62,777 bases of DNA, from the IMG/VR virus record IMGVR_UViG_3300022413_000011, positions 1 to 62,777 of that record; one strand, 5' to 3'. The stretch is from a virus (taxonomy: Duplodnaviria > Caudoviricetes). The translations under genes were made by a program, and so were the position numbers. Below, piece by piece: positions 1-62,777 of this stretch (within the stretch, counting starts at the first letter, position 1; each line of letters starts with the position of its first letter). The notes under the pieces were generated by a model. It made no database searches and had not been told where the DNA came from. It was given only the letters and a program-made list of their open reading frames with translations.

Positions 1-22
1 CAAGAGTAGCCACTACGCGGAC

Positions 23-763
23 GTGTGTGAGTATCTCACGGGGGTCTCGGGGGCAAGGGTTGCCAAACGGAAAATACCACCTCGTGCCCATATTGAGAAG
101 AAACCCAGAGAATTCCACTACACACTGAGGGACGTAGATGACTGGCACAAACGGATGGACAAAGAACCCAGGGAGTGGTGCCACGATAGGTACGGTCTCA
201 GCAACGAGACGATGGACCAGTTCGACATTGGTTTGGGGACCTTCAAAGTCCCCTGCAAGGGAGGTGTGTATAGAGCAGAGACACGTATAGTCATACCGTG
301 TAAGCACCATGATGAACTGACAGGTATCAAGATACGCTCATTCCCGGGCGACGCGCCTCCCAAGTATCTCTGGAGAGGCAAAGAGGGACAGACGATTTTT
401 AACCTGGACGCCATTACGGAGGACACTGACCAGGTGATTATCACCGAGGGTGAGATTGATGCAATCAGACTGTGCCAGATGGGGATGCCAGCAATCTCGG
501 CCACCTCCGGTAGTGGACTCTGGAAACAGGAATGGAATGAACACATATCACACGTAAGAAACGTGTTTCTGTGCTTCGACAACGACGAAACTGGCAGAAA
601 GTCGGCAGTTAGGTTCAAGAGACATTTCAGGAGAGCCACGATTCTGGACTGGCTACCCCCTGAACTACAGGGGGAGTACAAGGACATCTCCGAGTTTCTC
701 AGGGTGGAAGAATCTCTTGGAGAGAACTACCTGTGGAGGACGATAGCGAACTCCATGAAATGA
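23..763 (+). CDS. DNA primase, Toprim domain (5'-truncated; frame open to the window edge)
   Basis: Toprim motifs ITEGEIDA and CFDNDETG; C-terminal KDISEF. Confidence 0.9.
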   Translation: MCEYLTGVSGARVAKRKIPPRAHIEKKPREFHYTLRDVDDWHKRMDKEPREWCHDRYGLSNETMDQFDIGLGTFKVPCKGGVYRAETRIVIPCKHHDELTGIKIRSFPGDAPPKYLWRGKEGQTIFNLDAITEDTDQVIITEGEIDAIRLCQMGMPAISATSGSGLWKQEWNEHISHVRNVFLCFDNDETGRKSAVRFKRHFRRATILDWLPPELQGEYKDISEFLRVEESLGENYLWRTIANSMK

Positions 764-777
764 AAAGTTTGCCAAGT

Positions 778-806
778 TTGCTATTAGGAAACAAATGTGT
801 TACAAT
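778..806 (+). promoter_or_regulatory. Sigma70-type promoter
   Basis: TTGCTA-17 bp-TACAAT. Confidence 0.7.
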
Positions 807-811
807 AAGAA

Positions 812-978
812 ACATTGCACGCATCATGCTCTGTGGTGGGGCTGAGATGCGTGAGCAACCATGACTCGTGAATTTTCTTACCTGCCTGTGCAACTCATAT
901 ATGGATACGGTTGCAATCCATATATGAGTCACCACCACCACAGGCACAGGCTGGTAAGAAAGCGCACGAGTTTTTTTG
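812..978 (+). ncRNA. Structured leader RNA, C4/CI antisense-RNA-like architecture, ending in a T-run
   Basis: Nested stems 864-870/965-971, 874-882/953-961, 883-890/939-946, 893-906/916-929; loop and bulge complementary to upstream sequences. Confidence 0.65.
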
Positions 979-992
979 TTCCATGAAAGGAC

Positions 993-1259
993 ATGACCAT
1001 GACAGCAGATATAAACGTCACGAAGATACCAACACACAGCAAGGCCAAAAGCTTGCTGGGGGCAACCATACTGAGAATGTATGGCATAAAGCCCGTCTTT
1101 ACCAACACGGGACACCTGACGAAGAAGAGTCGAGATAAAATTACCGAGGTAGGGTACTACTGGTCCCCCTCTTTGGCCACCTGGGTTTTTAGACCAGAGC
1201 TTGGCAATGGGGACAAGTCCAGAGAGAGATTCCGGCCTGGAAGCAGAATGAAAGGATAA
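993..1259 (+). CDS. Hypothetical protein
   Basis: ORF with GAAAGGA RBS. Confidence 0.6.
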   Translation: MTMTADINVTKIPTHSKAKSLLGATILRMYGIKPVFTNTGHLTKKSRDKITEVGYYWSPSLATWVFRPELGNGDKSRERFRPGSRMKG

Positions 1260-1262
1260 ATC

Positions 1263-1445
1263 ATGGCAAGCAGCAATATAAGCGTTATGGGTGAATGGAA
1301 TAAGGACGATCATTGGGACAAGTTGAGTGACGAGGAGAAACTAACCAGACTGTATAACTACATACGAGAGTGTAATCGCAACTTATTCATGGATAAACCA
1401 GGACTCCAAACTTACGGCGATTACGTAGAGAAGATCAGACGTTGA
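1263..1445 (+). CDS. Hypothetical protein
   Basis: ORF with GAAAGGA RBS, follows the upstream ORF by 3 bp. Confidence 0.65.
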   Translation: MASSNISVMGEWNKDDHWDKLSDEEKLTRLYNYIRECNRNLFMDKPGLQTYGDYVEKIRR

Positions 1446-1471
1446 ACGCGTTGAGTTCGAAAGGATAAATC

Positions 1472-1717
1472 ATGAGCGAATTAGACAAAAAAGTCGAGGA
1501 ATTAAAAGTAGCAAGAATTCAAGCCAGAGACCTCTTGGATAGACTTGCTGCCCAAAAGGTGGCGAGTGACGAGAGATTCCAGGAGGAAAACAAGGACCTT
1601 ATCAAGCAGGAGAACGAGGCGAGTGAGCGCGCGGCCCTGTGCTACGAGAAACTGAGAGATGTGGCGATAGAGGCTTACAGGGAAAACCCCTCCACACTCG
1701 AACCAGAAGAGAGATGA
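1472..1717 (+). CDS. Hypothetical coiled-coil protein
   Basis: GAAAGGA RBS; E/K/R-rich heptads. Confidence 0.7.
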   Translation: MSELDKKVEELKVARIQARDLLDRLAAQKVASDERFQEENKDLIKQENEASERAALCYEKLRDVAIEAYRENPSTLEPEER

Positions 1718-1767
1718 GCGACCTGGATTGGGCTGAATGGATAGAGGAGTTTTTCGTGAGGTGATTT

Positions 1768-2976
1768 ATGAGCACATACAGAGTAGTACACAACAAGGAT
1801 AACCCATACTACATAAAGAGCAGGATTGCTCCAAACGACCCACTCCTGTCTTTCAAGGCGAAGGGTATCCATGACTGGCTTATGTCAAAACCTGATGACT
1901 GGTTGGTCATCATGGATGTAATCATAAAAGCATCCTCAGATGGCGAAACGTCTGTTCGGTCTGGCATCAAGGAACTTGAGGCGCACGGCTATGTTCAGCG
2001 CAGACGCGTCACTGACGAAAAAACCGGCAAGGTTCTGAGGTGGGAAACTCATGTATTTGAGTCCCCACAGGAACCAGATCCAAACCTGGCAGAAGACAAT
2101 GAACCAGATGTTGATTATCCAGATGTGGAAAACCCACATGTGGATAACCCAGATGTGGATAATCAAGCCCTACTAAGTAAAGATATACAAAGTAAAGATA
2201 AACTAAGTAAAAAGATTGGCGCTGCTGACGCAGACGCATCTTTGGACCTGGAAAATTTGGAAGATGAAGAAAAGCTAGCAGAGGTATCCCTTTCTTCTGC
2301 TAGTTCTTCTGAAGATGATGACACCGAAGAAACTCCGACTGAAGATGCAGTTGATGAGAACGCGCCCGACCACATCGGACCTACCGGGCTCCCGGAGTCG
2401 GAGAGACCCAACGACAAGAACGGGAAACCTCTAACGGATATCCAGTGGTATCTCAAGGAGTGGGCAGAGGCACAGGGAACTGACCCCACGAAATTGAATG
2501 GACAGGGTCCGCGCCAGTCTGCTGGTGCAAAGAACCTCCTGCAAAACGAGATTTCGATACCAGAGATGGTTCGCGCAATCAACGTTATGAAGCGCGACAA
2601 TTTCAACACTGGTCGCACCATCAGTTTTCAGGAGGTGGTCAAGGATGCCCCGGCCATCCTGCAAATAGACATCCCACTGACAAAGGAGCAGCAGGACATT
2701 GAGGATTTGATGTACAGACTCACCTCCAGAGATAAGGAGACAGCCAGCAAGGATGACTACCTGACAATCAAGAGGGCAGCAGTCATCCTTCAGGGGAAGG
2801 GATGCACATTTGAAACCATGACAGAGTGGTATCAGACATGGGTTAAGGCTTATGGGGTGGTCGTGAGACCAACCCCGTCGAGCGCACAGCAGAAATTGTG
2901 TGCATTCATAGATGATAAGAATGGCAACCCGTTTGACGATGCCCCCAAGAAGGAAACCAAGTGGGGCGAACTGTAA
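1768..2976 (+). CDS. Phage replication initiator (N-terminal HTH, PDVENP-type repeats, acidic linker)
   Basis: LSFKAKGIHDWLMSKPDDW...GIKELEAHGYV winged-helix pattern typical of phage replisome organisers; GAGGTG RBS. Confidence 0.8.
   Translation: MSTYRVVHNKDNPYYIKSRIAPNDPLLSFKAKGIHDWLMSKPDDWLVIMDVIIKASSDGETSVRSGIKELEAHGYVQRRRVTDEKTGKVLRWETHVFESPQEPDPNLAEDNEPDVDYPDVENPHVDNPDVDNQALLSKDIQSKDKLSKKIGAADADASLDLENLEDEEKLAEVSLSSASSSEDDDTEETPTEDAVDENAPDHIGPTGLPESERPNDKNGKPLTDIQWYLKEWAEAQGTDPTKLNGQGPRQSAGAKNLLQNEISIPEMVRAINVMKRDNFNTGRTISFQEVVKDAPAILQIDIPLTKEQQDIEDLMYRLTSRDKETASKDDYLTIKRAAVILQGKGCTFETMTEWYQTWVKAYGVVVRPTPSSAQQKLCAFIDDKNGNPFDDAPKKETKWGEL
2104..2216. repeat. Putative origin: four 15-bp iterons with DnaA boxes, then an AT-rich repeat
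   Basis: CCAGATGTTGATTAT/CCAGATGTGGAAAAC/CCACATGTGGATAAC/CCAGATGTGGATAAT; TGTGGATAA at 2139 and 2154; AAGTAAA x3 downstream. Confidence 0.65.
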
Positions 2977-3004
2977 TTTCCTACATAGGAAGAAAGGACG
3001 AGTC

Positions 3005-3424
3005 ATGTCGGCAGATAAGAAAAGTGGTGAGATACTCGATCTCAACAAGCAAATGGAATCCAATTGGACTCAACTGTCCAATGAGATTGACCGTCTAATC
3101 GGAACCATGTTTGGATACGCAGGTGAGATTCAACAAATTGTAGACGCATCACACTCAAACCTACCCATGAGTGACCTGGAAGCATCCATTGCAGACGCAT
3201 ACAGCACTGCTGAGTCTCTATCGAAGGAACTGGGGGTAGGTGGCACCATGACCATCACATTCCCTGACTTTGGTTCCGTCCTTGGCTACGTGACGGTGTG
3301 GGTTTCAACAGGGGAGGATGTCACACCGTACAAGGGCGCATCTCTCATTGATGCACTTCGCGCTGCATCCCGTGGCGTGGGGGAGCAAATAGAGGCCCTG
3401 GACAAGCAAAGAAGCCCCTTTTAA
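3005..3424 (+). CDS. Hypothetical protein
   Basis: ATG 3005 preceded by GAAAGGA. Confidence 0.7.
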   Translation: MSADKKSGEILDLNKQMESNWTQLSNEIDRLIGTMFGYAGEIQQIVDASHSNLPMSDLEASIADAYSTAESLSKELGVGGTMTITFPDFGSVLGYVTVWVSTGEDVTPYKGASLIDALRAASRGVGEQIEALDKQRSPF

Positions 3425-3488
3425 TGTATTTGTACCACGCGGGCTAAAAAGCCCCGTGTAGAGCCCCTGGTGGGGTCACGGAGGACGT

Positions 3489-4592
3489 ATGGACACGAAG
3501 GTGTTAGGAAAAATACTAAAAGCTTGCGCGGCTGTCGCACCAAAGCGCAGCGCAATGGCCACGGGACCGATGGTGCGACTAAGTGTCGAGGACGGAATGT
3601 TGGAAGCGTCGGCAACCGACCTCCAGGTGGGTGTTGTGGTAATTACCGACACCGATTTACCAGACCTTGATGTGTGTGTCAATGCTGAAATGCTGCATAA
3701 GTTCGTAGATAGCATTCAGGGAGAAGAGGTGTCAGCAAAAATCACCCGAGGGAAACTTCTTGTGGAGGGAGGGGGCATTAGAGCAACGTTCCCCACTATG
3801 GACGGTGGGGACTTCCCCAGAATCGGTGGCAACAACGATGGTGAGCTTCTGGAGAATGCCCCTATCGGGCTGATAGACGCGCTCCTGGGGTGCTTCGAGA
3901 CAACAACCAAGAGTGGCGCGCAATCACTCATGGGCGCGTGTATTGAGGCATCCCCCGGGATGATAAGAATCATGAGCAGCGAGTCAGGGGCGATAAACTC
4001 CCTGGCTAGCACAGCGTATGATGGTGAGGCGCGCGGAGAGTTCATCGTGATGCCCACCACGGCCATCAAGACGGCCCTGGCAATGGTGGGAGATGAACCA
4101 GAGGAGAGGATGGTTCTGTCACCCACGACTATCCTGCTTCACTTTACCGGAAATGGATACACGGCGAAGGTGTACTCACAGACTGTTGACGCGCGGTTCC
4201 CATGCAGTACCTTCCACACATTCTTTGAGCTACCAGGTTCTTGGTCGTGTACGGCAGACTTGGGGCATATAAATCACACTCTCAAGTCATCCAAGGCGTT
4301 GGGTGCGGAGAAAGTGGTTCTATCTCTCTCCAAGGATGGGGGAGAAATCGAGTCGGTAGCCAACAACGGCTCCCCATCTTGTAAGGGCAAGTTCGGTGTC
4401 TCCGAGTATCTCGGGGATGACGAGTATATGGCCACGATGTCTTTGCCGTACCTAACCAAGGTTATGATGGATGGTGACGGTGGTGATGAGATAGACATTT
4501 TTGTGGACCCGCGCGGCATCATCAAATCAGTCGTTGATGATGGCCACGTCAACATGCGCAGAATCCTGATGCCAGTGACAGGTGGTGCGTGA
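3489..4592 (+). CDS. dnaN: DNA polymerase III beta sliding clamp-like protein
   Basis: 367 aa; LEASATDLQVGV, FPTMDGGDFP, VDARFP and terminal ILMPV match beta-clamp landmarks. Confidence 0.8.
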   Translation: MDTKVLGKILKACAAVAPKRSAMATGPMVRLSVEDGMLEASATDLQVGVVVITDTDLPDLDVCVNAEMLHKFVDSIQGEEVSAKITRGKLLVEGGGIRATFPTMDGGDFPRIGGNNDGELLENAPIGLIDALLGCFETTTKSGAQSLMGACIEASPGMIRIMSSESGAINSLASTAYDGEARGEFIVMPTTAIKTALAMVGDEPEERMVLSPTTILLHFTGNGYTAKVYSQTVDARFPCSTFHTFFELPGSWSCTADLGHINHTLKSSKALGAEKVVLSLSKDGGEIESVANNGSPSCKGKFGVSEYLGDDEYMATMSLPYLTKVMMDGDGGDEIDIFVDPRGIIKSVVDDGHVNMRRILMPVTGGA

Positions 4593-5281
4593 TGCCAAGA
4601 AATCTTGTTCTTCCCCAGCAGCAGTCTACCGTGTTTGATATGTTCGGGGTCGATGCCCCAGAGGGGTTTGCTCCAAAGGTGGACAAAATGAGTCCGGCCA
4701 TGAGCTTCTCGTTCGACCAGGATGAGATACTCCTGTGGGTTATGGCGCTCTTTAATGATGGCGACAGGTTCGACATAGACGCCACCTACGGGAAAGGAAA
4801 CTTCTACTCTGGCAAGGTGCCGAAACCGGCTAGAATCTTTGATGCCGAGCCACAGCCAGGAACGGGGGCAGAGCAAGGATTCTCATACGCTCTGCCCCTA
4901 GAGGATGCCTCTGTTGGAAGCATCGTATACGACCCCCCGTTCCTCCCTTACACCAGTGAGGGGAGTGTTATCAAGGAGCACTTTCGTCAATACTCGTCGT
5001 ACGGCGCTTTGCGCGAAGACTGGTCAAGGTCGATGGATGAGTTCTGGAGAGTGTTGAGGCCAGGAGGATTCGTTCTGTTCAAATATCAGAACAGCGTCTC
5101 GTCAGGAAGCAACGTGTGGTTGGAAGACTGGCTGCGTCCCTACTGTTACCTGGGGGGATGGAAAAGAAAGGATGCGTTTTTTCTAATGAGCACATCAACA
5201 ATCAATCACTACCCGGGGGGAATGCAGTATCATGCACGAAAAGGCGTCAGCTTTTTTGACGTGTGGGAGAAGCCAAAATAA
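4589..5281 (+). CDS. DNA amino-methyltransferase (N6A/N4C type)
   Basis: IDATYGKG SAM-binding motif, YDPPF catalytic motif, RVLRPGG. Confidence 0.85.
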   Translation: MMPRNLVLPQQQSTVFDMFGVDAPEGFAPKVDKMSPAMSFSFDQDEILLWVMALFNDGDRFDIDATYGKGNFYSGKVPKPARIFDAEPQPGTGAEQGFSYALPLEDASVGSIVYDPPFLPYTSEGSVIKEHFRQYSSYGALREDWSRSMDEFWRVLRPGGFVLFKYQNSVSSGSNVWLEDWLRPYCYLGGWKRKDAFFLMSTSTINHYPGGMQYHARKGVSFFDVWEKPK

Positions 5282-5373
5282 TGGAGAGCAGCATAGGACC
5301 AACACTAGCCAACTTCCTGATGATTCTCGGATTGATTGTATGGATGTTGGTTGAATGGAGTAGCTATGAGTAG
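5281..5373 (+). CDS. Small single-TM peptide (30 aa)
   Basis: TAATG coupling to the methyltransferase; MESSIGPTLANFLMILGLIVWMLVEWSSYE. Confidence 0.45.
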   Translation: MESSIGPTLANFLMILGLIVWMLVEWSSYE

Positions 5374-6832
5374 CACGAGCACAATGCCAAATTTTGTAGT
5401 GGGTGATGAAGCTGATGTCAACCTAGTAAAGGCCACGGAGGAGTGCGCGGAGCATTTGGTGGCTGCTCTGTGGTACGACTTGAAAAGTGTTCCGTGGGTT
5501 ATGGAACACCTTAAGCCAGATGTGTTCCGCGCGGCCCTGCCCGGGCCGTGTGCTATGGTGTACAGCGAGATGGTGCGATTGCAAATCTCTGGTCAGCTAA
5601 ATCCTGGTCAGCTAAAAAACTCCCTGATAAAGCAAGCAGTCGATATGGAATGGCTATCCAGGGTGCAAAATGATGTAGACATTTACACTTCACAGGAGAT
5701 GCACGATTTCTCAATGGAGGTCATCAACCTCCATCAGGTGAACGTGTTGAGGGGGATTCTGTCTGAGGGTTCTAAATCCCTGGCGCAAACCGACGCGGAC
5801 GCACCCGAGGTTGCTGGAGTCGTGGTGTCGGCTATCACGGCACTGGGCTCCGACATAGACGGGGACGTAGAGGACGTAGGGAAAATAACAAGCAGGTTAC
5901 GAGCCCAGCACGGGCAACGAATTCTTGGCAATGACCCCGTGGTGAGAACCGGAATAGCTTCACTGGACTCGAGGCTATCCATGAAGAACGGTGGGCTCTA
6001 CCTGTTTGTAGCAGAACCAAGTATGGGTAAAACGGCTTTTGTTAGACGTATTATATACAACGTGGCAAAGGCAATTGAGTATCCTGAAGAAGAATGCGTG
6101 ATGGTGTTTTCAATGGATGACACTCCAGACGAATTCATACACATGATGGCCTGTTCGGTAGCTAACGTCGATAGCACCAGGCTGGACCAGAATACCCAGG
6201 ACCAGGAGGAGGACGATGCGTACCTCTTGGCCCTGGATGAGATTGAGAGTCTGCCAATCAAGGTCTCTGGGATGCAGACGATGTCTCCAGATGTGGACAC
6301 ATTATTTTATGAGGCGTCGATGGTTAACGCACAGAAGAGTATCAAGCTATGCGTGATTGACTATATGAGTCAGCTATCTGTAAAGACAGAGAGAGGGTCG
6401 AGCGAGACGAGAATATATCAGCGCATTGCCCAGGGGTGTAAGAGCATGGGGAGAATACTCAATTTCCCAACCATTCTTCTTCACCATCTCAATAAATCTG
6501 TGGTATCGAGCGACGACAAGGTGCCAAGGCCAGATGATATTCCCTACAGTGGGTTCAGGGAATCCACTGCTATTCTCGGAATAATGAGACCGGACCAGTA
6601 CAAAAAGAATAGCGAGAGCGTCGAGATAGATGAGCCCTGGGAGAAGGATGTTGTGGTACTCAACCTGATGAAGAACAAGTTTGGGACTCTTCACAAGTTT
6701 GTTATGGGCTGGTATGGCCCGTACACAGGGTTCTACGATTTCGCTGAACCACAAGAACGCGCGGACTATATCCACCTGACGGGCAACAGGCCCGCGGTGA
6801 GTCTGTTTGACATAAGATTTGGGAACAACTAA
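5366..6832 (+). CDS. dnaB: DnaB-like replicative helicase (divergent)
   Basis: TGIASLD, Walker A AEPSMGKT, Walker B CVIDYMSQL, KNKFG; start uncertain (5336/5366/5384). Confidence 0.85.
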   Translation: MSSTSTMPNFVVGDEADVNLVKATEECAEHLVAALWYDLKSVPWVMEHLKPDVFRAALPGPCAMVYSEMVRLQISGQLNPGQLKNSLIKQAVDMEWLSRVQNDVDIYTSQEMHDFSMEVINLHQVNVLRGILSEGSKSLAQTDADAPEVAGVVVSAITALGSDIDGDVEDVGKITSRLRAQHGQRILGNDPVVRTGIASLDSRLSMKNGGLYLFVAEPSMGKTAFVRRIIYNVAKAIEYPEEECVMVFSMDDTPDEFIHMMACSVANVDSTRLDQNTQDQEEDDAYLLALDEIESLPIKVSGMQTMSPDVDTLFYEASMVNAQKSIKLCVIDYMSQLSVKTERGSSETRIYQRIAQGCKSMGRILNFPTILLHHLNKSVVSSDDKVPRPDDIPYSGFRESTAILGIMRPDQYKKNSESVEIDEPWEKDVVVLNLMKNKFGTLHKFVMGWYGPYTGFYDFAEPQERADYIHLTGNRPAVSLFDIRFGNN

Positions 6833-6843
6833 CAGGAGGAAAC

Positions 6844-7083
6844 ATGGAAAAACTTGGTATATTTATCAACGGAGACAACTGCTGGCCAGACCTGAAGATG
6901 TTAGAGCATAAAACTGTGAGGGAAAAACTTAGTGGAATTGCCAGGATCCCTGGTGGAATGGCATCCGGGAAATCGTCTGTGACCTTCAGGGTTGATTTGC
7001 CTGACGGGGGAGTAGTTTTGGCTCAGACAAGTATGGACCTATTCCTGTACGCGGCAATGTTGTTTTCTGACGTGGAGGAATAA
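6844..7083 (+). CDS. Hypothetical protein
   Basis: AGGAGG RBS. Confidence 0.7.
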   Translation: MEKLGIFINGDNCWPDLKMLEHKTVREKLSGIARIPGGMASGKSSVTFRVDLPDGGVVLAQTSMDLFLYAAMLFSDVEE

Positions 7084-7086
7084 ACA

Positions 7087-7590
7087 ATGGGTGAAATGAT
7101 TGTAGTAGCAGATGCAGAAGTGGAGTGTGTTAGTTGTGGCTCCATTGCGAACGTAGTAGTTTTGGATACAGGTGTCCTCACGTGCGTATCGTGCAACGGG
7201 GAGGGGTCTCGTGACCAGCTTGGTGACTGTGAGTCCGGTCTTGCTCTTTTCGCTGAAATTGTCCACAAAACCAGTCTGAGAATTGGCTGGTGGGACGACA
7301 AGAGTCATCTCCTTGGCTCCCGAGACCCCATGATAGCCCCAAAGGATGTGATGGCAGAGGTGGCACAGATTCACAAGGAACTCTCTGAATCCGTCGAAGC
7401 ACTGGCGCACGGAAACCCAGAAGATAAGCACTTGAGGTGTACCCCGTCGTTTCTGGTTGAACTCGTGGACGCAGCGATAAGAATACTGGACCTCGCGGAG
7501 GGAATTTACCCCGGCAAGGTCGGTGAAACCCTGGTAGAAAAACACGTATACAACAGAACGAGGGAGTACAAACACGGGAAGCTCCTATGA
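7087..7590 (+). CDS. MazG-like NTP pyrophosphohydrolase with N-terminal Zn ribbon
   Basis: ELSESVEAL...ELVDAAIRILDL acidic motifs; two CxxC; terminal NRTREYKHGK. Confidence 0.75.
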   Translation: MGEMIVVADAEVECVSCGSIANVVVLDTGVLTCVSCNGEGSRDQLGDCESGLALFAEIVHKTSLRIGWWDDKSHLLGSRDPMIAPKDVMAEVAQIHKELSESVEALAHGNPEDKHLRCTPSFLVELVDAAIRILDLAEGIYPGKVGETLVEKHVYNRTREYKHGKLL

Positions 7591-8345
7591 ACCAAATAGT
7601 TTCTACCGATGGTGATGTGTTGGACAAAGATAGGACAGGTCTGACCATAAACGGGTGGGTTCCTGGCAAGGGGCTCACCCTAGAGGTGTGGGGAAACCAG
7701 TTTGGCCTGTGTTCTCTCTTGCCAGAGACATCGCGAATCGCAATGGGCGACATGATACTGTACGCAGAAAACAATTTTGGGGACACGTACACGGATTTTT
7801 GCGACATGTGGAACAGACCCCTGTCCACCCTGGCGAATTACGTGTCCTGCGCGAAACACGTCCCAATGGAGGTGAGAAAGTTTCACCTTGGACTCCTGTA
7901 CAGTCACCACCTACAGGTAGCCAGAATCCACATGATAAAGCCACTTCCAGTTGACTGGAAGTCAATCCAAAATAGACTTTTAGTCAATGCAGCAGACAAC
8001 AGGATGACGGTAAGAGAGCTTGCCCTCCTTGTAGACAAGGAGGTGGAAAGACTTACACCCAAAGATAATCGCTCCAAGGATGAAAGACTCCGGTTAAACA
8101 TGGAGACCGTCATGGTCAATGGCGAGGAACCCGTCACCGTTGACCATGCCCTGAAATCCGTAATGCCCAGCACGGACAACGTGCCAGAGAGACACAAGGA
8201 CAATGATTGGGTCGCGGCCCTGGTTCTGTACTACTCCAGGGTGACGGACATGAGCAGAGAGCAAGCCTTGCGTGGGCTTGCCAGAAGCATGTTGTCTCAT
8301 TTGAGGCAGGAAGGACTACTGGACGATGATAGCAGAGATGGTTAA
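7587..8345 (+). CDS. Putative DNA-binding protein, LmbU-like N-terminus
   Basis: MGDMILYAENNFGDTY and YSHHLQVA resemble LmbU-family motifs. Confidence 0.5.
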   Translation: MNQIVSTDGDVLDKDRTGLTINGWVPGKGLTLEVWGNQFGLCSLLPETSRIAMGDMILYAENNFGDTYTDFCDMWNRPLSTLANYVSCAKHVPMEVRKFHLGLLYSHHLQVARIHMIKPLPVDWKSIQNRLLVNAADNRMTVRELALLVDKEVERLTPKDNRSKDERLRLNMETVMVNGEEPVTVDHALKSVMPSTDNVPERHKDNDWVAALVLYYSRVTDMSREQALRGLARSMLSHLRQEGLLDDDSRDG

Positions 8346-9090
8346 GGAAGCCAGAAAGAAGGCTGACTACACCCAGACTCATTTGGCTAACTTGATGGGA
8401 TATGGGGTTAGCACACAGCGTAGGTACGAGGACGGAACATCGTCCCCGAGCATGGAGACGCTCGTCAACATCATGCTGGTGTGCAACCAGAATCCCGTCG
8501 TTGCGCTGTATTATGCCCTCTCCCCAGAGCAAAGGGAAAGCCTGGGGACAATAACCCGATACGCGCTGGAAGAAGAGGGACAGAACTTTACGATGTCTCA
8601 CGGGTACGAATATGTCGTTCTCGTAAGGAAGGTCGTATCTGGAAACCACCAGTTTTTAGTTCTACGTACGCCAGAGAACAGGATGGACCTGGCCCTGGCG
8701 TGGTCCCAGTGGGCCACAGAAGGTGACTGGGAACTCCTGCATACTGGAGACGTGATTGACTTCGCGACAGTGAAGACGCACGACCCCCAAGCGTTGTATG
8801 ACAATCCGAAAGGGGAAACCATTCCCATAAAACCTATGACTCGAGATATTGTGTCTCTGTCAGACATCCCTGCCGACAGAAGGGCTCCCAAAATAGGGGA
8901 CTGGTACGCGGAACTGAGCCACATGGCAACATCTCTGCCCTACTGTGATTCAAACGAAGAGTTTGTAGACGCCGCGGGAAGCATCCTCGGGTTACTCGCG
9001 GCCATCTCCAGAAGTAGAGGAATGAGCCTGATTCAGGTGGGGCGCACGTATCTGAAGAATATCACTAGCACGAGAGGGGGGGAATGGTGA
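8326..9090 (+). CDS. XRE-family HTH protein with uncharacterised C-terminus
   Basis: ARKKADYTQTHLANLMGYGVSTQRRYEDGTSSPS. Confidence 0.75.
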   Translation: MIAEMVKEARKKADYTQTHLANLMGYGVSTQRRYEDGTSSPSMETLVNIMLVCNQNPVVALYYALSPEQRESLGTITRYALEEEGQNFTMSHGYEYVVLVRKVVSGNHQFLVLRTPENRMDLALAWSQWATEGDWELLHTGDVIDFATVKTHDPQALYDNPKGETIPIKPMTRDIVSLSDIPADRRAPKIGDWYAELSHMATSLPYCDSNEEFVDAAGSILGLLAAISRSRGMSLIQVGRTYLKNITSTRGGEW

Positions 9091-9317
9091 ACAATCTTCT
9101 GAATGGACCGTACCGGATTGGTGGACTTGTGGACTATGACGATAGTGACCCGAACAGCAGAGGACCATTTGTAATCATTGTGTCTGACTACGTGGACGGA
9201 AACGTGGCAGACGTGTACGGGGAAACCATCGTGAAAGCCGAGAAAATGGCCAAGAGTATCGTTGGCCTATTGAATACAATAGAGAACGTGAAGCGTGGAG
9301 GAAAATCTAATGTTTAA
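9084..9317 (+). CDS. Hypothetical protein
   Basis: Coupled ORF with GAGGGG RBS. Confidence 0.65.
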   Translation: MVNNLLNGPYRIGGLVDYDDSDPNSRGPFVIIVSDYVDGNVADVYGETIVKAEKMAKSIVGLLNTIENVKRGGKSNV

Positions 9318-9690
9318 CGCAACGATTTCAGGTCGCCTCGGGAATGACCCCGATATGCGATACACCCCAAACGGGGACCCAGTTTGCAGCTTTTCTCTCG
9401 CCACCGACATGGGGTGGGGCGAAAGGAAAGAGACGACATGGTTCAGAGTCACCTTCTGGAGGAAGCAGGCCGAATCCCTGGCCAATCACTTCCACAAGGG
9501 AGATGGGATAATAATATCTGCAAAGGATTTGCGTCTGAATTTGTATGATAAGAACGATGGGGGGCAGGGGGTCAGCCTCAATGTTACAGGTGACTCCTGG
9601 TGGTTCCCGGAAGGTAGCAAGAGCGACGGAGGGTGTAGCAACGGTAGCGCGCCACGGAAGAAGGAGACCAAAAGTGACATACCCTTCTAA
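9310..9690 (+). CDS. ssb: Single-stranded DNA-binding protein
   Basis: GRLGNDPDMRYTPNG...TTWFRVTFW; C-terminal DIPF. Confidence 0.95.
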   Translation: MFNATISGRLGNDPDMRYTPNGDPVCSFSLATDMGWGERKETTWFRVTFWRKQAESLANHFHKGDGIIISAKDLRLNLYDKNDGGQGVSLNVTGDSWWFPEGSKSDGGCSNGSAPRKKETKSDIPF

Positions 9691-9997
9691 CGAAATCAGA
9701 TCGCTATTGAACAAGTTGATGGAGGATTCTCAAACTAACGAAATCAGATCGCTATTGAACAAGTTGATGGAGGATTCTCAAATCTCTCCAGACTTTGCCG
9801 AGGCAACGAGTCACAGGTATGGGTGTCGATGTGACTCGTGCAAGCAGTGGTGGGTCAAAATGGGTCCCACGGAACATGATGTCAGAGATGAATGGTCGTA
9901 TGGCCCATTCAGCGAAGAAGAGTACGTGGCCGCGGGGGGTAAAGTTATCAGTGACCCCCCGTCCGTCTACTTTGCCAAGGAGGTTCTGGATGAGTGA
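9674..9997 (+). CDS. Hypothetical protein with YGCRCDSC motif and a 16-aa duplication
   Basis: GTG 9674 after AAGGAG; frame of ORF 9545..9997. Confidence 0.6.
   Translation: MTYPSNEIRSLLNKLMEDSQTNEIRSLLNKLMEDSQISPDFAEATSHRYGCRCDSCKQWWVKMGPTEHDVRDEWSYGPFSEEEYVAAGGKVISDPPSVYFAKEVLDE
9687..9782. repeat. Perfect 48-bp tandem duplication
   Basis: CTAACGAAATCAGATCGCTATTGAACAAGTTGATGGAGGATTCTCAAA x2. Confidence 0.97.
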
Positions 9998-10178
9998 CCA
10001 AGAAATAGCAGCAATTGACTTGCTTGCGCTGGTCTACGGAGAAAGCATCGGAGTGGACCTTCTTGAAGAGTGTTTTGTGTCACCCACTATGGAGGCTCAC
10101 AGAACCGATATCCTGGTGGACCTGATTGGAGCCATAAAGGATAGACGGGAAGAAATCAGAGCAAACTCTGATACATAG
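9990..10178 (+). CDS. Hypothetical protein
   Basis: ATG 9990 after AAGGAGG. Confidence 0.6.
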   Translation: MSDQEIAAIDLLALVYGESIGVDLLEECFVSPTMEAHRTDILVDLIGAIKDRREEIRANSDT

Positions 10179-10455
10179 ACAGCCAGACTATCACGAACAC
10201 AACAAGGAGCAACAGGGTCAAAGCACCAGCGATGGTCTTGTTGCTCACTCGTTTTCCCTTGCCAGCTTCTTCGCAGTCCCTCGCTGTATACCCCACTGGG
10301 TCCTTCTGAAACAAATCGGAATCCCCTCTTAGGTAGGCTCTTACCAGAGAGTTTACCCACACTGTAAAAACCACACTTTGAATCAAAAACCAAATAATCA
10401 CAATTGTATCGGCAGCATACCTAGCCATCATCAAATATTTAATACTATCGTCCAC
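10156..10455 (-). CDS. Two-TM membrane protein, possible holin
   Basis: Two hydrophobic helices; last gene of the structural block. Confidence 0.5.
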   Translation of the reverse strand: MDDSIKYLMMARYAADTIVIIWFLIQSVVFTVWVNSLVRAYLRGDSDLFQKDPVGYTARDCEEAGKGKRVSNKTIAGALTLLLLVVFVIVWLSMYQSLL

Positions 10456-11523
10456 CTATTGCCCCACGTGTTTCTCAAGCAGGTCTTTCAGCCTGTCAAT
10501 CTCTTCCTGTTGCTCTTGTACTGCCCTGACCAGAGGAGCGATGAACTCCGTATATATCAGGCTGTGCTGGTCTGTCTCCTCATCATAGACGTATCCCCCA
10601 AATCCAGACCCGGCTATTTCGGCTATGCTCTGCGCAGAGAATCCATAATGAGTCTTGCTTGCCCCCATATGCCATCTCCACTTCAGTGGATTTAGGGACA
10701 AAATAAAATCTAGCCCCAAGTCAGATTGAGACACATCTGATTTATATCGTATGTCAGATGTCTGTATTGTTCCGTTTGCAGACCATACGGCAGACCATCT
10801 CTGGCCAGACTTCCCACAGGTCATGGTGTCGTCTACCAGGGGGTAAATGGCGTCACCGACAGAGTCAAAGAACACGGAGCCCACGGTGCCATCCTGAGAA
10901 ACTTTTCCTGCCAACTCTTGCCCTATCCCATACAGGTGAGCAGTTAGGTTGGCAGTTGTGTCAACCTCGGATGGTGCTGCTGACGGGGTGTATCCAATTG
11001 CCACCCAGTCAATATCCATCCTGTCCCCATCAAACTCGTCTGACCCCTCGGAGACGTGTGTAGCAGAATGAGACGAGGATGCTTTCCCCGACAAAGACCC
11101 CTCCACCGTGTCAACGCGCGCGGACATCTCTCCGAGAGACGCAGACACACTCGCATTTATGGCGCTCTCTGCCGAATAGCTACCCTGTACCCACTTGCTG
11201 GACTCTGTTGAGTAAACAAATCTCACAACATTGTCACTGGAAATCTGTCCAGAGAACCCTATGTTTCCCGTGTTTGATATGGACAGGGTCCATCCAGGAC
11301 CAGGGTGAACCATAATCTCTAGGCCATCCCTCCCCCCATTGATGGTGTCCAGGCTTGACCCATTGACAAGGACCATGTCCGATGTCAGGGATATGGCACC
11401 AGACGAAGGTGTGTGAGAAACCCAGCCACCGCGCGCAGTGTTTCTGTGCTCTAAATCTGTCAGCCGACTGTCCACGTCTCGGAAGGAGTCGGCAATCTGA
11501 GACATCATCGTATCTAGGCTCAT
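10456..11523 (-). CDS. Tail fibre with C-terminal intramolecular chaperone (peptidase S74)
   Basis: TSDIRYKSDV...GLDFILSLNP...GFSAQ...YTEFIAPLVRAVQEQQ. Confidence 0.88.
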   Translation of the reverse strand: MSLDTMMSQIADSFRDVDSRLTDLEHRNTARGGWVSHTPSSGAISLTSDMVLVNGSSLDTINGGRDGLEIMVHPGPGWTLSISNTGNIGFSGQISSDNVVRFVYSTESSKWVQGSYSAESAINASVSASLGEMSARVDTVEGSLSGKASSSHSATHVSEGSDEFDGDRMDIDWVAIGYTPSAAPSEVDTTANLTAHLYGIGQELAGKVSQDGTVGSVFFDSVGDAIYPLVDDTMTCGKSGQRWSAVWSANGTIQTSDIRYKSDVSQSDLGLDFILSLNPLKWRWHMGASKTHYGFSAQSIAEIAGSGFGGYVYDEETDQHSLIYTEFIAPLVRAVQEQQEEIDRLKDLLEKHVGQ

Positions 11524-12605
11524 GGCAAGCTCTCCATCTTGACCGACACGCTCATATCTCCATTCCTGTCTGACCTGGCTCTGAATGACTTGACGATACA
11601 CTCGTACGAGCTACCGTTTACGCTGACGTTGACCACGTCACCCAGGTCGTAATCCAAACCAAATCTATAGCCATCGACATCGACTGACTCGGCGCTCACC
11701 GACACCTTGGCCCTGTTCTTATTGATTTCGCTGAGTCCAGCGTCCGACAGGACCGTATGGCTAAACTCCTGACCCTTCGTAATGAATGCCTCATACCTGT
11801 CTATCCCCGTGGGATTTTGTATCCTCTGGTCCCTGGCCTCCACAACTATCTGTTCCGGTCCCTGCCCCTCTCCCCCCACATACACGTGAGTGACTTCATT
11901 TTCCCAAGACACCTCTAGCTCCACGTCAGAGATGTTTCCCCTGTCTGGCGAAAGGGATAAGTCTCGGACTACGCCTAGAACAGATGGTCTAATAATCACC
12001 CTGTATGGTTTTTGGATGTAACCCGTATAGACTACATCCACGTGGACAGGCATTCCCTTCTCCGTGGATTCGGAATTGATGTTACTTATGACGGAGAGAA
12101 GACTTTTCCATGCGCCCTTTGACTCGACAGATGGAGCTACCCCAGACACCTGCTCCACCTCGACCAGGTCATCAAGGGCTCTGACAGGGTTTAGTGGGGC
12201 TATGAGATTCTCATACAGGTAGTCGTAAATCATTCTATCTGCATTGGTGTTGTTGCCCATCTCCGTCGTTTTTTCTGCGTAGGTGGTCTCCCCTGGGTGA
12301 GCGACAATCCTCTGTTTATCCAGGATACTGAGCGCGCACTTTGCAGAAAGCTCGATGGTGTCCTCCTCCTCGGAAAATGTCACTTTCTTAAGGAGCCATA
12401 TGGTTTTGCCAAGCACGGTGGATGCAGGGATGTCGGTCCTTCTGACAACGAACTGCATGTCCTTTGACCAGTGGGACATGGGGATAGTGTTGGGAATGGT
12501 GATTTTCAGGGTCCCTACACGCCCCATCGCTTTCGCTACATCCACCTCATAGTATCTCAGAGACCCCAGGGAGACCCCCTTTTTGTACATATCCACAGAG
12601 AACAT
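11520..12605 (-). CDS. Siphovirus minor tail/hub protein (ReqiPepy6 Gp37-like)
   Basis: Position after Dit; VYVGGEGQG, RYEAF, FGLDYDLGDVV. Confidence 0.75.
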   Translation of the reverse strand: MFSVDMYKKGVSLGSLRYYEVDVAKAMGRVGTLKITIPNTIPMSHWSKDMQFVVRRTDIPASTVLGKTIWLLKKVTFSEEEDTIELSAKCALSILDKQRIVAHPGETTYAEKTTEMGNNTNADRMIYDYLYENLIAPLNPVRALDDLVEVEQVSGVAPSVESKGAWKSLLSVISNINSESTEKGMPVHVDVVYTGYIQKPYRVIIRPSVLGVVRDLSLSPDRGNISDVELEVSWENEVTHVYVGGEGQGPEQIVVEARDQRIQNPTGIDRYEAFITKGQEFSHTVLSDAGLSEINKNRAKVSVSAESVDVDGYRFGLDYDLGDVVNVSVNGSSYECIVKSFRARSDRNGDMSVSVKMESLP

Positions 12606-15600
12606 TAGTACGCCTCCGGTATACCAGCATACAGGTTTTCCCAGATAAGACGCACTGCCATCATCTCGTCCGTCTTGACAACTATCTTGTTGTGTCCTGG
12701 CACCATGACAATCTGCTGCGAAGATCCACTCATGTACCTCTCTACGTCCCCCTTGTTGTCGGTCCTAGCAATGGCCACCCCATCTCTCCCCTCAATCGTC
12801 AGCACGTCCGATTCCAAACTCAAACCCTTGAAGAGAATCTCCTGGCCAGTCGTGATGTTTTTGACGTAATGAACGGCTCCCGTACCGGATACGGTTATCT
12901 GTGGTGATGTATGGTCACCGGACTCGCAGAGTATCTCCTGGACATCCTCCGTGGATGCTGAGTAGAATCCGTACCCAACGTTATATTCTGTTCCTATGGC
13001 AACTGTTCTTTCCCCGATGTGGATGCTGCGCATTGGACGTTGTTTTATACCGGCAGGGGAAATGCGCCATTCCGACCCCGTCCACAACACAACGTTTCCA
13101 TCTACGTATTTTGGAACCCCCCATTTGCCATTCTGGATTATCCCAACAATCCACATTCTACCGTCACTGTCCCAGTCAAAGTCTTGAACCCCTGGTCCAA
13201 TTCCCCCACCAAAACTCTCTAGCCTCGAACCAGTCCATCGCACCAATGCGCCCATAGGCCACTCGGATGACGGGTCTGTGGTGGACGATACCGGAATAAA
13301 TCCTCCAAAGTAGACGGCTCCATCTCTGCCTACACGTACTCGATTAACATACTGAAGTGGAAGGCTCACGGGTGTCTCAGGTACGGTGTATCCCCCAGAT
13401 GTCCCGGTCCCTGACAGGATGGGATCTCCCCTCATAATCCCTATGAAACCAATCTCTCCCGTGTCTGGGTTGATTTGTGCGCAGTTTGTGTTCACCCGTA
13501 TCTGCTGGCCTGGGGTTGGTCCTGCCAGTGGTCTCACAAGACTTATTTGTCCACCCACATAGATGGTGCCATCCTGCGCTATGTCGGCACTGTTAATAGT
13601 CCCCTCTATGCTCCATGTTGACCCCGACGTGAAATTCTGCCATACAGACGTGTGTCGAACGCTGGTGCGTGCAACCCCGTTGGATATATTGATGCCCCCA
13701 ACGAGCGATTGCGTCATGCTGCCAAACGCGTATATGTATTCCCCGCGTACGATAGCCTTTTTCACCGAACCACCACTTAGACCACTGGCAATGGCAAACG
13801 AACTAAACGTCTTTGTTACAGCGTATATGCCTGAGTGGGGCGTAGTCATATCTCCACACACAATAATGCCACCAGCAGAGTTTCCTTCCCCTGGTATCAT
13901 GTCGTGTATCGTGGCGTTTGGTCTCAGCCCCTCCATTGCTTCGTAGGTGGGCAGATATGGATTAGAGTCTCTCCCGTCAGGGGAGAAACGGAACAGATTT
14001 GTCAGTTGAGTGCCCTGGGAAATCATGTCGAAGTTTCCACCGACATACAGCTTTCCATCGACTTCAGCCCAGGAGGTGGCTATTCCACTGACAGAAGATG
14101 CTGCTGCATTGCTCGGGTCTGATGGGGACCACGACCCGTCCGGTGCCTGGAACAAGAAGAGGCTCCTGGATTCCTGTATAAGGTTCCACGTGACAAACTC
14201 GGCGTTTCTCTGAGATGAAATCAGGCCATCGTACGTACGAAGCTGGATGGCGTACTGGGCCTGATTGAAGTTGTCGTACGTGCCCTCCATGCCAGATACG
14301 TACACACACGGGATTCTCACGCTGTCCCCGACGGGATACCCCAACCTGTCAACCGGCTGGAATATCAGCATCTTTCGGCCATCGTTGCCACTTCTCGGAT
14401 TAAACAACCTGATAACAGATGACTTGTTTCGATTTAGCTGTACGTCGTTGTCGCCAAAAACTCTACCTGTTATCGTAAAGTTCCTGGCCTGAACCTTACT
14501 CTTCTCGAGGGTGACAGGTCCTTCCGTGTCTCTCTCCACATACTCGACGGATGGCATATCGAGACCCGTGATGGATGTCGTCATAAACCCTGAGTCTCTC
14601 AGGGACACCATCCGACCACCATTCCATGCGTGAGCATCCCTTCTGGAGAACGAGTTATTCTTTGGTCCCATCCACTCGTACCCGTCCCCCATGTCTCCAC
14701 TGGCAAACGTGGTTGGGTAATCCTTTGCCTCCACTTGCCAGGAGTCGGTTTTGTAGTAGGAGCCAGATATGTAGTTGGATGCCTCAGAAACCAGACTTAC
14801 CTCATACTGGTCAACCTCTTTGAGGGAGAATATGAGATGGACGCGCGTCCACCTTGAGTCTCTCAGGATAAGTGTGTTTCTGGAGAGGTATAGACCCGGG
14901 GAGCCCAAGTCCCCAAGTTTGTTCACGTGCATGGAAAACTTCTGGCCAGCAAACCCTTTGATATACAGTGACCAGGTGTACTTCCCCGTGGGCATACTGT
15001 CCAGGAGATATGAGGACACGCTGGAATTTGTGGACAGTGGGACCCTCATGCACCTGTCACCACTGTGAAAGTCGCCCATGTCAATGTGAGGGACACCGCG
15101 CGTACCCGTAAACGTGTACCGTAGGTTCCCAAACCCAAACGACGGGTTTTTCACGAGATTTACGGTCTCTTCTGGGACTACTACATGCCAGAACGAACCG
15201 GGGGAATCCAAGGCATATCCCGATACCGGCTCCGGGACTGCGTATAGGCTGGGTGGGCCAGAGGTAGATATGGCAAACGCGTCGTTGTACGTGACAGCAG
15301 GTGTCACAGGGGACGGGATGGTCTCCTCGCGATACTCGGCATACGCAGTCGCCTGTGTGACTCGTATCTCGTCTTCGATTTCGCGATACTCAGCATATGC
15401 CTGTGCCTGAGTAATCTTCAGTCCAGCCGACAGTTCCCTGTATTCCAGATACCCAACAACCTGGGTAACCTTCAGAGTGGCTGGTTGAGGTCTGTACTCG
15501 GCATACCCTATCGCCTGAGTAACTCGTATCTCTACCGATGCTGCTGGTGGCGCACCATCGGAATATTCAATAATAAGTTCTGTTTCGTCGTACGATACGT

Positions 15601-15634
15601 TATCGTACGACCCAGCCCGTCTCTCGTTGGCCAT
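12605..15634 (-). CDS. Evolved distal tail protein (Dit) with carbohydrate-binding and beta-propeller insertions
   Basis: NLVKNPSF CBM-like start, RNFTITG Dit core, LYVGGNF/IYVGG repeats, C-terminal PGHNKI. Confidence 0.65.
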   Translation of the reverse strand: MANERRAGSYDNVSYDETELIIEYSDGAPPAASVEIRVTQAIGYAEYRPQPATLKVTQVVGYLEYRELSAGLKITQAQAYAEYREIEDEIRVTQATAYAEYREETIPSPVTPAVTYNDAFAISTSGPPSLYAVPEPVSGYALDSPGSFWHVVVPEETVNLVKNPSFGFGNLRYTFTGTRGVPHIDMGDFHSGDRCMRVPLSTNSSVSSYLLDSMPTGKYTWSLYIKGFAGQKFSMHVNKLGDLGSPGLYLSRNTLILRDSRWTRVHLIFSLKEVDQYEVSLVSEASNYISGSYYKTDSWQVEAKDYPTTFASGDMGDGYEWMGPKNNSFSRRDAHAWNGGRMVSLRDSGFMTTSITGLDMPSVEYVERDTEGPVTLEKSKVQARNFTITGRVFGDNDVQLNRNKSSVIRLFNPRSGNDGRKMLIFQPVDRLGYPVGDSVRIPCVYVSGMEGTYDNFNQAQYAIQLRTYDGLISSQRNAEFVTWNLIQESRSLFLFQAPDGSWSPSDPSNAAASSVSGIATSWAEVDGKLYVGGNFDMISQGTQLTNLFRFSPDGRDSNPYLPTYEAMEGLRPNATIHDMIPGEGNSAGGIIVCGDMTTPHSGIYAVTKTFSSFAIASGLSGGSVKKAIVRGEYIYAFGSMTQSLVGGINISNGVARTSVRHTSVWQNFTSGSTWSIEGTINSADIAQDGTIYVGGQISLVRPLAGPTPGQQIRVNTNCAQINPDTGEIGFIGIMRGDPILSGTGTSGGYTVPETPVSLPLQYVNRVRVGRDGAVYFGGFIPVSSTTDPSSEWPMGALVRWTGSRLESFGGGIGPGVQDFDWDSDGRMWIVGIIQNGKWGVPKYVDGNVVLWTGSEWRISPAGIKQRPMRSIHIGERTVAIGTEYNVGYGFYSASTEDVQEILCESGDHTSPQITVSGTGAVHYVKNITTGQEILFKGLSLESDVLTIEGRDGVAIARTDNKGDVERYMSGSSQQIVMVPGHNKIVVKTDEMMAVRLIWENLYAGIPEAY

Positions 15635-15640
15635 ATTATT

Positions 15641-18232
15641 TTATAGTCCAGTCATGTCGTTGTCAGCAACAACGACGCTGATTGAGTTTCCCGATGCCCA
15701 CCCTGCACGGTCATATATTTCCTGGATTATGGCTGTCATGGATGGGGAATCATAGACCGTGCCAGCAGTCCATGACTCTATGGTATTCCACGTCACCATA
15801 GCCGTGCTCCGTGGTCGTCCAGACACGTCGTTGTTTGCCGTGGTGAACTGTGGAGCATCATCGTATGTAAGGGTTCGAAAATAGAGGGTGGCTGACTCTG
15901 CGTTTGTTTTTGATGCCGTGAATCTGAGCTTGGCAGACACGATGGTTTTACCCGTAGGAAGAGTCACGCTGGGAAATCTAATTCCCACTATCTTCTCAGT
16001 GGCACCCATGTTCAGATCGTTGCCCGTAGCGAGGATCGTATCGTCCAGGGCCTCCTCCACATCATCCAGACTGGCCAGAGGTTTCATGATAATCTCTGTT
16101 GTCGATTGCCCTGCTCCAGTCTCAAGATAGAATTTACGAACAGTCAACTCATCGTTCGTGGATGACATAAGCCATCCGGTCTTTCCATCCTGCGACAACC
16201 ACTTAGAGGGAATCTCTGCCCTCTCACCTGGACCCATGTCCCAGGATTCCGTGTAGTAAATGGTCGTCCAGGGACCCCACGGGTCTTCTGCCTCAAACAT
16301 GGCAAACCCCCCTGCGAATCTCACGTCGCCTGTAAAATGGGTCTGCCAAAGAATGTATCTGGAGATTCCTGGGTTCCAGTTGACGCTGTGCCTCAAGCAT
16401 CGACCAGAGTCGGTAAATATTGGTGCTCTGTTTGCTATGTTGGAGTCCCAGGCTGGTGACGCTGGTGTGCCCGAGAAAAATTCGTACGAGCCCCTGGTGG
16501 TAATCGAGCCAACCGGCACCCTGGCTAGAACAAAATCATCCCCTGGCGTATATGCACTCGCAGTGTCCGCGGCTACGCAGTATACGTAGCTGTCCTGCGC
16601 ACCAGAGTAATCCTTGCCATAGTTGATGAATGAGACATAGCCGAACTCTGGCAAAAATCCCGTGTGTTCTGTCCAGGTTATCGCGCCGTCAGTGGAACTC
16701 CACAGGTCTACTTGCTGACCGTTACCGTTTACGTTTCGTACCCACAGGTAGAGAACGTTGGATACAGACAGAATGCCACTGGATTTCTTCCCCTGTCTCC
16801 CATGCCCCAGGGGCACTGTTGTTCCTATAATGTTTGTGCCCAGTATGTCTGGTGGTGCTCCACTCACATTAGCAAAACCCATCGACACAGATGTGGACCC
16901 AGAGTCAAACCCTTTACCATCAAGATATGTGACGTACAGGTCGTTATCCAGCCCCCATGTGGATGCCCAACCGTCCGAGTCTATACCGATTGCAACTGCC
17001 GTCTGCACACCCTCCCAGGTTACATCCGTCACGTATGTGGACCGTGAGTAGGGGGCACCCGGGAATTCACCTGGCTCCTGACCACCACCACCACCTCCCC
17101 CATCACCACCACTATCCCCAAAGGTTCTGAGGTCGTTGATTCTGGTGAGCATCTCGTCAGGGGCAGTTGTCACCCCTGCCTCACCTGCCTCCACGGTCGA
17201 GGCAGGGTCCACAAAGACAGTGCCATTATTCCTTACTAGCACGTTCGTGATGTTGGTAAACGTGTTGTACGAGTAGAACATGGTGACCAGGGGTCTACCC
17301 GCGGGTTTCTCATTGATGTGAGCGCCACGACCCGTATGGTCCTTGTAGTGATTGTCGTAAAAGTAGCAGGTAAAACCGTTCCCCTGGTCGATGGCGTAAA
17401 AGCGCGTGCCACCCTCAGAGTTTCCACCCTCAAAGAAATTGTTGTGCCAATATATCTCGTTTCCGTCTGGGCACTTGCTTGGCTTGTCTCTATCCTTTAC
17501 GTGATTCCCACATACCTCGCCTGAATCCACGTGCAGGTCTATACCATACTCGTTTGTATTTGGTGCGCTATGCACATAGTTTGAGTACACAGAAACCAGG
17601 GTTGGGAGTGGCGCTCCGTTTAGGGAGTTATCACCGTCACCGGCAGAGATACCGTGGTACATGTACTGGCCAGACACCTCGCAGAATCGAACGGTGGCAC
17701 GCGCCACCCCCTCCATGTATATGCCAGTCCTTCCCCCAATAACATTCAGTCTCTCTGCTAAAAAGTTGAGCCCCTTACCGATGTTTATGAGGTGAATCAC
17801 GCGTCCGTTTGCGTCCAGGGTCATGTCCCTGATTACCACGTTTTGCGCTTTCCCGTAATGGAGAAGGGAAGACGCATCTGGTATATTTCCAGCCTTGAGG
17901 ACTGTCGCGCCAACTCCAGAACCCTGAATGATGACGCGCGCGTCATACAGGGTGCCACTCCTGGCGTTGACCGTGGTGTTCATTGTGTACGTGCCAGGAG
18001 CAATCGTCAGGGTTCCACCACCCTGGGCCTTCAACTCGGCAACACCATCATATATCTCGTTTGTCGTGGACGCGGTTATAGAGCGTGTTGGCAGTACGCC
18101 CAAGAAGTCATCCAGAACAAATCCCCACTGGGGGAACTGGAGGTTTTTTGTGCTATCCCCATCTGTCGGATCGGTATACTTCCCCTCCTCGACAGGGTTT
18201 CTGATTGGACCGTTGAATGGAAGGTCGGCCAT
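15641..18232 (-). CDS. Tail-associated protein: right-handed beta-helix, DUF4185-like propeller, C-terminal beta-sandwich
   Basis: GGGTLTIAPGTY pectin-lyase-like start; SDGWASTW, WSSTDGAITW, PWGPW; DDVEE...VGIRF...GWASGNS. Confidence 0.7.
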   Translation of the reverse strand: MADLPFNGPIRNPVEEGKYTDPTDGDSTKNLQFPQWGFVLDDFLGVLPTRSITASTTNEIYDGVAELKAQGGGTLTIAPGTYTMNTTVNARSGTLYDARVIIQGSGVGATVLKAGNIPDASSLLHYGKAQNVVIRDMTLDANGRVIHLINIGKGLNFLAERLNVIGGRTGIYMEGVARATVRFCEVSGQYMYHGISAGDGDNSLNGAPLPTLVSVYSNYVHSAPNTNEYGIDLHVDSGEVCGNHVKDRDKPSKCPDGNEIYWHNNFFEGGNSEGGTRFYAIDQGNGFTCYFYDNHYKDHTGRGAHINEKPAGRPLVTMFYSYNTFTNITNVLVRNNGTVFVDPASTVEAGEAGVTTAPDEMLTRINDLRTFGDSGGDGGGGGGGQEPGEFPGAPYSRSTYVTDVTWEGVQTAVAIGIDSDGWASTWGLDNDLYVTYLDGKGFDSGSTSVSMGFANVSGAPPDILGTNIIGTTVPLGHGRQGKKSSGILSVSNVLYLWVRNVNGNGQQVDLWSSTDGAITWTEHTGFLPEFGYVSFINYGKDYSGAQDSYVYCVAADTASAYTPGDDFVLARVPVGSITTRGSYEFFSGTPASPAWDSNIANRAPIFTDSGRCLRHSVNWNPGISRYILWQTHFTGDVRFAGGFAMFEAEDPWGPWTTIYYTESWDMGPGERAEIPSKWLSQDGKTGWLMSSTNDELTVRKFYLETGAGQSTTEIIMKPLASLDDVEEALDDTILATGNDLNMGATEKIVGIRFPSVTLPTGKTIVSAKLRFTASKTNAESATLYFRTLTYDDAPQFTTANNDVSGRPRSTAMVTWNTIESWTAGTVYDSPSMTAIIQEIYDRAGWASGNSISVVVADNDMTGL

Positions 18233-18236
18233 TATC

Positions 18237-19373
18237 TTATCCCGTTACATACAGTCTTAGTTTTAGGGTGTTTATGTAATCCTCAATATCTCCGTACCCA
18301 GAGCGTGCTGGGTCACTATCATACTGAGCAGCAGTGGCAGACAAGGTGTCATTCCACAACTTGTACGATGTGGAGATTGATAGTCGGTTTGCGTGTGCAA
18401 TCTGGTAGTCACCAAGAGCCAAATAGGAGCCATACGCGGTGGATGCCTGGTCCGTCTTTCTTCCGACAATACCACCAAATATTTTATCAAGTTCCCAGCC
18501 CGCGACTGGTGCTAGTGCCACAAACCCGAACTGCGACTCCTCTCCAATGGTACTGGAGTGAAGGTGGGTCGTGTCCCCATCGCTATCTGTGTCGTCAACG
18601 GCATCGTACAGACTGACTGTACCTTCCGGTGTCCAGTCTGTAGTTGGGGTTGTTCCATCCGAATTAGGCACAATCGGGAAAAACCTGCGCGGAACCGGCA
18701 CAACGGGTGCATCATTAAACTTTTGCGCTTCCCACCATGCGTCGTCTATGAGCATGGTGGCATCCCAACCATACGACGTTACGCCAGACGGTTGTCTCAC
18801 ACCACCAGCCCACAGTCCGGTTACACGGTTTCGATTGTTGGCATTTGCACCCTGGACATCCAGAGCAAGCGTGTCGTTTACGTACAGCCTCATGTACGGC
18901 GTTTCATCTGGGTTTGTGGCATCAAAAAGTGCATCCATACCGATGAACAACCACGTATCCGGCACAAACCCAACCGAACTGGCATTGACGGATGACTCTG
19001 TGCCAGCAGAAACACTCTTTAGGGTCCCGGTCTCCGGGTCAAACCAGAATCCAAAAAGGTTGCTTTCGCCATCAATAGACACACCAATCAACCAGGGCAT
19101 CTCTGCGCTACCGGCAGCATATGTTGCTCCGGTGTGCTTTATGAAAAACCCTGCCGTGACTCTGTTTGGGTCTTCTAATGACGGCGCTGGGTCTATATCT
19201 CTACTCAGCAGATAATCGTCAAACCATCCAGCAGGAGACATATCCCCTGAGAAACCCAAGCACTGCGCCCCCGTATAGGCTCCAGCCTGTAGAGATGGAG
19301 GATACCCAGTGTGGTATACGCTGTACTCAGCTTTCCCCATCTCAAACCCTGTTCTAAACAAAGATACTGTCAT
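18237..19373 (-). CDS. Minor tail protein, LamG/ConA-like domain
   Basis: TGFE start, DTWLFI, RLYVND, IDDAW; follows the tape measure gene. Confidence 0.6.
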   Translation of the reverse strand: MTVSLFRTGFEMGKAEYSVYHTGYPPSLQAGAYTGAQCLGFSGDMSPAGWFDDYLLSRDIDPAPSLEDPNRVTAGFFIKHTGATYAAGSAEMPWLIGVSIDGESNLFGFWFDPETGTLKSVSAGTESSVNASSVGFVPDTWLFIGMDALFDATNPDETPYMRLYVNDTLALDVQGANANNRNRVTGLWAGGVRQPSGVTSYGWDATMLIDDAWWEAQKFNDAPVVPVPRRFFPIVPNSDGTTPTTDWTPEGTVSLYDAVDDTDSDGDTTHLHSSTIGEESQFGFVALAPVAGWELDKIFGGIVGRKTDQASTAYGSYLALGDYQIAHANRLSISTSYKLWNDTLSATAAQYDSDPARSGYGDIEDYINTLKLRLYVTG

Positions 19374-19381
19374 GTCATCTC

Positions 19382-22300
19382 CTAAAACGAACTCATTATT
19401 GCAAAATCGCTAACTACACCCTGAGAACTGCGAGGTGTGTTTACGCTCAGATTGTAGTAGTTTGTGTTGTTGTAGTTGTTGGATGGCCCACTGGCATATG
19501 CTGGTGACTGTACGTTGCTCATCGACGCAGCGAGGGACGTGACCCCCACCATCACGGACTGCGCTGCATCCATGATGCTTTTTGCCCCATTCTGAATCCC
19601 CTTGGCAATGCCCTCAGAGAATGGTTCGCCCACCTCTTTGATGGCTACCTTGGATGGAGAGGCAGTCTTGGTTGCATCCTTTGCTGCTTTCCGCGCGGCC
19701 TCGCCAGCCTTTTGAGCAGCATGACGGATTTCATTTAACTTGTTCAGGATTCCGTCCGCGATACCCTGGCCAAATCTCTCACCAATCTCCACGCCCCAGT
19801 CAGCAAATTTCTCCTGCAAGAACCTGACCAACTCCTCAAACTTCTTTATCAGGTCTGCAACCATGCGATCTACGGTGCGCAGAACAGCCCTTCGCATATC
19901 CTCAAACATTTTCACGACTGCCTTGGTCATCTTGTCAACCAGGGCAATCAATTGGGTCTTGAGTAACTCAAACTGGGCTATAATCAGGAGTCTCATCGAC
20001 GTGACCAGTGATATGGTCGTGTCGTGCATATCCTGGAACCTGTCCACTACAAATATCTGAGTCTCCTCGACTAATGATGTGACCACCGTCTTCATGTCAG
20101 TGAAAAAGGTCAGCGTCTCGTCCAAGAACAAGGTCAGAATTGTGTTTACTTCCAACTTTGTCGCGTTGAACTGGGAAACCACCCCGATACGGAAAAAGAT
20201 AGCCTGGGCAACCAGCAGGGCAATGCCCAGGAGAGTTGACGACAGCAGTGTGTTAAACAGGGAGGGCATCGGGTCATCCTCTTTGGCTGACTTGATGCCA
20301 GCGAAGATGCCCTGTGTAATGGGTTGACCAATGTCGCGCTCTGCTTTTTTCGATGGAGACTTGGATTCCCACCACTCTCTGGCCGAGTCGTAGATGTATT
20401 TCATGGAGTTGTCCACGGACTCCTTGACACCTGCAATCTTGTCTAAGCCAGCCGTGATACCACTAATGACGCTCTCGCCCAGACCCTCTGCCTTTGTTTT
20501 TATACTGCCCAGGAGGTCAACGCTGATAACGGAGTCAAACATGTCGGTCAGGGACTTCTTGACTGTTGAAAAGCTTATCTCTACATACGCTTTAATCCCA
20601 TCCACCACGCTGTTGGCCATAGCCGTGCCAGACGATAGGAACCTAATGATGAAATCCGGTGACGATATGGCATCACGGATTTTTATGAACTTATCCTTTA
20701 TTGCCTGAACCTTTTCGTCTATTGCCTGTCCGATGCCGTCCAGGACACCATAAACAATTGGTTTGCCTATCTCCTCTGCTGCCAGGGTCGATGGCGAACT
20801 GATACCCCAGTACGCCTTGATTGCAACGGCAATCACGCGGAATATTGTGGCGATTTTCTCGTTGGTTATTTCATTCGCCGCGTCCAAGAGACCCTGGACT
20901 ACGCCGTCTATAATTGCTTGGCCTATTTCGTTGAATGACGGAATTACATCTGTGATAAATTTGCCCAGAAAAACCGTCCTGAATGTTGTCAGGTCTATTT
21001 CGCTACTGGTTGGTTTTAGTATGAACAAGAACAAGTTGAGTACAGCATCCTTGACAGCCTTCCAGTAATCAGCATCCGTGCTAAACACACCAGCCAACTG
21101 GGTGGGCAACGTCTCCGTTAGATAGTTAATCGCATTGGGCAGGGCCTCCCCGATGGCTACGGTGATATTCTCCTCAAGACTTGTGGCCATCCCTGAGAAC
21201 GCGCTGGATATGGAGCCCGAGATTCCCAGGGCCAACTTTTCTGGTTGAATCACGTGCGTGAGTGCGCCACCCAGACCCGTGTCAGCGTAGTTCCTTATGG
21301 ATGTGAGCATCCCATCGAAAAACACGGCAGCGTCAAAGCTCTCCCACGCCTTTTTTATTCTTTCCGTGATTGCAGGGATGTCTATGCCAAGTTCCTGGAG
21401 CCTGGTGTTAATCTTGGGAACATGCTCGTCCACCAAGTCTCTGAAGCCAAGGAAATTGCTCTGATACGCCTCGTAGAGAAGCCAGCCAGCCGTAATCACC
21501 CACCCAATAGGACCCGTGAGTAACCCAAGTGCCCTTCCCAGGAGAAGCGACACACCACGCAGGAGGCTAAACCTGGACACTAGTGGCAGCAGCAGTCTGC
21601 TAAGTGGGGCAAGGATAACCCCAAGAATTCTTATGGAGCCACTCAAAGCCTTAAATGGTGCCTTTATCAGGAGGAGGACGCGCACTAGACCTCGCAGCGC
21701 GCCAGAGAATATACCGGCTTGCGCAATGGACTTGATGAACAGGCCACCAGAAACAACTGCCTTTGTGCCCTTCCACACTGCTGTGAGCAGGAGTAGCATT
21801 TTTATGGTACTGAGCAGAGGGGATTCCCCCGTTGCAGGGTCACGCGGCTTGAGAAAATCTGGCAGGCTGTTGTTTATGTCCTCGAATGCCTTTTTCGCTG
21901 CATCGGCCATGTCGGTGAAGCTTTTCTTTATCTCTTTTATTTTGTTGTCAAATTCAGTGAGTGAACCAGCAAACCCAGCATCCTCCAGGGAGGGGAACTC
22001 ATGGGCGAACAGAGCCCCAAGGTCGTCCGATAGACCACCTACCCCATCGCTGGTATCCTTAATAACAATCTGCATGTCACGAAGTGGCTGGAGATCCACG
22101 CCAAATTTTGCAGCCTCAATGTCCCTGAGTTGCGCACGTATAGCTAACTCTTGCAACTCTAGCTGCGCAGCTACCTTCTCGGCCTCCGTTGCCGTTTCTG
22201 ACTCCAGAATCTTGCGCAACTCGGCCGCGCGCACAAGGTCCCTGAGTTCCTCGCGCTGTATCTGGATGGCTTTTAGCTGCCTTTCCAGTGGAGACAGGCC

Positions 22301-25300
22301 CTTCTTCATGGCCTTTGCCATGCTGCCAGCAGCGCCCTTGGCCTGGTCTAGCAGGGATTTCTGTTCTGCCAGCAGTTTGTTTTGCCCCTCCTGGAGACCC
22401 AGTCTCTCCTTGAAGTTGGCTATCTCGAATTCGGCTCTATCGACCGCACCCTTGGCCTGTTCAGACTCCGATTCCAGTTGGTCCTTCTTTACGTCTCGCT
22501 GTCTCTCCTGTAAACGTATTTGCTTGTTTAGCTGAATCTCTTCAATTCTAAGCTGAGTTGACCTCTGCTTATCGGACGAGATTCCAGGTGTAGAAAGAAT
22601 GCGAAACAGCTTGGCAAGTTCTTTCTCGTCTGCAATGTCCTGCTGCTGGTCCTTAATGCCTTGCAGACGGCCCTTCAGGGGGCTCAGGATGGTGTCAAAC
22701 AGCCTCATGGCACCATTGAGCCTACTCTGAGCTCTCTCGTAGTTCAGGGCGCTCCTGGCCACCTCTGAGTACCTTGAAATCAGACTGCCAATAGCAGGGC
22801 CAACCTTGGCACCCAGACTTCCTATGTCGGAAAATGTTTGGACGGAGACCTGGCCAAATCTGCGTATATCATCAATCGCCTGGGCAGTTATGTCGTTGGC
22901 CCTAAACTGAACCTCTGGGACGCTGGCCTTTTCTATCTGACCCGTACCAGCCAGGTTGTCCAGGATGGTACGAACGTTGGACCCAAAATCCTTCAAGGAC
23001 GCAAAGTCGGCTTTCTGCCAGCCCTGTAGATAAATGTTTGCTGCCTCTTCGCCCCACTTATCTATGTCTGGCACAATGCGCGGAGGTGATGCTGGTTGCA
23101 GGAAGTACGAAATCATGTTTCCGATGGCTGTCAGCGCACTGGCCACAGCTTCGACTGCTGCTGCCATACCAGAGGCAAATATCTCAACCGCGCGCTGACC
23201 CCAGGTGGCAAGCTGTGTCAAAAACGAGCTAAATGCAGTTGACAGGTTCGACAGAACCGACATGGTGCTTACCTGCACACTCAAAAACCCGGTAGTCCAC
23301 TCGGCAACCAAAAGGCCACCACCCGTAATCAGAAGACCAATCGGGGAAAGAACGGCTCCCAGGGCCGCGGACAGCAGACCCACGGCAACGACAACGGCAG
23401 CGATACCGACTGCTGTGACGGCAAACACGGCTGCAAACTTTACTACCTGTGGGTCAATACTCACGAGCGTATCGAACAGACCAGCGATTGCTGTCCTGAG
23501 ACGAGTGATTGCGCCAAAGAGGTACTCTCCAATCAGTTGACCAAGAGCGATTACGGATGCCCTCCAGTCACCATCTTCGTCCGTGAAGAAGTTCACCAAG
23601 CTCTCGAACCCCTCCTGGAGGGGACCCAGGAGAGCGATAAAGAAATCTCTCAGAGAGTTATTTTTGATGTCTCGCAGGGATGACAGCAAACCTGTAAGAG
23701 TCAGCGCGCTGGCCGCGGCTGCACCCTCGAACTCCTTGAAAAAGTCGCTTAGAACCTTGATGGCCAGACTGGAGGGCAAGAGCCCCTTTCTGGTCATCTT
23801 CTCCAGTTCTGTCCTGGTGACGCCGAGGTTATCAGCCAAAAGTTTTCTGATGGGGATACCGGCATTGGCAAGCTGACGAACCTCCTCACCAGCAAGCTTG
23901 CCCTTTGTCTGTATGTCGCCAATGGCTCTAGCCACATTCGCCAATTTCGCGGGGTCAGTACCAAACGCCGTACCGAAGTCCACAATTTGCTTGGTGAGTC
24001 CCCTCGACACGGCAGCAGGAATATCGCGCGTCACCAAATTGGTGAACACCTCCTGTATCTGCCCTGTCTCGAATGGAGACTTAATGGCCAGCCTATCAAA
24101 CTCCTGGGCCAAACCGCGCGCGAGGACCTTGGCCTTTTGCAGGTTCTCCACCTGGCTCGCCGTGGGGTCTGTTTGCGACAACTCCCTGAAGATAAATGCC
24201 GTGTTCGCAAACTGTAGCCTCTCAAACTGAGAAGCTACATCCAGGGATTGGGAGAACAGACGGCTAAACGCTCTGATTACTCCCTCCACAGAGTTTTTAA
24301 AGTTTACGACGCTGCGCACGGCAAACGCGGCCACGACAAACTTTCGAAATGTGCTGGTTGTTTGGGTGAGACGCTCCATCGACCGTTCGGCTCTACCAGT
24401 CTCCCTGGTGAAACCCTTGATAGGAGCAGCCAGGTTGGGCATTGACCCCTGGATACCCCCAACCACATTCTTGTAGTTGACCACGGCATCGAGCGATCTG
24501 TCCCAGCTTTTGTGTAGGACACCCACTGATTTGGCCAGATTAAAGATGGACGCGCTGGCCTTACCCGTATCAACCAATTTTCCAAGGGCAATTTTCCCAG
24601 CAGACCCACTCTTGCTTACGGCCACGCGGAATGCGTTGATGGCTCCCGCGGCATTCGTGTATGATGCCTGGACGCGCTTTCCTACGCTGTCCAGATTGGA
24701 TAGGGCTCCCTTGGCAGCGTTTATGGATTGACTGGACCTGCGAACGGCATCACTGACAGCAGCAGCAGCCTTCGCTACCTGCTGTTGGGACGCCCCCGGC
24801 GTTGTCAGGGCAGCACCATACTTCTGATACGCCAGAGTAACACGCGCCAGGTCAGTTGAGGCCAACTTCACGGCACTGGCCAAAGACCTGGCACCACCCA
24901 CTGCCTTTTGTGATTCTGCCTGATATGCACCCACGGCAGCAGATGCGTTTCTGGCTGCATCTGCTACCGCGTCTATACTGGCATCAGCAAGACCAAGAGA
25001 CTTGAGAGACGCAGACACACTTGCTGCCTTACCCTGTGCCTGGTCAAATTGCGTGACCAGGTCCTTCATGCTGGTGACACCTCTTCCAATGGAGGAGGCG
25101 TCTAGCCTTAGTTGGTCTGGCAGGTCTCCAAAGTCTTGGGCCAGTTGCCGAACCTGACTCGTGACTTTACTCAGGTCAGGGACTTGGGCATTGGGAATAT
25201 TTATGGACAGGCTCTTTTGAGCACCTACGGTCTGTTTTATTGCGTTGGCAACACCCCTGGTGTACTGACTCAGCCCCTTATTGAACTGAGATACATCAAA

Positions 25301-25327
25301 GACGCCTTTTAGACCTATTATTCTCAT
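19382..25327 (-). CDS. Tail tape measure protein
   Basis: 1981 aa, Ala-rich helical; AIKSPF...GKLAGEEVRQLANAGIP domain; repeated SPS motifs. Confidence 0.95.
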   Translation of the reverse strand: MRIIGLKGVFDVSQFNKGLSQYTRGVANAIKQTVGAQKSLSINIPNAQVPDLSKVTSQVRQLAQDFGDLPDQLRLDASSIGRGVTSMKDLVTQFDQAQGKAASVSASLKSLGLADASIDAVADAARNASAAVGAYQAESQKAVGGARSLASAVKLASTDLARVTLAYQKYGAALTTPGASQQQVAKAAAAVSDAVRRSSQSINAAKGALSNLDSVGKRVQASYTNAAGAINAFRVAVSKSGSAGKIALGKLVDTGKASASIFNLAKSVGVLHKSWDRSLDAVVNYKNVVGGIQGSMPNLAAPIKGFTRETGRAERSMERLTQTTSTFRKFVVAAFAVRSVVNFKNSVEGVIRAFSRLFSQSLDVASQFERLQFANTAFIFRELSQTDPTASQVENLQKAKVLARGLAQEFDRLAIKSPFETGQIQEVFTNLVTRDIPAAVSRGLTKQIVDFGTAFGTDPAKLANVARAIGDIQTKGKLAGEEVRQLANAGIPIRKLLADNLGVTRTELEKMTRKGLLPSSLAIKVLSDFFKEFEGAAAASALTLTGLLSSLRDIKNNSLRDFFIALLGPLQEGFESLVNFFTDEDGDWRASVIALGQLIGEYLFGAITRLRTAIAGLFDTLVSIDPQVVKFAAVFAVTAVGIAAVVVAVGLLSAALGAVLSPIGLLITGGGLLVAEWTTGFLSVQVSTMSVLSNLSTAFSSFLTQLATWGQRAVEIFASGMAAAVEAVASALTAIGNMISYFLQPASPPRIVPDIDKWGEEAANIYLQGWQKADFASLKDFGSNVRTILDNLAGTGQIEKASVPEVQFRANDITAQAIDDIRRFGQVSVQTFSDIGSLGAKVGPAIGSLISRYSEVARSALNYERAQSRLNGAMRLFDTILSPLKGRLQGIKDQQQDIADEKELAKLFRILSTPGISSDKQRSTQLRIEEIQLNKQIRLQERQRDVKKDQLESESEQAKGAVDRAEFEIANFKERLGLQEGQNKLLAEQKSLLDQAKGAAGSMAKAMKKGLSPLERQLKAIQIQREELRDLVRAAELRKILESETATEAEKVAAQLELQELAIRAQLRDIEAAKFGVDLQPLRDMQIVIKDTSDGVGGLSDDLGALFAHEFPSLEDAGFAGSLTEFDNKIKEIKKSFTDMADAAKKAFEDINNSLPDFLKPRDPATGESPLLSTIKMLLLLTAVWKGTKAVVSGGLFIKSIAQAGIFSGALRGLVRVLLLIKAPFKALSGSIRILGVILAPLSRLLLPLVSRFSLLRGVSLLLGRALGLLTGPIGWVITAGWLLYEAYQSNFLGFRDLVDEHVPKINTRLQELGIDIPAITERIKKAWESFDAAVFFDGMLTSIRNYADTGLGGALTHVIQPEKLALGISGSISSAFSGMATSLEENITVAIGEALPNAINYLTETLPTQLAGVFSTDADYWKAVKDAVLNLFLFILKPTSSEIDLTTFRTVFLGKFITDVIPSFNEIGQAIIDGVVQGLLDAANEITNEKIATIFRVIAVAIKAYWGISSPSTLAAEEIGKPIVYGVLDGIGQAIDEKVQAIKDKFIKIRDAISSPDFIIRFLSSGTAMANSVVDGIKAYVEISFSTVKKSLTDMFDSVISVDLLGSIKTKAEGLGESVISGITAGLDKIAGVKESVDNSMKYIYDSAREWWESKSPSKKAERDIGQPITQGIFAGIKSAKEDDPMPSLFNTLLSSTLLGIALLVAQAIFFRIGVVSQFNATKLEVNTILTLFLDETLTFFTDMKTVVTSLVEETQIFVVDRFQDMHDTTISLVTSMRLLIIAQFELLKTQLIALVDKMTKAVVKMFEDMRRAVLRTVDRMVADLIKKFEELVRFLQEKFADWGVEIGERFGQGIADGILNKLNEIRHAAQKAGEAARKAAKDATKTASPSKVAIKEVGEPFSEGIAKGIQNGAKSIMDAAQSVMVGVTSLAASMSNVQSPAYASGPSNNYNNTNYYNLSVNTPRSSQGVVSDFAIMSSF

Positions 25328-25630
25328 CTGCCTTTACGACCCCTTTTCCTGTTCCTGTTCTTTGAGTCTCTCTCAGACCTTTCCTCGGACAACTTTTGCT
25401 CGTATGCTTCTATGGTGAGCTTTGTCCGTCGTGTTGCCACAGCGTATGCCTTGTCCTCCTCGCTCAAGCTTAAAAATTCAGTGAGGGTAAGATTCAGTTC
25501 AGACGCTATGGTCGATTGCTCATACGTTGTCCCGTGTCGCCAATTGGTGTCCGGTAGCCTCTTGCGTATGTCCTCCAGCGACAACGATTGGTCCAGTTCC
25601 CTGTCCGTTATGTACCGGATCTCGAAAAGA
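25324..25630 (-). CDS. Tail assembly chaperone, frameshifted (GT-type) C-terminal extension
   Basis: +1 frame open from just upstream of TCT TTT CGA (25630-25622) to 25324; ELNLTLTEFLSL motif. Confidence 0.65.
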
Positions 25631-26143
25631 GTCTTCTGCTATTTGAATCGACTCCTCTGACACACCAGACATGCTGGTCACGGTTTTTACAAGATGTTCC
25701 AGTTGTTCGTCGGTGATGTGGTACATCAAGTAATCGACTTTTAGGACATCTTCATCGGTAGGGACAGGTGCTCCCATCTGCGTATATATAGACATCCACT
25801 CTGTGTCATCCTCGGGGATTCTAAAGCTTGTCCCATACACGAAGATGACATTCATAATGGCTGTGTTGTGCTTGTCCTCAATATCAGACCGTTGCTCGGT
25901 GTACGCCTCCCACTTGGCAGCATCGCCCGGTGTTTCGGCAGCAACCTGGGCATCCATTGGCCACCACTCCTCTTTTCCAGATGCCGTTTTGACCATGTAT
26001 TTTGGTCTCTCAGGCATCTTGAAAGACTTCTGGACCATGCCCATTCTCATCTTGTTGACTCGTCTAAACTTTACTACCACCCCATTATCCAGCGTGATAA
26101 ATGGAGCAGGATCACTCTGTGGTAAATTTTCTGTTGACATCAT
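25520..26143 (-). CDS. Tail assembly chaperone (G-type)
   Basis: Between tail tube and tape measure genes; CGGAGG RBS. Confidence 0.75.
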   Translation of the reverse strand: MMSTENLPQSDPAPFITLDNGVVVKFRRVNKMRMGMVQKSFKMPERPKYMVKTASGKEEWWPMDAQVAAETPGDAAKWEAYTEQRSDIEDKHNTAIMNVIFVYGTSFRIPEDDTEWMSIYTQMGAPVPTDEDVLKVDYLMYHITDEQLEHLVKTVTSMSGVSEESIQIAEDSFRDPVHNGQGTGPIVVAGGHTQEATGHQLATRDNV

Positions 26144-26176
26144 GCCTCCGATTTACCCCCGTTTTACACTTATGGA

Positions 26177-26217
26177 CCGAGGGGGGACGCACGGAGGTCG
26201 GAAGCGTCCCCCCTCGG
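26177..26217 (-). promoter_or_regulatory. GC-rich hairpin (14-bp stem) between tail tube and chaperone genes
   Basis: CCGAGGGGGGACGC / GCGTCCCCCCTCGG, 13-nt loop, no U-tail. Confidence 0.7.
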
Positions 26218-26260
26218 GTTCCAACTAGAAACATTTGTTTCTCATCAGGATACAAATTGC

Positions 26261-27730
26261 CTATGAAGCATCTCCACTGGCAATGAATCCTGTGGATGCC
26301 TGTGCGTTTCCACAGACGAAAAACTTTCTGTCGTCACAGATGAACAGGTCGGTGAGCCCGGTGTTGGTTGGGACCGTAATGGGCTCCCAGTAGAATCCAC
26401 CCGTTACCGTGCGCAGCACAACGCTGTTTCCACCACCCGTGGTGTGAATCATGTAGCCAAGAATCTCGTTTCTAAACGCCATTTGCGCGATAGACCCGGT
26501 TCCCGACCCAGAGAATGTTCGCTGGGTCCAGGTGACACCGGCATCGGCAGTGCTATAGATGTTGCCGTTCCCATAGCCAACCCATGCGCGGTTTCGATCC
26601 AAGCATGTCACGGCTGTGATGTCTTGACCTGCCTGTGGACCAGTGATGGCCTCCCAAGCAACTCCACCGTCGATGGAACGGGCCAGCGCGTTACTCGCGC
26701 CCCCCATCCATCCATCGGTTGCACTTGAGAAGTGAATGTCATTGATTACACCAGTCGTGACAACCCCTGCATCCTGAACCGTCCAGGTCACACCAGAATC
26801 ATCAGACTTGTAGATGTATCCGTCATCGGTGCCAACGAAAACATTTCTCAGGTCATACGCGCTCAGTGATGTGACATACTGGCCAGTCACAACGCCCACG
26901 TCAACAGCGGTCCATGTTGCACCACTGTCATCGCTGTAGGCCACTTCTGCTGCTGCGCCTGCATCGGTCTCTGCTCGAGACACCACAACACGGAACTGGT
27001 CAGCACCGAGGTCCAAGCCCACGATGTCGCCACAATCCTCGTCAATCCCAAATGGGTCTGCTGCTGCTGCTGTCCAGGTTCCTCCAGAATCGGTGGTTTT
27101 CAAGACATTAGCTGTCACGCCAGCCCCGGCTGCGCAGGACGCATAGCCGATCTGACACGATTTGCGCGCGGGGGTTGTGGCCGTCCGCGGACGAGCATCA
27201 CCCACGAACACGATGCTATCAACGTTGTTCACTTCCGAAATCGCCTGTCTGGAGATGGCTTGCGCAGTCACCTTGATGACTGCCTCTGCTTCCAGGTCGT
27301 ACGTGTTCAGAGAGGCATCTGTCTCATCAGGGTCACGCGCTGCGATGTTCGTACTACCGCGGCTGGTAATCTTGGTGTTGACAAATGCTTGCGAACGCAG
27401 GTAATTGCTAAAGTTGTCCCGTCGTCCCGTGCGCACTTTGTGTGCAAACATGGTGAAAGGGAACGCTGGGTCAATCTTCTCCATCTCGGAAAGTGTGTCT
27501 GACATCGTCTCTTCCAACGAGAAGGACGGTGCGTCACCGGCTCCACGGATGGAGCCAACCACCTTGAATGCCCCAGCTTTTGTTTCGTCAGGGCAGTAAA
27601 TCAGGGTAATATCACCCTCTGGTATATCAACATCCCCCAAGCTGGCACACCCGATGTACATGGGTGCCGTATTGGGACCGTCGCTTTGAACCCAAAGAGA
27701 TGAATCACCACTGGTAAGAGTTTCAGCCAT
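26261..27730 (-). CDS. Major tail (tube) protein fused to an Asp-box/BNR beta-propeller
   Basis: Position before the chaperone; SDDSGATW, SDDSGVTW, SIDGGVAW, TADAGVTW repeats. Confidence 0.7.
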   Translation of the reverse strand: MAETLTSGDSSLWVQSDGPNTAPMYIGCASLGDVDIPEGDITLIYCPDETKAGAFKVVGSIRGAGDAPSFSLEETMSDTLSEMEKIDPAFPFTMFAHKVRTGRRDNFSNYLRSQAFVNTKITSRGSTNIAARDPDETDASLNTYDLEAEAVIKVTAQAISRQAISEVNNVDSIVFVGDARPRTATTPARKSCQIGYASCAAGAGVTANVLKTTDSGGTWTAAAADPFGIDEDCGDIVGLDLGADQFRVVVSRAETDAGAAAEVAYSDDSGATWTAVDVGVVTGQYVTSLSAYDLRNVFVGTDDGYIYKSDDSGVTWTVQDAGVVTTGVINDIHFSSATDGWMGGASNALARSIDGGVAWEAITGPQAGQDITAVTCLDRNRAWVGYGNGNIYSTADAGVTWTQRTFSGSGTGSIAQMAFRNEILGYMIHTTGGGNSVVLRTVTGGFYWEPITVPTNTGLTDLFICDDRKFFVCGNAQASTGFIASGDAS

Positions 27731-28199
27731 TGCTGTTATCCTCCACTAATGAAATAATCGTATTTGCGTTTAATCTCAGCAAGGAAGAGATTACCCCTGC
27801 GACCTCGCTGGGACGAGTTCTCAGGTCATGCGTATCAAAATAGCCTGCTTTGCGCAGAGCTTTTGCTACCGTTTTCGGTGTGAGCGTAATGGTCGGTAGG
27901 ACTTCCTCCCACTCAACCCCGTGTGGGATGGCCTCTGAGACAACTGCCTTGCCATCCTGAACGCTCATTTTGGGGAGCCATCCCCGTTTCAGGTCCCCAT
28001 TCTCGGCCCATTGCACGAGTACGTTGTTATCGGCTCTGTCAACCTGCCTAACTTGTACTCTCCGCGACAAACTTGGCGAGGGCTTCTTCGAGCTCTGCTT
28101 CGAACTGTGGGCCGACTTCTTCCTCGACCGCGGACTCGAAGTCTCTGGCTGGGAATCCGGGGTGCCTGACTGGTCTAAAGACTCTTCTGTTTCTAGCAT
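27723..28199 (-). CDS. Hypothetical protein
   Basis: ATG 28199 with AGGAGG RBS (alternative TTG 28070). Confidence 0.6.
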   Translation of the reverse strand: MLETEESLDQSGTPDSQPETSSPRSRKKSAHSSKQSSKKPSPSLSRRVQVRQVDRADNNVLVQWAENGDLKRGWLPKMSVQDGKAVVSEAIPHGVEWEEVLPTITLTPKTVAKALRKAGYFDTHDLRTRPSEVAGVISSLLRLNANTIISLVEDNSNG

Positions 28200-28545
28200 G
28201 TCTGCCTCCTGAACGAGCAGATAAACTGCCCGGAGTTGTTTTTGCTGTGTAATCTGCAATCCTGAGATACCCGTAGTTGATTGGGGCAATATCGTGGGGA
28301 GGGGCCCCGTCGTTGACCAGCGTGTACACATCATCCTCCACGTATGCCTCAAAAAATATTTCCTGGCCGCGCGTGCTCTGCCGTCTACGAGCCTGGACTT
28401 TCCTGGTCCAGGTCTTCGTGGGTCTCTCAAGCCCTCTTTTGGCACGAACACTGTTCCTGCGTACCACGTCTGCCAGGTCCTTTTTGAATCCAGATGACCT
28501 GTCTTTTCTCTTGGGAACTATGCTCTGGAATCTGATTCTGCTCAT
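28048..28545 (-). CDS. Neck/tail completion protein (HK97 gp10-like)
   Basis: Basic protein; VNDGAPPHDI and VRHPGFPARDF motifs. Confidence 0.65.
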   Translation of the reverse strand: MSRIRFQSIVPKRKDRSSGFKKDLADVVRRNSVRAKRGLERPTKTWTRKVQARRRQSTRGQEIFFEAYVEDDVYTLVNDGAPPHDIAPINYGYLRIADYTAKTTPGSLSARSGGRHARNRRVFRPVRHPGFPARDFESAVEEEVGPQFEAELEEALAKFVAESTS

Positions 28546-28646
28546 TTGCCAACGACTCTGATTGAAATTGCAATATGTGTGCCTGTATAGGTTTTTAACA
28601 TCAGGTGGAGAACTGGGCGTTTGGGAACCAGTCGCCAAAAACCGTA

Positions 28647-28847
28647 CTAAACGCTCTCCATAGGTTCATGCCCTAGAGCATGAGCCTTTTCTTGTTCCTC
28701 CCCATCGTTCAACTGCTTGCCAACTTTTTTAAGAAGGGCCAGAACCCACAGAAGTACGGTGAGGCAGCACGCGCCCACCAGGAACGTGCCACACGCCATG
28801 AGAATGAAAGCAAAAGCAATAAATTCAGCGAACCATTGACCCCACAT
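28647..28847 (-). CDS. Small membrane protein
   Basis: Long hydrophobic segment. Confidence 0.55.
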   Translation of the reverse strand: MWGQWFAEFIAFAFILMACGTFLVGACCLTVLLWVLALLKKVGKQLNDGEEQEKAHALGHEPMESV

Positions 28848-29276
28848 CTATGTGATTCTCCCACCCTTGTACACCTTGACTTCCTCATACTCCCTGGTGT
28901 CCCAACGGTACACCCTCTTCGTTGTGGGTAGTCCACCGTAGACCACTTTCCCACTGTCAATGTCCCATCTTTCTATGGTGGAGGGAACACCTGGCACACC
29001 CTTGCTGGCGTTTCTCTTTGCCATTTTCAAACCCAGCTTCTCTGCCCACGCCTTCCAGCTACACATTGTTTTTAAGATGTACGACGCGCTGGGAATGGGA
29101 TGGGACCTGTGGGCATCAAAGTGGGACGTAGATGGCATATGCCCATCACTAGACAGCCTGAGTATCTCGCGGGCTACCATCGCTTCTCGTTCGTCAACAC
29201 CTATCTTTGACCACCCAGTTTTACTTGGCATACAGACCCTTTCTACATTACGGTTTCTTAATTGGGGTCTGCGCAA
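28848..29276 (-). CDS. Putative DNA-binding protein with homing-endonuclease-associated repeat-like segment
   Basis: GHMPSTSHFD...PSASYILKTMCSWKAWAEKLGL. Confidence 0.5.
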   Translation of the reverse strand: MRRPQLRNRNVERVCMPSKTGWSKIGVDEREAMVAREILRLSSDGHMPSTSHFDAHRSHPIPSASYILKTMCSWKAWAEKLGLKMAKRNASKGVPGVPSTIERWDIDSGKVVYGGLPTTKRVYRWDTREYEEVKVYKGGRIT

Positions 29277-29296
29277 AAGCTGTACAAACCCCCCAA

Positions 29297-29333
29297 AATA
29301 GGTTCTGATTATTTATAGAAATGAGAACCTATT
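29297..29333. promoter_or_regulatory. Inverted repeat, candidate operator in an AT-rich intergenic gap
   Basis: AATAGGTTCT-17 bp-AGAACCTATT upstream of 29276. Confidence 0.5.
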
Positions 29334-29357
29334 GCAAATAATCAGCTTAACCTTGCC

Positions 29358-29429
29358 TTACCACAGGAGCAGCATGACTATCACCACAAAGGCTATCATG
29401 ACCCAGTACAGGGCATCTCCATTCCTCAT
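29358..29429 (-). CDS. 23-aa single-TM micropeptide
   Basis: MRNGDALYWVMIAFVVIVMLLLW; GGGAG upstream. Confidence 0.45.
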   Translation of the reverse strand: MRNGDALYWVMIAFVVIVMLLLW

Positions 29430-29434
29430 TGTAA

Positions 29435-29845
29435 CTACACTCCCACCCTAAATGTTCGCCACATAGTGTATATCAAGATATGCACCATAAGACCAGAGAT
29501 CATCATCCTCGTGGCTGTGATGAGAGAGATAAGCTCATTGCCGAACGTGAACCCATCACTGGAAGACACGGAAGATATGTTTGCCATGTGCAAGAGGGTC
29601 ATTATCGCCCCTATATACAGTCCCATCTCGGAGAACAGGATGGACATTGGGTCGTGGCGAATCTTTGCGAACCTGTAGAGAAGAAGGGCGCACAGACACA
29701 CTCCACCCGCGGCAGATATTGGATAAATAAAGATTCTGAATTTCCAAAGTGCTTCCGGGCTGGCACTGAGTACCCCGATAAAGGCCAGCATCATCACGGA
29801 CACACGTATGGCCGATATTTTCAAATGTGCCATGTTATATCCCAC
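29435..29845 (-). CDS. Four-TM membrane protein
   Basis: Four hydrophobic helices. Confidence 0.7.
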   Translation of the reverse strand: MGYNMAHLKISAIRVSVMMLAFIGVLSASPEALWKFRIFIYPISAAGGVCLCALLLYRFAKIRHDPMSILFSEMGLYIGAIMTLLHMANISSVSSSDGFTFGNELISLITATRMMISGLMVHILIYTMWRTFRVGV

Positions 29846-30368
29846 CCGTGACTTGCAGACCGACTATGAGAAGACCCAAGAAAAGACTTAGAAAAATCAG
29901 GTAAAATATGTGCTCAGTATATCGTGTCCCCCTGTTTCCATCGGGGTATTTTCTAATCTTCAACTCTGCTTCCACGCGACCCATTCTGCTATCCACCTGC
30001 TCCAGGGTAACCTGGAGATATGCAAGCTTCTTGTATATTTCTAGTAACTCTTTGCCATTCAAGTTATCACCCTCACTGGAGTCTATAGTTATCCTGTTCC
30101 TGTAACCCCCACTCTCTTTCCAGTGATTGGATAAAACTAGGTTCTTTAGGTGTTGATTTCCTGGGTTCTCTGAAAACGAGCCTAGAACCAGGGCAGATAA
30201 CTTGTTTCTCCTCTGTGCCCAAGAGACTAGGTTGCCTACCACCTCAGTAAAGCTTTCTCCCCCTACTATATCGCCTAGGTCTTCGTCAAGATGTGTACGC
30301 ACAACACGCACCATTTCTGCCTTATTAAAGGCATCTAGTAAAGCCTCAACTATCTGTTCCCGGTCCAT
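29835..30368 (-). CDS. Effector-associated domain 1 (EAD1), coiled coil and C-terminal TM helix
   Basis: EALLDAF...LDEDLGDIVGG...VVGNLVSWAQRRNKLSALVLGSFSENPGNQHL matches the EAD1 pattern. Confidence 0.8.
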   Translation of the reverse strand: MDREQIVEALLDAFNKAEMVRVVRTHLDEDLGDIVGGESFTEVVGNLVSWAQRRNKLSALVLGSFSENPGNQHLKNLVLSNHWKESGGYRNRITIDSSEGDNLNGKELLEIYKKLAYLQVTLEQVDSRMGRVEAELKIRKYPDGNRGTRYTEHIFYLIFLSLFLGLLIVGLQVTGGI

Positions 30369-30374
30369 CTCGTT

Positions 30375-32846
30375 TTACACATTGTACGTTATCGTCCAAC
30401 TGTATGGAGGCAACTTCAGCGTTTCCAGGTTTGCCTGTTGCGCAGCAGATGGAGATGCGTTGCTCCCTTCCAGGCTAAGAGTAATGGCGTTATTGTAGTT
30501 ATCTCTAGCTGCCCATATATCATCGCAGACCTGGTCTACTTCGGTTGTTGTCCAACTACAACCGTGAAATCGCATTTGTGTCGCGTCCACCCACAGCCCA
30601 GCAGCACCACCAGTACCGTACGATACATTTGTGTTAGTCGATGTGTTGATTACATATATAGCTGTCAGGCTTGTCCACTCTGAAATATCAGCACTCACGC
30701 TTGTCGCATTTATATATACAATACTCAACCCAGTCAACGTGCCTATATCTTGTCCATCTCCTGACACGCCAGAACCACCAAAGTGCATATACGTTAGACT
30801 GGTCAGCGCACTCAGTACGGATATGTCGCCAGTCATAGAAGCATTGGTGTGTAGGCGTATCTCCTCCAGGCTAGTTAGTGCCGTCAAGTCCGGTAAGGCT
30901 GTAAGGCCCTGGTCAGGAGCATTGAAATCTGTCACGCTGGCAGCAGTCGGAAACTCCACCACCACGGTTTGACTAGACCCATCAAGCACCTTGCTCGGGC
31001 TGTTGTTGGTCTGAATCTCGCCATCCTCAAAATACGCGTTGGCCGTTCCACTGCTTAGTACAAATGTGGGGTCAAATGTACCATTTTTATCGGTTTCCAT
31101 TGACACCTGGTTTGCGATGCTGCCAATATCGTATGATGTTGCGCTGGTAAACCTTTGTGCAGCCGTCACCAAGTACGCATCCTCTGTCGGACTATACGTA
31201 TACACACGTATCTCCCCGACACTACGCATCATTTGATAGATTCGTAGATAGCCCTCACCACCTTCTGCTCTGTCTTGGTAGTTGGCTAGGTACTGATGGA
31301 CTACATTCCCACCGTCACGCGTGTCGTCCAGGGACCCAACCCCGGGAGACAGCACGTGACCACCATGCACCATTTTCACGTTTTCACGGGTCAGTAAAAT
31401 CTTGTTGTATATCTGACGACCATTGTTAATCGTCGTGGACTCGGAGCCTGTATCAAACTCGTTTTCTGGCAGGTACAGGTGGCCTGAATCACCATGCCGT
31501 GTGTCATCGGTATACATATAAGCATGTGTAGCGATGACAGTCAGGTGGTTTGGATAGGTGTCAATTATGCCCGCGGCCCATGACAGGACAGCATCGCGCG
31601 GCCCATACTCCAGGGTCATGAACAGATAGTCTTTGCCACCTAGACGCGCTGTGTAGTATGCGTTTTCGCTGCGTCCACCCTCGTAGAACCCACCGTTCCA
31701 CCAGGTTTCAGACGTATACCTCGACTGTGGGAATCGCGTATTAAATTCCGTCACATCGCTGCGTACTGGTGGACTACCACTCATGTTGTCGTAGTCATGG
31801 TTCCCTACAGAAATCAAGTGGGGAATGTTATTTGTCGCCAGTGTCGCCATGCCAGCCACACCATTATCCCACTGGCCAGACACATCATCGTCAACCACAT
31901 CCCCAACGTGCAGCACAGCACCGATTTTGTATTTGCTCTGATTTGAGACTATCCAATCTGTCTGGTCAGTAAATGTGACGGGATAATCCTGACTGTAGAA
32001 TTGTGTATCAGGCAGAATGACCAGAGACCAGTCAAGTCCACTCGAAAGTTGCATTGGGCGATTTAGTCCAATGTCCCACTTTTTGGACAGATAGTCCTCT
32101 GCTTGCTCCATCTCGCTGTCAGTGAGCCCAGCGCGGTACGCAAGGATTTCGCCATGCTGACCGTTAAACAACCAGTCCAGACCGACGAAATCGAAATCAC
32201 CCACGTTTGACAACGCATCAGCATCTTTTAGCGCGCCAGTATGCGCAACGGCTGCGCCCAGTTGAATGCCGTTCTGCCTGATGATCTGGTCTGTCCCGTT
32301 GTACCTGAAGGAGAATATGTTCCACCCAGTCAAAGGCTCATTCGGTGTCTCTGTGTGGTCCACCCTGGTGGTCGTTATTGTCGTAAACTGCACGTTACCA
32401 GTCGAACGAATAGCGCAGAAAAACGTGCCATTGGTACTGCTATCGTGCTGACTGAGAAGCATCTGGTCAATACTGTCCGTGTCAGCCTTGCACACGACGA
32501 AAACAGTCAAACCGGCTGCATAGAAATCAATCTCAGGGCCTACAAACTCGTCATTGCCACCCCAGTCAATGGTGTTCAGGCTATTTTTGGTAACCAGTGT
32601 GGACTGAGGCTGATTGGCCGTCACACCCTGTGTGAACGCGTGTGCATTGCTGCTCTTGTCGGTCCACTGACTGACATGTGTAGCATCAGCAAGAGCAATG
32701 GTAGACGTGTCGGACGCGTCCAACCACAGGGAGAGATTGTCAATGGTTGTTGGCAGGAACAACGATGAAATCGCCTCCCCCGTGACACCCACGCCAATCC
32801 CAGGGTCCAACAGGGCATAGTCTGTTACTCTATGACTGCCCAGCAT
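30375..32846 (-). CDS. LamG-like, calcineurin-like metallophosphoesterase and leucine-rich-repeat protein
   Basis: LWLDASD LamG-like start; PDTQ, GDVVD, GNHD, THAY, GHV motifs; LTALTSLEEIRL-type LRRs. Confidence 0.8.
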   Translation of the reverse strand: MLGSHRVTDYALLDPGIGVGVTGEAISSLFLPTTIDNLSLWLDASDTSTIALADATHVSQWTDKSSNAHAFTQGVTANQPQSTLVTKNSLNTIDWGGNDEFVGPEIDFYAAGLTVFVVCKADTDSIDQMLLSQHDSSTNGTFFCAIRSTGNVQFTTITTTRVDHTETPNEPLTGWNIFSFRYNGTDQIIRQNGIQLGAAVAHTGALKDADALSNVGDFDFVGLDWLFNGQHGEILAYRAGLTDSEMEQAEDYLSKKWDIGLNRPMQLSSGLDWSLVILPDTQFYSQDYPVTFTDQTDWIVSNQSKYKIGAVLHVGDVVDDDVSGQWDNGVAGMATLATNNIPHLISVGNHDYDNMSGSPPVRSDVTEFNTRFPQSRYTSETWWNGGFYEGGRSENAYYTARLGGKDYLFMTLEYGPRDAVLSWAAGIIDTYPNHLTVIATHAYMYTDDTRHGDSGHLYLPENEFDTGSESTTINNGRQIYNKILLTRENVKMVHGGHVLSPGVGSLDDTRDGGNVVHQYLANYQDRAEGGEGYLRIYQMMRSVGEIRVYTYSPTEDAYLVTAAQRFTSATSYDIGSIANQVSMETDKNGTFDPTFVLSSGTANAYFEDGEIQTNNSPSKVLDGSSQTVVVEFPTAASVTDFNAPDQGLTALPDLTALTSLEEIRLHTNASMTGDISVLSALTSLTYMHFGGSGVSGDGQDIGTLTGLSIVYINATSVSADISEWTSLTAIYVINTSTNTNVSYGTGGAAGLWVDATQMRFHGCSWTTTEVDQVCDDIWAARDNYNNAITLSLEGSNASPSAAQQANLETLKLPPYSWTITYNV

Positions 32847-33118
32847 ATTTTCTCTCCAGATACGTCAGCATCGAATTTGTAGGATTCCAATGAGCACTGG
32901 GGAGTCGGATAGCTTTGCCCCAAACCCAGTGGATACCCATCTGTTGCACTCTGGCCTATCACCCACATGACACCCGTATTATCCGGGTGTGCTTTTATCA
33001 AAAACCGAGCAACCCCAGTAGCCTCTGGGCCACTCACAGGGGTTCCTGCCGTTGTGACGGTTACTTGCCCCGTCAAATCACCGGAGAACGCTCGTTCTGT
33101 TGGAGACAAAGCTGGCAT
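32825..33118 (-). CDS. Small beta-rich virion protein
   Basis: VTVTTAGT, IKAHPDNTG; GGAG RBS. Confidence 0.65.
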   Translation of the reverse strand: MPALSPTERAFSGDLTGQVTVTTAGTPVSGPEATGVARFLIKAHPDNTGVMWVIGQSATDGYPLGLGQSYPTPQCSLESYKFDADVSGEKICWAVIE

Positions 33119-33127
33119 AATTTACTC

Positions 33128-33463
33128 CTACTCTATTAGTCCCTTAATCACGGTTATTTCGTTTTCAATAACCCACGTTGTTCTATCACCACTATCATCG
33201 ACTTCAACCTCAATTGAGACTGGCCTTGACAACGGGGTTACCATCCACGTCGTATTCCTTGGAAGCACAACCGACACCAAACTGTTGGGCCAGTCCGCGC
33301 CAGGGTCTCCCGACGCGCACGCAACTGGCTGCGTCAAGAGTCTGGCATCCTGACGCAGAGCAGCACGTACGATGGCGTTTCCAGGTATCAGGAACGATGA
33401 CCCGTCCAACTCAAGTTGAACTTTGAGAACAGAATCGTCCCCAGTCACAATCGTTACTGCCAT
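33128..33463 (-). CDS. Ig-like virion protein (BppU N-terminal-like)
   Basis: IVTGDD start, beta-strand pattern. Confidence 0.5.
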   Translation of the reverse strand: MAVTIVTGDDSVLKVQLELDGSSFLIPGNAIVRAALRQDARLLTQPVACASGDPGADWPNSLVSVVLPRNTTWMVTPLSRPVSIEVEVDDSGDRTTWVIENEITVIKGLIE

Positions 33464-33465
33464 GA

Positions 33466-33873
33466 TTAGGCATTCCCGTCTGTCAAGGTAAATGTGGTCA
33501 CGGTGAACTGCTGGCCCGTGGCCAGAGACGTGTTATCTAACTCCATGTCTCCACCACCAGAGGTGGCAGTGATGGTCCCCTGCATATGGCAGGCTGTGTC
33601 ACCGTTGTTGTAGATACGAAAATGCGCCGCGGTGCCCGTGGCATCTGCCGACGTGTCTTCCCATGTCCCGGTTTTTGCTTTTGTTCCACTGGAAGCCGCG
33701 GCCATCCAGTCACTCGGAAGATTACACGTGGCCAAAACCGTTCCACTGTCTGCCGTCGCGCAATCTACTGGCGCTGCGCCAGTTCGGATTCGCAGGATGG
33801 CTGACACCCCTACCGTTGTTTCTATTTGGTCCAATCTGGCGTCTCTGACGCCTACAGATAGCTGTATTGCCAT
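33466..33873 (-). CDS. Virion structural protein
   Basis: LRIRTGAAP...ADATGTAAHFRI...MQGTI, pattern of phage fibre-associated proteins. Confidence 0.7.
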   Translation of the reverse strand: MAIQLSVGVRDARLDQIETTVGVSAILRIRTGAAPVDCATADSGTVLATCNLPSDWMAAASSGTKAKTGTWEDTSADATGTAAHFRIYNNGDTACHMQGTITATSGGGDMELDNTSLATGQQFTVTTFTLTDGNA

Positions 33874-33884
33874 TTTTTCCTCAC

Positions 33885-35723
33885 TTATAAATCGACTGAT
33901 CCACTCAGCACGTCATTGGACACCTGTCCACCCCGAGATTTGTGGATAATACCGAGTGCAACCATCACAACCAGACTGGTTTCAATGGTTGCTGTACCAG
34001 ATAAAATAACATCCCCTAGCGTTACACCAAGTGTCCCCGTGCTTCCGGGCTGGTCACTCGACACCAGGGTCACATCCCCTAGCGTTGCAGATACGGTGCC
34101 AACTACCAGAACGTTGGCCGTGGACACTAGAGTTACATCCCCCAGCGTCGTAGATACCGCGCCAACCACAAAGACGCTGGCTGTGGACGCTGTGGACACA
34201 TCCCCCAACGTTGCAGATACCGCGCCAGAGACAGACCCTCCACCACCAGAAGACACCAGTGTCACGTCGTCAAGCGTTGGGCCAGATGAGCCACTTACTA
34301 GCACGCTGGCAGCAGATGATGCTGTTGCATCACCCAGCGTGCTAGACAGGGAAGCGTCTACTAGAACAGCACCAGTGGATGCTACCGTAGCATCTTCTAG
34401 GGTGGGACTCGCTGTTGCTGACACATCGACCGATGATGCAGACGATAGGGCAACATCATCCAGGGTCGAATCCAAGATTCCAAACGAGCCAGATCCACCA
34501 TTAGACGACAGTGAAACGTCCTCGAGTGTCACAGACAGGGTCGCGTCTACCGGGGCAGCACCAGCAGAAACCAGTGTTGCATCCCCTAACGTTGAAGAGA
34601 CCTGACCAGAGACAACGACTTCTGAAGCAGACACCAAAGAAGCATCTTCGAGAGTCTGCGCGAGTGTCCCAGACACCCCTATCGTTCCACTTGACGAAAG
34701 GGTCACATCGTCAAGTGTGGTGCTTGTTTGGCCATCCACCAGGACGGCTGCTGCTGACGCCAAGGTGACATCAGCTAACGTCGCTGATGTCTGACCCAAA
34801 ACCGTTATGCTGGCAGCAGATGAAAGGGATGTATCGGCCAACGTAACTGCTGCTGCACCATCCACCAGGACCGTTGACGCTGACACCAGGGTGGCATCAC
34901 CCAAGGTCTGTGTGAGTGTCCCGGAGACACCTCCGTCTACCGTTCCACTTGACGAAAGGGTCACATCTGCTAGGGTGGCGCTCGTTGTGCCATCTACGTC
35001 TACCTCCCCTGTGCCAGAGAGGGTCAAGTCTGCTAGAGTGACGCTCGTTGTGCCGTCTACATCCACCTCTCCAGTGCTGGAGAGGGTTAGGTCTGCTAGA
35101 GTGGCACTCGTTACACCGTCTACGTCCACCTCTCCAGTGCTGGAGAGGGTTGTATCGTCCAGAATTTTTGATAGTTGGCCCGTTACCAGGGCAACTGCCA
35201 GGGACGATACGCTGGCATCCTCCAGGGTGACCGACAGTGTAGCATCGACAAGAGAAACGCCAGTAGATGATAGGGTGACATCCCCCAGTGTGTTTGTGGA
35301 TGTTGCAACCACATCCACTTCACCTATACCACTAAGGGTCAGGGAGCCCAGGGTGGCACTCGTTGTGCCATCCACATCCACCTCTCCCGTACTAGAGAGG
35401 GTGGCGTCACCCAGAGTCTTTGTAAGTGTTCCTGATACCCCAGCGCCACCCTCCGACGCTGCTTCCATAAAGACTGGGAATGCCAAACGGCTGGTGATCC
35501 AGGTATCAAAATCGCCAGTTGACCCACTGGCAGGCTTTGCTACATCAAAGGTTTCTCGATTGGTGATCCAATCGTCAAATGTAGTAGTACCACCCGGGGG
35601 TGCAGCATCTACTACCCAAACCGAAAACGACCGATTGGTAATCCATCGGTCCAAGTCCCCTGTTGAGCCAGTGCTGGCTACGACAGTTCGGGTGATTCGG
35701 TTTGATACCCATTTGTCGAACAT
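33885..35723 (-). CDS. Thr/Ser/Val-rich 21-aa repeat fibre-like protein
   Basis: About 20 copies of TL(G/A/E/D)D(V/A)TLxS; four N-terminal DxW(I/V)(T/S)xR repeats. Confidence 0.75.
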   Translation of the reverse strand: MFDKWVSNRITRTVVASTGSTGDLDRWITNRSFSVWVVDAAPPGGTTTFDDWITNRETFDVAKPASGSTGDFDTWITSRLAFPVFMEAASEGGAGVSGTLTKTLGDATLSSTGEVDVDGTTSATLGSLTLSGIGEVDVVATSTNTLGDVTLSSTGVSLVDATLSVTLEDASVSSLAVALVTGQLSKILDDTTLSSTGEVDVDGVTSATLADLTLSSTGEVDVDGTTSVTLADLTLSGTGEVDVDGTTSATLADVTLSSSGTVDGGVSGTLTQTLGDATLVSASTVLVDGAAAVTLADTSLSSAASITVLGQTSATLADVTLASAAAVLVDGQTSTTLDDVTLSSSGTIGVSGTLAQTLEDASLVSASEVVVSGQVSSTLGDATLVSAGAAPVDATLSVTLEDVSLSSNGGSGSFGILDSTLDDVALSSASSVDVSATASPTLEDATVASTGAVLVDASLSSTLGDATASSAASVLVSGSSGPTLDDVTLVSSGGGGSVSGAVSATLGDVSTASTASVFVVGAVSTTLGDVTLVSTANVLVVGTVSATLGDVTLVSSDQPGSTGTLGVTLGDVILSGTATIETSLVVMVALGIIHKSRGGQVSNDVLSGSVDL

Positions 35724-37117
35724 TATGCTGCTGCCACCGTATCAAAAAATGTAGCATAACTGCCACTGGTTGCTGTGTTAAGGCTTTGTAGCTCCACCAC
35801 TACATACGGTGGATTCGCCGCGGGCGTAAATGTGTCAGATAGTTGATTCCACGTTGACGCACTGCCCACGTCTGTGGTCGTACGGTCTGATTGTCCGGGC
35901 TGCTTTATTACCATGCGCGGATTAGTACCAGCATAGTTGGTTTCGCGGTAACAGTATACTGAGATCGTTATACTAGAGCCACCATGTTCAACAAATAACT
36001 GCTGACTGCCAGCATCAGCTAGTTTAATGCTGGCCGTGCTACCCCCCTGCGTGGTCGTGGTTTCGCGCTCACTGGGTTGGTACTGCACAGCGCCCCATGA
36101 TTTCTTGGCGCTGGTGGTTGGGCGCGTTATGCCATATATGTCATCTGCTGCCTCAGTAGTCCCGGCAATGCGCGCAATCTGTGACCATTCCGACAGTTTG
36201 CCTGTGAATGGCGCACCAAACTCGATACCATCTAGCTGTATGGGTGGCTCAAATAGCGCGGGGTATGTGTTTGAGTTTGTACCTGTCGTCACGTTTGTGC
36301 GCGCTGTGCCAACTGCGTATATATTGTTGTAATCCTCTGTCAAGTCGCCACTGTTGGCAGCCGTTAGGCCCGTATTTTGGCCTATAATTGTGCAATTATT
36401 GACGGTAACGGTATCACTCAGCGCGCCGGTCACTTCGACGCCCAAATAGCCCCCGATCAACGTGCAGTTTTTTATGAGCGTATCACCTATCAGATTGGCC
36501 GTAATACAGGCCGTGTTATACCGTCCCGGCCCAAAAAATATGCAGTTTTCGATCAGATAGTTCGCTGTCGCATGGTCGCTACCATGATACAGGTAGATGC
36601 ACGCCTCGCGCCCCCCATAAAAAACGCACCGTCGAATAATCAGATTGGTGCCTGTCCCACCAATAAAAACAGTTTGAGTATTTACATCTACTGCGTGAAA
36701 AACGCAATCCTCTATGATGATGTCATCCTGTCCATTGGTCGCATTGAATAGGTATGATGTACACATATCCATAGTAAAGCCGCGGAAAGTGCGAAAGTCG
36801 CGACCAGCGCCAGATGTGCAAATAATACAATTCCCACGCGTCGCGGTCGTGTCGTTGTCGCTACCCGTGATGCGCACTACACCCCCCACGCCGTCGGTGT
36901 TGTCGCCAGTGACATCGCCTATGTAGGTGATGGGGTTGCCAGATGTGCCAGCGACATCGCATGTCAATGCTTCGCGATAGACCCCCGGTCCGACATAAAC
37001 AGTGTCGCCAGCAGCCACCGGCTCGTCCTCCGCGCCGTTGAGCGTCAGGAATCGATTAGCCCAGGACAAGCCATCGTTTGTGTCGTTGCCACCACTGCCG
37101 ACATAGTACGTTGTCAT
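35723..37117 (-). CDS. Right-handed beta-helix protein, paralog B
   Basis: YYV...GNDTNDGLSW...AGDTVYVGPGVYRE; IENC/IKNC/VNNC coils. Confidence 0.85.
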   Translation of the reverse strand: MTTYYVGSGGNDTNDGLSWANRFLTLNGAEDEPVAAGDTVYVGPGVYREALTCDVAGTSGNPITYIGDVTGDNTDGVGGVVRITGSDNDTTATRGNCIICTSGAGRDFRTFRGFTMDMCTSYLFNATNGQDDIIIEDCVFHAVDVNTQTVFIGGTGTNLIIRRCVFYGGREACIYLYHGSDHATANYLIENCIFFGPGRYNTACITANLIGDTLIKNCTLIGGYLGVEVTGALSDTVTVNNCTIIGQNTGLTAANSGDLTEDYNNIYAVGTARTNVTTGTNSNTYPALFEPPIQLDGIEFGAPFTGKLSEWSQIARIAGTTEAADDIYGITRPTTSAKKSWGAVQYQPSERETTTTQGGSTASIKLADAGSQQLFVEHGGSSITISVYCYRETNYAGTNPRMVIKQPGQSDRTTTDVGSASTWNQLSDTFTPAANPPYVVVELQSLNTATSGSYATFFDTVAAA

Positions 37118-38499
37118 TAGGCGACCTCCAACGTGTCAAAAAATGCTGCATAGCTGCCCGATGTCGCGGTGTTTAGTGATTGCAACTCCACTACGCAGTA
37201 AGGGGGGTCAGCCGCGGGAGTAAACGTGTCAGATAGTTGATTCCACGTACTAACGCTGCCGGTGTCCGTGGTCGTGCGGTCGGCCACGCCCGGCTGCTTG
37301 ATGACCATTGTAGGCAGCGTCCCGGCGTAATTTGTCTCACGATAGCAGTAGACCGTGATTGTCGTGCTCGCGTTGGTTGTCGGTACGAATATCTGATGAG
37401 CCCCGGCATCGGCTAATTTAATGCTGGCCGTACTGCTGCCCTGCGTGGTCGTGGTTTCGCGCTCACTCGGCTGGTACTGAATAGCGCCCCACGATTTTTT
37501 GGCGCTGGTGGTTGGGCGCGTTATGCCATAAAAATCGTCGGTCGCTTCGCCAGTGCCAGCAATGCGCGCAATCTGTGACCATTCCGACAGTTTGGCGCTG
37601 AATGCCGCGCCGTACTCTATACCATCCATCAGAATAGGAGCATCATATAGCGCGGGATAACTTACGCTGTTGGTTCCTGCGGTCACGTTCGATCTGTCGG
37701 TGCCATTCCCGTAAACTGCATTGTAATCTTCAACCAGATCGCCAGACGCGGACGCCTTCAGGCCCGTATTGCAACCTGCAATTATGCAATTGTTGACGGT
37801 GACAACCCCGGTCATGCTAACGGCTGTTTCTATGCCCAGGTTCGATCCCGTAATCGTGCAATTTTTTATTGTAATGCCACCTACATAATATGATGATACA
37901 CTGCCGACATTTGTACGCCCCCCACCGATAAATACGCAATTTTCGACGGTTGCATTCGCCGTTGTGTGGTCTGATGAACGATAAAAATATATTCCAGCGT
38001 CTCTCAGACAATGAAAAAAGCAGCGTCGAATTATAGTTCCGTCACTCGTGCCACTAATAAATATGCCCGCAGTGTTCCCGCCCTGCCTCGTTACAATCGA
38101 ACAATCTTCTATGATTAGTGATGTAGGAGCAGATGAAGTAATGATGTAGCTGGTCCCCGCGTCCATCGCCAAGCCGCGAAATGTGCGATAGTCACGATTG
38201 CACACTATGCAATTCGACCGCGTTTCTGTCTGGTCATTGTCGCTGCCAGTAATGCGCACCGTACCCCCCACGCCGTCTGTGTTGTCGCCAGTGACATCGC
38301 CTATATAGGTGATGGGGTTGCCAGATGTGCCAGCGACATCGCATGTCAGCGTCTCGCGATAGACGCCCGGCGCAACATAAACAGTATCGCCAGCAGCCAC
38401 CGGCTCGTCCTCCGCGCCATTCAGCGTCAAAAACCGATTGGCCCACGAAAGACCATCGTTTGTGTCATTGCCACCACTGCCGACATAGTACACAGCCAT
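37117..38499 (-). CDS. Right-handed beta-helix protein, paralog A
   Basis: Same architecture; N- and C-termini near-identical to 35723..37117. Confidence 0.85.
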   Translation of the reverse strand: MAVYYVGSGGNDTNDGLSWANRFLTLNGAEDEPVAAGDTVYVAPGVYRETLTCDVAGTSGNPITYIGDVTGDNTDGVGGTVRITGSDNDQTETRSNCIVCNRDYRTFRGLAMDAGTSYIITSSAPTSLIIEDCSIVTRQGGNTAGIFISGTSDGTIIRRCFFHCLRDAGIYFYRSSDHTTANATVENCVFIGGGRTNVGSVSSYYVGGITIKNCTITGSNLGIETAVSMTGVVTVNNCIIAGCNTGLKASASGDLVEDYNAVYGNGTDRSNVTAGTNSVSYPALYDAPILMDGIEYGAAFSAKLSEWSQIARIAGTGEATDDFYGITRPTTSAKKSWGAIQYQPSERETTTTQGSSTASIKLADAGAHQIFVPTTNASTTITVYCYRETNYAGTLPTMVIKQPGVADRTTTDTGSVSTWNQLSDTFTPAADPPYCVVELQSLNTATSGSYAAFFDTLEVA

Positions 38500-38500
38500 A

Positions 38501-38779
38501 CTATTCTAGCCCCTCGCGTCGTAAGCCTGCCCGCAAGCCCAACTCGTACAGCGTCGCGTTTTCATCCTCGCCCAGTTCCGAAAAATCGGCAGGAAACTGC
38601 ACAAAATTATGCTCAACTACCGTCTCACCATTGGGCGCAGGAATGTCGCCCTCAGTCGTGCCAAAATAGTGCCATGTGATTGCGCCCAGTTCGTCTATCA
38701 GTTTGGCGCGGAAATTGACCCGGCGACTGATTCCCGCGGTATCAATGCTATCGGTCCAGATTTCGCTTACGTTTGCCAT
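38501..38779 (-). CDS. Hypothetical protein
   Basis: TAATG-coupled ORF. Confidence 0.7.
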   Translation of the reverse strand: MANVSEIWTDSIDTAGISRRVNFRAKLIDELGAITWHYFGTTEGDIPAPNGETVVEHNFVQFPADFSELGEDENATLYELGLRAGLRREGLE

Positions 38780-39990
38780 TAGATAGATCCCCCGTTCATG
38801 GTGTGACTAGAGACTATGGAGAGTAACCTTGCTGCCTCAAGCTCACCCTGCTTGCTGCCAAAGCCAGCTATGGCATTGTATGACTCGAGAAGAACCGTGT
38901 TGTAAAACGCGCTCCCCCTACTGCCCTCCACTCTTGCCGTGTCCGTCGTCAGGTATTTGTAGAACTTGTTCACAGACTCACAGCCACACGGGAAATCTGG
39001 CAGTCTGGCAGTGGCCAGGTAGGTGACAGCTTTTGCCAGATACGGGTGAATGGGGTCTATCGACAGCCCGTCCTTGTAGTCGTCCGTTCTAGCCCCTGCC
39101 ATGTACCAGACAACCGTACTGTCTGGGTCACTGTATGGCACCGTCCCGGCTGTCCATATCTGCGTACCAGCATCATAGGAGGCAGCAGACGCTACAGCGT
39201 ATCCGTGTTGGGGGGAGTGAACGTATGCTCTACCCAATTCGACCCTGGGCTCTGGAAGGACAGCACAACTGGTTGGGTCCATTCCCCACGTCATCTGGCA
39301 GCTAGTTTCCGTGGAGTCCAACTCCTCCAGGTACACATCGACAGTGACGCTGAAGTTTGAGTCATCAGTCAGTTCTATGGCAGCACTGATGCCATATTCG
39401 TATATATCCGGTTTTACCAGCAGCCACTTTTTCATCTTGATAGTGGCTGTTGTGCCCGGACCATCCACCGTCACGCTGGACAGTGGCCTTACTTCTATGT
39501 CTGTTCCTGGGTGATACACACGCACCTTCTGGGGGTCAAACGTGAATCCGGTGACCACCACGGTGCCTTCCTCGCTGAAGGAGTCTCCGTCTGCGTCGCC
39601 AAATGAGACGGACGCACCAGCTTCAACGAGGGTTTTCTTCCTTTTGCCAGCCCCTATCACCTCTCTGTTTCTAAGAGAGAGTGGGAACTGGTTAATGATG
39701 GGACTATGGCGATAAATGTTGCTTGCGTGTTCTTCCCTCAGATACATGGGTCCTATGGGGTGTCCGAGATACTCCTGGACCTCTTTCTCGGCCCTTTGTA
39801 TCTCCAGAGAGAGTTCATGTCTCCCTACCATGTAGTCACCTTGCCAACCGTACTCTGACCACACCTCGTTGCACACCACACTTGGTGTGTCGTAGTGAAG
39901 CGTGTTCGCATTGCAGCCCCAAAAATGGGCAGGGGACATCCCCATGTGTCTGGCGTATGTCTCTAGTGGCAAAATCGTCTTGACAATCAT
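38779..39990 (-). CDS. Head-tail connector/adaptor-like protein
   Basis: Position after capsid; IQRAEKEVQEYLGHP helix; YMAG...LAKAVTYLA. Confidence 0.5.
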   Translation of the reverse strand: MIVKTILPLETYARHMGMSPAHFWGCNANTLHYDTPSVVCNEVWSEYGWQGDYMVGRHELSLEIQRAEKEVQEYLGHPIGPMYLREEHASNIYRHSPIINQFPLSLRNREVIGAGKRKKTLVEAGASVSFGDADGDSFSEEGTVVVTGFTFDPQKVRVYHPGTDIEVRPLSSVTVDGPGTTATIKMKKWLLVKPDIYEYGISAAIELTDDSNFSVTVDVYLEELDSTETSCQMTWGMDPTSCAVLPEPRVELGRAYVHSPQHGYAVASAASYDAGTQIWTAGTVPYSDPDSTVVWYMAGARTDDYKDGLSIDPIHPYLAKAVTYLATARLPDFPCGCESVNKFYKYLTTDTARVEGSRGSAFYNTVLLESYNAIAGFGSKQGELEAARLLSIVSSHTMNGGSI

Positions 39991-40334
39991 TATTTTCCTG
40001 CGTCGGAAAGCATTCCAAACATGACGTAGGCAAACCCAGAGGCAGCAAACACAGCCACCGCGATGTTTACCCAGGGGACATACAGAAGGGCGAAACTAAT
40101 TCCCGATGTCCACACCATGTTGCACAGAATGCAGTGGTATGCCTTTGCAATCTCACGCCTCAACCCAGTAAGTTCCGGGTCCACCACTATTTCAGAATAC
40201 TCGTCATATCTCAGGCCAACAATGTACCTGAGAGTCTCGAACACATCGTACGGGCCATCTGTCAGCGTCAGTATCATCGACAGGCTAAACCCCGATGCTC
40301 CAGCAACGGCAGCATTAACCAGCAAGGAGACCAT
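39990..40334 (-). CDS. DUF1360-like membrane protein
   Basis: DGPYDVFETLR and CILCNMVW motifs with TM helices. Confidence 0.7.
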   Translation of the reverse strand: MVSLLVNAAVAGASGFSLSMILTLTDGPYDVFETLRYIVGLRYDEYSEIVVDPELTGLRREIAKAYHCILCNMVWTSGISFALLYVPWVNIAVAVFAASGFAYVMFGMLSDAGK

Positions 40335-40848
40335 TGGCCATTTCCTTAACCTTCCCGGCCATGACTTTACCGAATCCCTTAATCTTTACCAGGTCATCCA
40401 CGCTGGCAAGAGCAACCTGTCTGACCTCCGTGTATCCATTATCGCGGAGGACATTTACATGGCGCTCCTGAAGATTTAGGTCATCCAGGGTGGGGTCCTC
40501 CACGCGCGGTTGCACCTCTGGAGTCTCCAGAGAGGACCGTATGTCCTCTAGGGACTCTACGGGCTTTTCGGGAGCCTTCTTTTCTACTGGAGGAGCGCCC
40601 TGGTCTTCCATGACAATAAACATATGGCTTTTAGCGTGCTGTTCTTGTACGAAGAACACCTCGCCATTCTTTCTGTGCCCGTAAGACACCGGGCCAGTGG
40701 GACTGGACAGGATAACTGAGTGTCTGCCAGCGTTCCCGTCGTTCAATTTTACTTTTACAAGATTTTCCATAATAAGTGACCTCCTGGAGACAGGGGTGCC
40801 TGCTCTAGGTGCAGGCACCCCCGATCCACCACAGCTTCTACAACCCAT
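40315..40848 (-). CDS. Helix-hairpin-helix protein with N-terminal GCxxCGG
   Basis: LRDNGY...ASVDDLVKIKGFGKVMA. Confidence 0.75.
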   Translation of the reverse strand: MGCRSCGGSGVPAPRAGTPVSRRSLIMENLVKVKLNDGNAGRHSVILSSPTGPVSYGHRKNGEVFFVQEQHAKSHMFIVMEDQGAPPVEKKAPEKPVESLEDIRSSLETPEVQPRVEDPTLDDLNLQERHVNVLRDNGYTEVRQVALASVDDLVKIKGFGKVMAGKVKEMANGLLAG

Positions 40849-40850
40849 GA

Positions 40851-42293
40851 CTAGCGTGAACTCACGCCGTCGTTGCCACGGAACCCAGCGTCACCAGGGA
40901 ACGGTGTCACTGTGTGTAGTGTGGTGCTGTACTTAATATCGTCAATACGCGCGGCCAACCACGGAGTACGCAAGATAGCGCGCGGTGTTACTGAAGCCTT
41001 CAGCTTGAAGCAGAAGTTCAGGTTCTCAATCGCCCACATAAACTTGCCTTGGTCAGTCCAGAAGTTGACCTTATCTCGACCAGGCATACCGGCCAACTGC
41101 TCGTTAATGCCAGTGAAGTTCATGTACTGCCAGTATAGGCTCGGGAAGTTCCCCCGAACGGTCATGGGCAGGAATGCGATGCTGGACGAATAGTCGTCTG
41201 CGTTGGGCAGGTTCACAGGGTCGTCCGAATTGGTCAACTCGGTCATCCCGTCATCCAAGACCACGCTGTAGCGACGGCCATTCAGAGGCAGGTACATGCC
41301 CTCGCGCATGGCGTCTCGCATGTCGGTCTGGCTGCTGTCATTCAGGACAACGGGCGTTTGACCGTCGTTGTCGTTCGTGGCGCGGCAGTTATCGGTCAGA
41401 TAGCGACATGGCCACACGGCAGTCAGGTGGTGCCACAGGTCGGCACGCATGGCGATTCTCCACGTGACGGGAGCCATGCCAGTTCGGTTGGCCATCGTGT
41501 ACAGGTAGTGCTCAGTACGAGCAAGAGTCGCCACAATGTCTGTCGTGGTGCTGTCTACAGGCTCAAAGGCAAAGTCCACAATGGTGGAGTCGATGCTTGG
41601 TACTGCACCTGCTGTTTCGGCGTCTACATAGCCAGTTTTAATCAGGCGATCCAGACCGTCGAACTCTTTGTAGCCACCATTGGCCGTGTTGTTGGCAGGA
41701 TTGCCATTCCACAGCATTTTGGCCAGCTTGCGTTCCATGCGAACACCCACAGAGGCCATCTCGTGCTGCACAACCATGTTCAGCACACCATTGACGTTCG
41801 TGGTCGGACTCATGGGGGTTTGTCCGTAAATGGACGAAATCAGATTCAGGTCACTGTTTCCACCACGGATCTGCTCCACCAAACCCTGAATTTCTACGGT
41901 TTTTGTGTCGCGAGTCACATGGCCAAAGGTGGCCGTGAGTACAGCAGAGGTGCTCACGCCAGTCGGCGCGTCACCACATGGGTCCACTGGCTCAGAGCCC
42001 ACATCGTCCCCAAAACCCGTCCATACGCCGTAGCGCGGGTCGGTTGTGTTATTTGGGATGGCTGGCATTACAGCGCCAATTCCCTGGGGGGTCGTGTGAA
42101 TCCCGAGAACATCGGTTTCCATATTGTGAACGGCAAACATGCCAGTTGGCTGCGCCAGAAGCGTAGCGTCAGTCACCGTGGCAGGTGCCTTGTTTAGCAT
42201 ACCGGACTTGGTGAACGCGTCCAGGATTGCAGCCTTCTGGACATCGCCTTCAGCGTTTTCGGCCAGGGCCGCGAGAATTGCAAGATTATTCAT
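40851..42293 (-). CDS. Major capsid protein
   Basis: Follows protease/scaffold; MLWNGN...EFDGLDRLI HK97-fold-type motif; AGGAGGT RBS. Confidence 0.8.
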   Translation of the reverse strand: MNNLAILAALAENAEGDVQKAAILDAFTKSGMLNKAPATVTDATLLAQPTGMFAVHNMETDVLGIHTTPQGIGAVMPAIPNNTTDPRYGVWTGFGDDVGSEPVDPCGDAPTGVSTSAVLTATFGHVTRDTKTVEIQGLVEQIRGGNSDLNLISSIYGQTPMSPTTNVNGVLNMVVQHEMASVGVRMERKLAKMLWNGNPANNTANGGYKEFDGLDRLIKTGYVDAETAGAVPSIDSTIVDFAFEPVDSTTTDIVATLARTEHYLYTMANRTGMAPVTWRIAMRADLWHHLTAVWPCRYLTDNCRATNDNDGQTPVVLNDSSQTDMRDAMREGMYLPLNGRRYSVVLDDGMTELTNSDDPVNLPNADDYSSSIAFLPMTVRGNFPSLYWQYMNFTGINEQLAGMPGRDKVNFWTDQGKFMWAIENLNFCFKLKASVTPRAILRTPWLAARIDDIKYSTTLHTVTPFPGDAGFRGNDGVSSR

Positions 42294-44026
42294 TAGATAC
42301 CTCCTGACGCGGCCACCAGGCCATCCAGGAAGGAGCCAAGGCCAGTGCTGCTGGCTGACTCTTTTTCCTCGGTCTCTTTGGGACCTTTCAGCGATTTACT
42401 TTCACCCACCGTGGTGGGCTGGTTCACAACGTGACCAGCCAGAATGTCTGCTAGGCTAGCGCGCGGTGTTTCAACCAAAGCCTTTTCTGCCTCCTGGCTT
42501 TTTAGTTCTTTCTCCAGGAGTTCAATTCTGTCTGCGTACGCCTTCAAGATGGGCGCGAGTGTCTCACCCACCTCTTTGATTACATCCTCTCGGACCCCCT
42601 CTTCCTTCTTGTTCTCTGGGGTCTCGTCCTTGGACTCGGCATCGGTGGTGGAGGCTCCCTCTTGGGTTTCCTCATCTTCCGATTTCCGGTCCAGTTCTTC
42701 GCCTTCTGCTGCCTTATCCGCGATAGTCGATTCAATCGCGGCAGGATCAAAGCCCAATTCGGCAAGGAAGGACTTTTGGCCATCACTTAGAGCCATATCG
42801 TTCTCCTCAATTATGAATCCCGTCAAAAGGTTCGCTGCCTTGCTAACTGGCAGCACGCTCACCTCTGACGTGATTGCAAAGTCAATCACGCTTTCATCCG
42901 TCGAGTCGCGACGGATATATCGTCTCGGCATCCCGTGGCTCATGCCCAGGTCTACCATTTCTGCCAACTTGTTGGCTTTTGCTTCTTGCCCTTCGTCTAT
43001 GAGCCCAGAACACATCTGGAACCCATCTGCGTACGATACCCAGTCGCACGCCCCGATTCTTGAGCCAGAAACGTGCCATGCCCATAGTTCCGGATATGGC
43101 GTCACGCCTTCCTTGCACAAAAATTCAAAAGCTCTATGAGCCTTTTCACTAATTATGTCCCCGTCTCTGTCACGGTAGTTGTTGGAGTAAATCCCTAGGA
43201 ATCGTACTCGGCCATCCTTCTGTTTGTTCAGGATGAAACTAGCATGTGACTTCAGGGTGTCTGGTGGGCTTTTGCCCAGCTTCCTGTAGAGCCCTCTGAG
43301 CCTCGCTTTTGCCTTCGGTATGTCACCGGAGGGTATGGGGGTTTTGTTGCCTCTCAGACCTGCCTCAGACAGCGCAGAGACCACGCGGCCCAACTGGGCA
43401 ACGGTCACATTCCCACTCTTGCCCTCTGCAATGCGCAATTTCCAGTCAGAAGGGTCATTGGATGGAGTGTACAGATAATCGCTCTTTTTAAATGTGACAC
43501 CCGAATCCGTTTTGGAAGCCTTGCTGTCCGACCCGGGATTCCCCTCTGAGATACGCATGACGTATTCATCCGACAGAGACCGAATGGCATTGGCCTTGTC
43601 ATCAGAATCTCCACTCATGACACTACCAATCATTGTTACAAATGCCTGTGTGTCGTCCTGGATAATCTGCGACTTTTCGCGCGCCTCAAGCCACATGTCG
43701 TAATCCTCAAATGAGGAAATGCCCCAGGGGGGTGATGGTCTCCAATGCTTCTGCGTTTCTTGGCTCATTTTCATCCACGGAATCGCATCCTTGGTGGGCA
43801 CCTCACTGGTGGCACCAATTGGTGCCCAATACCCGTCGTCCCCCTCTTCGTACTCCCGAACATGGTATCGGCCATCAGAACCGGACTTTGTGATGACGCC
43901 ACGAACGACAGGGGTTACCCCCTTTGCCGTGCGCACATACGAGCCATCACGCAACTCCTCTTTTGATGCCACATGGTTGGTCTGCCCAACCTCACTCATT
44001 TCTTTTACTTTATCTATGTTGACCAT
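42293..44026 (-). CDS. Prohead protease/scaffold with long N-terminal extension
   Basis: RDRDGDII, LWAWH, GMSHG, EVSVLP...AAN; acidic scaffold-like C-terminus. Confidence 0.75.
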   Translation of the reverse strand: MVNIDKVKEMSEVGQTNHVASKEELRDGSYVRTAKGVTPVVRGVITKSGSDGRYHVREYEEGDDGYWAPIGATSEVPTKDAIPWMKMSQETQKHWRPSPPWGISSFEDYDMWLEAREKSQIIQDDTQAFVTMIGSVMSGDSDDKANAIRSLSDEYVMRISEGNPGSDSKASKTDSGVTFKKSDYLYTPSNDPSDWKLRIAEGKSGNVTVAQLGRVVSALSEAGLRGNKTPIPSGDIPKAKARLRGLYRKLGKSPPDTLKSHASFILNKQKDGRVRFLGIYSNNYRDRDGDIISEKAHRAFEFLCKEGVTPYPELWAWHVSGSRIGACDWVSYADGFQMCSGLIDEGQEAKANKLAEMVDLGMSHGMPRRYIRRDSTDESVIDFAITSEVSVLPVSKAANLLTGFIIEENDMALSDGQKSFLAELGFDPAAIESTIADKAAEGEELDRKSEDEETQEGASTTDAESKDETPENKKEEGVREDVIKEVGETLAPILKAYADRIELLEKELKSQEAEKALVETPRASLADILAGHVVNQPTTVGESKSLKGPKETEEKESASSTGLGSFLDGLVAASGGI

Positions 44027-45685
44027 TTATACATTTCCCTGTGGCTGTGCCGAGGCTTCAGCCTGATCATTCGTTCCCTCCAGGGGGTTTTCCTCCTGAA
44101 GAGACTCCTCCAATGCAGCCACCTCTACAAGCGACTCGGACTCCACCCTGAGTTTCTCAAGCGCAGCAATAGAGAGTCGTATGCGCCATCGTCTCTTCTC
44201 GCCCTGTATCGCATTCAAAGCCGTGTACGCTCTCTCCAGAGCATCTGTTGTCTCTTCAAGAACGACATCGGCGTTTTCGGATGTCATCCTTACCGGACGT
44301 GTGACTTCTTTGAGCAACAGTTCAATCATGGGGTCACTGGAGTAAAACAACGAATAGACATCGTCCCCGTCCGGGGTTCGCCCATCGGAAAGCTCGAGTG
44401 TTTCAAATTCGAATTTTGTAATCTCACCCTTACGCATCATCATCATGCGCTGGGTTCGTGTGTCAGTTAGACCACTGGCCACATCCCTGCTGCGCGCGGT
44501 GGCGCGCATAGCATGGATTCGTGCCGTGGCCTCATCCTGCGAATCGTCCAGTGAGTCAAAGGTGGCAGACAACCCTTCAGGGCAGTATTTCTCAGTGAGT
44601 TGCTCTGCCAGGTCGTCTGTAAACTCTTTCAATCCTTTTGTTTTCAGCTTGCGATCCATCGTCTCCGCGTCGCCCTTGGTGGCTCCCTGTAAGCCAAAGG
44701 CGATGTTCAGGTCTCGCAAGTCAAGGCCAAACGCTGAAGCAACCACGGACATATCTATCAGATATGTTTCCGTGCGATTGAACCCGTCCGGTGTTCCTGC
44801 CAGGTCTATTTTGTTCAGCTTCAGACTGGACGCGGCCATCTTGGGTGCCAGCAAGAGGGTCTTTGAGAAATAATCGTTACCAGATGCAGAAAGCTTCACA
44901 TGGTGGGCACCCACAGCCGACTCGATTTGGTCCACTGTCGCCCCGGTTTCCACGTAGAGTATCTGGCGCGCTGGCTTACTCCCTAGCTTCTCCTCTAGGT
45001 AGCTAGAAATCGCCTTCTGCTCTCTGGCAGACTCCAGACACGAAGAGACCGGACAAAAGCCCACACCGTTAAGTTCAGGGTCGGGGTTTGGCAGCTTCGT
45101 CATATGGACAAGGCGCGTATGGTGTATGGGGTACTGCTGCATATCGGTGTGGGTGTATACAATGGGGTATTCAGGGGAACTAGTCCTCATGCAGAGGGCA
45201 CTTTGCATGTGTGCTAGGCCATATGGTCTCCCAACAATAGGCCCGTCCTTGTTCCCCTGGCCCAGGACAAGCATAAATGCACCGTTATCCTGGGTTAAAT
45301 AGTCCTGCACAAATTTCTGTAGCTCATTCCTCAGTCCACCCATCATGCCAGAGTTTCTCATGAGGGAGACTCGCATCTCCTCGGCCATCTTGACCATTCT
45401 GGAGACACTTCTGTCATCTGCTTCAATGGTGAGAGGGACAGACAACAGCTTGCTCGTAAATGTGACGATGGATATTTTGAGTACATCGGCGTCAAACGCC
45501 AGTTTTCTTAGCGCGGAGTCACGGTGCGCACTCCAGTACGGGGGAATACCAGATACGCTGCCCGGGAGCAGAAAGGCGACGCGATGACTCATCCCACTGC
45601 TGTCGGCATCCGTCTCCGTTTCCCAGGGCGCGCCTGACATAACCTCTTGTAATTTATCAGGCATAATCCATTCCCATTCCGTCAC
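44027..45685 (-). CDS. Portal protein
   Basis: Between terminase and protease; DYLTQDNGAF, GFCPV, VASAFGL. Confidence 0.8.
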   Translation of the reverse strand: MTEWEWIMPDKLQEVMSGAPWETETDADSSGMSHRVAFLLPGSVSGIPPYWSAHRDSALRKLAFDADVLKISIVTFTSKLLSVPLTIEADDRSVSRMVKMAEEMRVSLMRNSGMMGGLRNELQKFVQDYLTQDNGAFMLVLGQGNKDGPIVGRPYGLAHMQSALCMRTSSPEYPIVYTHTDMQQYPIHHTRLVHMTKLPNPDPELNGVGFCPVSSCLESAREQKAISSYLEEKLGSKPARQILYVETGATVDQIESAVGAHHVKLSASGNDYFSKTLLLAPKMAASSLKLNKIDLAGTPDGFNRTETYLIDMSVVASAFGLDLRDLNIAFGLQGATKGDAETMDRKLKTKGLKEFTDDLAEQLTEKYCPEGLSATFDSLDDSQDEATARIHAMRATARSRDVASGLTDTRTQRMMMMRKGEITKFEFETLELSDGRTPDGDDVYSLFYSSDPMIELLLKEVTRPVRMTSENADVVLEETTDALERAYTALNAIQGEKRRWRIRLSIAALEKLRVESESLVEVAALEESLQEENPLEGTNDQAEASAQPQGNV

Positions 45686-46985
45686 AATCGTTCAAAAATG
45701 TGACAGAGTATCTTAGAGTATCACACGAGTGATCGTGTATCTTTTTTGGTTTCTCTTGCACACCGTCTTTATTCTCTGCCCACACGTATCCGGGGATTTC
45801 CTCTATGATTCCACTGGGCAACCCCTTTTCCTCGCAGACCTCATCTGGTTCTTCGAGACATCCAGAATAAATCGTCAGAGAGGGTCTCCCGTCGTCATCG
45901 AGTTCGAGTTTCTCAGACACCCTTTCGATGCCATATAACACGTCGTTGTTTGCTGGCACAGCAGGTAGTCCTGCTTCAACAAATTGCTGTAGAAACTCTG
46001 GCCTGGCAGGGTCACAGACAAAGATGTCTGGGTGATATATGGCCGACAACTCCCTAGCCTTTTCAATCCACCACTCTATGGTTCTCTGAGTCTTGGACAC
46101 CTCGTGCAAGACGCGCACATCGCGTTTTACATCCATAGAGGAGACCATCATCGTCCCCCTGCTGGTGTATCCCCAGTCAACACCCACTGCCGTGATTGTT
46201 GTGACTTCTGGGTTGGGCAGGATATGGGTGTTGTCCCAGAGTGTGGCTGGCGTTTTTGTGCCACGAACCGTAGCGTCCAGCATTTTTTGTCTGGACACCG
46301 AGTGAATACTGTCATTCCAGTCCCAGATGACGCCTTCGGACTGAGCCCATTTCCCCTCTAGCAGACGAAGTCTCGTAACCCCTGTTAGCTTTCTTAGAGA
46401 CTCTATATAGTCGTCTGGGTTATATGGGTTGTCCAGGGGACCTGCCTCGTACACAGAGGCTTCTCCCCCTAGTATCAGCCTCCTGCGAATCCAGTGCATT
46501 GGGCCATCTGGATTTGTAGACAGAATAATCTGCCTCCAGGGTGCTGCTTGCCCTCTCATGCGCCCCAGAATCTCGTTGTAATCGCTCTCGAGGAATCTGG
46601 TTGCCTCTTCCATCCAGGCTATATCAATAGACCCTGCTTGCCCGATGGAGCGAATCGCTTCTTTCTGCTCCTCATCGGCCATGCCTCCATAAGCCAGGAT
46701 GCTACCGTTTGCATACTCAAATCTAAGCTTGGACGAGAAATGACGTATGAATGGGTCGCCCTGCACCACCGTTCTCTCGAACATCAGAACGGTGGAGTTT
46801 GTCATACTTTGTCGCTTTTTGCGCAGCATGACCCCCATTGCGTCGGGATACTTCCTGAGATACGCATCCATCTTTTGGGCTGCGCACATACTGCGCCCTG
46901 CTCCAGCAGGACCAGACAAGAGAACAGTAGATGACTTGTCCCGAAGTGGGGGAATTTGCCACGCCAATGGCGTAAAAGAATTCAC
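45657..46985 (-). CDS. terL: Terminase large subunit (PBSX-like)
   Basis: SGPAGAGRS, AWMEEA, LSTNP, RLLEGKW, GVDWG, DHSCDTLRY. Confidence 0.93.
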   Translation of the reverse strand: MNSFTPLAWQIPPLRDKSSTVLLSGPAGAGRSMCAAQKMDAYLRKYPDAMGVMLRKKRQSMTNSTVLMFERTVVQGDPFIRHFSSKLRFEYANGSILAYGGMADEEQKEAIRSIGQAGSIDIAWMEEATRFLESDYNEILGRMRGQAAPWRQIILSTNPDGPMHWIRRRLILGGEASVYEAGPLDNPYNPDDYIESLRKLTGVTRLRLLEGKWAQSEGVIWDWNDSIHSVSRQKMLDATVRGTKTPATLWDNTHILPNPEVTTITAVGVDWGYTSRGTMMVSSMDVKRDVRVLHEVSKTQRTIEWWIEKARELSAIYHPDIFVCDPARPEFLQQFVEAGLPAVPANNDVLYGIERVSEKLELDDDGRPSLTIYSGCLEEPDEVCEEKGLPSGIIEEIPGYVWAENKDGVQEKPKKIHDHSCDTLRYSVTFLNDCDGMGMDYA

Positions 46986-47456
46986 CTATTTGAATACGCC
47001 AATCGCCGTAATTGTAATCGGACTGGTAATAGTTAGATCGGCATTAACACAGGTGTATCGTCCAAAAACAGCGTGCTGCACCAGCGCATCCTCATCAGCC
47101 ACAACCGCGGACGCGGGCACAGGACCGTTGTCAAAGGTAATAAGGTCATTGGTGTGCTGGATTGTCAACGTGGTCGTGTTGACCGTCCCCACATCAATCA
47201 CATGCTGGAAGTCAACGATTTCATAGGCAGACGCCTCAAAACAGGTGCGCTTGTCGGCAGTCAGCACCTCTGCGTCAAAAAACTCATAAACGCGCGCTGT
47301 CCCACTTTGCAGATTAACCGATGCGACCGGGGTTACGATTGCCTGTGGCGCGGCGTTTGCCCGATTGGTTCCGTCAGACGGAATCGCAAGGATAAATGCC
47401 ACGGCAAGCACAGCTAACACCAAAATGGCCGACGCGACTTTGTTTCTGTGATTCAT
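46986..47456 (-). CDS. Secreted or membrane-anchored beta-rich protein
   Basis: Basic N-terminus, hydrophobic helix, ANA-A site; lies between terS and terL. Confidence 0.7.
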   Translation of the reverse strand: MNHRNKVASAILVLAVLAVAFILAIPSDGTNRANAAPQAIVTPVASVNLQSGTARVYEFFDAEVLTADKRTCFEASAYEIVDFQHVIDVGTVNTTTLTIQHTNDLITFDNGPVPASAVVADEDALVQHAVFGRYTCVNADLTITSPITITAIGVFK

Positions 47457-47459
47457 AAT

Positions 47460-47843
47460 TTATTCCTCTATTAGAAATTCCTCTTCTTGTACTTCGATCT
47501 CAACATCATCCCAGTCATCTGGCGTAAACCCGATGAATGCCTTGATTTCTCCGTTGTTGATGATTTGGCCGTCCTTGTATTTATCAGGTTTGTGTGCCTT
47601 CAGCATCTTTTCTAGGAGCATATCGCTGTCCGATAATGCCCGTCTCCCTGCTTCACCCTCCAGTCGGTCGGCAAAGTCGGATTGGGCATCATCGAATTCT
47701 TCCTTAAACTGGGGGTTGTCTCGAATAGCCTTTCTGACGACACTGGAACTCACCCCAGCCTCCAGGGATGCCTCGTAAATGTTTCCTTTTACTATGTATG
47801 ACTCCAGAAACGCTGGCATCCAGATACCGTCAGAGATACTCAT
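47460..47843 (-). CDS. terS: Terminase small subunit
   Basis: WMPAFL...GNIYEAS...FKEEFDDA...LEGEAGRRA...SDMLLEKMLKAHKPDKY. Confidence 0.75.
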   Translation of the reverse strand: MSISDGIWMPAFLESYIVKGNIYEASLEAGVSSSVVRKAIRDNPQFKEEFDDAQSDFADRLEGEAGRRALSDSDMLLEKMLKAHKPDKYKDGQIINNGEIKAFIGFTPDDWDDVEIEVQEEEFLIEE

Positions 47844-47910
47844 GGGCCTACTAATACAACATGCGCATCCTAATGTCAACTGACGGAATACATCAGTATC
47901 CTTACAGGAA

Positions 47911-47992
47911 ACATTTTTTCCGGAAAAATCTGGAAAAATCTGGAAAAATGTGGATTTTTCCGGAAAAATCTGGAAAAATCCACATTTTTCCG
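47911..47992. repeat. 10-bp-phased GGAAAAAT array with nested palindromes
   Basis: 20-bp inverted repeat 47942-47961/47972-47991; 18-bp palindrome 47953-47970. Confidence 0.92.
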
Positions 47993-48000
47993 GCGAATCC

Positions 48001-48029
48001 TTGCTTTTGGTGCCTCGTCGTGCTATAAT
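48001..48029 (+). promoter_or_regulatory. Sigma70-type promoter (extended -10)
   Basis: TTGCTT-17 bp-TATAAT with TG. Confidence 0.75.
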
Positions 48030-48070
48030 GCTGCATAGTGCTGCACGAAACGATAAAAATAGGAGGGGTT

Positions 48071-48445
48071 ATGAGTATGAGACCGTCAGTAAACCTAAAC
48101 ACACCAGAATTGGTGGAAATGTTTGAGGTTGTAGCAGAGAGGGTTAGAAGATTTCATCCAAAGGCCAGTGACTCAGATGTGTTTATCCTGATATTGGTGG
48201 ACAAGTACAACTACTACACAGATCCACATCCAAAAAAGGAAAGCGAGTCAAGTCTGGCCAGAATAGAGAATATGCTGAAGGTTCTGCTAGACGAAAAGGG
48301 CGTGGAGTACATCCCCCCATACAAAGACATGGATTTTTCCGACTGTGACAATCCATATATCGAAGAGATGAGTTTGTCCGATGCCCTTGATGTTTTCCAT
48401 ACCGTAAGGGATGCGATAGGCAATAATAGCACATCCCAAATTTGA
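48071..48445 (+). CDS. Hypothetical protein, possible DNA-binding regulator
   Basis: AGGAGG RBS; beta-helix-helix-like N-terminus. Confidence 0.65.
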   Translation: MSMRPSVNLNTPELVEMFEVVAERVRRFHPKASDSDVFILILVDKYNYYTDPHPKKESESSLARIENMLKVLLDEKGVEYIPPYKDMDFSDCDNPYIEEMSLSDALDVFHTVRDAIGNNSTSQI

Positions 48446-48470
48446 CATTCGCCCAAATGTACGGTATGAT
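48442..48470 (+). promoter_or_regulatory. Sigma70-type promoter
   Basis: TTGACA-17 bp-TATGAT. Confidence 0.8.
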
Positions 48471-48496
48471 AATCACATGGACAGAAAGGAGGCAGT

Positions 48497-50041
48497 ATGC
48501 CGAACAGAAAAATTGTGGGGCTGGCAACCCTGTATGTTGCCCTGACGGGTGCAATGGGTCTACTTGTGTATATGGGCCTCACGGCAGTGGGGGCACAGGT
48601 AGACCCATTGGTTATTACCGTCATTGCCGTGCCAGTCACAACGCTGATTTTTGTGTGGATAATGAATAGCCAAAAAACTAGCCCTAGAAAAAACAGAGAA
48701 TTGGACTTCGTGGTGCCAGTGCATCGCGCGTCCGCGCCACCCACGGATAGCTCTCCACCAGTTACCCAAAAAGCCAAGAAGGTTGTCACGGACGCAGACC
48801 TTCTGGCCCTGCGAGAAGCGTCAAACAGAGAGGAGTGGGGGATTCGGTTTGGCAAAGGGAACGTGCTGTCTCGCCACACGGTATACTCTCTGTGGCTGGC
48901 GAATGGGGTCACCTCCAGGAATGTCCTTAAACTAAGGGACCATATGGCAGACATTATATATAGGGGTCGTGGGAACCAAGGCGAACAGAGAGTAAAAGTC
49001 ACCTTCGTGTCTCAGCCAGCCACCATAATAGTGCCACGCCTAAATCCAGACATCCTGAGATACTCCGACGCACCCACACCCGGGTCGTACACGGCAAACC
49101 TGGGGGTAACGGCATCGTACCCAGAAAAAGATGTCTCTGTGAACCTTGGGGGAAACAGCGAGTTCTCTCTTCTAATAGGTGGGGCTCCTGGTAGTGGGAA
49201 ATCAAATCTACTAGATGGCATCATCGTACAGTTGGCCATGCACAACTCCCCAGAGGACATCCAGTTTATCCTGGCAGACATGAACGAGAAGCACCTGTCC
49301 CCGTATGAGCGTATCCCCCACGTGAGGACTATGGTGAAGACCCCTGGGGAGATGATGAAACAAATCAGATGGATAAAGGAGCATCTGTTCAAAGGCAAGG
49401 ACGGGGATTTCTCCCAAAGAACCGTCCTAATTGTAGACGAGGCAGACTGGTACACGGGCACCCATGACTCTAACCCGAACGTACGGTCACTGCGTCATGA
49501 GTTAACCCTGATTGTAAACAAGGGTAGAGGTTTTGGCGTGTCAGTCATAATGGCAACGCAGAAACCATCAAACGACAATATGCCAACCAACCTGCGAGAC
49601 GCCTTCCCCACCAGAATTTCTGGCAAAACGGGGAGTGTCCCTCAGTCAACAATGATTTTAGGCCCTGGGTTCGACCAAGGGGCTTACCTCTCCGGGGAGG
49701 GCCACTTCTTTATCCAGGGACGAGAACAGGAGCGCGAGTTTCTCTCGTACCTTGTGGAGGACAGGGAGAAGGAGATACAGAGGATTGTTGAGAAGTGGCC
49801 AGGGTTTTCTAGGGGAGGAACATCGGTTGACGATGTGGAAATACCGGAAAGAGTTCTGGCTGTCTTCAGAGAGTGTGACGATGGTCTGGGAAACCTGTCT
49901 GGCCACAAGGTGAAGGCAATGAAGGCCCTGTCATCTGTTCTAGGCAGGTCTCACGCTGGAGACAACTACGCAGAGTTTACAGAGCGTGTGAATGAAATGG
50001 TAGACAAGTACAGGAGGGACAACCATGAGCATGGAGTATGA
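48497..50041 (+). CDS. FtsK/SpoIIIE-family ATPase with two N-terminal TM helices
   Basis: GGAPGSGKS, LIVDEAD, KGRGFGV, ATQKP, GAYLSGEGHF. Confidence 0.9.
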   Translation: MPNRKIVGLATLYVALTGAMGLLVYMGLTAVGAQVDPLVITVIAVPVTTLIFVWIMNSQKTSPRKNRELDFVVPVHRASAPPTDSSPPVTQKAKKVVTDADLLALREASNREEWGIRFGKGNVLSRHTVYSLWLANGVTSRNVLKLRDHMADIIYRGRGNQGEQRVKVTFVSQPATIIVPRLNPDILRYSDAPTPGSYTANLGVTASYPEKDVSVNLGGNSEFSLLIGGAPGSGKSNLLDGIIVQLAMHNSPEDIQFILADMNEKHLSPYERIPHVRTMVKTPGEMMKQIRWIKEHLFKGKDGDFSQRTVLIVDEADWYTGTHDSNPNVRSLRHELTLIVNKGRGFGVSVIMATQKPSNDNMPTNLRDAFPTRISGKTGSVPQSTMILGPGFDQGAYLSGEGHFFIQGREQEREFLSYLVEDREKEIQRIVEKWPGFSRGGTSVDDVEIPERVLAVFRECDDGLGNLSGHKVKAMKALSSVLGRSHAGDNYAEFTERVNEMVDKYRRDNHEHGV

Positions 50042-50510
50042 CATCCAAAGAATGCCAGAAGTCGATGAGGGGGTAACCAAGTCCTGGTCGTACAAAGCTG
50101 TGTTTCTGGGCAACCTAGCTGCCCTGATTGTCGTCATCATCGTGACCCTCGCTGGGATTGTCGCATACGTCCACTGGATTCTAGGAGAAACTGCTGGTAT
50201 AATTACGGCAATTGGATTCATCCTGGTTGCAGTCATGATTCTCATCCTGTTTCTGCATGACAGAAGTCAGGAGCGACACGTGGCACACCTGATGGGCACC
50301 GTGCAGGTTGCCCTACGGCACATTGGCCCCGCGATGAGAACGGACCTGGAGGAACAGGCCAAGACACACTGGGGTGGGGTACGGCAGGAGCAGAGATACT
50401 TTACAAACAGCGCACTCCTAGAAAAGCAGACGGATGAACGCCTGCGCGCCTCGCAGGAAAAGGTGGGACACCAGTTCAGTGCGCCACCGGAAGGATGGGA
50501 AGACGAATGA
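50025..50510 (+). CDS. Two-TM membrane protein coupled to the FtsK-like gene
   Basis: Two hydrophobic helices; overlapping start. Confidence 0.75.
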   Translation: MSMEYDIQRMPEVDEGVTKSWSYKAVFLGNLAALIVVIIVTLAGIVAYVHWILGETAGIITAIGFILVAVMILILFLHDRSQERHVAHLMGTVQVALRHIGPAMRTDLEEQAKTHWGGVRQEQRYFTNSALLEKQTDERLRASQEKVGHQFSAPPEGWEDE

Positions 50511-50872
50511 GGAGACTCACGAAAGATGGACGGACGCAGAGCATAACGAAATGGGCCAAGGAATTAGGTATATCTAGCCCCACGATATACAGAAGGTTGG
50601 ATCGTGGGGATACGGACGAAAGAGCACTGAGACCCGTTAGGGAGAAACTTGACAAACCTGACGCGTACGATGAGATAATCAGAATCTATCTCGACGCCCA
50701 AACCACTCCATCCATTAGACAGGTGGCCGACGAGATGGAGATGCCCGTCTCCACCATCGGGGACAGAATCCAGGAAATGGTGAAAAAGGGTCTGCTGAAA
50801 AAGGGCTCTGGGTCTCACAAGAACCTTTATGTTCCACAGGAGGGAGACAACAATGGGCCTCAACAAGCATGA
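50507..50872 (+). CDS. Double HTH protein (C-terminal LexA-N-like winged helix)
   Basis: WAKELGISSPTIYRRL; TPSIRQVADEM...STIGDRIQEMVKKGLL. Confidence 0.75.
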   Translation: MRRLTKDGRTQSITKWAKELGISSPTIYRRLDRGDTDERALRPVREKLDKPDAYDEIIRIYLDAQTTPSIRQVADEMEMPVSTIGDRIQEMVKKGLLKKGSGSHKNLYVPQEGDNNGPQQA

Positions 50873-51392
50873 GCAGATGCAGTTGTTTAGCAACGTTTCA
50901 ACTGAAACCAGGGAAAAAGCCCTGACAGACTACCCAGAATTGGCTTCTATAATTTTGGCCGCGAAGTCTCCCAATGGGAAACAGAATGGTCCTCACAAGC
51001 ACAATGCTGCCAGGACAGAGGTCGATGGGGTGAAGTATGACTCAACTGGTGAGAAGGACCGTCACTATGTCTTGATGCAGTGGCAGGAGACTGGCATTAT
51101 ATCCGGTCTAAAGCTGAAACCGACCCTGGTCGTTCAGGAGAAGTTCTCCTACAGAGGAAAAAAGTTTCAGCAAATAACGTGGACCCCGGATTTTAGGTAC
51201 TACGATAAAGAGTATGGCGTGTGGGTGTTTGAGGACTGGAAGAGAATGGACAAGAAGACTGGCAAGGCTTACATGACAGAGGATTTCAAGGTGAAAATCA
51301 AGATTGTGTTGTTCCGTTACCCAGACAATCACTTTTTCATTAACTGCCATCCGTACGGGAGGTACTCAGGGTCCCTGTACAGCACTGATTGA
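50853..51392 (+). CDS. DUF1064-family PD-(D/E)xK nuclease-like protein
   Basis: HKHNA...VDGVKYDS.GE, WTPDFRY, EDWK. Confidence 0.75.
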   Translation: MGLNKHEQMQLFSNVSTETREKALTDYPELASIILAAKSPNGKQNGPHKHNAARTEVDGVKYDSTGEKDRHYVLMQWQETGIISGLKLKPTLVVQEKFSYRGKKFQQITWTPDFRYYDKEYGVWVFEDWKRMDKKTGKAYMTEDFKVKIKIVLFRYPDNHFFINCHPYGRYSGSLYSTD

Positions 51393-51417
51393 CAATTTGG
51401 CAAAATCATGCTATGAT
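51389..51417 (+). promoter_or_regulatory. Sigma70-type promoter
   Basis: TTGACA-17 bp-TATGAT with TG. Confidence 0.8.
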
Positions 51418-51422
51418 AATCT

Positions 51423-51509
51423 CACTGTTTGTCATCGCTCATGATTAAACAGTGTCCTTTCATATGGAATAGGTCTCGGGATGGTGAATCTCCCGAGACC
51501 TATTTTTTT
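51423..51509 (+). ncRNA. Candidate ~87-nt small RNA
   Basis: Consensus promoter and terminator with no ORF between; 5' hairpin and anti-SD segment. Confidence 0.6.
51468..51509 (+). terminator. Intrinsic terminator
   Basis: AATAGGTCTCGGGA/TCCCGAGACCTATT followed by a T-run. Confidence 0.85.
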
Positions 51510-51519
51510 GCCTGACTTC

Positions 51520-51978
51520 TTAGACGGTAATTGAGAAATCCATTGGCTCCCAATCGCCATCCTCCCCGAGAAAGAAGCTCCGTAGACCCTCCTCGTCTAG
51601 TTCCACATCGTCATTTATGGTGTAGAACGGGGGGTTCCATCTAAGCATGTAGTACCCCTCATAATGTTCACCATCTGGGTCCCCCTTGCGCAGTATGGCG
51701 TCCATTACCCCGAACGTCATTGCCTTAGAGCGACCCAGGACAGAGCCTCCGGTCTTTATTTCAACCAGGGATATTTTTCCCAGGGGGTCCCCATTGGCAA
51801 GACTTCCGTATCTTCTCACGACGAGGTCCAGGTCTTCCAGGACCATACCCTCGCCCCCCGTTGGTAAGTTCTCCCTGGCCCAATCTCTCCAGGGTAACTG
51901 CTGATATAAATCCGGTCTATCGAACACTGGTTTACTCATAAAAACACTCTGTTTCCTGTTAGAATACATTCCGGGCAA
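51520..51978 (-). CDS. PD-(D/E)xK-like protein
   Basis: DLDLV...LVEIKT; start may be 51939. Confidence 0.5.
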   Translation of the reverse strand: MPGMYSNRKQSVFMSKPVFDRPDLYQQLPWRDWARENLPTGGEGMVLEDLDLVVRRYGSLANGDPLGKISLVEIKTGGSVLGRSKAMTFGVMDAILRKGDPDGEHYEGYYMLRWNPPFYTINDDVELDEEGLRSFFLGEDGDWEPMDFSITV

Positions 51979-51984
51979 AATAAA

Positions 51985-52260
51985 TTACCCCTCAGATGCC
52001 TTTTTTATGGCATTCTCTACCCATTCTGGGATTATGGACCGTGATCCACCTTTTTTTGGTTTTCCATACAGTCTGTGCGCCACCCTTCTGGCAGTGGACG
52101 TTGACTGTATGCTGGTTCCTTCAACTATCTCCCGGTAGGTGGGACCCCTGAAATGGGAGCCCCACCACCAGTCCACACAATCAGTTAATTCCCGTTCATA
52201 CTCCAGATTGTTCTTCCTCGACATCGAAAAATCCCTCTTCAAACATTCCTCGGGTGACAA
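51985..52260 (-). CDS. LexA N-terminal-like HTH protein
   Basis: GPTYREIVEGTSIQSTSTARRVAHRL; start uncertain. Confidence 0.6.
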   Translation of the reverse strand: MSPEECLKRDFSMSRKNNLEYERELTDCVDWWWGSHFRGPTYREIVEGTSIQSTSTARRVAHRLYGKPKKGGSRSIIPEWVENAIKKASEG

Positions 52261-52789
52261 GTTTTCTCAGGTTTCTCTTGTTATTCAACCAATCCTTAGC
52301 CCTGAAGCTAAGTTGGTATGTCCCACTGTTCCCCACAACCCACCCGGCCTTGTGTAGGTTTCTCATCCCCCTGGATGCCTCTTCCCCGTTTGACTCCAGC
52401 CCTATGGCAACGCTATTTACGTCCCATGAAACGTTGTTTGTATCTCTCGGATACACATCCCCTATTAACCACCTCAAGCACTTCCAGGGTGCCGTCTCCT
52501 TGCCCCTCCATGTATTACCAGGTAGCTCGAGTGGTTTGAGAACCATCTGGGGTTTCTCTTCCTCACTCTTCTCTGGAATATCCTTAACTGCGTGCCCAGA
52601 GGATGTCTCCACGTTGTCAGGCATACTGTCTGGCCCGAGGTCCCCTTCCATCTCCAGAACTTGCACAAGGCACTCTAGCACCTGCCCACCGAGTTCACGG
52701 TTCGACGGATAGCAGTAGTGAGTCTTTGAGTATCTCTTTTTCAGTGCTTCATACACAACGTCCGGTATGGAAACCGTTGCAATTTTCAT
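52196..52789 (-). CDS. Putative DNA-binding protein (RHH-like N-terminus, winged-helix-like C-terminus)
   Basis: ATVSIPDVVYEALKKR; GAAAGGA RBS. Confidence 0.6.
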   Translation of the reverse strand: MKIATVSIPDVVYEALKKRYSKTHYCYPSNRELGGQVLECLVQVLEMEGDLGPDSMPDNVETSSGHAVKDIPEKSEEEKPQMVLKPLELPGNTWRGKETAPWKCLRWLIGDVYPRDTNNVSWDVNSVAIGLESNGEEASRGMRNLHKAGWVVGNSGTYQLSFRAKDWLNNKRNLRKLVTRGMFEEGFFDVEEEQSGV

Positions 52790-53026
52790 TCAAGTGTCCT
52801 TTCTTGACCTTTTGGGTAATATTGAGTATTATGCTCATACGCGCGCGGCTCCCTCCAGGAGTCGCATATGAAAAATCCTCGTCACAGACATTCTCTCAGG
52901 AGAGAGAGAAATCGTAAGGGCAAGAAGTTTTCAAAGGCGTACCTCAAAACAGTAACCAAGAACCACCAGTAAGAATTTAGCCTAACCTAACACAAGTCAC
53001 TAGACCACCACACAGAGCCGCGCGCG

Positions 53027-53977
53027 TCAATCCACCTTCACAATCTTCGGTTTGTATATTTCGTGCTGTAAACCCCTCTGGTGAGAGGAGACCCACACGG
53101 TTTTCCCATTACTCAGGGTTCTCGTGTGTCCAGCCACGTCGAACCGGAACGACACATGCCTCCCTGTGTTTCTCCTGCCCTCGCTGGGTGCATATCTGTT
53201 CTTGTTCCACTTGCAGATATAGTAATCAGGCAATTCTCGTTTGCCCTTCCGTCGCCTTTTTCTGTTTATATCATGATGGCTGGTTCTCTCCAGTTCCATG
53301 CCAGAAGAATTCATGTAAACAATACATAGCTGGGCTAAGTTTACAATTCTCTGCTTGTCCATCCTGCCAGTTTCAGTTCCCCCGGTGCTGGGATCGTAAT
53401 GAACCTCGCCCCTTTTATTCATATAGGCGATTGCCCGATTATGAGCCGTGCTACCGTAATAGGCAGACACAGAAAAAGCACGGTTAGACTCAAGTTCACC
53501 TTCATCTGGAAACCCTATAACCAATCCTGCGACCACATCATCCGTTTCTTCGTCTATCTTATGGATTGTATCAACACCAAGAATCCTTGCTGCCTCTTTA
53601 GGTGAAATCTCTCCTGGAGATGGTGGGCCAGGGTCAACCAGGAACTCACTCTGGGGAATGGCCTCCGTGAACTGGATTACCATGTATCTAAATGGTATAT
53701 CGTATGACCCGGGAACAATCGGCCTGTCCACGACCCTGAGAAACTCTGTGATTTGCTCAGTCGAAAACAGGACTGTCTGCGCACTTGAACAAATGTGCGC
53801 ATTCACGATTATGTCCACCAGGTCTGCCAGACTTCCTCTCTCGTCCTCTGGAACAAGAAGCATGGCATCGGGAGATAAAATGTTGCTTGCCGTAACTCCG
53901 TATTGAGAAAAATGTTTAAAACCTGCTGACCCAGCCTTTACTGCCAAAGCCAGGATTTCGTCCTTTATGAGCCTCAT
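53027..53977 (-). CDS. Phage hypothetical protein with basic C-terminal VxGHxR motif
   Basis: INRKRRRKGK...FDVAGHTR...VWVSSHQRG; AGGGGAGG RBS. Confidence 0.75.
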   Translation of the reverse strand: MRLIKDEILALAVKAGSAGFKHFSQYGVTASNILSPDAMLLVPEDERGSLADLVDIIVNAHICSSAQTVLFSTEQITEFLRVVDRPIVPGSYDIPFRYMVIQFTEAIPQSEFLVDPGPPSPGEISPKEAARILGVDTIHKIDEETDDVVAGLVIGFPDEGELESNRAFSVSAYYGSTAHNRAIAYMNKRGEVHYDPSTGGTETGRMDKQRIVNLAQLCIVYMNSSGMELERTSHHDINRKRRRKGKRELPDYYICKWNKNRYAPSEGRRNTGRHVSFRFDVAGHTRTLSNGKTVWVSSHQRGLQHEIYKPKIVKVD

Positions 53978-53987
53978 TCTCCTCCCC

Positions 53988-54623
53988 TTAAGGTGTGCAT
54001 CGCCCTGGATAGACACACGGATTTTCCAGAGCCATTTTGTTTGGTAAGAATGGGAAATATATCAGGTTCGCGATGTACTTGTCCTCTGGCTCCGTTTCTC
54101 CTCCTACAGACGGCCACTGAAACACACCGTACACGTTCCCCTGAGACTCTATGCAGTATGGGCCAGAGTTCTGCGCATAAAAGACGAACTCAAACGTATT
54201 TGCCTCTCCAGTCAGGTCACTTAGCACCTGACCGTTACATGGGGTTATATAAAGGGCTTCCCCTGGGTTGTGCGCCAACACAACTCCTCTCACAACGGTG
54301 TGGCCGATGATACCCACCTCAGAATCCACAATATTGTGGATTCTGTGTATCTTCTCAAGCTTTGGGATGTTCACGTTGCAATTTTCTGAGCAACTCCACG
54401 CCGCGCGACTATCTTTCGATAGTGGGACCCCTACTCTCACGGAGTCTTCTTGCTGGGTGTAATGGTAATATACCCCATCCTCGCATGACTCACCGACACA
54501 CGTGAGAGAGACAGACGGCAGGCTGGAATCCTCGATTCCACTCGCTCTTACGCTAGGCAGGAAAACTGTAAAATGTAGCAGGAAAACTGTAAAACACAAG
54601 AAAAATCTCATACCAAACTCCAT
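53988..54623 (-). CDS. Secreted Cys-rich protein with C-terminal IYFPFL motif
   Basis: Signal peptide (VRA-S); LIYFPFLPN. Confidence 0.7.
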   Translation of the reverse strand: MEFGMRFFLCFTVFLLHFTVFLPSVRASGIEDSSLPSVSLTCVGESCEDGVYYHYTQQEDSVRVGVPLSKDSRAAWSCSENCNVNIPKLEKIHRIHNIVDSEVGIIGHTVVRGVVLAHNPGEALYITPCNGQVLSDLTGEANTFEFVFYAQNSGPYCIESQGNVYGVFQWPSVGGETEPEDKYIANLIYFPFLPNKMALENPCVYPGRCTP

Positions 54624-54637
54624 TTGCTACACCGACA

Positions 54638-54874
54638 CTATGTAATTGTTACTCCGCGTACGACCTCTGACGAATACCGGACAATCCTGATTTTTTCGAT
54701 TCCATGAGTTTCGCACGCGACTTGGTATAATTTACTCGCCCTGTCTTCAGTGAACTTCGTGATGCCCCCATCCACCTCTGGAAGTGCTTGCCAGTAGGGT
54801 TCTTCACCCACACCATCGGTCCATAGATGAATTTCGTAGTAGGTGCCAATGGCGCGCGCGTTAATCCTCATCAA
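54638..54874 (-). CDS. Hypothetical protein
   Basis: Coupled ORF. Confidence 0.6.
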   Translation of the reverse strand: MMRINARAIGTYYEIHLWTDGVGEEPYWQALPEVDGGITKFTEDRASKLYQVACETHGIEKIRIVRYSSEVVRGVTIT

Positions 54875-55166
54875 TCATTTCCCCTAAAAATATTCTAACC
54901 TTTTCCTGGATAAGATCCAGATTGTCCACAACCCCACCTTTCCCCAACTGGTATCCTGCTGCAAATAGTGCCCTTTCCTCAAAGGTTGAACTATCGCTCA
55001 TGTACTCTTCTACATAGGCGATTATCTTTTGTAGATCCGTTATCAAGATGGAGTACCATCTGTCGATGGGCTTCCTTTCCAGGGTCCTGTGTGACTTGGC
55101 CACAGAAAGGGCTTCTCTAAGGTGATGCAAAAGTTGCTCGTCATAGTGGTCTTTTTCTGTATACAA
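54861..55166 (-). CDS. Hypothetical protein
   Basis: AGGAGG RBS before TTG. Confidence 0.65.
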   Translation of the reverse strand: MYTEKDHYDEQLLHHLREALSVAKSHRTLERKPIDRWYSILITDLQKIIAYVEEYMSDSSTFEERALFAAGYQLGKGGVVDNLDLIQEKVRIFLGEMIDED

Positions 55167-55176
55167 GGTAAGCCTC

Positions 55177-55926
55177 CTAGTTAAAAATCATGGACAACCA
55201 CACCCAGAACATTCCTTCTGGCTCCTCATTCTCGGGTAGCGACAGGGCGCATTCCTGGCTGTCTATACACGGAGTCGGTGTGGGGGTCGAGATGACAACC
55301 GTCACCTCTGGCATCGGTGTGTCTGGCTCACTCACCGTGGTGGGGATAATGGTTGTGACCGTCACGGCAGGAACTCGCGTGCTTGTTGGCGTTGGGGTTT
55401 CTGTTGGAGATGGACCCGTGGTTGGCGTTTCTAGGGGAACCACGTAGTCGAGTGCATAAAAGCTCTCGGTTCCCCTCCAGCAAAAGTCCCCCTCGTAGGG
55501 GGCTGTGAAAAATCCATACCACGTGAGTGTCACAGGCACATCTAGCAGGGAGACATCATTTGTGCAATCCGTAATAGATTCCGTCCGGTCAGCACGGTCC
55601 CTGTCTAAACCCAGTAGCAATACAGTCTGGCTTTGCTTTAGATACGCCAGGGGTGCCACTGTGGTGGCTGGCAGCATGGTTACCAGGGGGATGTCGCTGT
55701 CACAGTCCCCACCATCGCATCTCCAGCATTCCACGGTCTGGGCATCACTCTCTTCTGTTGGTCTTGCAATAACGGCTCTACGGAACTTCACGAAGTAATT
55801 ACCATCGAGGTTACCACACTGCTCCTGACCACTGCCTATATGGGTCAGGATGGGGAAGTTGCTCTGCGACAACACCGTCACAGGGGTGGCCAAAAGAACT
55901 AAAATGGCCACAATTAGTTGTCTCAC
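55177..55926 (-). CDS. Secreted protein with Pro/Thr linker and C-terminal VWLSMI motif
   Basis: Signal peptide; TPTTGPSPTETPTPT; FWVWLSMIFN. Confidence 0.8.
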   Translation of the reverse strand: MRQLIVAILVLLATPVTVLSQSNFPILTHIGSGQEQCGNLDGNYFVKFRRAVIARPTEESDAQTVECWRCDGGDCDSDIPLVTMLPATTVAPLAYLKQSQTVLLLGLDRDRADRTESITDCTNDVSLLDVPVTLTWYGFFTAPYEGDFCWRGTESFYALDYVVPLETPTTGPSPTETPTPTSTRVPAVTVTTIIPTTVSEPDTPMPEVTVVISTPTPTPCIDSQECALSLPENEEPEGMFWVWLSMIFN

Positions 55927-56033
55927 GACTCTGTGTCCTTTCCTTCACTTCGTGCGCCAACAATCACGGCACACACAAATACAAACGACGAACATATTGC
56001 AAAAAAGAGGAACAGGCATAACAGGAACTCCAA
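55923..56033 (-). CDS. 36-aa single-TM peptide
   Basis: AAAGGA RBS, TTG start, GTGA overlap with the next gene. Confidence 0.5.
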   Translation of the reverse strand: MEFLLCLFLFFAICSSFVFVCAVIVGARSEGKDTES

Positions 56034-56159
56034 TGCCTATCCTTTATCCACCACACCGTCTATCTGCTGGCTCGTTCAGTGAGCACCACACAGAAGGATG
56101 AGCAGAAATGCTTTTCAAAGCTCCCTCATGGCCCGAATAGCTGTCTCAAATGCAGTAGA

Positions 56160-56264
56160 TTATCCACCTCTCTTATGTTCCCACACGACCACGGCAAACA
56201 GAATGACCAGGGAAACAAATGCCAGCAAAAAAGCTACGATGTCTTGCCTATCTAAGAGCGACAT
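56160..56264 (-). CDS. 34-aa single-TM peptide
   Basis: MSLLDRQDIVAFLLAFVSLVILFAVVVWEHKRGG. Confidence 0.45.
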   Translation of the reverse strand: MSLLDRQDIVAFLLAFVSLVILFAVVVWEHKRGG

Positions 56265-56346
56265 GGGGGAAGTCGCTTGGACCCAGCAAGGTCAGCAGAA
56301 AATAGAGGAAAATCACGGAAACAACAAACAGAATAAACGACCTCAT
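56248..56346 (-). CDS. 32-aa single-TM peptide
   Basis: ATGA overlap; MRSFILFVVSVIFLYFLLTLLGPSDFPHVALR. Confidence 0.5.
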   Translation of the reverse strand: MRSFILFVVSVIFLYFLLTLLGPSDFPHVALR

Positions 56347-56477
56347 TCTATGACATCCTCGAGAATGTTTTTCCTCTTGATTCGTTTCGCTTCCATGAGT
56401 CCCAACCTCACCCCCACCCCTACCAGCAGGATGGTGCTAACTAGTGAGAATGAAATCACGACCAATATGTCTCTCAT
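56343..56477 (-). CDS. 44-aa single-TM peptide
   Basis: GGGGTG RBS; MRDILVVISFSLVSTILLVGVGVRLG. Confidence 0.55.
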   Translation of the reverse strand: MRDILVVISFSLVSTILLVGVGVRLGLMEAKRIKRKNILEDVIE

Positions 56478-56511
56478 GTCACCCCACCACGTTCTTGTCA
56501 GGAACGTTTTT

Positions 56512-57138
56512 CTATAAAAGGTCAGCACTAATAAGCATCGAAACAAACTCCTCCTTGTTTCGAGGGGCGAACGAGGCCATCAGGCAGGACACGAACGTGC
56601 CCAGGGGAATAGAATGACCATTTCTGAAGGTGGAATTTATCGCAACCTGACTCGCGTCCCCGTCCCCCGTCGCTTTCGATTTCGCTACTGTGGATATTGC
56701 AAAAGGCACATCCAGTTCGACAAGCTGCCTGTGCGCTTCTTCCACAACTCTTCGCACCTTCTCGACCGTTTCCTCATCCCCGTATTCCGGCCTATCCGAC
56801 ATGAGGGAATTTCTGAGATTCCCGGGTCTTCCATTCGCCATGTCTATCACGAAATGGATAAACTCGTGCGGTAGCTCCATCAAAGCGCACATTGCCTCGA
56901 TCAAGCATGAGCCATCTTCCTTACGGGACACCTGGGACACCACGCTGTCATCTAGTTCGACCGTGGCCATCACGGTAACCCCATTTTCACTGGCAACACG
57001 GAGGGCTTCCCCCAGTAAATCCAGAACCATCTGCTGATGGGGGTTAATCCCTTTATCATCACCTTGTTCAGACGGTGGCTCCCCACCACTTCTGAGGAAT
57101 TCCTCTATCTCTGAGCACAACTCTTTTTGTTTTTCCAT
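56512..57138 (-). CDS. Hypothetical protein, possibly two similar halves
   Basis: ATG 57138 after AAGGAG. Confidence 0.7.
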   Translation of the reverse strand: MEKQKELCSEIEEFLRSGGEPPSEQGDDKGINPHQQMVLDLLGEALRVASENGVTVMATVELDDSVVSQVSRKEDGSCLIEAMCALMELPHEFIHFVIDMANGRPGNLRNSLMSDRPEYGDEETVEKVRRVVEEAHRQLVELDVPFAISTVAKSKATGDGDASQVAINSTFRNGHSIPLGTFVSCLMASFAPRNKEEFVSMLISADLL

Positions 57139-57185
57139 GTATCTCCTTATCGCTCCTGCTATGATTATTAAATCCGGCAATACTT

Positions 57186-57214
57186 ATTGTACACTGATTG
57201 TGGGATTTTTGCAA
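57186..57214 (-). promoter_or_regulatory. Sigma70-type promoter (leftward)
   Basis: TTGCAA-17 bp-TACAAT on the minus strand. Confidence 0.7.
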
Positions 57215-57302
57215 GAGCTATAGCCCTTCAGGGGTGATTGTAGCACATATTATCTGAAAAATCAATCGGTACGAAACAGGATGAGTCTGCCAGTATCGTA
57301 AT

Positions 57303-57343
57303 TTGTCACTTATTAAATAATATGATATACTATTATTTAATAA
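57303..57343 (+). promoter_or_regulatory. Promoter overlapped by a 13-8-13 inverted repeat
   Basis: TTGTCA-17 bp-TATACT; TTATTAAATAATA-TGATATAC-TATTATTTAATAA. Confidence 0.75.
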
Positions 57344-57360
57344 TCACATGGGAGAGAGAC

Positions 57361-57798
57361 ATGAAGTACGCAACAACATTTAGTATGGACAAGGAAGTGG
57401 TGGACCTGCTGGCAGAGATGGCAGGGTCGCGCAGAAAGATGGGTAAGCTCCTGGGAACCCTCATTATGCAGGAGGCGTGCAGGAGGGGGTTAGAGGAATC
57501 CCAAGATGGCGTGTTTCAGTCTGAAGTGCTCTCTGAAATCACGGATGGGGTATTTGGGAATGAGTTCCTCGAGATTGTCCCGATGATTCACGGGACTGCT
57601 CACGTGAGGATAACCAAGAATGTTCTTAATGGCCCAGAAGTGGGTCTGGTACTGTCATCTCTGTACCTGTTGCACGTTGCCCTTTCTGTGACGAGGTATG
57701 AGAGTGTTGTGTTGAGCCAAGGGGATGACACGGTTCCGGGGTTAGCAGAGGCGATTCGTATGGCAATTAGAGCGAGTGAAATACTTGGAAAGGAGTAG
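57361..57798 (+). CDS. Ribbon-helix-helix-like regulator
   Basis: ATTFSMDKEVVDLLAEMA...MGKLLGTLIMQEA; GGAG RBS. Confidence 0.6.
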   Translation: MKYATTFSMDKEVVDLLAEMAGSRRKMGKLLGTLIMQEACRRGLEESQDGVFQSEVLSEITDGVFGNEFLEIVPMIHGTAHVRITKNVLNGPEVGLVLSSLYLLHVALSVTRYESVVLSQGDDTVPGLAEAIRMAIRASEILGKE

Positions 57799-57803
57799 GA
57801 GCG

Positions 57804-58112
57804 ATGAAGGTGATGAAAGCAATAGTGTGGGTGAAAGATGGAGAAGCAACGTTTCTGGATGCCAAGAGCCCTGACGACATCCAGTTGGAAACAATCGACA
57901 TGCTTGGTGGTCATTTCCCCCTGACAGACCTTTTCTCTAGGTCTGACGACATTGAGCAGGTGCAGGATTTCGTGGGCACGTTGCAAAACGGGCTACACGA
58001 GATAGGCATCATGACGAGGCGACTGGAATTTGCCGAAATCGACATAAAACCAGTCTACTGTGTGGGTTCTCGAATCATATCAAATTTAGTCCTATATTTA
58101 CACACAGGATAA
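57804..58112 (+). CDS. Hypothetical protein
   Basis: AAGGAG RBS. Confidence 0.7.
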   Translation: MKVMKAIVWVKDGEATFLDAKSPDDIQLETIDMLGGHFPLTDLFSRSDDIEQVQDFVGTLQNGLHEIGIMTRRLEFAEIDIKPVYCVGSRIISNLVLYLHTG

Positions 58113-58123
58113 GGAGGGTAGCA

Positions 58124-59089
58124 ATGAACAAAATCACACTGACGGACAGCGTGTACCCTGTTGGAGCCGACTTGGGAAACGGTTTTGTTAACCTATACAT
58201 GCAGGACCGACACGCTGGCCTACCGGCTGGATACATGCTCGAGAAACCCACAGGCCCATACGACCCCAAGCGCATGTCATACAAATCCCCAAAGGCGCAA
58301 GAGATTGTCGTCAACGATAAAACCGTATGGGTTGGCCGCGATACTCTCACTGACAAGATGGTGAGATACCTGGACGACACAAAGTACGACAAAGAGCATC
58401 TTCGTATCCTGTTCAGTGCAGGGTTGGCAGAATGGCTTTCCCTGACGAAGGCAAGCACCGAAGAAACGCTACGTCTACGCGTGGCATGTGGGATGCCAGC
58501 CGAAAAGTTCCAGGACCCCAAGAACCGCGCGCTTGCCGAGAAAGCGTACAAGGCTGCTTTTAAGGTGACTAACTCGGACCAGTGGCGCATCACGGTCGGT
58601 GGCAAAAGGATACGTCTGCTGACCGAGTTTGCTGGACTCAGACCCGAGACCGTTGGGTACGCTTGCGTAAGCAAGTTGCACAAAGGGTACACGGTGTTGA
58701 TGGACTGTGGTGCGGGAACCGTCGATGTGTGTGTGTTCCATAGCTCCCAACAGAAAACCCCCATAACTGTAAAATCCTTCAACATAGGGCTCATACACGC
58801 GTTTGACGACATCAACCCCATGCAGATGGACCTACCAGAACTCCTTCTGATTCGTAAGGAGATTGATCCATCGGTACTTAACCCGTACGTGGCGCAAATC
58901 AAGACGCTGACCACAAAGTTCTGTCGCAGGCTCGAAGTGAAGGGGCAGGAAATCAGGGTAAAAATTATTGGGGGCTTGCCTCACCTGATGAGCAAGGAGC
59001 AGCGCGCGTCTCTCTCAATGGGGATACCAGTCGTGTTTGGTGATGCTGGAGAAAACGCGCGGGCGTTTGCTAACTACGCTGGAGAGTAG
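58124..59089 (+). CDS. parM: Actin-like partition ATPase (ParM/StbA family)
   Basis: Phosphate-1 GADLGNGFVN, connect ACGMP and RPET, phosphate-2 MDCGAGTVD, adenosine IIGG. Confidence 0.85.
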   Translation: MNKITLTDSVYPVGADLGNGFVNLYMQDRHAGLPAGYMLEKPTGPYDPKRMSYKSPKAQEIVVNDKTVWVGRDTLTDKMVRYLDDTKYDKEHLRILFSAGLAEWLSLTKASTEETLRLRVACGMPAEKFQDPKNRALAEKAYKAAFKVTNSDQWRITVGGKRIRLLTEFAGLRPETVGYACVSKLHKGYTVLMDCGAGTVDVCVFHSSQQKTPITVKSFNIGLIHAFDDINPMQMDLPELLLIRKEIDPSVLNPYVAQIKTLTTKFCRRLEVKGQEIRVKIIGGLPHLMSKEQRASLSMGIPVVFGDAGENARAFANYAGE

Positions 59090-59097
59090 GGGTCCTG

Positions 59098-59155
59098 TCC
59101 CTAAATCCGTCGAAAATGGGATGGGTGCATCCCTAAATCCGTCAAGAACGGGATG
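59098..59155. repeat. Two 26-bp direct repeats between parM and the downstream gene
   Basis: TCCCTAAATCCGTCGAAAATGGGATG / TCCCTAAATCCGTCAAGAACGGGATG, period 32. Confidence 0.85.
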
Positions 59156-59159
59156 AAAA

Positions 59160-59435
59160 ATGGAAATCAGGTTCAGATTAGATGCCGTGGTAGATGTAAA
59201 ATTTTTGGAGAAATTCTCTCCCCTGGTGAACGCTGGTGCTTCACAGGGGGACGCGTTCCGCGCGTCTCTGCAACAACTACTACTAGAGGCAGAGAGGGGT
59301 GGCGTGATACTGGCCCTGTCCAGTCAGCCCCCAATGGTCAACAACTACGCCACACCGAGCACCAGCATGGGGAAGGCTGTGGAGACAGACTCCGACCCAT
59401 TTGATGTGGATTTTGACGATATTGTAATCAGTTAA
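59160..59435 (+). CDS. Putative ParR-like adaptor
   Basis: Small gene after parM; EIRFRLD beta-strand, helices, acidic disordered tail. Confidence 0.55.
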   Translation: MEIRFRLDAVVDVKFLEKFSPLVNAGASQGDAFRASLQQLLLEAERGGVILALSSQPPMVNNYATPSTSMGKAVETDSDPFDVDFDDIVIS

Positions 59436-59451
59436 AAACAAAGGAGACACT

Positions 59452-59886
59452 ATGAATGCACTGAGAACCTTAATCGTGGTTATGACATTTTTCATAATCA
59501 TTGGCGTTAGTGGGGCTGGAGCCCAAGGAAACCAGGGGGTCAATTTCGACCTCTGCCCACTAATCAATGACGTTGTCTTCTGCCCCTTTGATGAGTTTGG
59601 GCATGTTTACTGGGAACCTGCCGATGAGCCCGGAAATCCAGTCGTCAAACCTTGTGGCTTGAACGGCTGCTATTACGTCCTCCCGTCGTGTGGCACAATC
59701 GGGTGCCAGGTGGAATACAAGGCATGGGGTGGCAACAGTAAGGGCGAACTCAAGGAGTGGGCCGTCTCCATCTTTGTTGGGTTCGAAGGGGTGGCGCAAT
59801 ATCACCCAATCGCTGTCCCCGACCAGGGGTTGAGAACCTTCCTTCCAGCAGTCAAAAATCAGCCAGAACCAATTTTCACACCGTAG
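59452..59886 (+). CDS. Secreted Cys-rich protein with C-terminal TFLPAV motif
   Basis: Signal peptide (AGA-Q); LRTFLPAVKNQ; AAGGAG RBS. Confidence 0.8.
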   Translation: MNALRTLIVVMTFFIIIGVSGAGAQGNQGVNFDLCPLINDVVFCPFDEFGHVYWEPADEPGNPVVKPCGLNGCYYVLPSCGTIGCQVEYKAWGGNSKGELKEWAVSIFVGFEGVAQYHPIAVPDQGLRTFLPAVKNQPEPIFTP

Positions 59887-59893
59887 TCGTTCT

Positions 59894-59977
59894 GAGGGCA
59901 TAGCTCAATGGGAGAGCGACACTGAGGTTGGGTCCCTCTGTACTGTGTAGATGTGGGTTCGATTCCTACTGCCCTCG
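59894..59977 (+). tRNA. tRNA-like element with an enlarged anticodon arm (identity undetermined)
   Basis: Acceptor GAGGGCA/TGCCCTC, D-arm TAGCTCAATGGGAGAGC, T-arm GTGGG-TTCGATT-CCTAC; no encoded CCA. Confidence 0.7.
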
Positions 59978-59992
59978 TTTTAAGGAGACATC

Positions 59993-60325
59993 ATGATAAA
60001 AGTTTTACTGACAGCCCTGTTCCTGCTTATCTCCCTGCTCGCGTACGTGTCCTCCGTGGCCATAGAGAGTCACAACAGGGCCTACGTGGACGTGGAGGTG
60101 AGCAAGCAGGTCACCCAACAAACAGGCATCGAATGGGATGGCAGGGTTAGAATAGCCGAAATCGAGGCAAGTAGGGACGTAAGTGTTGCCGAGATACACA
60201 GGGACGAGGTTGTTTGGTCTAGCTGGGCCTGGAACGTGGGCAGCGTTATCCGTGGCCTCCTATGGGTTCTGGCCACGGTCGCCTGCCTGTACCTAATCCT
60301 GCTATATTCCAGGACATTCTCGTAG
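59993..60325 (+). CDS. Membrane protein (N- and C-terminal TM)
   Basis: AAGGAG RBS; two hydrophobic segments. Confidence 0.7.
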   Translation: MIKVLLTALFLLISLLAYVSSVAIESHNRAYVDVEVSKQVTQQTGIEWDGRVRIAEIEASRDVSVAEIHRDEVVWSSWAWNVGSVIRGLLWVLATVACLYLILLYSRTFS

Positions 60326-60338
60326 GGGGTCAGCGCAC

Positions 60339-60791
60339 ATGGACAAACAGGGACCAGAGTGGGGCTACACCCCCAAACCGTTCGAATTCCACGGTAGGAT
60401 GATGTACAAGAAGTGCTGGTTCTGCGCAACCTGGACGGACCCCGAAATAGAGCATGTTCTTAGCCATGTGCCCCCCGAAGGGCTCCAGGAGTGGATTTGT
60501 GGAGACTGTAAGGAGGGACTGGCCACTAAAAAGGCCAACTCAAAGGAAAGGAGGAGAGAACTCATAAGGATGCTCAAGGACGGACCCCTGACCGTCTCGG
60601 AGGCAGCAGAGGAACTCGGCGTCGTCTGGGCTATGGCAAACAGGGACATGGTCTCCCTGTGTGAACATAAATTCGCCAAGGAAACGGAAGTAAACGGCAA
60701 AAAAGCCGTGGAATTACGTGAGATAGACGGAAATATTGAAGAAATGCTCGAAAAGTACGAAGAAACCATTAGAAAACGCCGCGAGGCGTGA
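60339..60791 (+). CDS. Zn-finger plus winged-helix protein
   Basis: CWFC...CGDC; GPLTVSEAAEELGV. Confidence 0.7.
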   Translation: MDKQGPEWGYTPKPFEFHGRMMYKKCWFCATWTDPEIEHVLSHVPPEGLQEWICGDCKEGLATKKANSKERRRELIRMLKDGPLTVSEAAEELGVVWAMANRDMVSLCEHKFAKETEVNGKKAVELREIDGNIEEMLEKYEETIRKRREA

Positions 60792-60801
60792 AAGGACACT
60801 T

Positions 60802-61539
60802 ATGGAACACCTTCTAACAGGATTCGACATCGAAATAGCCACAAAACTGCCCGATGGCAAGCGCGATTGGACCATCTACTCCCCCGGAGTGACCTGCGCA
60901 GTCACAATGGACCACGAAAGCGTGCTGAAGAACAGAGACCCGGGAGTCTGGTACGGGACTGGCAAACACGGGGTAACAGCAGCGCAAATGAGCCCCGTCG
61001 AGGTCCGAAACTTGATGGATTGCATCATTGACTCGGCTGTGGGCCAGACAGCAAGCCGAAAAATCGTAACATGGAACGGTCTGTCCTTCGACTTCCCTGT
61101 GTTACTCAAGGAGGCTGGCAGATACGGTGATGAGATAGCCGACACCTGGAAACATATCGCCATTGCGCACCATATCGACCTGATGTATATGGTCGTATCA
61201 AAGGCTGGCCACTATCTGGCCCTGGACAAAGCCCTGAAGGGGGCTGGACTCGAGGGAAAAACGCCAGGAGTGGATGGAGCACTGGCACCGGAGATGTGGA
61301 AGGAAGGGAAATACGCCGAGGTAATCGAATACTGCGTCCAGGATGTTAAGCAAACCCTCCTGCTAGCCGATTGGGTCAACAAAAACAAGAAAATCGCCTG
61401 GACATCGGGCGCAGGGAACCTAACAGGCGTCCAGTTCCCTAACGGACTCCTGACCGTCTACGAGTGCATGAGCATACGTGGCCCAGATGAACCCCTGGTG
61501 GACCGAACCGCGGCCATGCGCTGGATGGAGGAAATATAA
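60802..61539 (+). CDS. RNase H-like 3'-5' exonuclease (DEDD family)
   Basis: FDIE, WNGLSFDFP, HIDL, YCVQDV. Confidence 0.85.
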   Translation: MEHLLTGFDIEIATKLPDGKRDWTIYSPGVTCAVTMDHESVLKNRDPGVWYGTGKHGVTAAQMSPVEVRNLMDCIIDSAVGQTASRKIVTWNGLSFDFPVLLKEAGRYGDEIADTWKHIAIAHHIDLMYMVVSKAGHYLALDKALKGAGLEGKTPGVDGALAPEMWKEGKYAEVIEYCVQDVKQTLLLADWVNKNKKIAWTSGAGNLTGVQFPNGLLTVYECMSIRGPDEPLVDRTAAMRWMEEI

Positions 61540-61886
61540 TGGCCCACGAAAACCTGATGGACGCAAAATTCAAGAACATGCTGAAAGGGCACGACGACGG
61601 ATACCTTTACGCTGTAGTCGAGAACGGAGCACTCACGGTACACCCAGTCGTGTGGGATGTGCCAGAAGGCACCATCCCCCGTGAGTTACTCCTGGTGGCC
61701 TACCAGTTGGACCTGATGAGAGAAGAGGAGTCCCTATCCTGGGAACGGAGCGAGGAAGGACTGGGCGTACGCTGGCACGATGAAAACAAATTCGTGCTCC
61801 TGGAGAATGTTGGAATTAGCAAGGAAATAGGATTTTATGTGAAGCCCCTGTTCCCAAATGAGGAGGACATATCCAAGGGCTACTAA
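61539..61886 (+). CDS. Hypothetical protein
   Basis: TAATG coupling, GGAGG RBS. Confidence 0.7.
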   Translation: MAHENLMDAKFKNMLKGHDDGYLYAVVENGALTVHPVVWDVPEGTIPRELLLVAYQLDLMREEESLSWERSEEGLGVRWHDENKFVLLENVGISKEIGFYVKPLFPNEEDISKGY

Positions 61887-61896
61887 AAACTCACTG

Positions 61897-61925
61897 TTGA
61901 CTAGCAGGAACATGTGTGATATGAT
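61897..61925 (+). promoter_or_regulatory. Sigma70-type promoter
   Basis: TTGACT-17 bp-TATGAT with TG. Confidence 0.75.
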
Positions 61926-61930
61926 TTGCG

Positions 61931-62086
61931 TGCCAATGTTTGTTCTCCGTAGCCCCACTTTCTCCTGTCGCAATTTAATGGGGTTCCGTGGCATGGCATT
62001 CTGATTTCTCCTTTAGGGTAATGTTGGTAGGATTATAGTTGATAGCAAAAGGGCCAGATCCATATGGATCTGGCCCTTTTGTTTTT
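61931..62086 (+). ncRNA. Candidate ~155-nt small RNA with three UUCUCC motifs
   Basis: Promoter-to-terminator unit with no credible plus-strand ORF. Confidence 0.45.
62046..62086. terminator. Perfect 36-bp palindrome, likely bidirectional terminator
   Basis: CAAAAGGGCCAGATCCAT-ATGGATCTGGCCCTTTTG then a T-run. Confidence 0.8.
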
Positions 62087-62218
62087 CACTAGAACCCATC
62101 ATGCACCCGGATATACTGGTCGCTTATTCCCAGTATTCCAGAAACCCATCATATATCATGACAATGGACCAGTCAACCCCCCTGGCGATTCCCTGCGTAC
62201 CGAAACATGACTTGACCG

Positions 62219-62340
62219 TAAAACACCCCTAAACATCCCACTAAAACATGACTAAAACACCCCTAAACATCCCTAAATAAATCCTAAACCCTAAAACCCC
62301 ATAATCTGCCCCCACTCGACTGAAAAACACCCCCTAAACT
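62219..62340. repeat. CCTAAA-rich repeat cluster
   Basis: TAAAACACCCCTAAACATCCC at 62219 and 62253; further CCTAAA copies up to 62338. Confidence 0.8.
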
Positions 62341-62777
62341 TATTTAGGAGTTCTTAAAATATGCCAATTCCTACGAAAAATCCTGAAATTGGGTCGCGCA
62401 CACCCCCGCGTCACTCACACATACCTACACGTGCTACACACGCACACCTACGCTCCCCACACACATGGGGAGACATGCCCACGTGATACACACGCAGACA
62501 TGGGTAACGCACATACAGGTAACACGTAGGTATACACACCCAAGCACAACCTGCCAACACGAACACATACGGGACACCCCCCTACTGCCCTCGCGTACGC
62601 ACGTAGGGGCACGCGCGCCCGTTGATATGAGGAAGGAATAGGGATGAGAGGGAGAAAGGGGAATGAACGAAGGGAGAAAGGGAGAATGGGGAGTTTGTAA
62701 TTGTGGGGGGATGCCCTCCTCTGCTGGATGGCTCCCCAAATCTCGAGCACCACCCCCCCCCACCCTAGCCCATTCGT

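Follow-up and report, generated by a model that had tools for sequence, protein, structure and literature searches.

A tailed-phage cassette with a membrane FtsK-type ATPase and a two-TM partner as a possible DNA-transfer or spread module

The stretch of DNA analyzed here, which we call the window, is a 62.8-kb (62,777 bp) tailed phage record in which the gene for an FtsK-type ATPase is translationally coupled to the gene for a protein with two transmembrane (TM) segments, and the same ATPase and two-TM pair recurs in three Chloroflexota genomes. We tentatively propose that the cassette holding this pair is a captured minimal dsDNA-transfer or spread module, a reading that we consider quite possible though short of probable. 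Such a module would be analogous to Streptomyces TraB and Spd, and not homologous to them at the family level. Phages with FtsK-like genes have been described before, and a published suggestion is that actinophage proteins homologous to SpdB2, a spread protein of plasmids, help spread phage DNA.

The cassette, its operon and the phage record

The earlier note had described a cassette at 48442-50872 composed of a promoter, the ATPase gene, a coupled two-TM protein and an HTH protein, and each of these was recovered. The features of the region are as follows.

47914-47993, strand not assigned: array of the 10-mer CYGGAAAAAT, 7 exact copies and 1 with one mismatch
48038-48445, + strand: upstream ORF, 135 aa as longest frame, preceded by TTGCTT-17-TATAAT at 48001-29
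48442-48470, + strand: predicted sigma-70-type promoter TTGACA-17-TATGAT, 11/12 consensus, 27 nt upstream of the ATPase start codon
48497-50041, + strand: FtsK/SpoIIIE-type ATPase, 514 aa (PF01580, phrog_1358)
50025-50510, + strand: two-TM membrane protein, 161 aa, overlapping the ATPase stop by 17 nt and with its own AGGAGG
50495-50872, + strand: double-HTH protein, 125 aa, overlapping the partner by 16 nt
50829-51392, + strand: DUF1064 protein, 187 aa (PF06356 1.9e-12; phrog_190 1.9e-19), last gene of the operon
51389-51512, + strand: second predicted promoter, TTGACA-17-TATGAT with an extended TG motif at 51389-51417, and two hairpins with a terminator

The promoter at 48442-48470 is a good prediction, and downstream of it come a ribosome-binding site (AAGGAGG) and the start codon, the ATG at 48497. 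Across the whole window, no more than two sites reach 11/12, both on the + strand and both in the cassette (48442 and 51389); the mean in first-order Markov simulations was 0.43, and 6/100 runs had at least two. At looser thresholds, a local scan found no enrichment of promoter-like sites (6 vs 5.0 +/- 3.0 expected). The cassette had been called separately promoted, and its own predicted promoter makes this plausible. Since the upstream ORF is preceded by a -10 of its own (TATAAT), and the stretch from that ORF to the ATPase gene showed no terminator, such promotion would not be exclusive. The ATG at 48072, after an AGGAGGGG, is the likelier start of the upstream ORF, which has no match in Pfam, PHROG, PADLOC or NCBIfam.

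The operon does not end at 50872, as had been claimed, and runs on through the DUF1064 gene, which overlaps the HTH gene, to a terminator at 51468-51511. PHROGs annotates the DUF1064 gene family (phrog_190) as Holliday-junction resolvase. Downstream of the second promoter lie ~89 nt with two hairpins, of which the second (51468-51504, then T7) is an intrinsic terminator. This region is more stable than any of its shuffles (MFE -34.7 kcal/mol, z -5.66; 0/200 equally stable), matches no Rfam family, and is predicted to serve as operon terminator and candidate small RNA (51389-51512). On the other side of the cassette, in the divergent intergenic region that separates it from terS, the CYGGAAAAAT copies stand in both orientations with 10-bp phasing. 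All 7 exact copies of the window sit in this array, and at no more than one mismatch the window has 13 matches vs 6.99 expected. Candidate functions of the array are those of an operator, of a pac site, and of a clt-like or centromere site.

Both TM segments of the partner (residues 31-49 and 59-77) are strong by hydropathy, and the protein carries a charged cytoplasmic tail. No similarity to SpdA, SpdB, KilB or TcpC/D/E was detected. The third protein, a candidate regulator or DNA-site adaptor, combines an HTH at its N-terminus with a winged HTH at its C-terminus. Many HTH families match it at both ends, and its matches include HTH_24 (6.3e-08) and phrog_3377, the DNA-binding part of HNH endonucleases (2.1e-11).

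The record is a fragment, 81% complete by CheckV estimate, with ORFs running off both ends. Six-frame searches of it gave no match to Relaxase PF03432, VirB4 PF03135, tyrosine integrase PF00589 or serine recombinase PF00239 (0/1 each), in agreement with the reported absence of relaxase and type IV secretion genes. A ParM-like gene lies at 58124-59089 (PF17989 3.9e-07, phrog_691 3.4e-09), 8 kb from the cassette. The label of phage-plasmid, which draws on this gene and on the lack of an integrase in an incomplete record, is tentative. The one pointer to the phage host is that both named TerL relatives (2/2) come from Chloroflexota MAGs, at 44-45% identity, which weakly suggests filamentous Chloroflexota; against 401 Chloroflexota genomes, TerL found matches in three (3/401), at only 32-33%. 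The named relatives of the ATPase family and TerL come from Caldilineaceae, Caldilinea and Anaerolineae, and a review describes those classes as multicellular filaments (PMC6753630). The claim of a filamentous host fits the lineages of these relatives and is only tentative for the phage itself.

Fold and family placement of the ATPase

The ATPase matches PF01580 (E 6.7e-16, 58.8 bits against a cut-off of 24) and phrog_1358, 'FtsK/SpoIIIE-like' (E 2.1e-38), which PHROGs files under 'moron / host takeover'. In its AlphaFold model (pLDDT 81.7), two N-terminal TM helices (residues 4-30 and 37-58, with which hydropathy agrees) are followed by a disordered linker (61-96), an FtsK-like alpha/beta motor (~100-440) and a three-helix, family-specific C-terminal domain (451-511). 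Walker A (G232/G234/K235), Walker B (D314/E315) and TQKP (354-357) are intact; in 15 family members, both Walker motifs and TQKP/TRI are either invariant or aligned. Residues 125-442 align to FtsK 331-689, motifs included (hhalign 99.8%, E 9.4e-29, 300 columns). The best Foldseek matches are FtsK motor domains, DNA-bound forms among them (E 1e-22, ~400 columns, TMt 0.63-0.71, where TMt is the TM-score normalised to the target), followed by the conjugative coupling protein TcpA (2e-17, 375 columns); HerA structures match far worse than FtsK does. Model and profiles together support a membrane-anchored FtsK-type motor whose predicted fold matches that of the dsDNA translocase FtsK, as the earlier note had proposed. 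Of 17 family members, 11 have one or more predicted N-terminal TM segments. Neither the 4TM domain (PF13491) nor the gamma domain (PF09397) was found, the FtsK profile alignment ending before gamma. As fold searches with the C-terminal domain gave nothing significant and it lacks homology to FtsK gamma, sequence-specific DNA recognition by it is only putative.

The ATPase belongs to a clade of rare, unnamed, single-domain proteins with a C-terminal helical domain of their own, and is none of FtsK proper, Streptomyces TraB, TcpA or a type VII secretion ATPase. In the tree, TcpA takes a branch of its own. The TraB family model NF041214 scores 23 bits vs a cut-off of 800, and grouping the ATPase in one clade with three Streptomyces Tra/TraB-like proteins is rejected by an AU test (p 0.016). 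With a motor profile of the family, the best-scoring named relatives are phage FtsK-like proteins, from Mycobacterium cluster J (134 bits) and Bacillus phages (99-113 bits), as compared with 51-55 bits for TraB-like proteins and 29-55 bits for Streptomyces conjugation proteins overall. A tblastn alignment of the ATPase to cluster J phages reaches residue 511 and so covers the C-terminal region. In the tree, these cluster J and Bacillus phage proteins group with cellular FtsK, apart from the window clade, and multi-domain (EccC-like) proteins form a separate part. The cluster J and Bacillus phage proteins are described as being of unknown function and from phages of unicellular hosts (PMC3706429, PMC4197329). 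Spread along a filament therefore cannot be the role of FtsK-like genes in phages of, for example, Bacillus or Mycobacterium smegmatis, and since the closest-scoring phage relatives have unicellular hosts, such genes need not serve cell-to-cell spread.

The gene pair in Chloroflexota and its possible roles

The context of the ATPase gene is known for a minority of the family only, and among close family members with readable flanks the two-TM partner is coupled to the ATPase in 4/4 loci. At the Chloroflexota loci L002, L003 and L004, the ATPase gene is directly followed by one for a 163-174-aa two-TM homologue of the window partner (tblastn E 8.6e-08 for that of L002), and the ATPase and partner are the only proteins that these loci share with the window. 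In a second clade, where the ATPase lacks TM helices of its own, a 117-120-aa TM ORF lies directly downstream in all metagenome contigs that extend there (7/7).

In G001 (Caldilineaceae), the pair ends a ~14-kb element that runs from a tyrosine integrase through a prim-pol/helicase, a wHTH protein, a HepT toxin, a weakly Rep-like 501-aa protein, ParB and ParA to the ATPase and partner, with host two-component genes downstream. The ORFs scanned in the element gave no virion, relaxase or VirB4 match (Pfam/PHROG). No att repeats were found, and mobility is therefore inferred from gene content and differing flanks. Judged by its genes, the layout resembles that of an actinomycete integrative conjugative element (AICE). 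The block of ParA, ParB, Rep-like protein, ATPase and partner recurs in L003, where the host context differs. The pair and parAB are divergently oriented in both L003 and L004, so that a segregation role fits as well as a transfer role, and in L002 and L004 the pair is adjoined by toxin-antitoxin and STAND/EAD1 conflict genes.

As the pair is the only candidate transfer function in the Chloroflexota elements, its likeliest job would be to move element dsDNA, and we hypothesize that it may move DNA across membranes or cross-walls. The ATPase would be anchored in the cytoplasmic membrane by its two-helix hairpin and would act as a presumed hexameric FtsK-type ring that pumps what is presumably dsDNA with ATP. 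The two-TM protein, which presumably binds it, would be its membrane partner, whether as anchor, channel or septal adaptor. The pair would then be a mobile two-gene unit common to a tailed phage and to non-phage integrative elements of filamentous Chloroflexota, and would carry element dsDNA across the membrane or septal cross-wall, by conjugation-like transfer or by spread within the filament, in a presumed direction and to a presumed destination. Choice of the DNA may fall to the HTH protein, to the 10-mer array or to the ATPase's C-terminal domain. The membrane FtsK-type motor, the conserved partner and the AICE-like element lend partial support to the idea, put forward in the earlier note, of DNA movement between cells or across septa.

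Several other roles would fit parts of these data. It is unlikely, yet deserving of real weight, that the motor clears low-copy extrachromosomal prophage or element copies from closing septa and perhaps helps resolve multimers, working with ParM in the window or ParAB in Chloroflexota and with the DUF1064 nuclease, so that the septum is crossed only during division. Septal DNA clearance is the cellular job of FtsK, whose fold and motifs the ATPase has, and the parA-parB neighbors of L003 and L004, the ParM-like gene and lack of an integrase in 62.8 kb, and the resolvase annotation of the operon's last gene all agree with this. However, host genomes G001-G003 carry their own full-length FtsK (ORFs of 803-953 aa), the integrated G001 element would need clearance only when excised, ParM is distant from the cassette, and no sign of an FtsK gamma domain or of a XerCD-type recombinase was seen. 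We think it improbable that the motor only tracks phage or host DNA at the membrane, in replication, concatemer processing or host takeover, with no DNA crossing, as has been assumed of FtsK-like proteins in mycobacteriophage Omega (cluster J) and in Bacillus myoviruses. This would suit the PHROGs category, the matches in 250/50,697 phage records, the lead of phage proteins on the motor profile and the reach of the cluster J alignment into the C-terminal region. Yet the Porcelain, Mater and Juglone proteins have no predicted TM helices and Finn gp64 only one weak segment, no TM ORF adjoins the Porcelain gene (the one whose neighbors were scanned for TM), these proteins group with FtsK in the tree, and the same pair occurs in the non-phage G001 element.

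The conflict genes of L002 and L004, the position at the edge of mobile elements and the own promoter of a self-contained unit would also suit cargo that serves the resident element through superinfection or entry exclusion, by blocking or expelling foreign DNA as it comes in. Weak PADLOC similarities (mad8 1.8e-14, SspH 9.6e-10, HerA 1.1e-08) point the same way, but they cover parts of the generic P-loop core (e.g. 303-385) and complete no known system, and the fold is nearest FtsK and TcpA instead of HerA-type defence ATPases, which leaves this role decidedly doubtful. We give very little credence to a phage DNA-entry motor, in which a cassette on the first-entering end would supply a membrane pump to reel in the remaining genome, like the second-step transfer of T5. 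The ATPase is membrane-anchored, and the cassette lies near the probable packaging site, directly adjoins terS and the unique repeat array, and holds the only two window promoter matches of at least 11/12. In an integrative element that lacks virion genes, however, the pair can have no part in phage entry, and to our knowledge an FtsK-type phage entry motor has no precedent. Just as hard to credit is export of a small protein, and not DNA, by a stripped-down relative of the type VII secretion ATPases EccC/EssC. EccCb (53 bits) and EssC (49 bits) are the top NCBIfam similarities, multi-domain EccC-like proteins are numerous among deep-search matches, and a PDB profile search puts EccC (8.2e-34) level with FtsK (3.1e-34). 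These NCBIfam scores, however, fall far below the cut-offs (346-778 bits) and come mainly from the P-loop region; the ATPase has one ATPase domain instead of three, its Foldseek alignment spans ~400 columns of FtsK, alpha domain included, vs only ~280 of EccC/EssC domains, the multi-domain proteins lie elsewhere in the tree, and Pfam finds no WXG100-like neighbor.

Comparison with known systems

We return to the transfer or spread module, whose closest functional parallel would be in Streptomyces plasmids, where a minimal FtsK-type motor and small membrane proteins, encoded by translationally coupled genes, are described as the whole transfer machinery (PMC4447253). As in the TraB and pIJ101 Tra plus Spd systems described there, the window has a single membrane-associated FtsK-type ATPase as motor, a coupled gene for a small integral-membrane partner, a regulator gene in the same locus, and neither relaxase nor type IV secretion. 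The order tra-spdA-spdB of pIJ101 compares with ATPase then partner. The filamentous Streptomyces host (PMC4447253) has its counterpart in filamentous Chloroflexota, which are only weakly tied to the window phage. Unlike TraB, the ATPase falls far short of NF041214 and has a C-terminal domain without a demonstrated wHTH fold; the partner is unrelated to SpdA, SpdB and KilB, the regulator is not GntR-type, and the carriers are a tailed phage and Chloroflexota elements instead of actinomycete plasmids.

Cellular FtsK/SpoIIIE shares the alpha/beta motor fold and catalytic motifs with the window ATPase and is longer, at 730-890 aa in the FtsK proteins compared vs 514 aa. The cluster J (Omega) and Bacillus Herelleviridae proteins are likewise phage-encoded single-domain FtsK motors, and those of cluster J also carry a divergent C-terminal domain (PMC3706429). 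They differ from the window clade in their tree position and unicellular hosts, and Porcelain (cluster J), Mater gp56 and Juglone gp225 (Bacillus myoviruses) differ in having no predicted TM anchor. TcpA (Clostridium perfringens pCW3, Tn916 Orf21 type), the second-best structural match, has two N-terminal TM helices and one FtsK domain in a protein of similar length (527 vs 514 aa), and pCW3 also carries ParM. TcpA works with the relaxase TcpM, a VirB4-like ATPase and several Tcp membrane proteins, unlike the window, where relaxase and VirB4 have no match, and it shows 13-14% identity to the window ATPase in structural alignment.

AICEs, whose gene kit is described in PMC2440964 and PMC3218068, resemble the G001 element in its size and in the combination of tyrosine integrase, prim-pol, FtsK-like ATPase with a small membrane protein, and toxin-antitoxin cargo. 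G001 differs in being in Chloroflexota, in carrying both ParA and ParB, in its ATPase clade and in having no att sites found. The minimal-motor principle is described for other lineages too (PMC13492992, PMC5365140). TdtA of ICEth1, a ~15-kb integrative element of Thermus thermophilus, is presented as an orphan hexameric ATPase of the FtsK/HerA superfamily that drives DNA out of the donor cell independently of type IV secretion, in transjugation (PMC5365140). Its description as HerA-like in the same source sets it apart from the window ATPase, which is structurally nearer FtsK than HerA.

The phage record and the cassette

The window spans an entire IMG/VR virus record of 62,777 bp. The record is linear by its IMG/VR class, with a CheckV completeness estimate of 81%, and the window is a fragment, since ORFs at both ends are cut and run off the sequence. 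Window proteins, the ATPase included, are also present on an 80,458-bp contig found by protein search. At the nucleotide level the phage collection held nothing similar, and megablast of positions 40000-62777 gave no match. Four scans of IMG/VR viral contigs, with the window protein, the family alignment A2, the L022 protein and P0121 (a cluster representative related to the ATPase), gave 0 confirmed relatives. The main features around the cassette are listed here.

Features of the record outside the cassette
1-10178, plus strand, replication block: primase, initiator, clamp, methylase, DnaB, SSB and a CI-like HTH protein
19382-25327, minus strand, tape-measure protein of 1,981 aa, virion block
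44027-45685, minus strand, portal, virion block
45657-46985, minus strand, TerL, virion block
47460-47879, minus strand, TerS, virion block
Tail-fibre genes, minus strand, virion block
58124-59089, plus strand, ParM-like actin-like protein (PF17989, 3.9e-07; NF010498, 4.4e-08; phrog_691, 3.4e-09)
59893-59978, plus strand, tRNA-Pro(AGG), the sole tRNA of the record, just downstream of the ParM-like region

Candidate phage-plasmid traits of the window are virion genes together with the ParM-like protein, DnaB, primase, clamp and SSB, in a record that is 81% complete. Six-frame searches of this 81% complete record found neither a tyrosine integrase (PF00589) nor a serine recombinase (PF00239), and an Rfam scan of the window returned nothing but the tRNA. 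Two small ORFs beside the ParM-like gene (57804-58112 and 59160-59435) could be ParR-like. Within the virion and tail block, on the minus strand, a 177-aa protein (29835-30368) carries Effector-associated domain 1 (EAD1; PF19955, 2e-11), which is odd in a phage structural module because the domain belongs to conflict systems. A receptor-binding or wall-degrading function is possible for two large tail-region proteins: one of 489 aa (26261-27730, minus strand) with BNR/Asp-box, Sortilin-Vps10 and PSII_BNR-like repeats, and one of 823 aa (30375-32846, minus strand) with a calcineurin-like phosphoesterase domain. In the head module, the C-terminal part of a further 177-aa protein (40315-40848, minus strand) matches the RNA polymerase alpha-subunit CTD / helix-hairpin-helix domain (PF03118, 2.8e-06).

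The earlier note had described a promoter driving an FtsK-type ATPase, a coupled two-TM protein and an HTH protein, and the promoter, PF01580, TM and overlap data show that this description is accurate. The promoter, TTGACA-17-TATGAT, lies at 48442-48470 and is followed by AAGGAGG and the ATG of the 514-aa ATPase ORF at 48497. The 161-aa partner ORF overlaps the ATPase ORF by 17 nt, is preceded by a Shine-Dalgarno sequence of its own and encodes two strong TM segments; the 125-aa protein, which matches HTH families at either end, is encoded by an ORF that shares 16 nt with the partner ORF. The genes are thus as claimed, but the extent was one gene short, as a DUF1064 / phrog_190 gene follows and overlaps the HTH gene, and an intrinsic terminator at 51468-51511 closes the operon. 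The upstream ORF at 48038-48445 may also be co-transcribed with the cassette. Promoter matches of at least 11/12 occur twice in the window, both within the cassette, compared with a mean of 0.43 in simulations, where two or more sites arose in 6 of 100 runs. A lack of relaxase and type IV secretion genes had been claimed as well, and it held: six-frame searches of the record (81% complete) found 0/1 for PF03432 relaxase and 0/1 for PF03135 VirB4, and both families were absent from Pfam and PHROG scans of 65 selected window ORFs. PADLOC returned partial P-loop similarities in the window, and nothing more.

Two noncoding regions lie beside these genes. At 51389-51512, a second promoter (TTGACA-17-TATGAT with TG) precedes a stretch of about 89 nt whose predicted structure has two hairpins (MFE -34.7 kcal/mol, z -5.66), of which the second is the intrinsic terminator. 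A structured transcript of this length from the second promoter could be a small RNA, without a match in Rfam. Between terS and the cassette, at 47914-47993, is an array of the 10-mer CYGGAAAAAT with seven exact copies in both orientations, 10-bp phasing and nested palindromes. It sits 0.5 kb upstream of the cassette, and there are 0 exact copies elsewhere in the window. The array may serve as a pac site or an operator, or else as a recognition site of the centromere or clt type; its position is exactly where a pac site or a divergent-promoter operator would also be expected.

Fold and phylogenetic placement of the ATPase

The ATPase is a member of the FtsK/SpoIIIE superfamily by domain score, motifs and the alpha+beta motor fold. 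PF01580 matches the 514-aa ORF with 58.8 bits, above its cut-off of 24 (E 6.7e-16; 60.5 bits in the six-frame search), and phrog_1358 matches at 2.1e-38. Across the 15-member family alignment, G232, G234 and K235 of Walker A, D314 and E315 of Walker B, Q355 and P357 are invariant in 15/15 sequences, as are several arginines, and conservation extends to a C-terminal domain of about 70 residues. In profile-profile alignment these motifs line up with GTTGSGKS, DE and ATQRPS of FtsK. In the AlphaFold model (pLDDT 81.7), two TM helices are joined by a disordered linker to an alpha/beta motor, which three C-terminal helices follow. The best Foldseek matches, 2ius, 6t8g and 6t8b (E 1e-22 to 1e-21, 389-414 columns, TMt 0.63-0.71), are the E. 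coli and P. aeruginosa FtsK motor domains, DNA-bound states included. Next came the pCW3 coupling protein TcpA (2e-17, ~375 columns); single EccC/EssC domains aligned over ~280 columns, and HerA was far weaker. The three-helix C-terminal domain (pLDDT 82.4) had no Foldseek match at E<=0.001, and its best VIA score, Z 5.0 to homeodomains, is within noise.

Each named family was then compared with the ATPase. For bona fide cell-division FtsK, the PF13491 4TM and PF09397 gamma domains are absent (Pfam, E<=0.01) and there are two TM helices only; hhalign against 14 such proteins gave 99.8% over window residues 125-442 and ended at FtsK residue 689, before gamma. For Streptomyces TraB, whose C-terminal wHTH recognises 8-bp direct repeats (clt), the NF041214 profile scored 23.2 bits on the ATPase, where 800 are required, and aligned over 42 residues. 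The type VII secretion ATPases EccC/EssC have three motor domains versus one here, and TIGR03924, TIGR03925 and TIGR03928 gave 43-53 bits against cut-offs of 346-778. Overall, the NCBIfam equivalogs fell far under their cut-offs (EccCb 53 bits, EssC 49, FtsK 42, TraB 23).

A word-indexed search of 5.8 billion proteins gave distant FtsK only (best non-self E 8.6e-12, 26% identity), so the family was found by exhaustive search. Among 1.84 billion cluster representatives, 17 proteins, the query counted, matched at E<=1e-30. P0121 aligned over the full length of the window ATPase at 35% identity, followed by about a dozen single-domain proteins of 420-620 aa at 26-32% identity. Ten family members were looked up, and P0122, from a Chloroflexota MAG, was the only one with an organism name; among ten proteins looked up in the wider clade, 0 have an organism name, one cluster is mislabelled EcfA2 and one is labelled 'FtsK/SpoIIIE-like'. 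Eight giant proteins of ~2,760-3,075 aa (P0127, P0133-P0136, P0139, P0141 and P0145), with 7-11 matched FtsK-type stretches each, also rank among the closer relatives.

We built a motor-domain tree of 81 rows, comprising the family, 40 single-domain and 9 multi-domain hits, 6 named FtsK proteins, and references (TcpA, TcpB, pIJ101 Tra, two Streptomyces TraB-like proteins, one mycobacteriophage protein and three Bacillus phage proteins). It was made by a quick search under LG+G4, and its deep branches are weak. The window ATPase pairs with P0121 (support 99), and both belong to a starred clade of 30 rows in which every protein is single-domain and unnamed. A second group (87) unites FtsK, the proteins of Bacillus myoviruses Mater and Juglone, the mycobacteriophage protein and the Streptomyces Tra proteins. 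TcpA/TcpB stand apart, as do 8/9 EccC-like multi-domain proteins; Bacillus phage Finn gp64 was unplaced, and P0144, one of the 17 'family' rows, fell in the sister clade. All three Tra/TraB-like rows sit with FtsK, outside the 30-row clade, and forcing them into a clade with 16 family rows cost 47.6 lnL units and was rejected (p-AU 0.016), for a group named after the tree was seen and in a tree made by the quick method. Scored with the motor profile, the cluster J phage protein reached 134 bits, Bacillus phages 99-113, FtsK 66+52, TcpA 64+19, TraB-like proteins 51-55 and pIJ101 Tra 29. The tree, profile and fold results together place the ATPase in the FtsK/SpoIIIE superfamily, with a DNA-translocase-type fold, but outside the FtsK, TraB, TcpA and type VII secretion families. 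Thus, of the relationship to TraB, TcpA and FtsK raised in the earlier note, the FtsK-type translocase fold stands, but the clade is separate from all three.

The ATPase-partner pair in Chloroflexota

Loci encoding relatives were sought with back-translated patterns from A2, the smaller of two family alignments, which was used because A1 was too divergent. Three loci were found, all in Chloroflexota MAGs (a Chloroflexota bacterium, a Caldilinea sp. and a Caldilineaceae bacterium). In all three, a two-TM protein of 163-174 aa is encoded directly 3' of the ATPase gene, with 21-28% identity to the window partner and a common motif after TM2. By tblastn, the ATPase and partner are the sole proteins common to the window and the three loci. 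A complex prediction for the two proteins scored 0.00 and, run without controls, speaks neither for nor against binding; ESM Atlas gave the partner a best feature score of 0.86 and no named family.

The Caldilineaceae locus lies in an element of ~14 kb in genome G001 (L005:14129-18406 plus L004:612-9932; contig C1 ~869,100-883,000). Its genes are, in order, a tyrosine integrase (PF00589, 3.7e-25), a 198-aa ORF, an 843-aa prim-pol/helicase (PF22763, 2.2e-29; phrog_1829, 5.3e-94), a wHTH protein, a HepT toxin, a 501-aa weakly Rep-like protein, ParB, ParA with an HTH_17 head, a 71-aa ORF, the ATPase and the partner. Host two-component genes follow the partner, and ordinary transport and regulatory genes lie upstream of the integrase. 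Scanned ORFs of the element had no Pfam or PHROG match to virion, relaxase or VirB4 families, and an att search found no flanking direct repeat of at least 16 nt. AICE-like elements are defined by an integrase, a replication protein and an FtsK-like transfer gene within ~9-24 kb and no type IV secretion system, and this is the gene content of the G001 element, as distinct from the window. A 100-aa ORF adjoining HepT, without a family match, may be an antitoxin.

The Caldilinea locus repeats the block of Rep-like, ParB, ParA, ATPase and partner genes, with other host genes as neighbours. In the third locus an HNH endonuclease is encoded just upstream, conflict cargo (nSTAND1-EAD1 and Phd) is present, and the far end carries two tRNA-Met genes; the nSTAND1 NTPase of this locus (L002:138-2162) is headed by EAD1, the domain also found in the phage tail block. 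A palindrome, ACCTAGTACG(T)..(A)CGTACTAAGT, is conserved at the start of the ATPase gene in the two Caldilineaceae-type loci, at L004:7504-7527 and L003:4736-4759, and is probably an operator. At L002:3978-4260, 5-6 direct copies of a repeat of ~11 bp, GGTAAGGC(A/G)NG, are spaced 60-120 bp apart; they occupy the region ahead of the HNH gene located before the ATPase gene and continue into that HNH gene. Neither the palindrome nor this repeat resembles the window 10-mer.

The ATPase family is rare. In a scan of 401 Chloroflexota genomes, 7 matched the family at E<=1e-40, with a close member in G001 only; the others have shorter paralogues without the C-terminal domain, and a two-TM ORF lies within ~1 kb downstream at 3/9 paralogue loci, a relation too loose for use. 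A metagenome scan revealed a second clade, similar to P0137, whose ATPase has no TM helices of its own. Here a TM ORF of 117-120 aa directly follows the ATPase in 7/7 contigs that extend downstream, a further 82-aa two-TM ORF is present in 6/7, and genes of phage families without assigned function occur in 2 contigs. The window-type partner compared with these 117-120-aa proteins gave an hhalign probability of 13% (E 0.0021).

Among named phages, Streptomyces phages have the terminase closest to that of the window, at only 29% identity, and TerL matches 3/401 Chloroflexota genomes at 32-33% identity. Its relatives are abundant, and among 11 clusters checked, two are named (Anaerolineae and Caldilineaceae, 44-45% identity). 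The clamp protein had no relatives in the host-inference search. The putative link to Chloroflexota thus runs through two items only, the cassette module and the two named TerL relatives. Caldilineaceae and Anaerolineae lineages are described in a review as multicellular filaments (PMC6753630), a habit that is consistent with spread along a filament, as the earlier note envisaged, and is not independent proof of it.

Transfer, segregation and known systems

In actinomycete plasmids and AICEs, according to two papers, the motor alone transfers dsDNA, helped by small, translationally coupled membrane proteins in crossing walls and septa (PMC4447253; PMC13492992). By analogy, the phage would have acquired a unit of membrane FtsK-type motor and small membrane partner, and this unit would transfer dsDNA as in those elements. 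Transfer is the simplest reading of the G001 element because motor and partner form its only other conserved functional unit beside integrase, replication and partition. A role for the motor and partner in segregation, which the adjacency of parAB and the FtsK fold both suit, fits equally well. FtsK-like genes are also frequent among phages that infect unicellular hosts (250 of 50,697 phage records carry one, 178 of them from Bacillus and 52 from Mycobacterium), and two papers note them since phage Omega with function unassigned (PMC3706429, PMC4197329). For these reasons we do not press the transfer reading further: that the cassette serves transfer or spread is possible, at somewhat less than even chances. 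The full scenario, in which a tailed phage of a probably filamentous Chloroflexota host captured an AICE-like dsDNA-conjugation module and pumps its own genome through septa or cell contacts, spreading along or between filaments without virions, we consider unlikely.

Were that scenario true, lysis and vertical inheritance would be joined by a third way of transmitting the phage, and TraB-style single-motor dsDNA conjugation would reach beyond Actinomycetota, carried out by a distinct FtsK clade that has a membrane partner of its own. Work on this kind of conjugation has dealt mainly with actinomycetes; Chloroflexota are a filamentous, single-membrane phylum abundant in wastewater and hot-spring communities. 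The mechanism would then extend to another filamentous, single-membrane phylum and gain an FtsK clade with a conserved two-TM partner on integrase-bearing Chloroflexota elements. The cassette pair is a concrete two-gene unit for mating and localisation assays. Even if transfer fails, the family is a compact, well-folding, membrane-anchored FtsK motor, and a partner of unknown fold could inform how pumps couple to membranes. One paper mentions SpdB2 homologues in actinophages and already suggests a role for them in phage DNA spread, and a phage-borne module makes this old suggestion, that spread proteins move phage DNA through the mycelium, testable (PMC4447253).

In the open-access and bioRxiv literature, we found no report of an FtsK clade on Chloroflexota AICE-like elements. 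Searches there for conjugative or integrative FtsK in Chloroflexi and for phage-encoded FtsK-like translocases gave unrelated papers only, and no phage-borne transfer motor was among the matches listed for phage-plasmids, TraB and FtsK. The likeness of the window partner to Streptomyces Spd proteins is one of analogy: both are small, membrane-bound and translationally coupled. When the partner profile and single sequence were compared with a set of 22 proteins (pIJ101 SpdA, SpdB, orf66 and KilB, and the neighbours of two TraB-like genes), the best match had E 0.011 and 5.9 bits. With TcpA, of the Tn916-Orf21 type of coupling protein, the ATPase shares a layout of two N-terminal TM helices and one FtsK domain, but a TcpA-type system needs a relaxase and a VirB4-like ATPase, neither of which was found in the window (81% complete record). 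Minimal conjugation by an FtsK motor is of a known kind. What is new is an unnamed FtsK clade that stands apart, has a C-terminal domain of its own and comes with a conserved two-TM partner; that this clade occurs on AICE-like elements of Chloroflexota; and that motor and partner also occur in a tailed phage.

Follow-up and report, generated by a model that had tools for sequence, protein, structure and literature searches.

What does a tailed phage do with an actin-like partition cassette, and does carrying one mean that its prophage is kept as a plasmid? The question is raised by IMGVR_UViG_3300022413_000011, the 62,777-bp record of an uncultured tailed phage of sediment origin, which we analyzed over its whole length (hereafter the window). 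A preliminary description of this DNA had proposed an actin-based partition module and, with it, a phage-plasmid. We consider it fairly probable that this locus represents a DNA-positioning cassette of the ParMRC type (type II-like). The first half of the earlier proposal, a type II-like set of motor, repeats and small gene, therefore stands, whereas its plasmid step goes further than an incomplete record supports. Coordinates of the features are given in Table 1.

Table 1. Features of the cassette and its surroundings (positions in the window)
Feature	Positions	Strand	Evidence
Divergent control region between a leftward gene (56512-57138) and the operon	57139..57360	.	Promoter scan, inverted repeat
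145-aa orphan protein, first gene of the operon; candidate RHH regulator, alternatively adaptor	57361..57798	+	Weak RHH_1
102-aa protein, no assigned function	57804..58112	+	Coding score 0.140
ParM-like actin-fold ATPase (ALP), motor, 321 aa	58124..59089	+	ALP_N, motifs, AF2, Foldseek, VIA-align
Two 26-bp direct repeats, candidate adaptor-binding site (operator and/or minimal centromere)	59098-59123, 59130-59155	+	Repeat search; binding proposed
91-aa orphan protein, candidate adaptor	59160..59435	+	Position, coding score, sequence pattern
Remainder of the same operon: 144-aa, tRNA, 110-aa, 150-aa, exonuclease-like, 115-aa	59452..61886	+	ORF list, Pfam, PHROGs
144-aa protein with signal-peptide-like start; 110-aa membrane protein; 150-aa HTH protein; 115-aa protein	within 59452..61886	+	
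tRNA, within the operon	59893-59978		
PolB-exonuclease-like protein	60802-61539	+	Family scans
GC-rich palindrome followed by a T-run, probable operon terminator	62030..62097	+	Inverted repeat; terminator reading proposed
CTAAA-core array, candidate second binding site or centromere	62219..62345	+	TRF, k-mer sharing; function proposed

On sequence and predicted structure, we are certain that the 321-aa protein is an intact ParM-like actin-fold ATPase belonging to a rare, divergent clade, as the preliminary description had recognized from its actin motifs. The protein matched Pfam ALP_N (PF17989) at E 3.9e-7 and 30.8 bits (cut-off 26.3) over residues 14-159, phrog_691 'partition protein' at E 3.4e-9, and the NCBIfam ParM model PRK13917 at E 4.4e-8, the last far under that model's equivalog cut-off. 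Across an alignment of 29 family sequences, E175, D194, G196, T199, D201 and G284 were invariant and D16, G18, N19, G198 and G283 were conserved in at least 90%. These residues represent the phosphate 1 (DxGxG), phosphate 2 (DxGxGTxD) and adenosine (GG) motifs, together with the acidic residue of the catalytic region; the motif names reportedly go back to Bork et al. in 1992.

The AF2 model of the motor reached a pLDDT of 93.6 and a pTM of 0.91, and its best Foldseek match was pSK41 ParM (E 3.3e-16). VIA-align placed ParM-type ALPs, Ta0583, Alp7A and CorM (rank 8) at ranks 1-12, with Z values from 24.2 to 19.6 over 265-286 aligned residues (Dh-cParM1 24.2, pCBH ParM 22.7, Alp7A 22.1, R1 ParM 21.2), and the first MreB followed at rank 13 with a Z of 19.6. 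The modeled fold is nearer to the solved ParM-type proteins than to MreB, FtsA or Hsp70. A closed beta-barrel subdomain is said to set ParMs apart within the actin superfamily, according to the available part of PMC12270681. Sequence identity to solved ParMs was 12-20% in Foldseek and VIA-align, and a profile of the family searched against PDB sequences retrieved Bt ParM at 3.7e-9 and R1 ParM at about 2e-5; 'Toxin A' rows in the same search were weak partial matches and were taken as spurious. The clade has 40 representatives among 1.84 billion. A tblastn search with the motor gave no match in 50,697 phage or 72,556 plasmid records, and related loci, sought with the ALP, the family alignments and the queries P0005, P0007, P0009 and P0014, were found in none of the viral, metagenome and genome contigs. 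A 279-aa ORF on the - strand (58075-58914) that overlaps the ALP was rejected as a gene on codon usage.

A small gene directly after the motor gene is the canonical ParM-ParR order in the accessible text of PMC8026635 and PMC6669507, and we found the same order in phage B83 (ParM, then a ParG-like protein) and in an unrelated IMG/VR record (an ALP, then a 75-aa ORF). Here, the 91-aa ORF begins 70 bp downstream of the motor gene and has a coding score of 0.227 per codon (training mean 0.183), with all five other frames negative; an 83-aa alternative frame at 59153 was discarded on codon usage. Its product shows a strand-helix-helix pattern in the N-terminal 50 residues, then a low-complexity linker and an acidic-hydrophobic C-terminal tail (DSDPFDVDFDDIVIS). 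The single-sequence AF2 model was of low confidence (pLDDT 45.5), with helices at residues 13-24 and 30-46 and the remainder unstructured, and the Atlas model was equally poor, its leads all scoring <0.9. The protein had no family in Pfam, PHROGs or NCBIfam and no homologue, although its linker and tail aligned weakly with the ParG-like adaptor of B83 in BLASTP (E 0.048 for one comparison). Against PDB sequences, both the 91-aa and the 145-aa proteins gave chance-level matches only. Position and sequence pattern are what the adaptor assignment draws on, because neither small protein has a recognizable DNA-binding family or homologue. Of the ParR-like gene described earlier, the ORF, its good coding score and its adaptor position are thus retained, but the ParR-like label is unproven.

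The gap between the two genes is filled by the two 26-bp repeats, which are 32 bp apart and identical at 23 of 26 positions. This observation of the preliminary description was upheld: two matches to the repeat pattern, which was itself derived from the data, occurred in 0 of 100 shuffles. Each repeat starts with (CA/TG)TCCCTAAAT and finishes with GGGATG, and the second overlaps the ribosome-binding region of the 91-aa gene. The idea that the repeats form an RNA element or a terminator was rejected (fold z -1.61, a stability matched by 12 of 200 shuffles, and no U-tract). Repeats and a small downstream gene lie where an adaptor and its binding site would be expected, and the cassette reading is supported by this analogy.

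The fold, the nucleotide motifs and the motor-then-small-gene order are shared with R1 ParMRC, pSK41, pCBH, pBMB67, Alp7AR and AlfAB. The carrier here is a phage, the candidate adaptor has no detectable ParR or RHH match, and its repeats are found between the motor and the small gene as well as 3.1 kb downstream, not upstream around the promoter as in the plasmid type II systems. The repeats at 59.1 kb number only two, fewer than in characterized centromeres, which counts against the cassette reading; parC of R1 has about ten iterons, short units phased at about one helical turn.

The distal array resembles the parC iterons in this respect. Its CTAAA units lie at 62229, 62241, 62252, 62263, 62273, 62284, 62291 and 62334, with spacings of 12, 11, 11, 10, 11, 7 and 43 bp and a G content of 3% across the array, and TRF reported a period of 11 with 5.4 copies at 62219-62277 (score 58). 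Nowhere else in the window do at least four CTAAA units fall within 120 bp, and here the number reaches 8. CCCTAAA occurred 15 times in the window against 5.6 expected, a count reached in 0 of 100 shuffles. The preliminary description had tied the two sites together through an 11-mer, CATCCCTAAAT, which does recur exactly at 59128 and 62268, within a real CCTAAA cluster; however, with at most one mismatch allowed, at least two matches appeared in 26 of 100 shuffles, so that the recurrence taken alone is within chance. The two sites have the TCCCTAAAT core in common, and the 59.1-kb repeat window was the single best locus in the window for 7-9-mers shared with the array. Taken singly, the 26-bp repeats ranked in the top 0.1-0.5% of windows for shared 7-mers, and were equalled by 9 and 33 other loci. 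The par locus is not alone in having a phased array: an A-tract array with 10-bp phasing lies at 47919-47993 and is unconnected with par. Judging from the sequence, the 62.2-kb array is less likely to be a replication origin, a role for which it is not needed because a candidate origin of 15-bp iterons (3.9 copies, 2104-2162) lies within the initiator gene.

A mechanism in which an adaptor sits on the repeats and a filament moves the phage DNA is likely. The 91-aa product would be the adaptor, and its dimers would bind the pair of 26-bp repeats that immediately precedes its start codon, by which it may also throttle its own expression. It would probably bind the approximately 11-bp-phased CTAAA array as well, through the shared core. 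The acidic-hydrophobic tail of the adaptor could then capture the ends of ATP-driven ALP filaments, whose growth would push phage genome copies apart. Two sites 3.1 kb apart have a parallel in N15, which has several dispersed centromere sites.

The record holds only part of the phage genome. The record is classed as linear and about 81% complete, and an 80,458-bp contig carries proteins identical to those of this phage; about 17.7 kb of that version are absent from the 62,777-bp record. At the left end, the primase ORF is open-ended, its first in-frame start codon lying at base 23, and the first and last 3 kb share no terminal overlap reaching 12 nt. Scans for exact 26-mers gave 0 matches among viral and metagenome contigs, a set from which near-identical records may be left out. 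The region was present in three sediment-metagenome DNA runs, with no RNA run listed as holding it. The Logan contigs of these three runs were near-identical and all short, none extending over more than about 1.2 kb of the stretch, and some bins lacked cover in X2 and X3; no joints were listed among them and no loose end was seen at the right end of the window.

Within the window, a virion and packaging module is present (TerL, TerS, portal, a 1981-aa tape measure, Sipho_Gp37 and tail fibres), with no sheath family among 29 ORFs scanned, and replication functions comprise an initiator (phrog_4707, 1.4e-24), DnaB, primase, clamp and SSB. The replication and par genes lie on one strand and the virion genes on the opposite strand. 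The phage had been described as having no integrase. This holds for the window, where PF00589, PF00239 and PF07508 gave 0 tyrosine or serine recombinase matches in six frames of the 62,777 bp and Pfam and PHROG scans of 65 ORFs gave no integrase, but it cannot be extended to the whole genome: because the record is linear, 81% complete and open at the primase, and identical proteins occur on the 80,458-bp contig, an integrase, Xer or protelomerase could sit in the unseen 17.7 kb. The 65 ORFs included no member of a ParA, ParB or protelomerase family, and Pfam, PHROGs and PADLOC identified no repressor, lysogeny module or addiction system.

As one form of the preferred cassette reading, the phage may be a low-copy, non-integrated plasmid prophage partitioned by the cassette, with an operator at 59.1 kb and a centromere at 62.2 kb, an idea we hold as possible but tentative. 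Besides the missing recombinases, it is favored by the phage having its own initiator with internal iterons and the other replication genes, and by the putative RHH-like autoregulator at the head of the operon, which is plasmid-like although its family match is weak. The preliminary description had called actin-like partition unusual for plasmid prophages, a view that is outdated: the accounts available in PMC8026635, PMC11526630 and PMC6669507 describe a ParM-like protein with an RHH adaptor in the Bacillus siphoviruses IEBH, B83, phiS58 and others, and in PMC11526630 such systems mark the experimentally confirmed plasmid prophages IEBH, Bp8p-C and B83. Like IEBH, vB_BtS_B83 and phiS58, the present phage combines a siphovirus-type genome, an actin-like motor followed by an adaptor-sized gene, and repeats of the kind proposed there as a centromere; like the Bacillus plasmid prophages, it has its own replication initiator and its virion genes on the opposite strand, and in B83 the replication and ParM genes likewise run opposite to most others (PMC6669507, as far as its text was available).

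The likeness to these phages is nevertheless distant. Alignment of the motor family profile with B83 ParM by hhalign gave a probability of 61% over 35 columns, a remote match; the motor has 321 aa here against 413 aa in B83, and the gap to the small gene is 70 bp with repeats against 12 bp. No Xer recombinase was seen within the 62,777 bp, and the cassette is embedded in an operon of nine genes, the first of which is a second RHH-like gene (a weak match), both in contrast to the Bacillus plasmid prophages. With N15 and P1 the phage would share the concept of a prophage as a low-copy replicon kept by an active partition system, but their motor is a Walker-type ParA/SopA (type I) and the one here is actin-like. 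Against a plasmid prophage stand the unseen part of the genome, the lack of an identified repressor, lysogeny module or addiction system, and the place of the cassette within an early or replication-type operon with a tRNA. Moreover, partition genes alone do not prove a plasmid stage, in the available part of PMC8026635; a case in point there and in PMC4446434 is AlpAC, the ParM-like system of the integrated prophage CGP3.

The cassette may instead serve, as AlpAC does, to tether or transport replicating genomes only during replication after infection or induction, in a phage that is virulent or integrates by means of a gene in the missing part; we regard this second form of the cassette reading as only slightly less probable than the first. 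In CGP3, according to the available text of PMC4446434, AlpC and AlpA are induced early, bind repeats in the promoter region and are required for efficient replication, even though CGP3 is an integrated prophage. The setting of the cassette is compatible with such a role. The ALP and the 91-aa gene, genes 3 and 4 of a nine-gene operon, lack a promoter and a terminator of their own, and a simple scan found no + strand terminator-like site inside the operon. The four cassette ORFs (145, 102, 321 and 91 aa) are tightly packed, with phage-like codon scores in their own frames only, and the ORF gaps in the remainder of the operon are at most 16 nt. The ALP is thereby co-oriented and apparently co-transcribed with the exonuclease and HTH genes and the tRNA, in a phage that encodes much of a replisome. 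A probable terminator closing the operon is suggested by the sequence of the 62030..62097 palindrome (34-nt arms, 82% complementary, TTTTGTTTTT after the stem), which is absent from the list of the simple terminator scan. The 102-aa protein had no family in Pfam, PHROGs, NCBIfam or PADLOC, and PADLOC found nothing in or beside the cassette. Embedding in a nine-gene operon with an exonuclease and a tRNA is unlike autonomous par operons and weighs against the cassette reading as a whole.

Compared by layout, the locus shares with AlpAC-alpS a phage-borne ALP, a putative co-transcribed DNA-binding partner, short repeats and plausibly early expression; the RHH-like gene and promoter palindrome upstream of the motor echo the alpA-alpC order, and IMG/VR records classed as proviruses (G018) contain ALPs as well. 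In CGP3, however, which is integrated, the adaptor is encoded ahead of the motor and the promoter region contains 24 alpS repeats (PMC4446434 and PMC5539076, in the parts available), whereas upstream of the motor here are the weakly matched RHH-like gene and a palindrome with three copies of TTATTAAAT, far fewer than those 24 repeats. The canonical motor-then-small-gene order is present here too, the phased distal array resembles a centromere more than alpS, and no integrase occurs in the 78% of a presumed 80-kb genome that was covered.

The control region allows a different wiring of the same parts. A promoter-like site, TTGTCA-17-TATACT, lies at 57303-57331 (+) with a scan score of 10/12 and a TG, and it is overlapped by a 13-bp inverted repeat (57310-57322 and 57331-57343, 100% complementary), which its sequence makes a candidate operator. 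TTATTAAAT has three exact copies in the window, at 57165, 57310 and 57335(-), all in this region. The first gene of the operon encodes the 145-aa protein (coding score 0.186), which had been called RHH-like: its position at the head is confirmed, but the RHH label is unproven, the match to RHH_1 being sub-threshold (E 0.11, 13 bits against a cut-off of 20.5, residues 5-25), and the protein has no homologue besides itself. Within the cassette reading, this protein would most likely autoregulate the operon through the palindrome over the promoter. Alternatively, it could itself be the adaptor, acting at that palindrome, while the 26-bp repeats provide only local operator or translational control of a 91-aa gene whose product has another role, and the 62.2-kb array is bent DNA or a site for another protein such as the 150-aa HTH protein. 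RHH_1 is the only family hint of the cassette and belongs to the 145-aa protein; the perfect inverted repeat, like parC in R1, overlaps the promoter; the second 26-bp repeat covers the ribosome-binding region; and the array at 47919-47993 is unrelated to par. A single palindrome, however, fits an operator and not a multi-site centromere, the 91-aa protein is the one in the adaptor position with an acidic tail that aligns weakly with that of the B83 adaptor, and the distal array shares the repeat core, so we judge this wiring unlikely.

It is very unlikely that the ALP does not move DNA at all and forms a cytoskeletal or scaffolding filament (interfering with host cell shape or division, or supporting virion assembly) beside repeats of ordinary gene regulation: ParM-derived systems have been repurposed, as CorMR for cell shape in Anabaena (bioRxiv 10.1101/2025.06.27.661541), and chromosomal cParMs have no known segregation role (PMC12270681), but in the available parts of PMC8026635, PMC4446434 and PMC6669507 the characterized phage and plasmid ALPs with an adjacent small gene and repeats all act on DNA, and the repeats and distal array with the same core fit a DNA cargo.

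The phage is a divergent addition to the ParM-like/small-adaptor phage systems already described. It raises no new question, such systems being in print for siphovirus plasmid prophages and for an integrated prophage. In its most far-reaching and, in our view, improbable form, the reading would make it a plasmid prophage of an unsampled sediment siphovirus lineage with a new ParM-like clade and a split centromere, in which an orphan adaptor reads both the 26-bp sites, doubling as its operator, and the CTAAA array; were this true, it would extend actin-type phage-plasmids beyond Bacillus and add a new centromere layout. Should the cassette function as suggested, it would offer a small and highly divergent ParM, together with its orphan adaptor and two candidate binding sites, all of them open to easy in vitro testing, and it would place actin-type segregation or positioning in phages well outside the cultured Bacillus and Corynebacterium examples.

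The ParM-like ATPase (ALP) that heads this analysis begins behind a good ribosome-binding site and scored 30.8 bits against Pfam ALP_N (gathering score 26.3). It also matched phrog_691 ("partition protein"), and the NCBIfam ParM model gave a weak match. When 1,835,955,588 representatives were searched in full with HMMER, only 40 proteins reached E <= 1e-3, 13 of them E <= 1e-30, and a word-index search gave two close relatives with 69% and 60% identity. The alignment comprised the window protein, one close relative (P0002) and, from the 40 HMMER matches, 27; 10 fragments shorter than 270 aa and three long multi-domain weak matches were left out. E175, D194, G196, T199, D201 and G284 were invariant, and D16, G18, N19, G198 and G283 were at least 90% conserved; together these residues make up the actin-fold signature (phosphate 1, phosphate 2 and adenosine). 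With an AF2 model built from this alignment (pLDDT 93.6, pTM 0.91), Foldseek retrieved pSK41 ParM first (E 3.3e-16), then Ta0583, Dh-cParM1, R1 ParM, Bt ParM and Alp7A. After re-ranking with VIA-align, rows 1-12 were all ParM-type (Z 24.2 to 19.6), with MreB from 19.6. The family profile also matched the PDB sequences of Bt ParM (3.7e-9) and R1 ParM (about 2e-5). Family matches, conserved signature, structural comparisons and profile matches therefore confirm the motor, which the preliminary description had recognized from its actin motifs.

Judged by sequence searches, the ALP clade is rare and remote from known phage ParMs. A tblastn search with ALP gave no match among either 50,697 phage records or 72,556 plasmid records, and among 20 ALP-family clusters examined, 18 were without a name and two were called "hypothetical protein". 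Several ALP-family clusters occur on phage-sized contigs (58.7 and 56.7 kb), and the Atlas neighbours of ALP were ParM/StbA clusters, several of them mostly viral. Actin-like proteins are therefore not rare in phages, contrary to what had been supposed.

Positions of gene blocks, cassette elements and repeats in the window
Feature	Position	Strand	Content
Replication block	23-10695	+	Primase, initiator, clamp, methyltransferase, DnaB, SSB
Replication initiator	1768-2976	+	phrog_4707 match
Virion and packaging block	10456-47879	-	Tail fibre, Sipho_Gp37, 1981-aa tape measure, portal, TerL, TerS
Short block	48038-51392	+	FtsK-like ATPase, HTH protein, DUF1064 resolvase-like protein
Block of unknowns	51520-57138	-	
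Divergent control region			222 bp, upstream of the 145-aa head gene
Promoter-like site	57303-57331		10/12, with TG
Operon with ALP	57361-61886	+	
145-aa head gene	57361-57798	+	First in operon
ALP	58124-59089	+	321 aa
26-bp direct repeats	59098-59123, 59130-59155		23/26 identical, 32 bp apart
91-aa ORF	59160-59435	+	Candidate adaptor gene
CTAAA cores	62229, 62241, 62252, 62263, 62273, 62284, 62291; one more at 62334		
Non-coding stretch			891 bp, after the operon, up to the right end of the window

The two 26-bp repeats reported between ALP and the small gene were located in the 70-bp gap 3' of ALP. Direct inspection of the sequence shows in them four half-sites of GGGATG/CATCCC type, alternating in orientation, and the second repeat reaches into the ribosome-binding region of the 91-aa ORF. 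The region folded as RNA no better than shuffles (z -1.61) and is without a U-tract; because of this, a candidate protein-binding DNA site is preferred.

The 91-aa ORF probably represents a genuine gene, because its codon-usage score (0.227 per codon) lies above the mean of 21 confident reference genes (0.183, minimum 0.125) and all five other frames are negative. For its description as ParR-like, no matching family was found. Homologue searches with the protein returned only itself, no Pfam, PHROG, NCBIfam or PADLOC family and no PDB sequence was matched, and Atlas scores stayed below 0.9, with RHH_1, RHH_6 and CcdA clusters at 0.81-0.83. A single-sequence AF2 model was poor (pLDDT 45.5), showing one short strand and two helices (13-24, 30-46), with the remainder unstructured; a ribbon-helix-helix head followed by a flexible tail would fit this model, but the model is not evidence for them. 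The linker and acidic tail (…SDPFDVDF…) aligned weakly with the C-terminus of the ParG-like adaptor of the plasmid prophage B83 (…SDKEEVDF) at E 0.048 in a single comparison.

The supposedly RHH-like gene does head the operon, but its 145-aa product is an orphan whose sole family hint is RHH_1 at E 0.11. In the divergent control region upstream, a perfect 13-bp inverted repeat overlaps the promoter-like site, and all three exact window copies of TTATTAAAT lie within the region. It looks like an operator set, which would probably serve the product of the head gene. One low-depth Logan contig from the sediment sequencing run X1 matches only the AT-rich promoter palindrome (57312-57344), diverging on both sides, and lacks one base each at 57326 and 57330; a different element with a common palindrome, or an assembly artefact, is the probable explanation.

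The ALP cassette is not an autonomous operon. Genes across 57361-61886 are separated by gaps of at most 16 nt except at the repeat gap and a tRNA, and no terminator-like site was found on the + strand within the operon. Apparently co-transcribed with it are, among others, the tRNA and the genes for an HTH protein, a PolB-exonuclease-like protein and two proteins of membrane or secreted type, and a palindrome with a T-run lies 3' of the operon (62030-62097). ARAGORN called the tRNA (59893-59978, 86 nt) as Pro with the unusual anticodon AGG, and the Rfam tRNA model gave it 52.4 bits across 84 nt; the gene exceeds a normal tRNA-Pro in length, and its identity is uncertain.

The core of the repeats after ALP had been described as recurring in a CCTAAA cluster near 62.2 kb. 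The 11-mer does recur exactly, but by itself this is not significant, with 26 of 100 shuffles giving at least two matches at no more than one mismatch, whereas the surrounding 62.2-kb site is significant. The first seven CTAAA cores are spaced 12, 11, 11, 10, 11 and 7 bp (TRF: period 11 x 5.4 copies), and this array has a G content of 3%; nowhere else in the window do four or more CTAAA fall within 120 bp. CCCTAAA occurs 15 times in the window against 5.6 ± 2.5 expected, a count reached in none of 100 shuffles, and 7 of the 15 are on the + strand inside the 59.1-kb and 62.2-kb sites. When every 58-bp window outside the right end was scanned for 7-, 8- and 9-mers common to 62200-62350, the 59.1-kb repeat window was the single best locus, its count being inflated because the repeat is duplicated there. 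Considered one at a time, the two repeats ranked within the top 0.13% and the top 0.5% of 26-bp windows, and 9 and 33 further loci scored as well as they did. Because the array is significant and the repeat window is the best 58-bp locus, but single repeats are matched elsewhere, the link between the two sites is suggestive, not proven. As a candidate origin, the 62.2-kb array is surpassed by tandem 15-bp iterons (CCAGATGTGGATAAC x 3.9, 2104-2162) inside the initiator gene, which also holds a second 15-bp array (x 2.7), both within 2104-2211; the inside of an initiator gene is the classical place for a phage origin.

The window is an entire IMG/VR virus record, and its genes are arranged in strand blocks. 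The primase ORF is open off the left end, where base 23 is the first in-frame start codon and no complete primase gene is present. The label "siphovirus" is reasonable because tape measure, Sipho_Gp37, portal and TerL/TerS are present and no sheath family was found among 29 ORFs scanned. The closest TerL relatives in the phage collection and IMG/VR were at most 29% identical, so the lineage is an isolated one. Near-identical sequence was present in three sediment-metagenome runs, one of which may come from the source sample.

Several further features were observed along these blocks. A perfect 48-bp tandem duplication (9687-9782; 2.0 copies, 100% matches) starts at the 3' end of the SSB gene. 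On the - strand, the virion block encodes two odd passengers for a structural module: one protein of 177 aa that has an EAD1 "effector-associated domain" (29835-30368, E 2e-11), and another of 823 aa that has a calcineurin-like phosphoesterase domain (30375-32846). Within a 612-aa structural-block gene (33885-35723, -), 63-bp tandem arrays at 34060-34227 and 34957-35150 (2.7 and 3.1 copies) imply repeated 21-residue units in its protein. The FtsK/SpoIIIE-like ATPase (48497-50041; PF01580 6.7e-16, phrog_1358 2e-38), which adjoins the packaging genes on the opposite strand, also weakly matched HerA, mad8 and SspH models. Where the small terminase gene and the 48038 gene diverge, the gap holds an A-tract array phased at 10 bp (GGAAAAATCT x 5.9, 47919-47993), a candidate for a pac site, bent DNA or a control region. 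At the right end, about 390 bp of strongly strand-asymmetric low-complexity non-coding DNA (62390-62777) passes from CA-rich repeats into AGGGAGAA x 6.5 and ends in a C-run; contigs from all three runs cover this stretch, which may be the reason assembly stopped there.

The claimed lack of an integrase holds for the window, since no integrase, resolvase or large serine recombinase was found in six frames of its 62,777 bp; ParA, ParB and protelomerase families were likewise not found in its ORF scans. However, the window is classed as linear with a CheckV completeness of 81%, its ends share no overlap of at least 12 nt, and an 80,458-bp contig on record, carrying proteins identical to ALP and to the 91-aa and 145-aa proteins, is about 17.7 kb longer.

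ParM-like proteins with RHH adaptors are described in PMC11526630 and PMC6669507 for the plasmid prophages IEBH, Bp8p-C and B83. B83 has its ParG-like gene 12 bp downstream of the ParM gene, and in an hhalign comparison the ALP family aligned with B83 ParM over only 35 columns around phosphate 2 (probability 61%). Among 37 distant TerL relatives, one record (G018) had an ALP_N gene. This unrelated, AT-rich record of 72,708 bp is a 100% complete provirus by the IMG/VR classification, and a search of it detected no tyrosine integrase; at 1474-2589 of L040, a stretch of this record, the ALP_N gene (291 aa) is followed 12 bp downstream by a 75-aa ORF with an RHH-like start. PMC8026635 cautions that having partition genes is not in itself proof of a plasmid stage, and cites AlpAC of the integrated prophage CGP3.

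The kind of system is thus already known, and the window cassette is a divergent version with unusual repeat placement. The original observation is confirmed in part: the actin-based cassette is real, and the adaptor and centromere assignments stay plausible inferences. We consider it fairly probable that the cassette acts in a DNA-positioning mechanism; within this mechanism, partition of a plasmid prophage and, with slightly less weight, a role in the replication phase can each be suggested tentatively.
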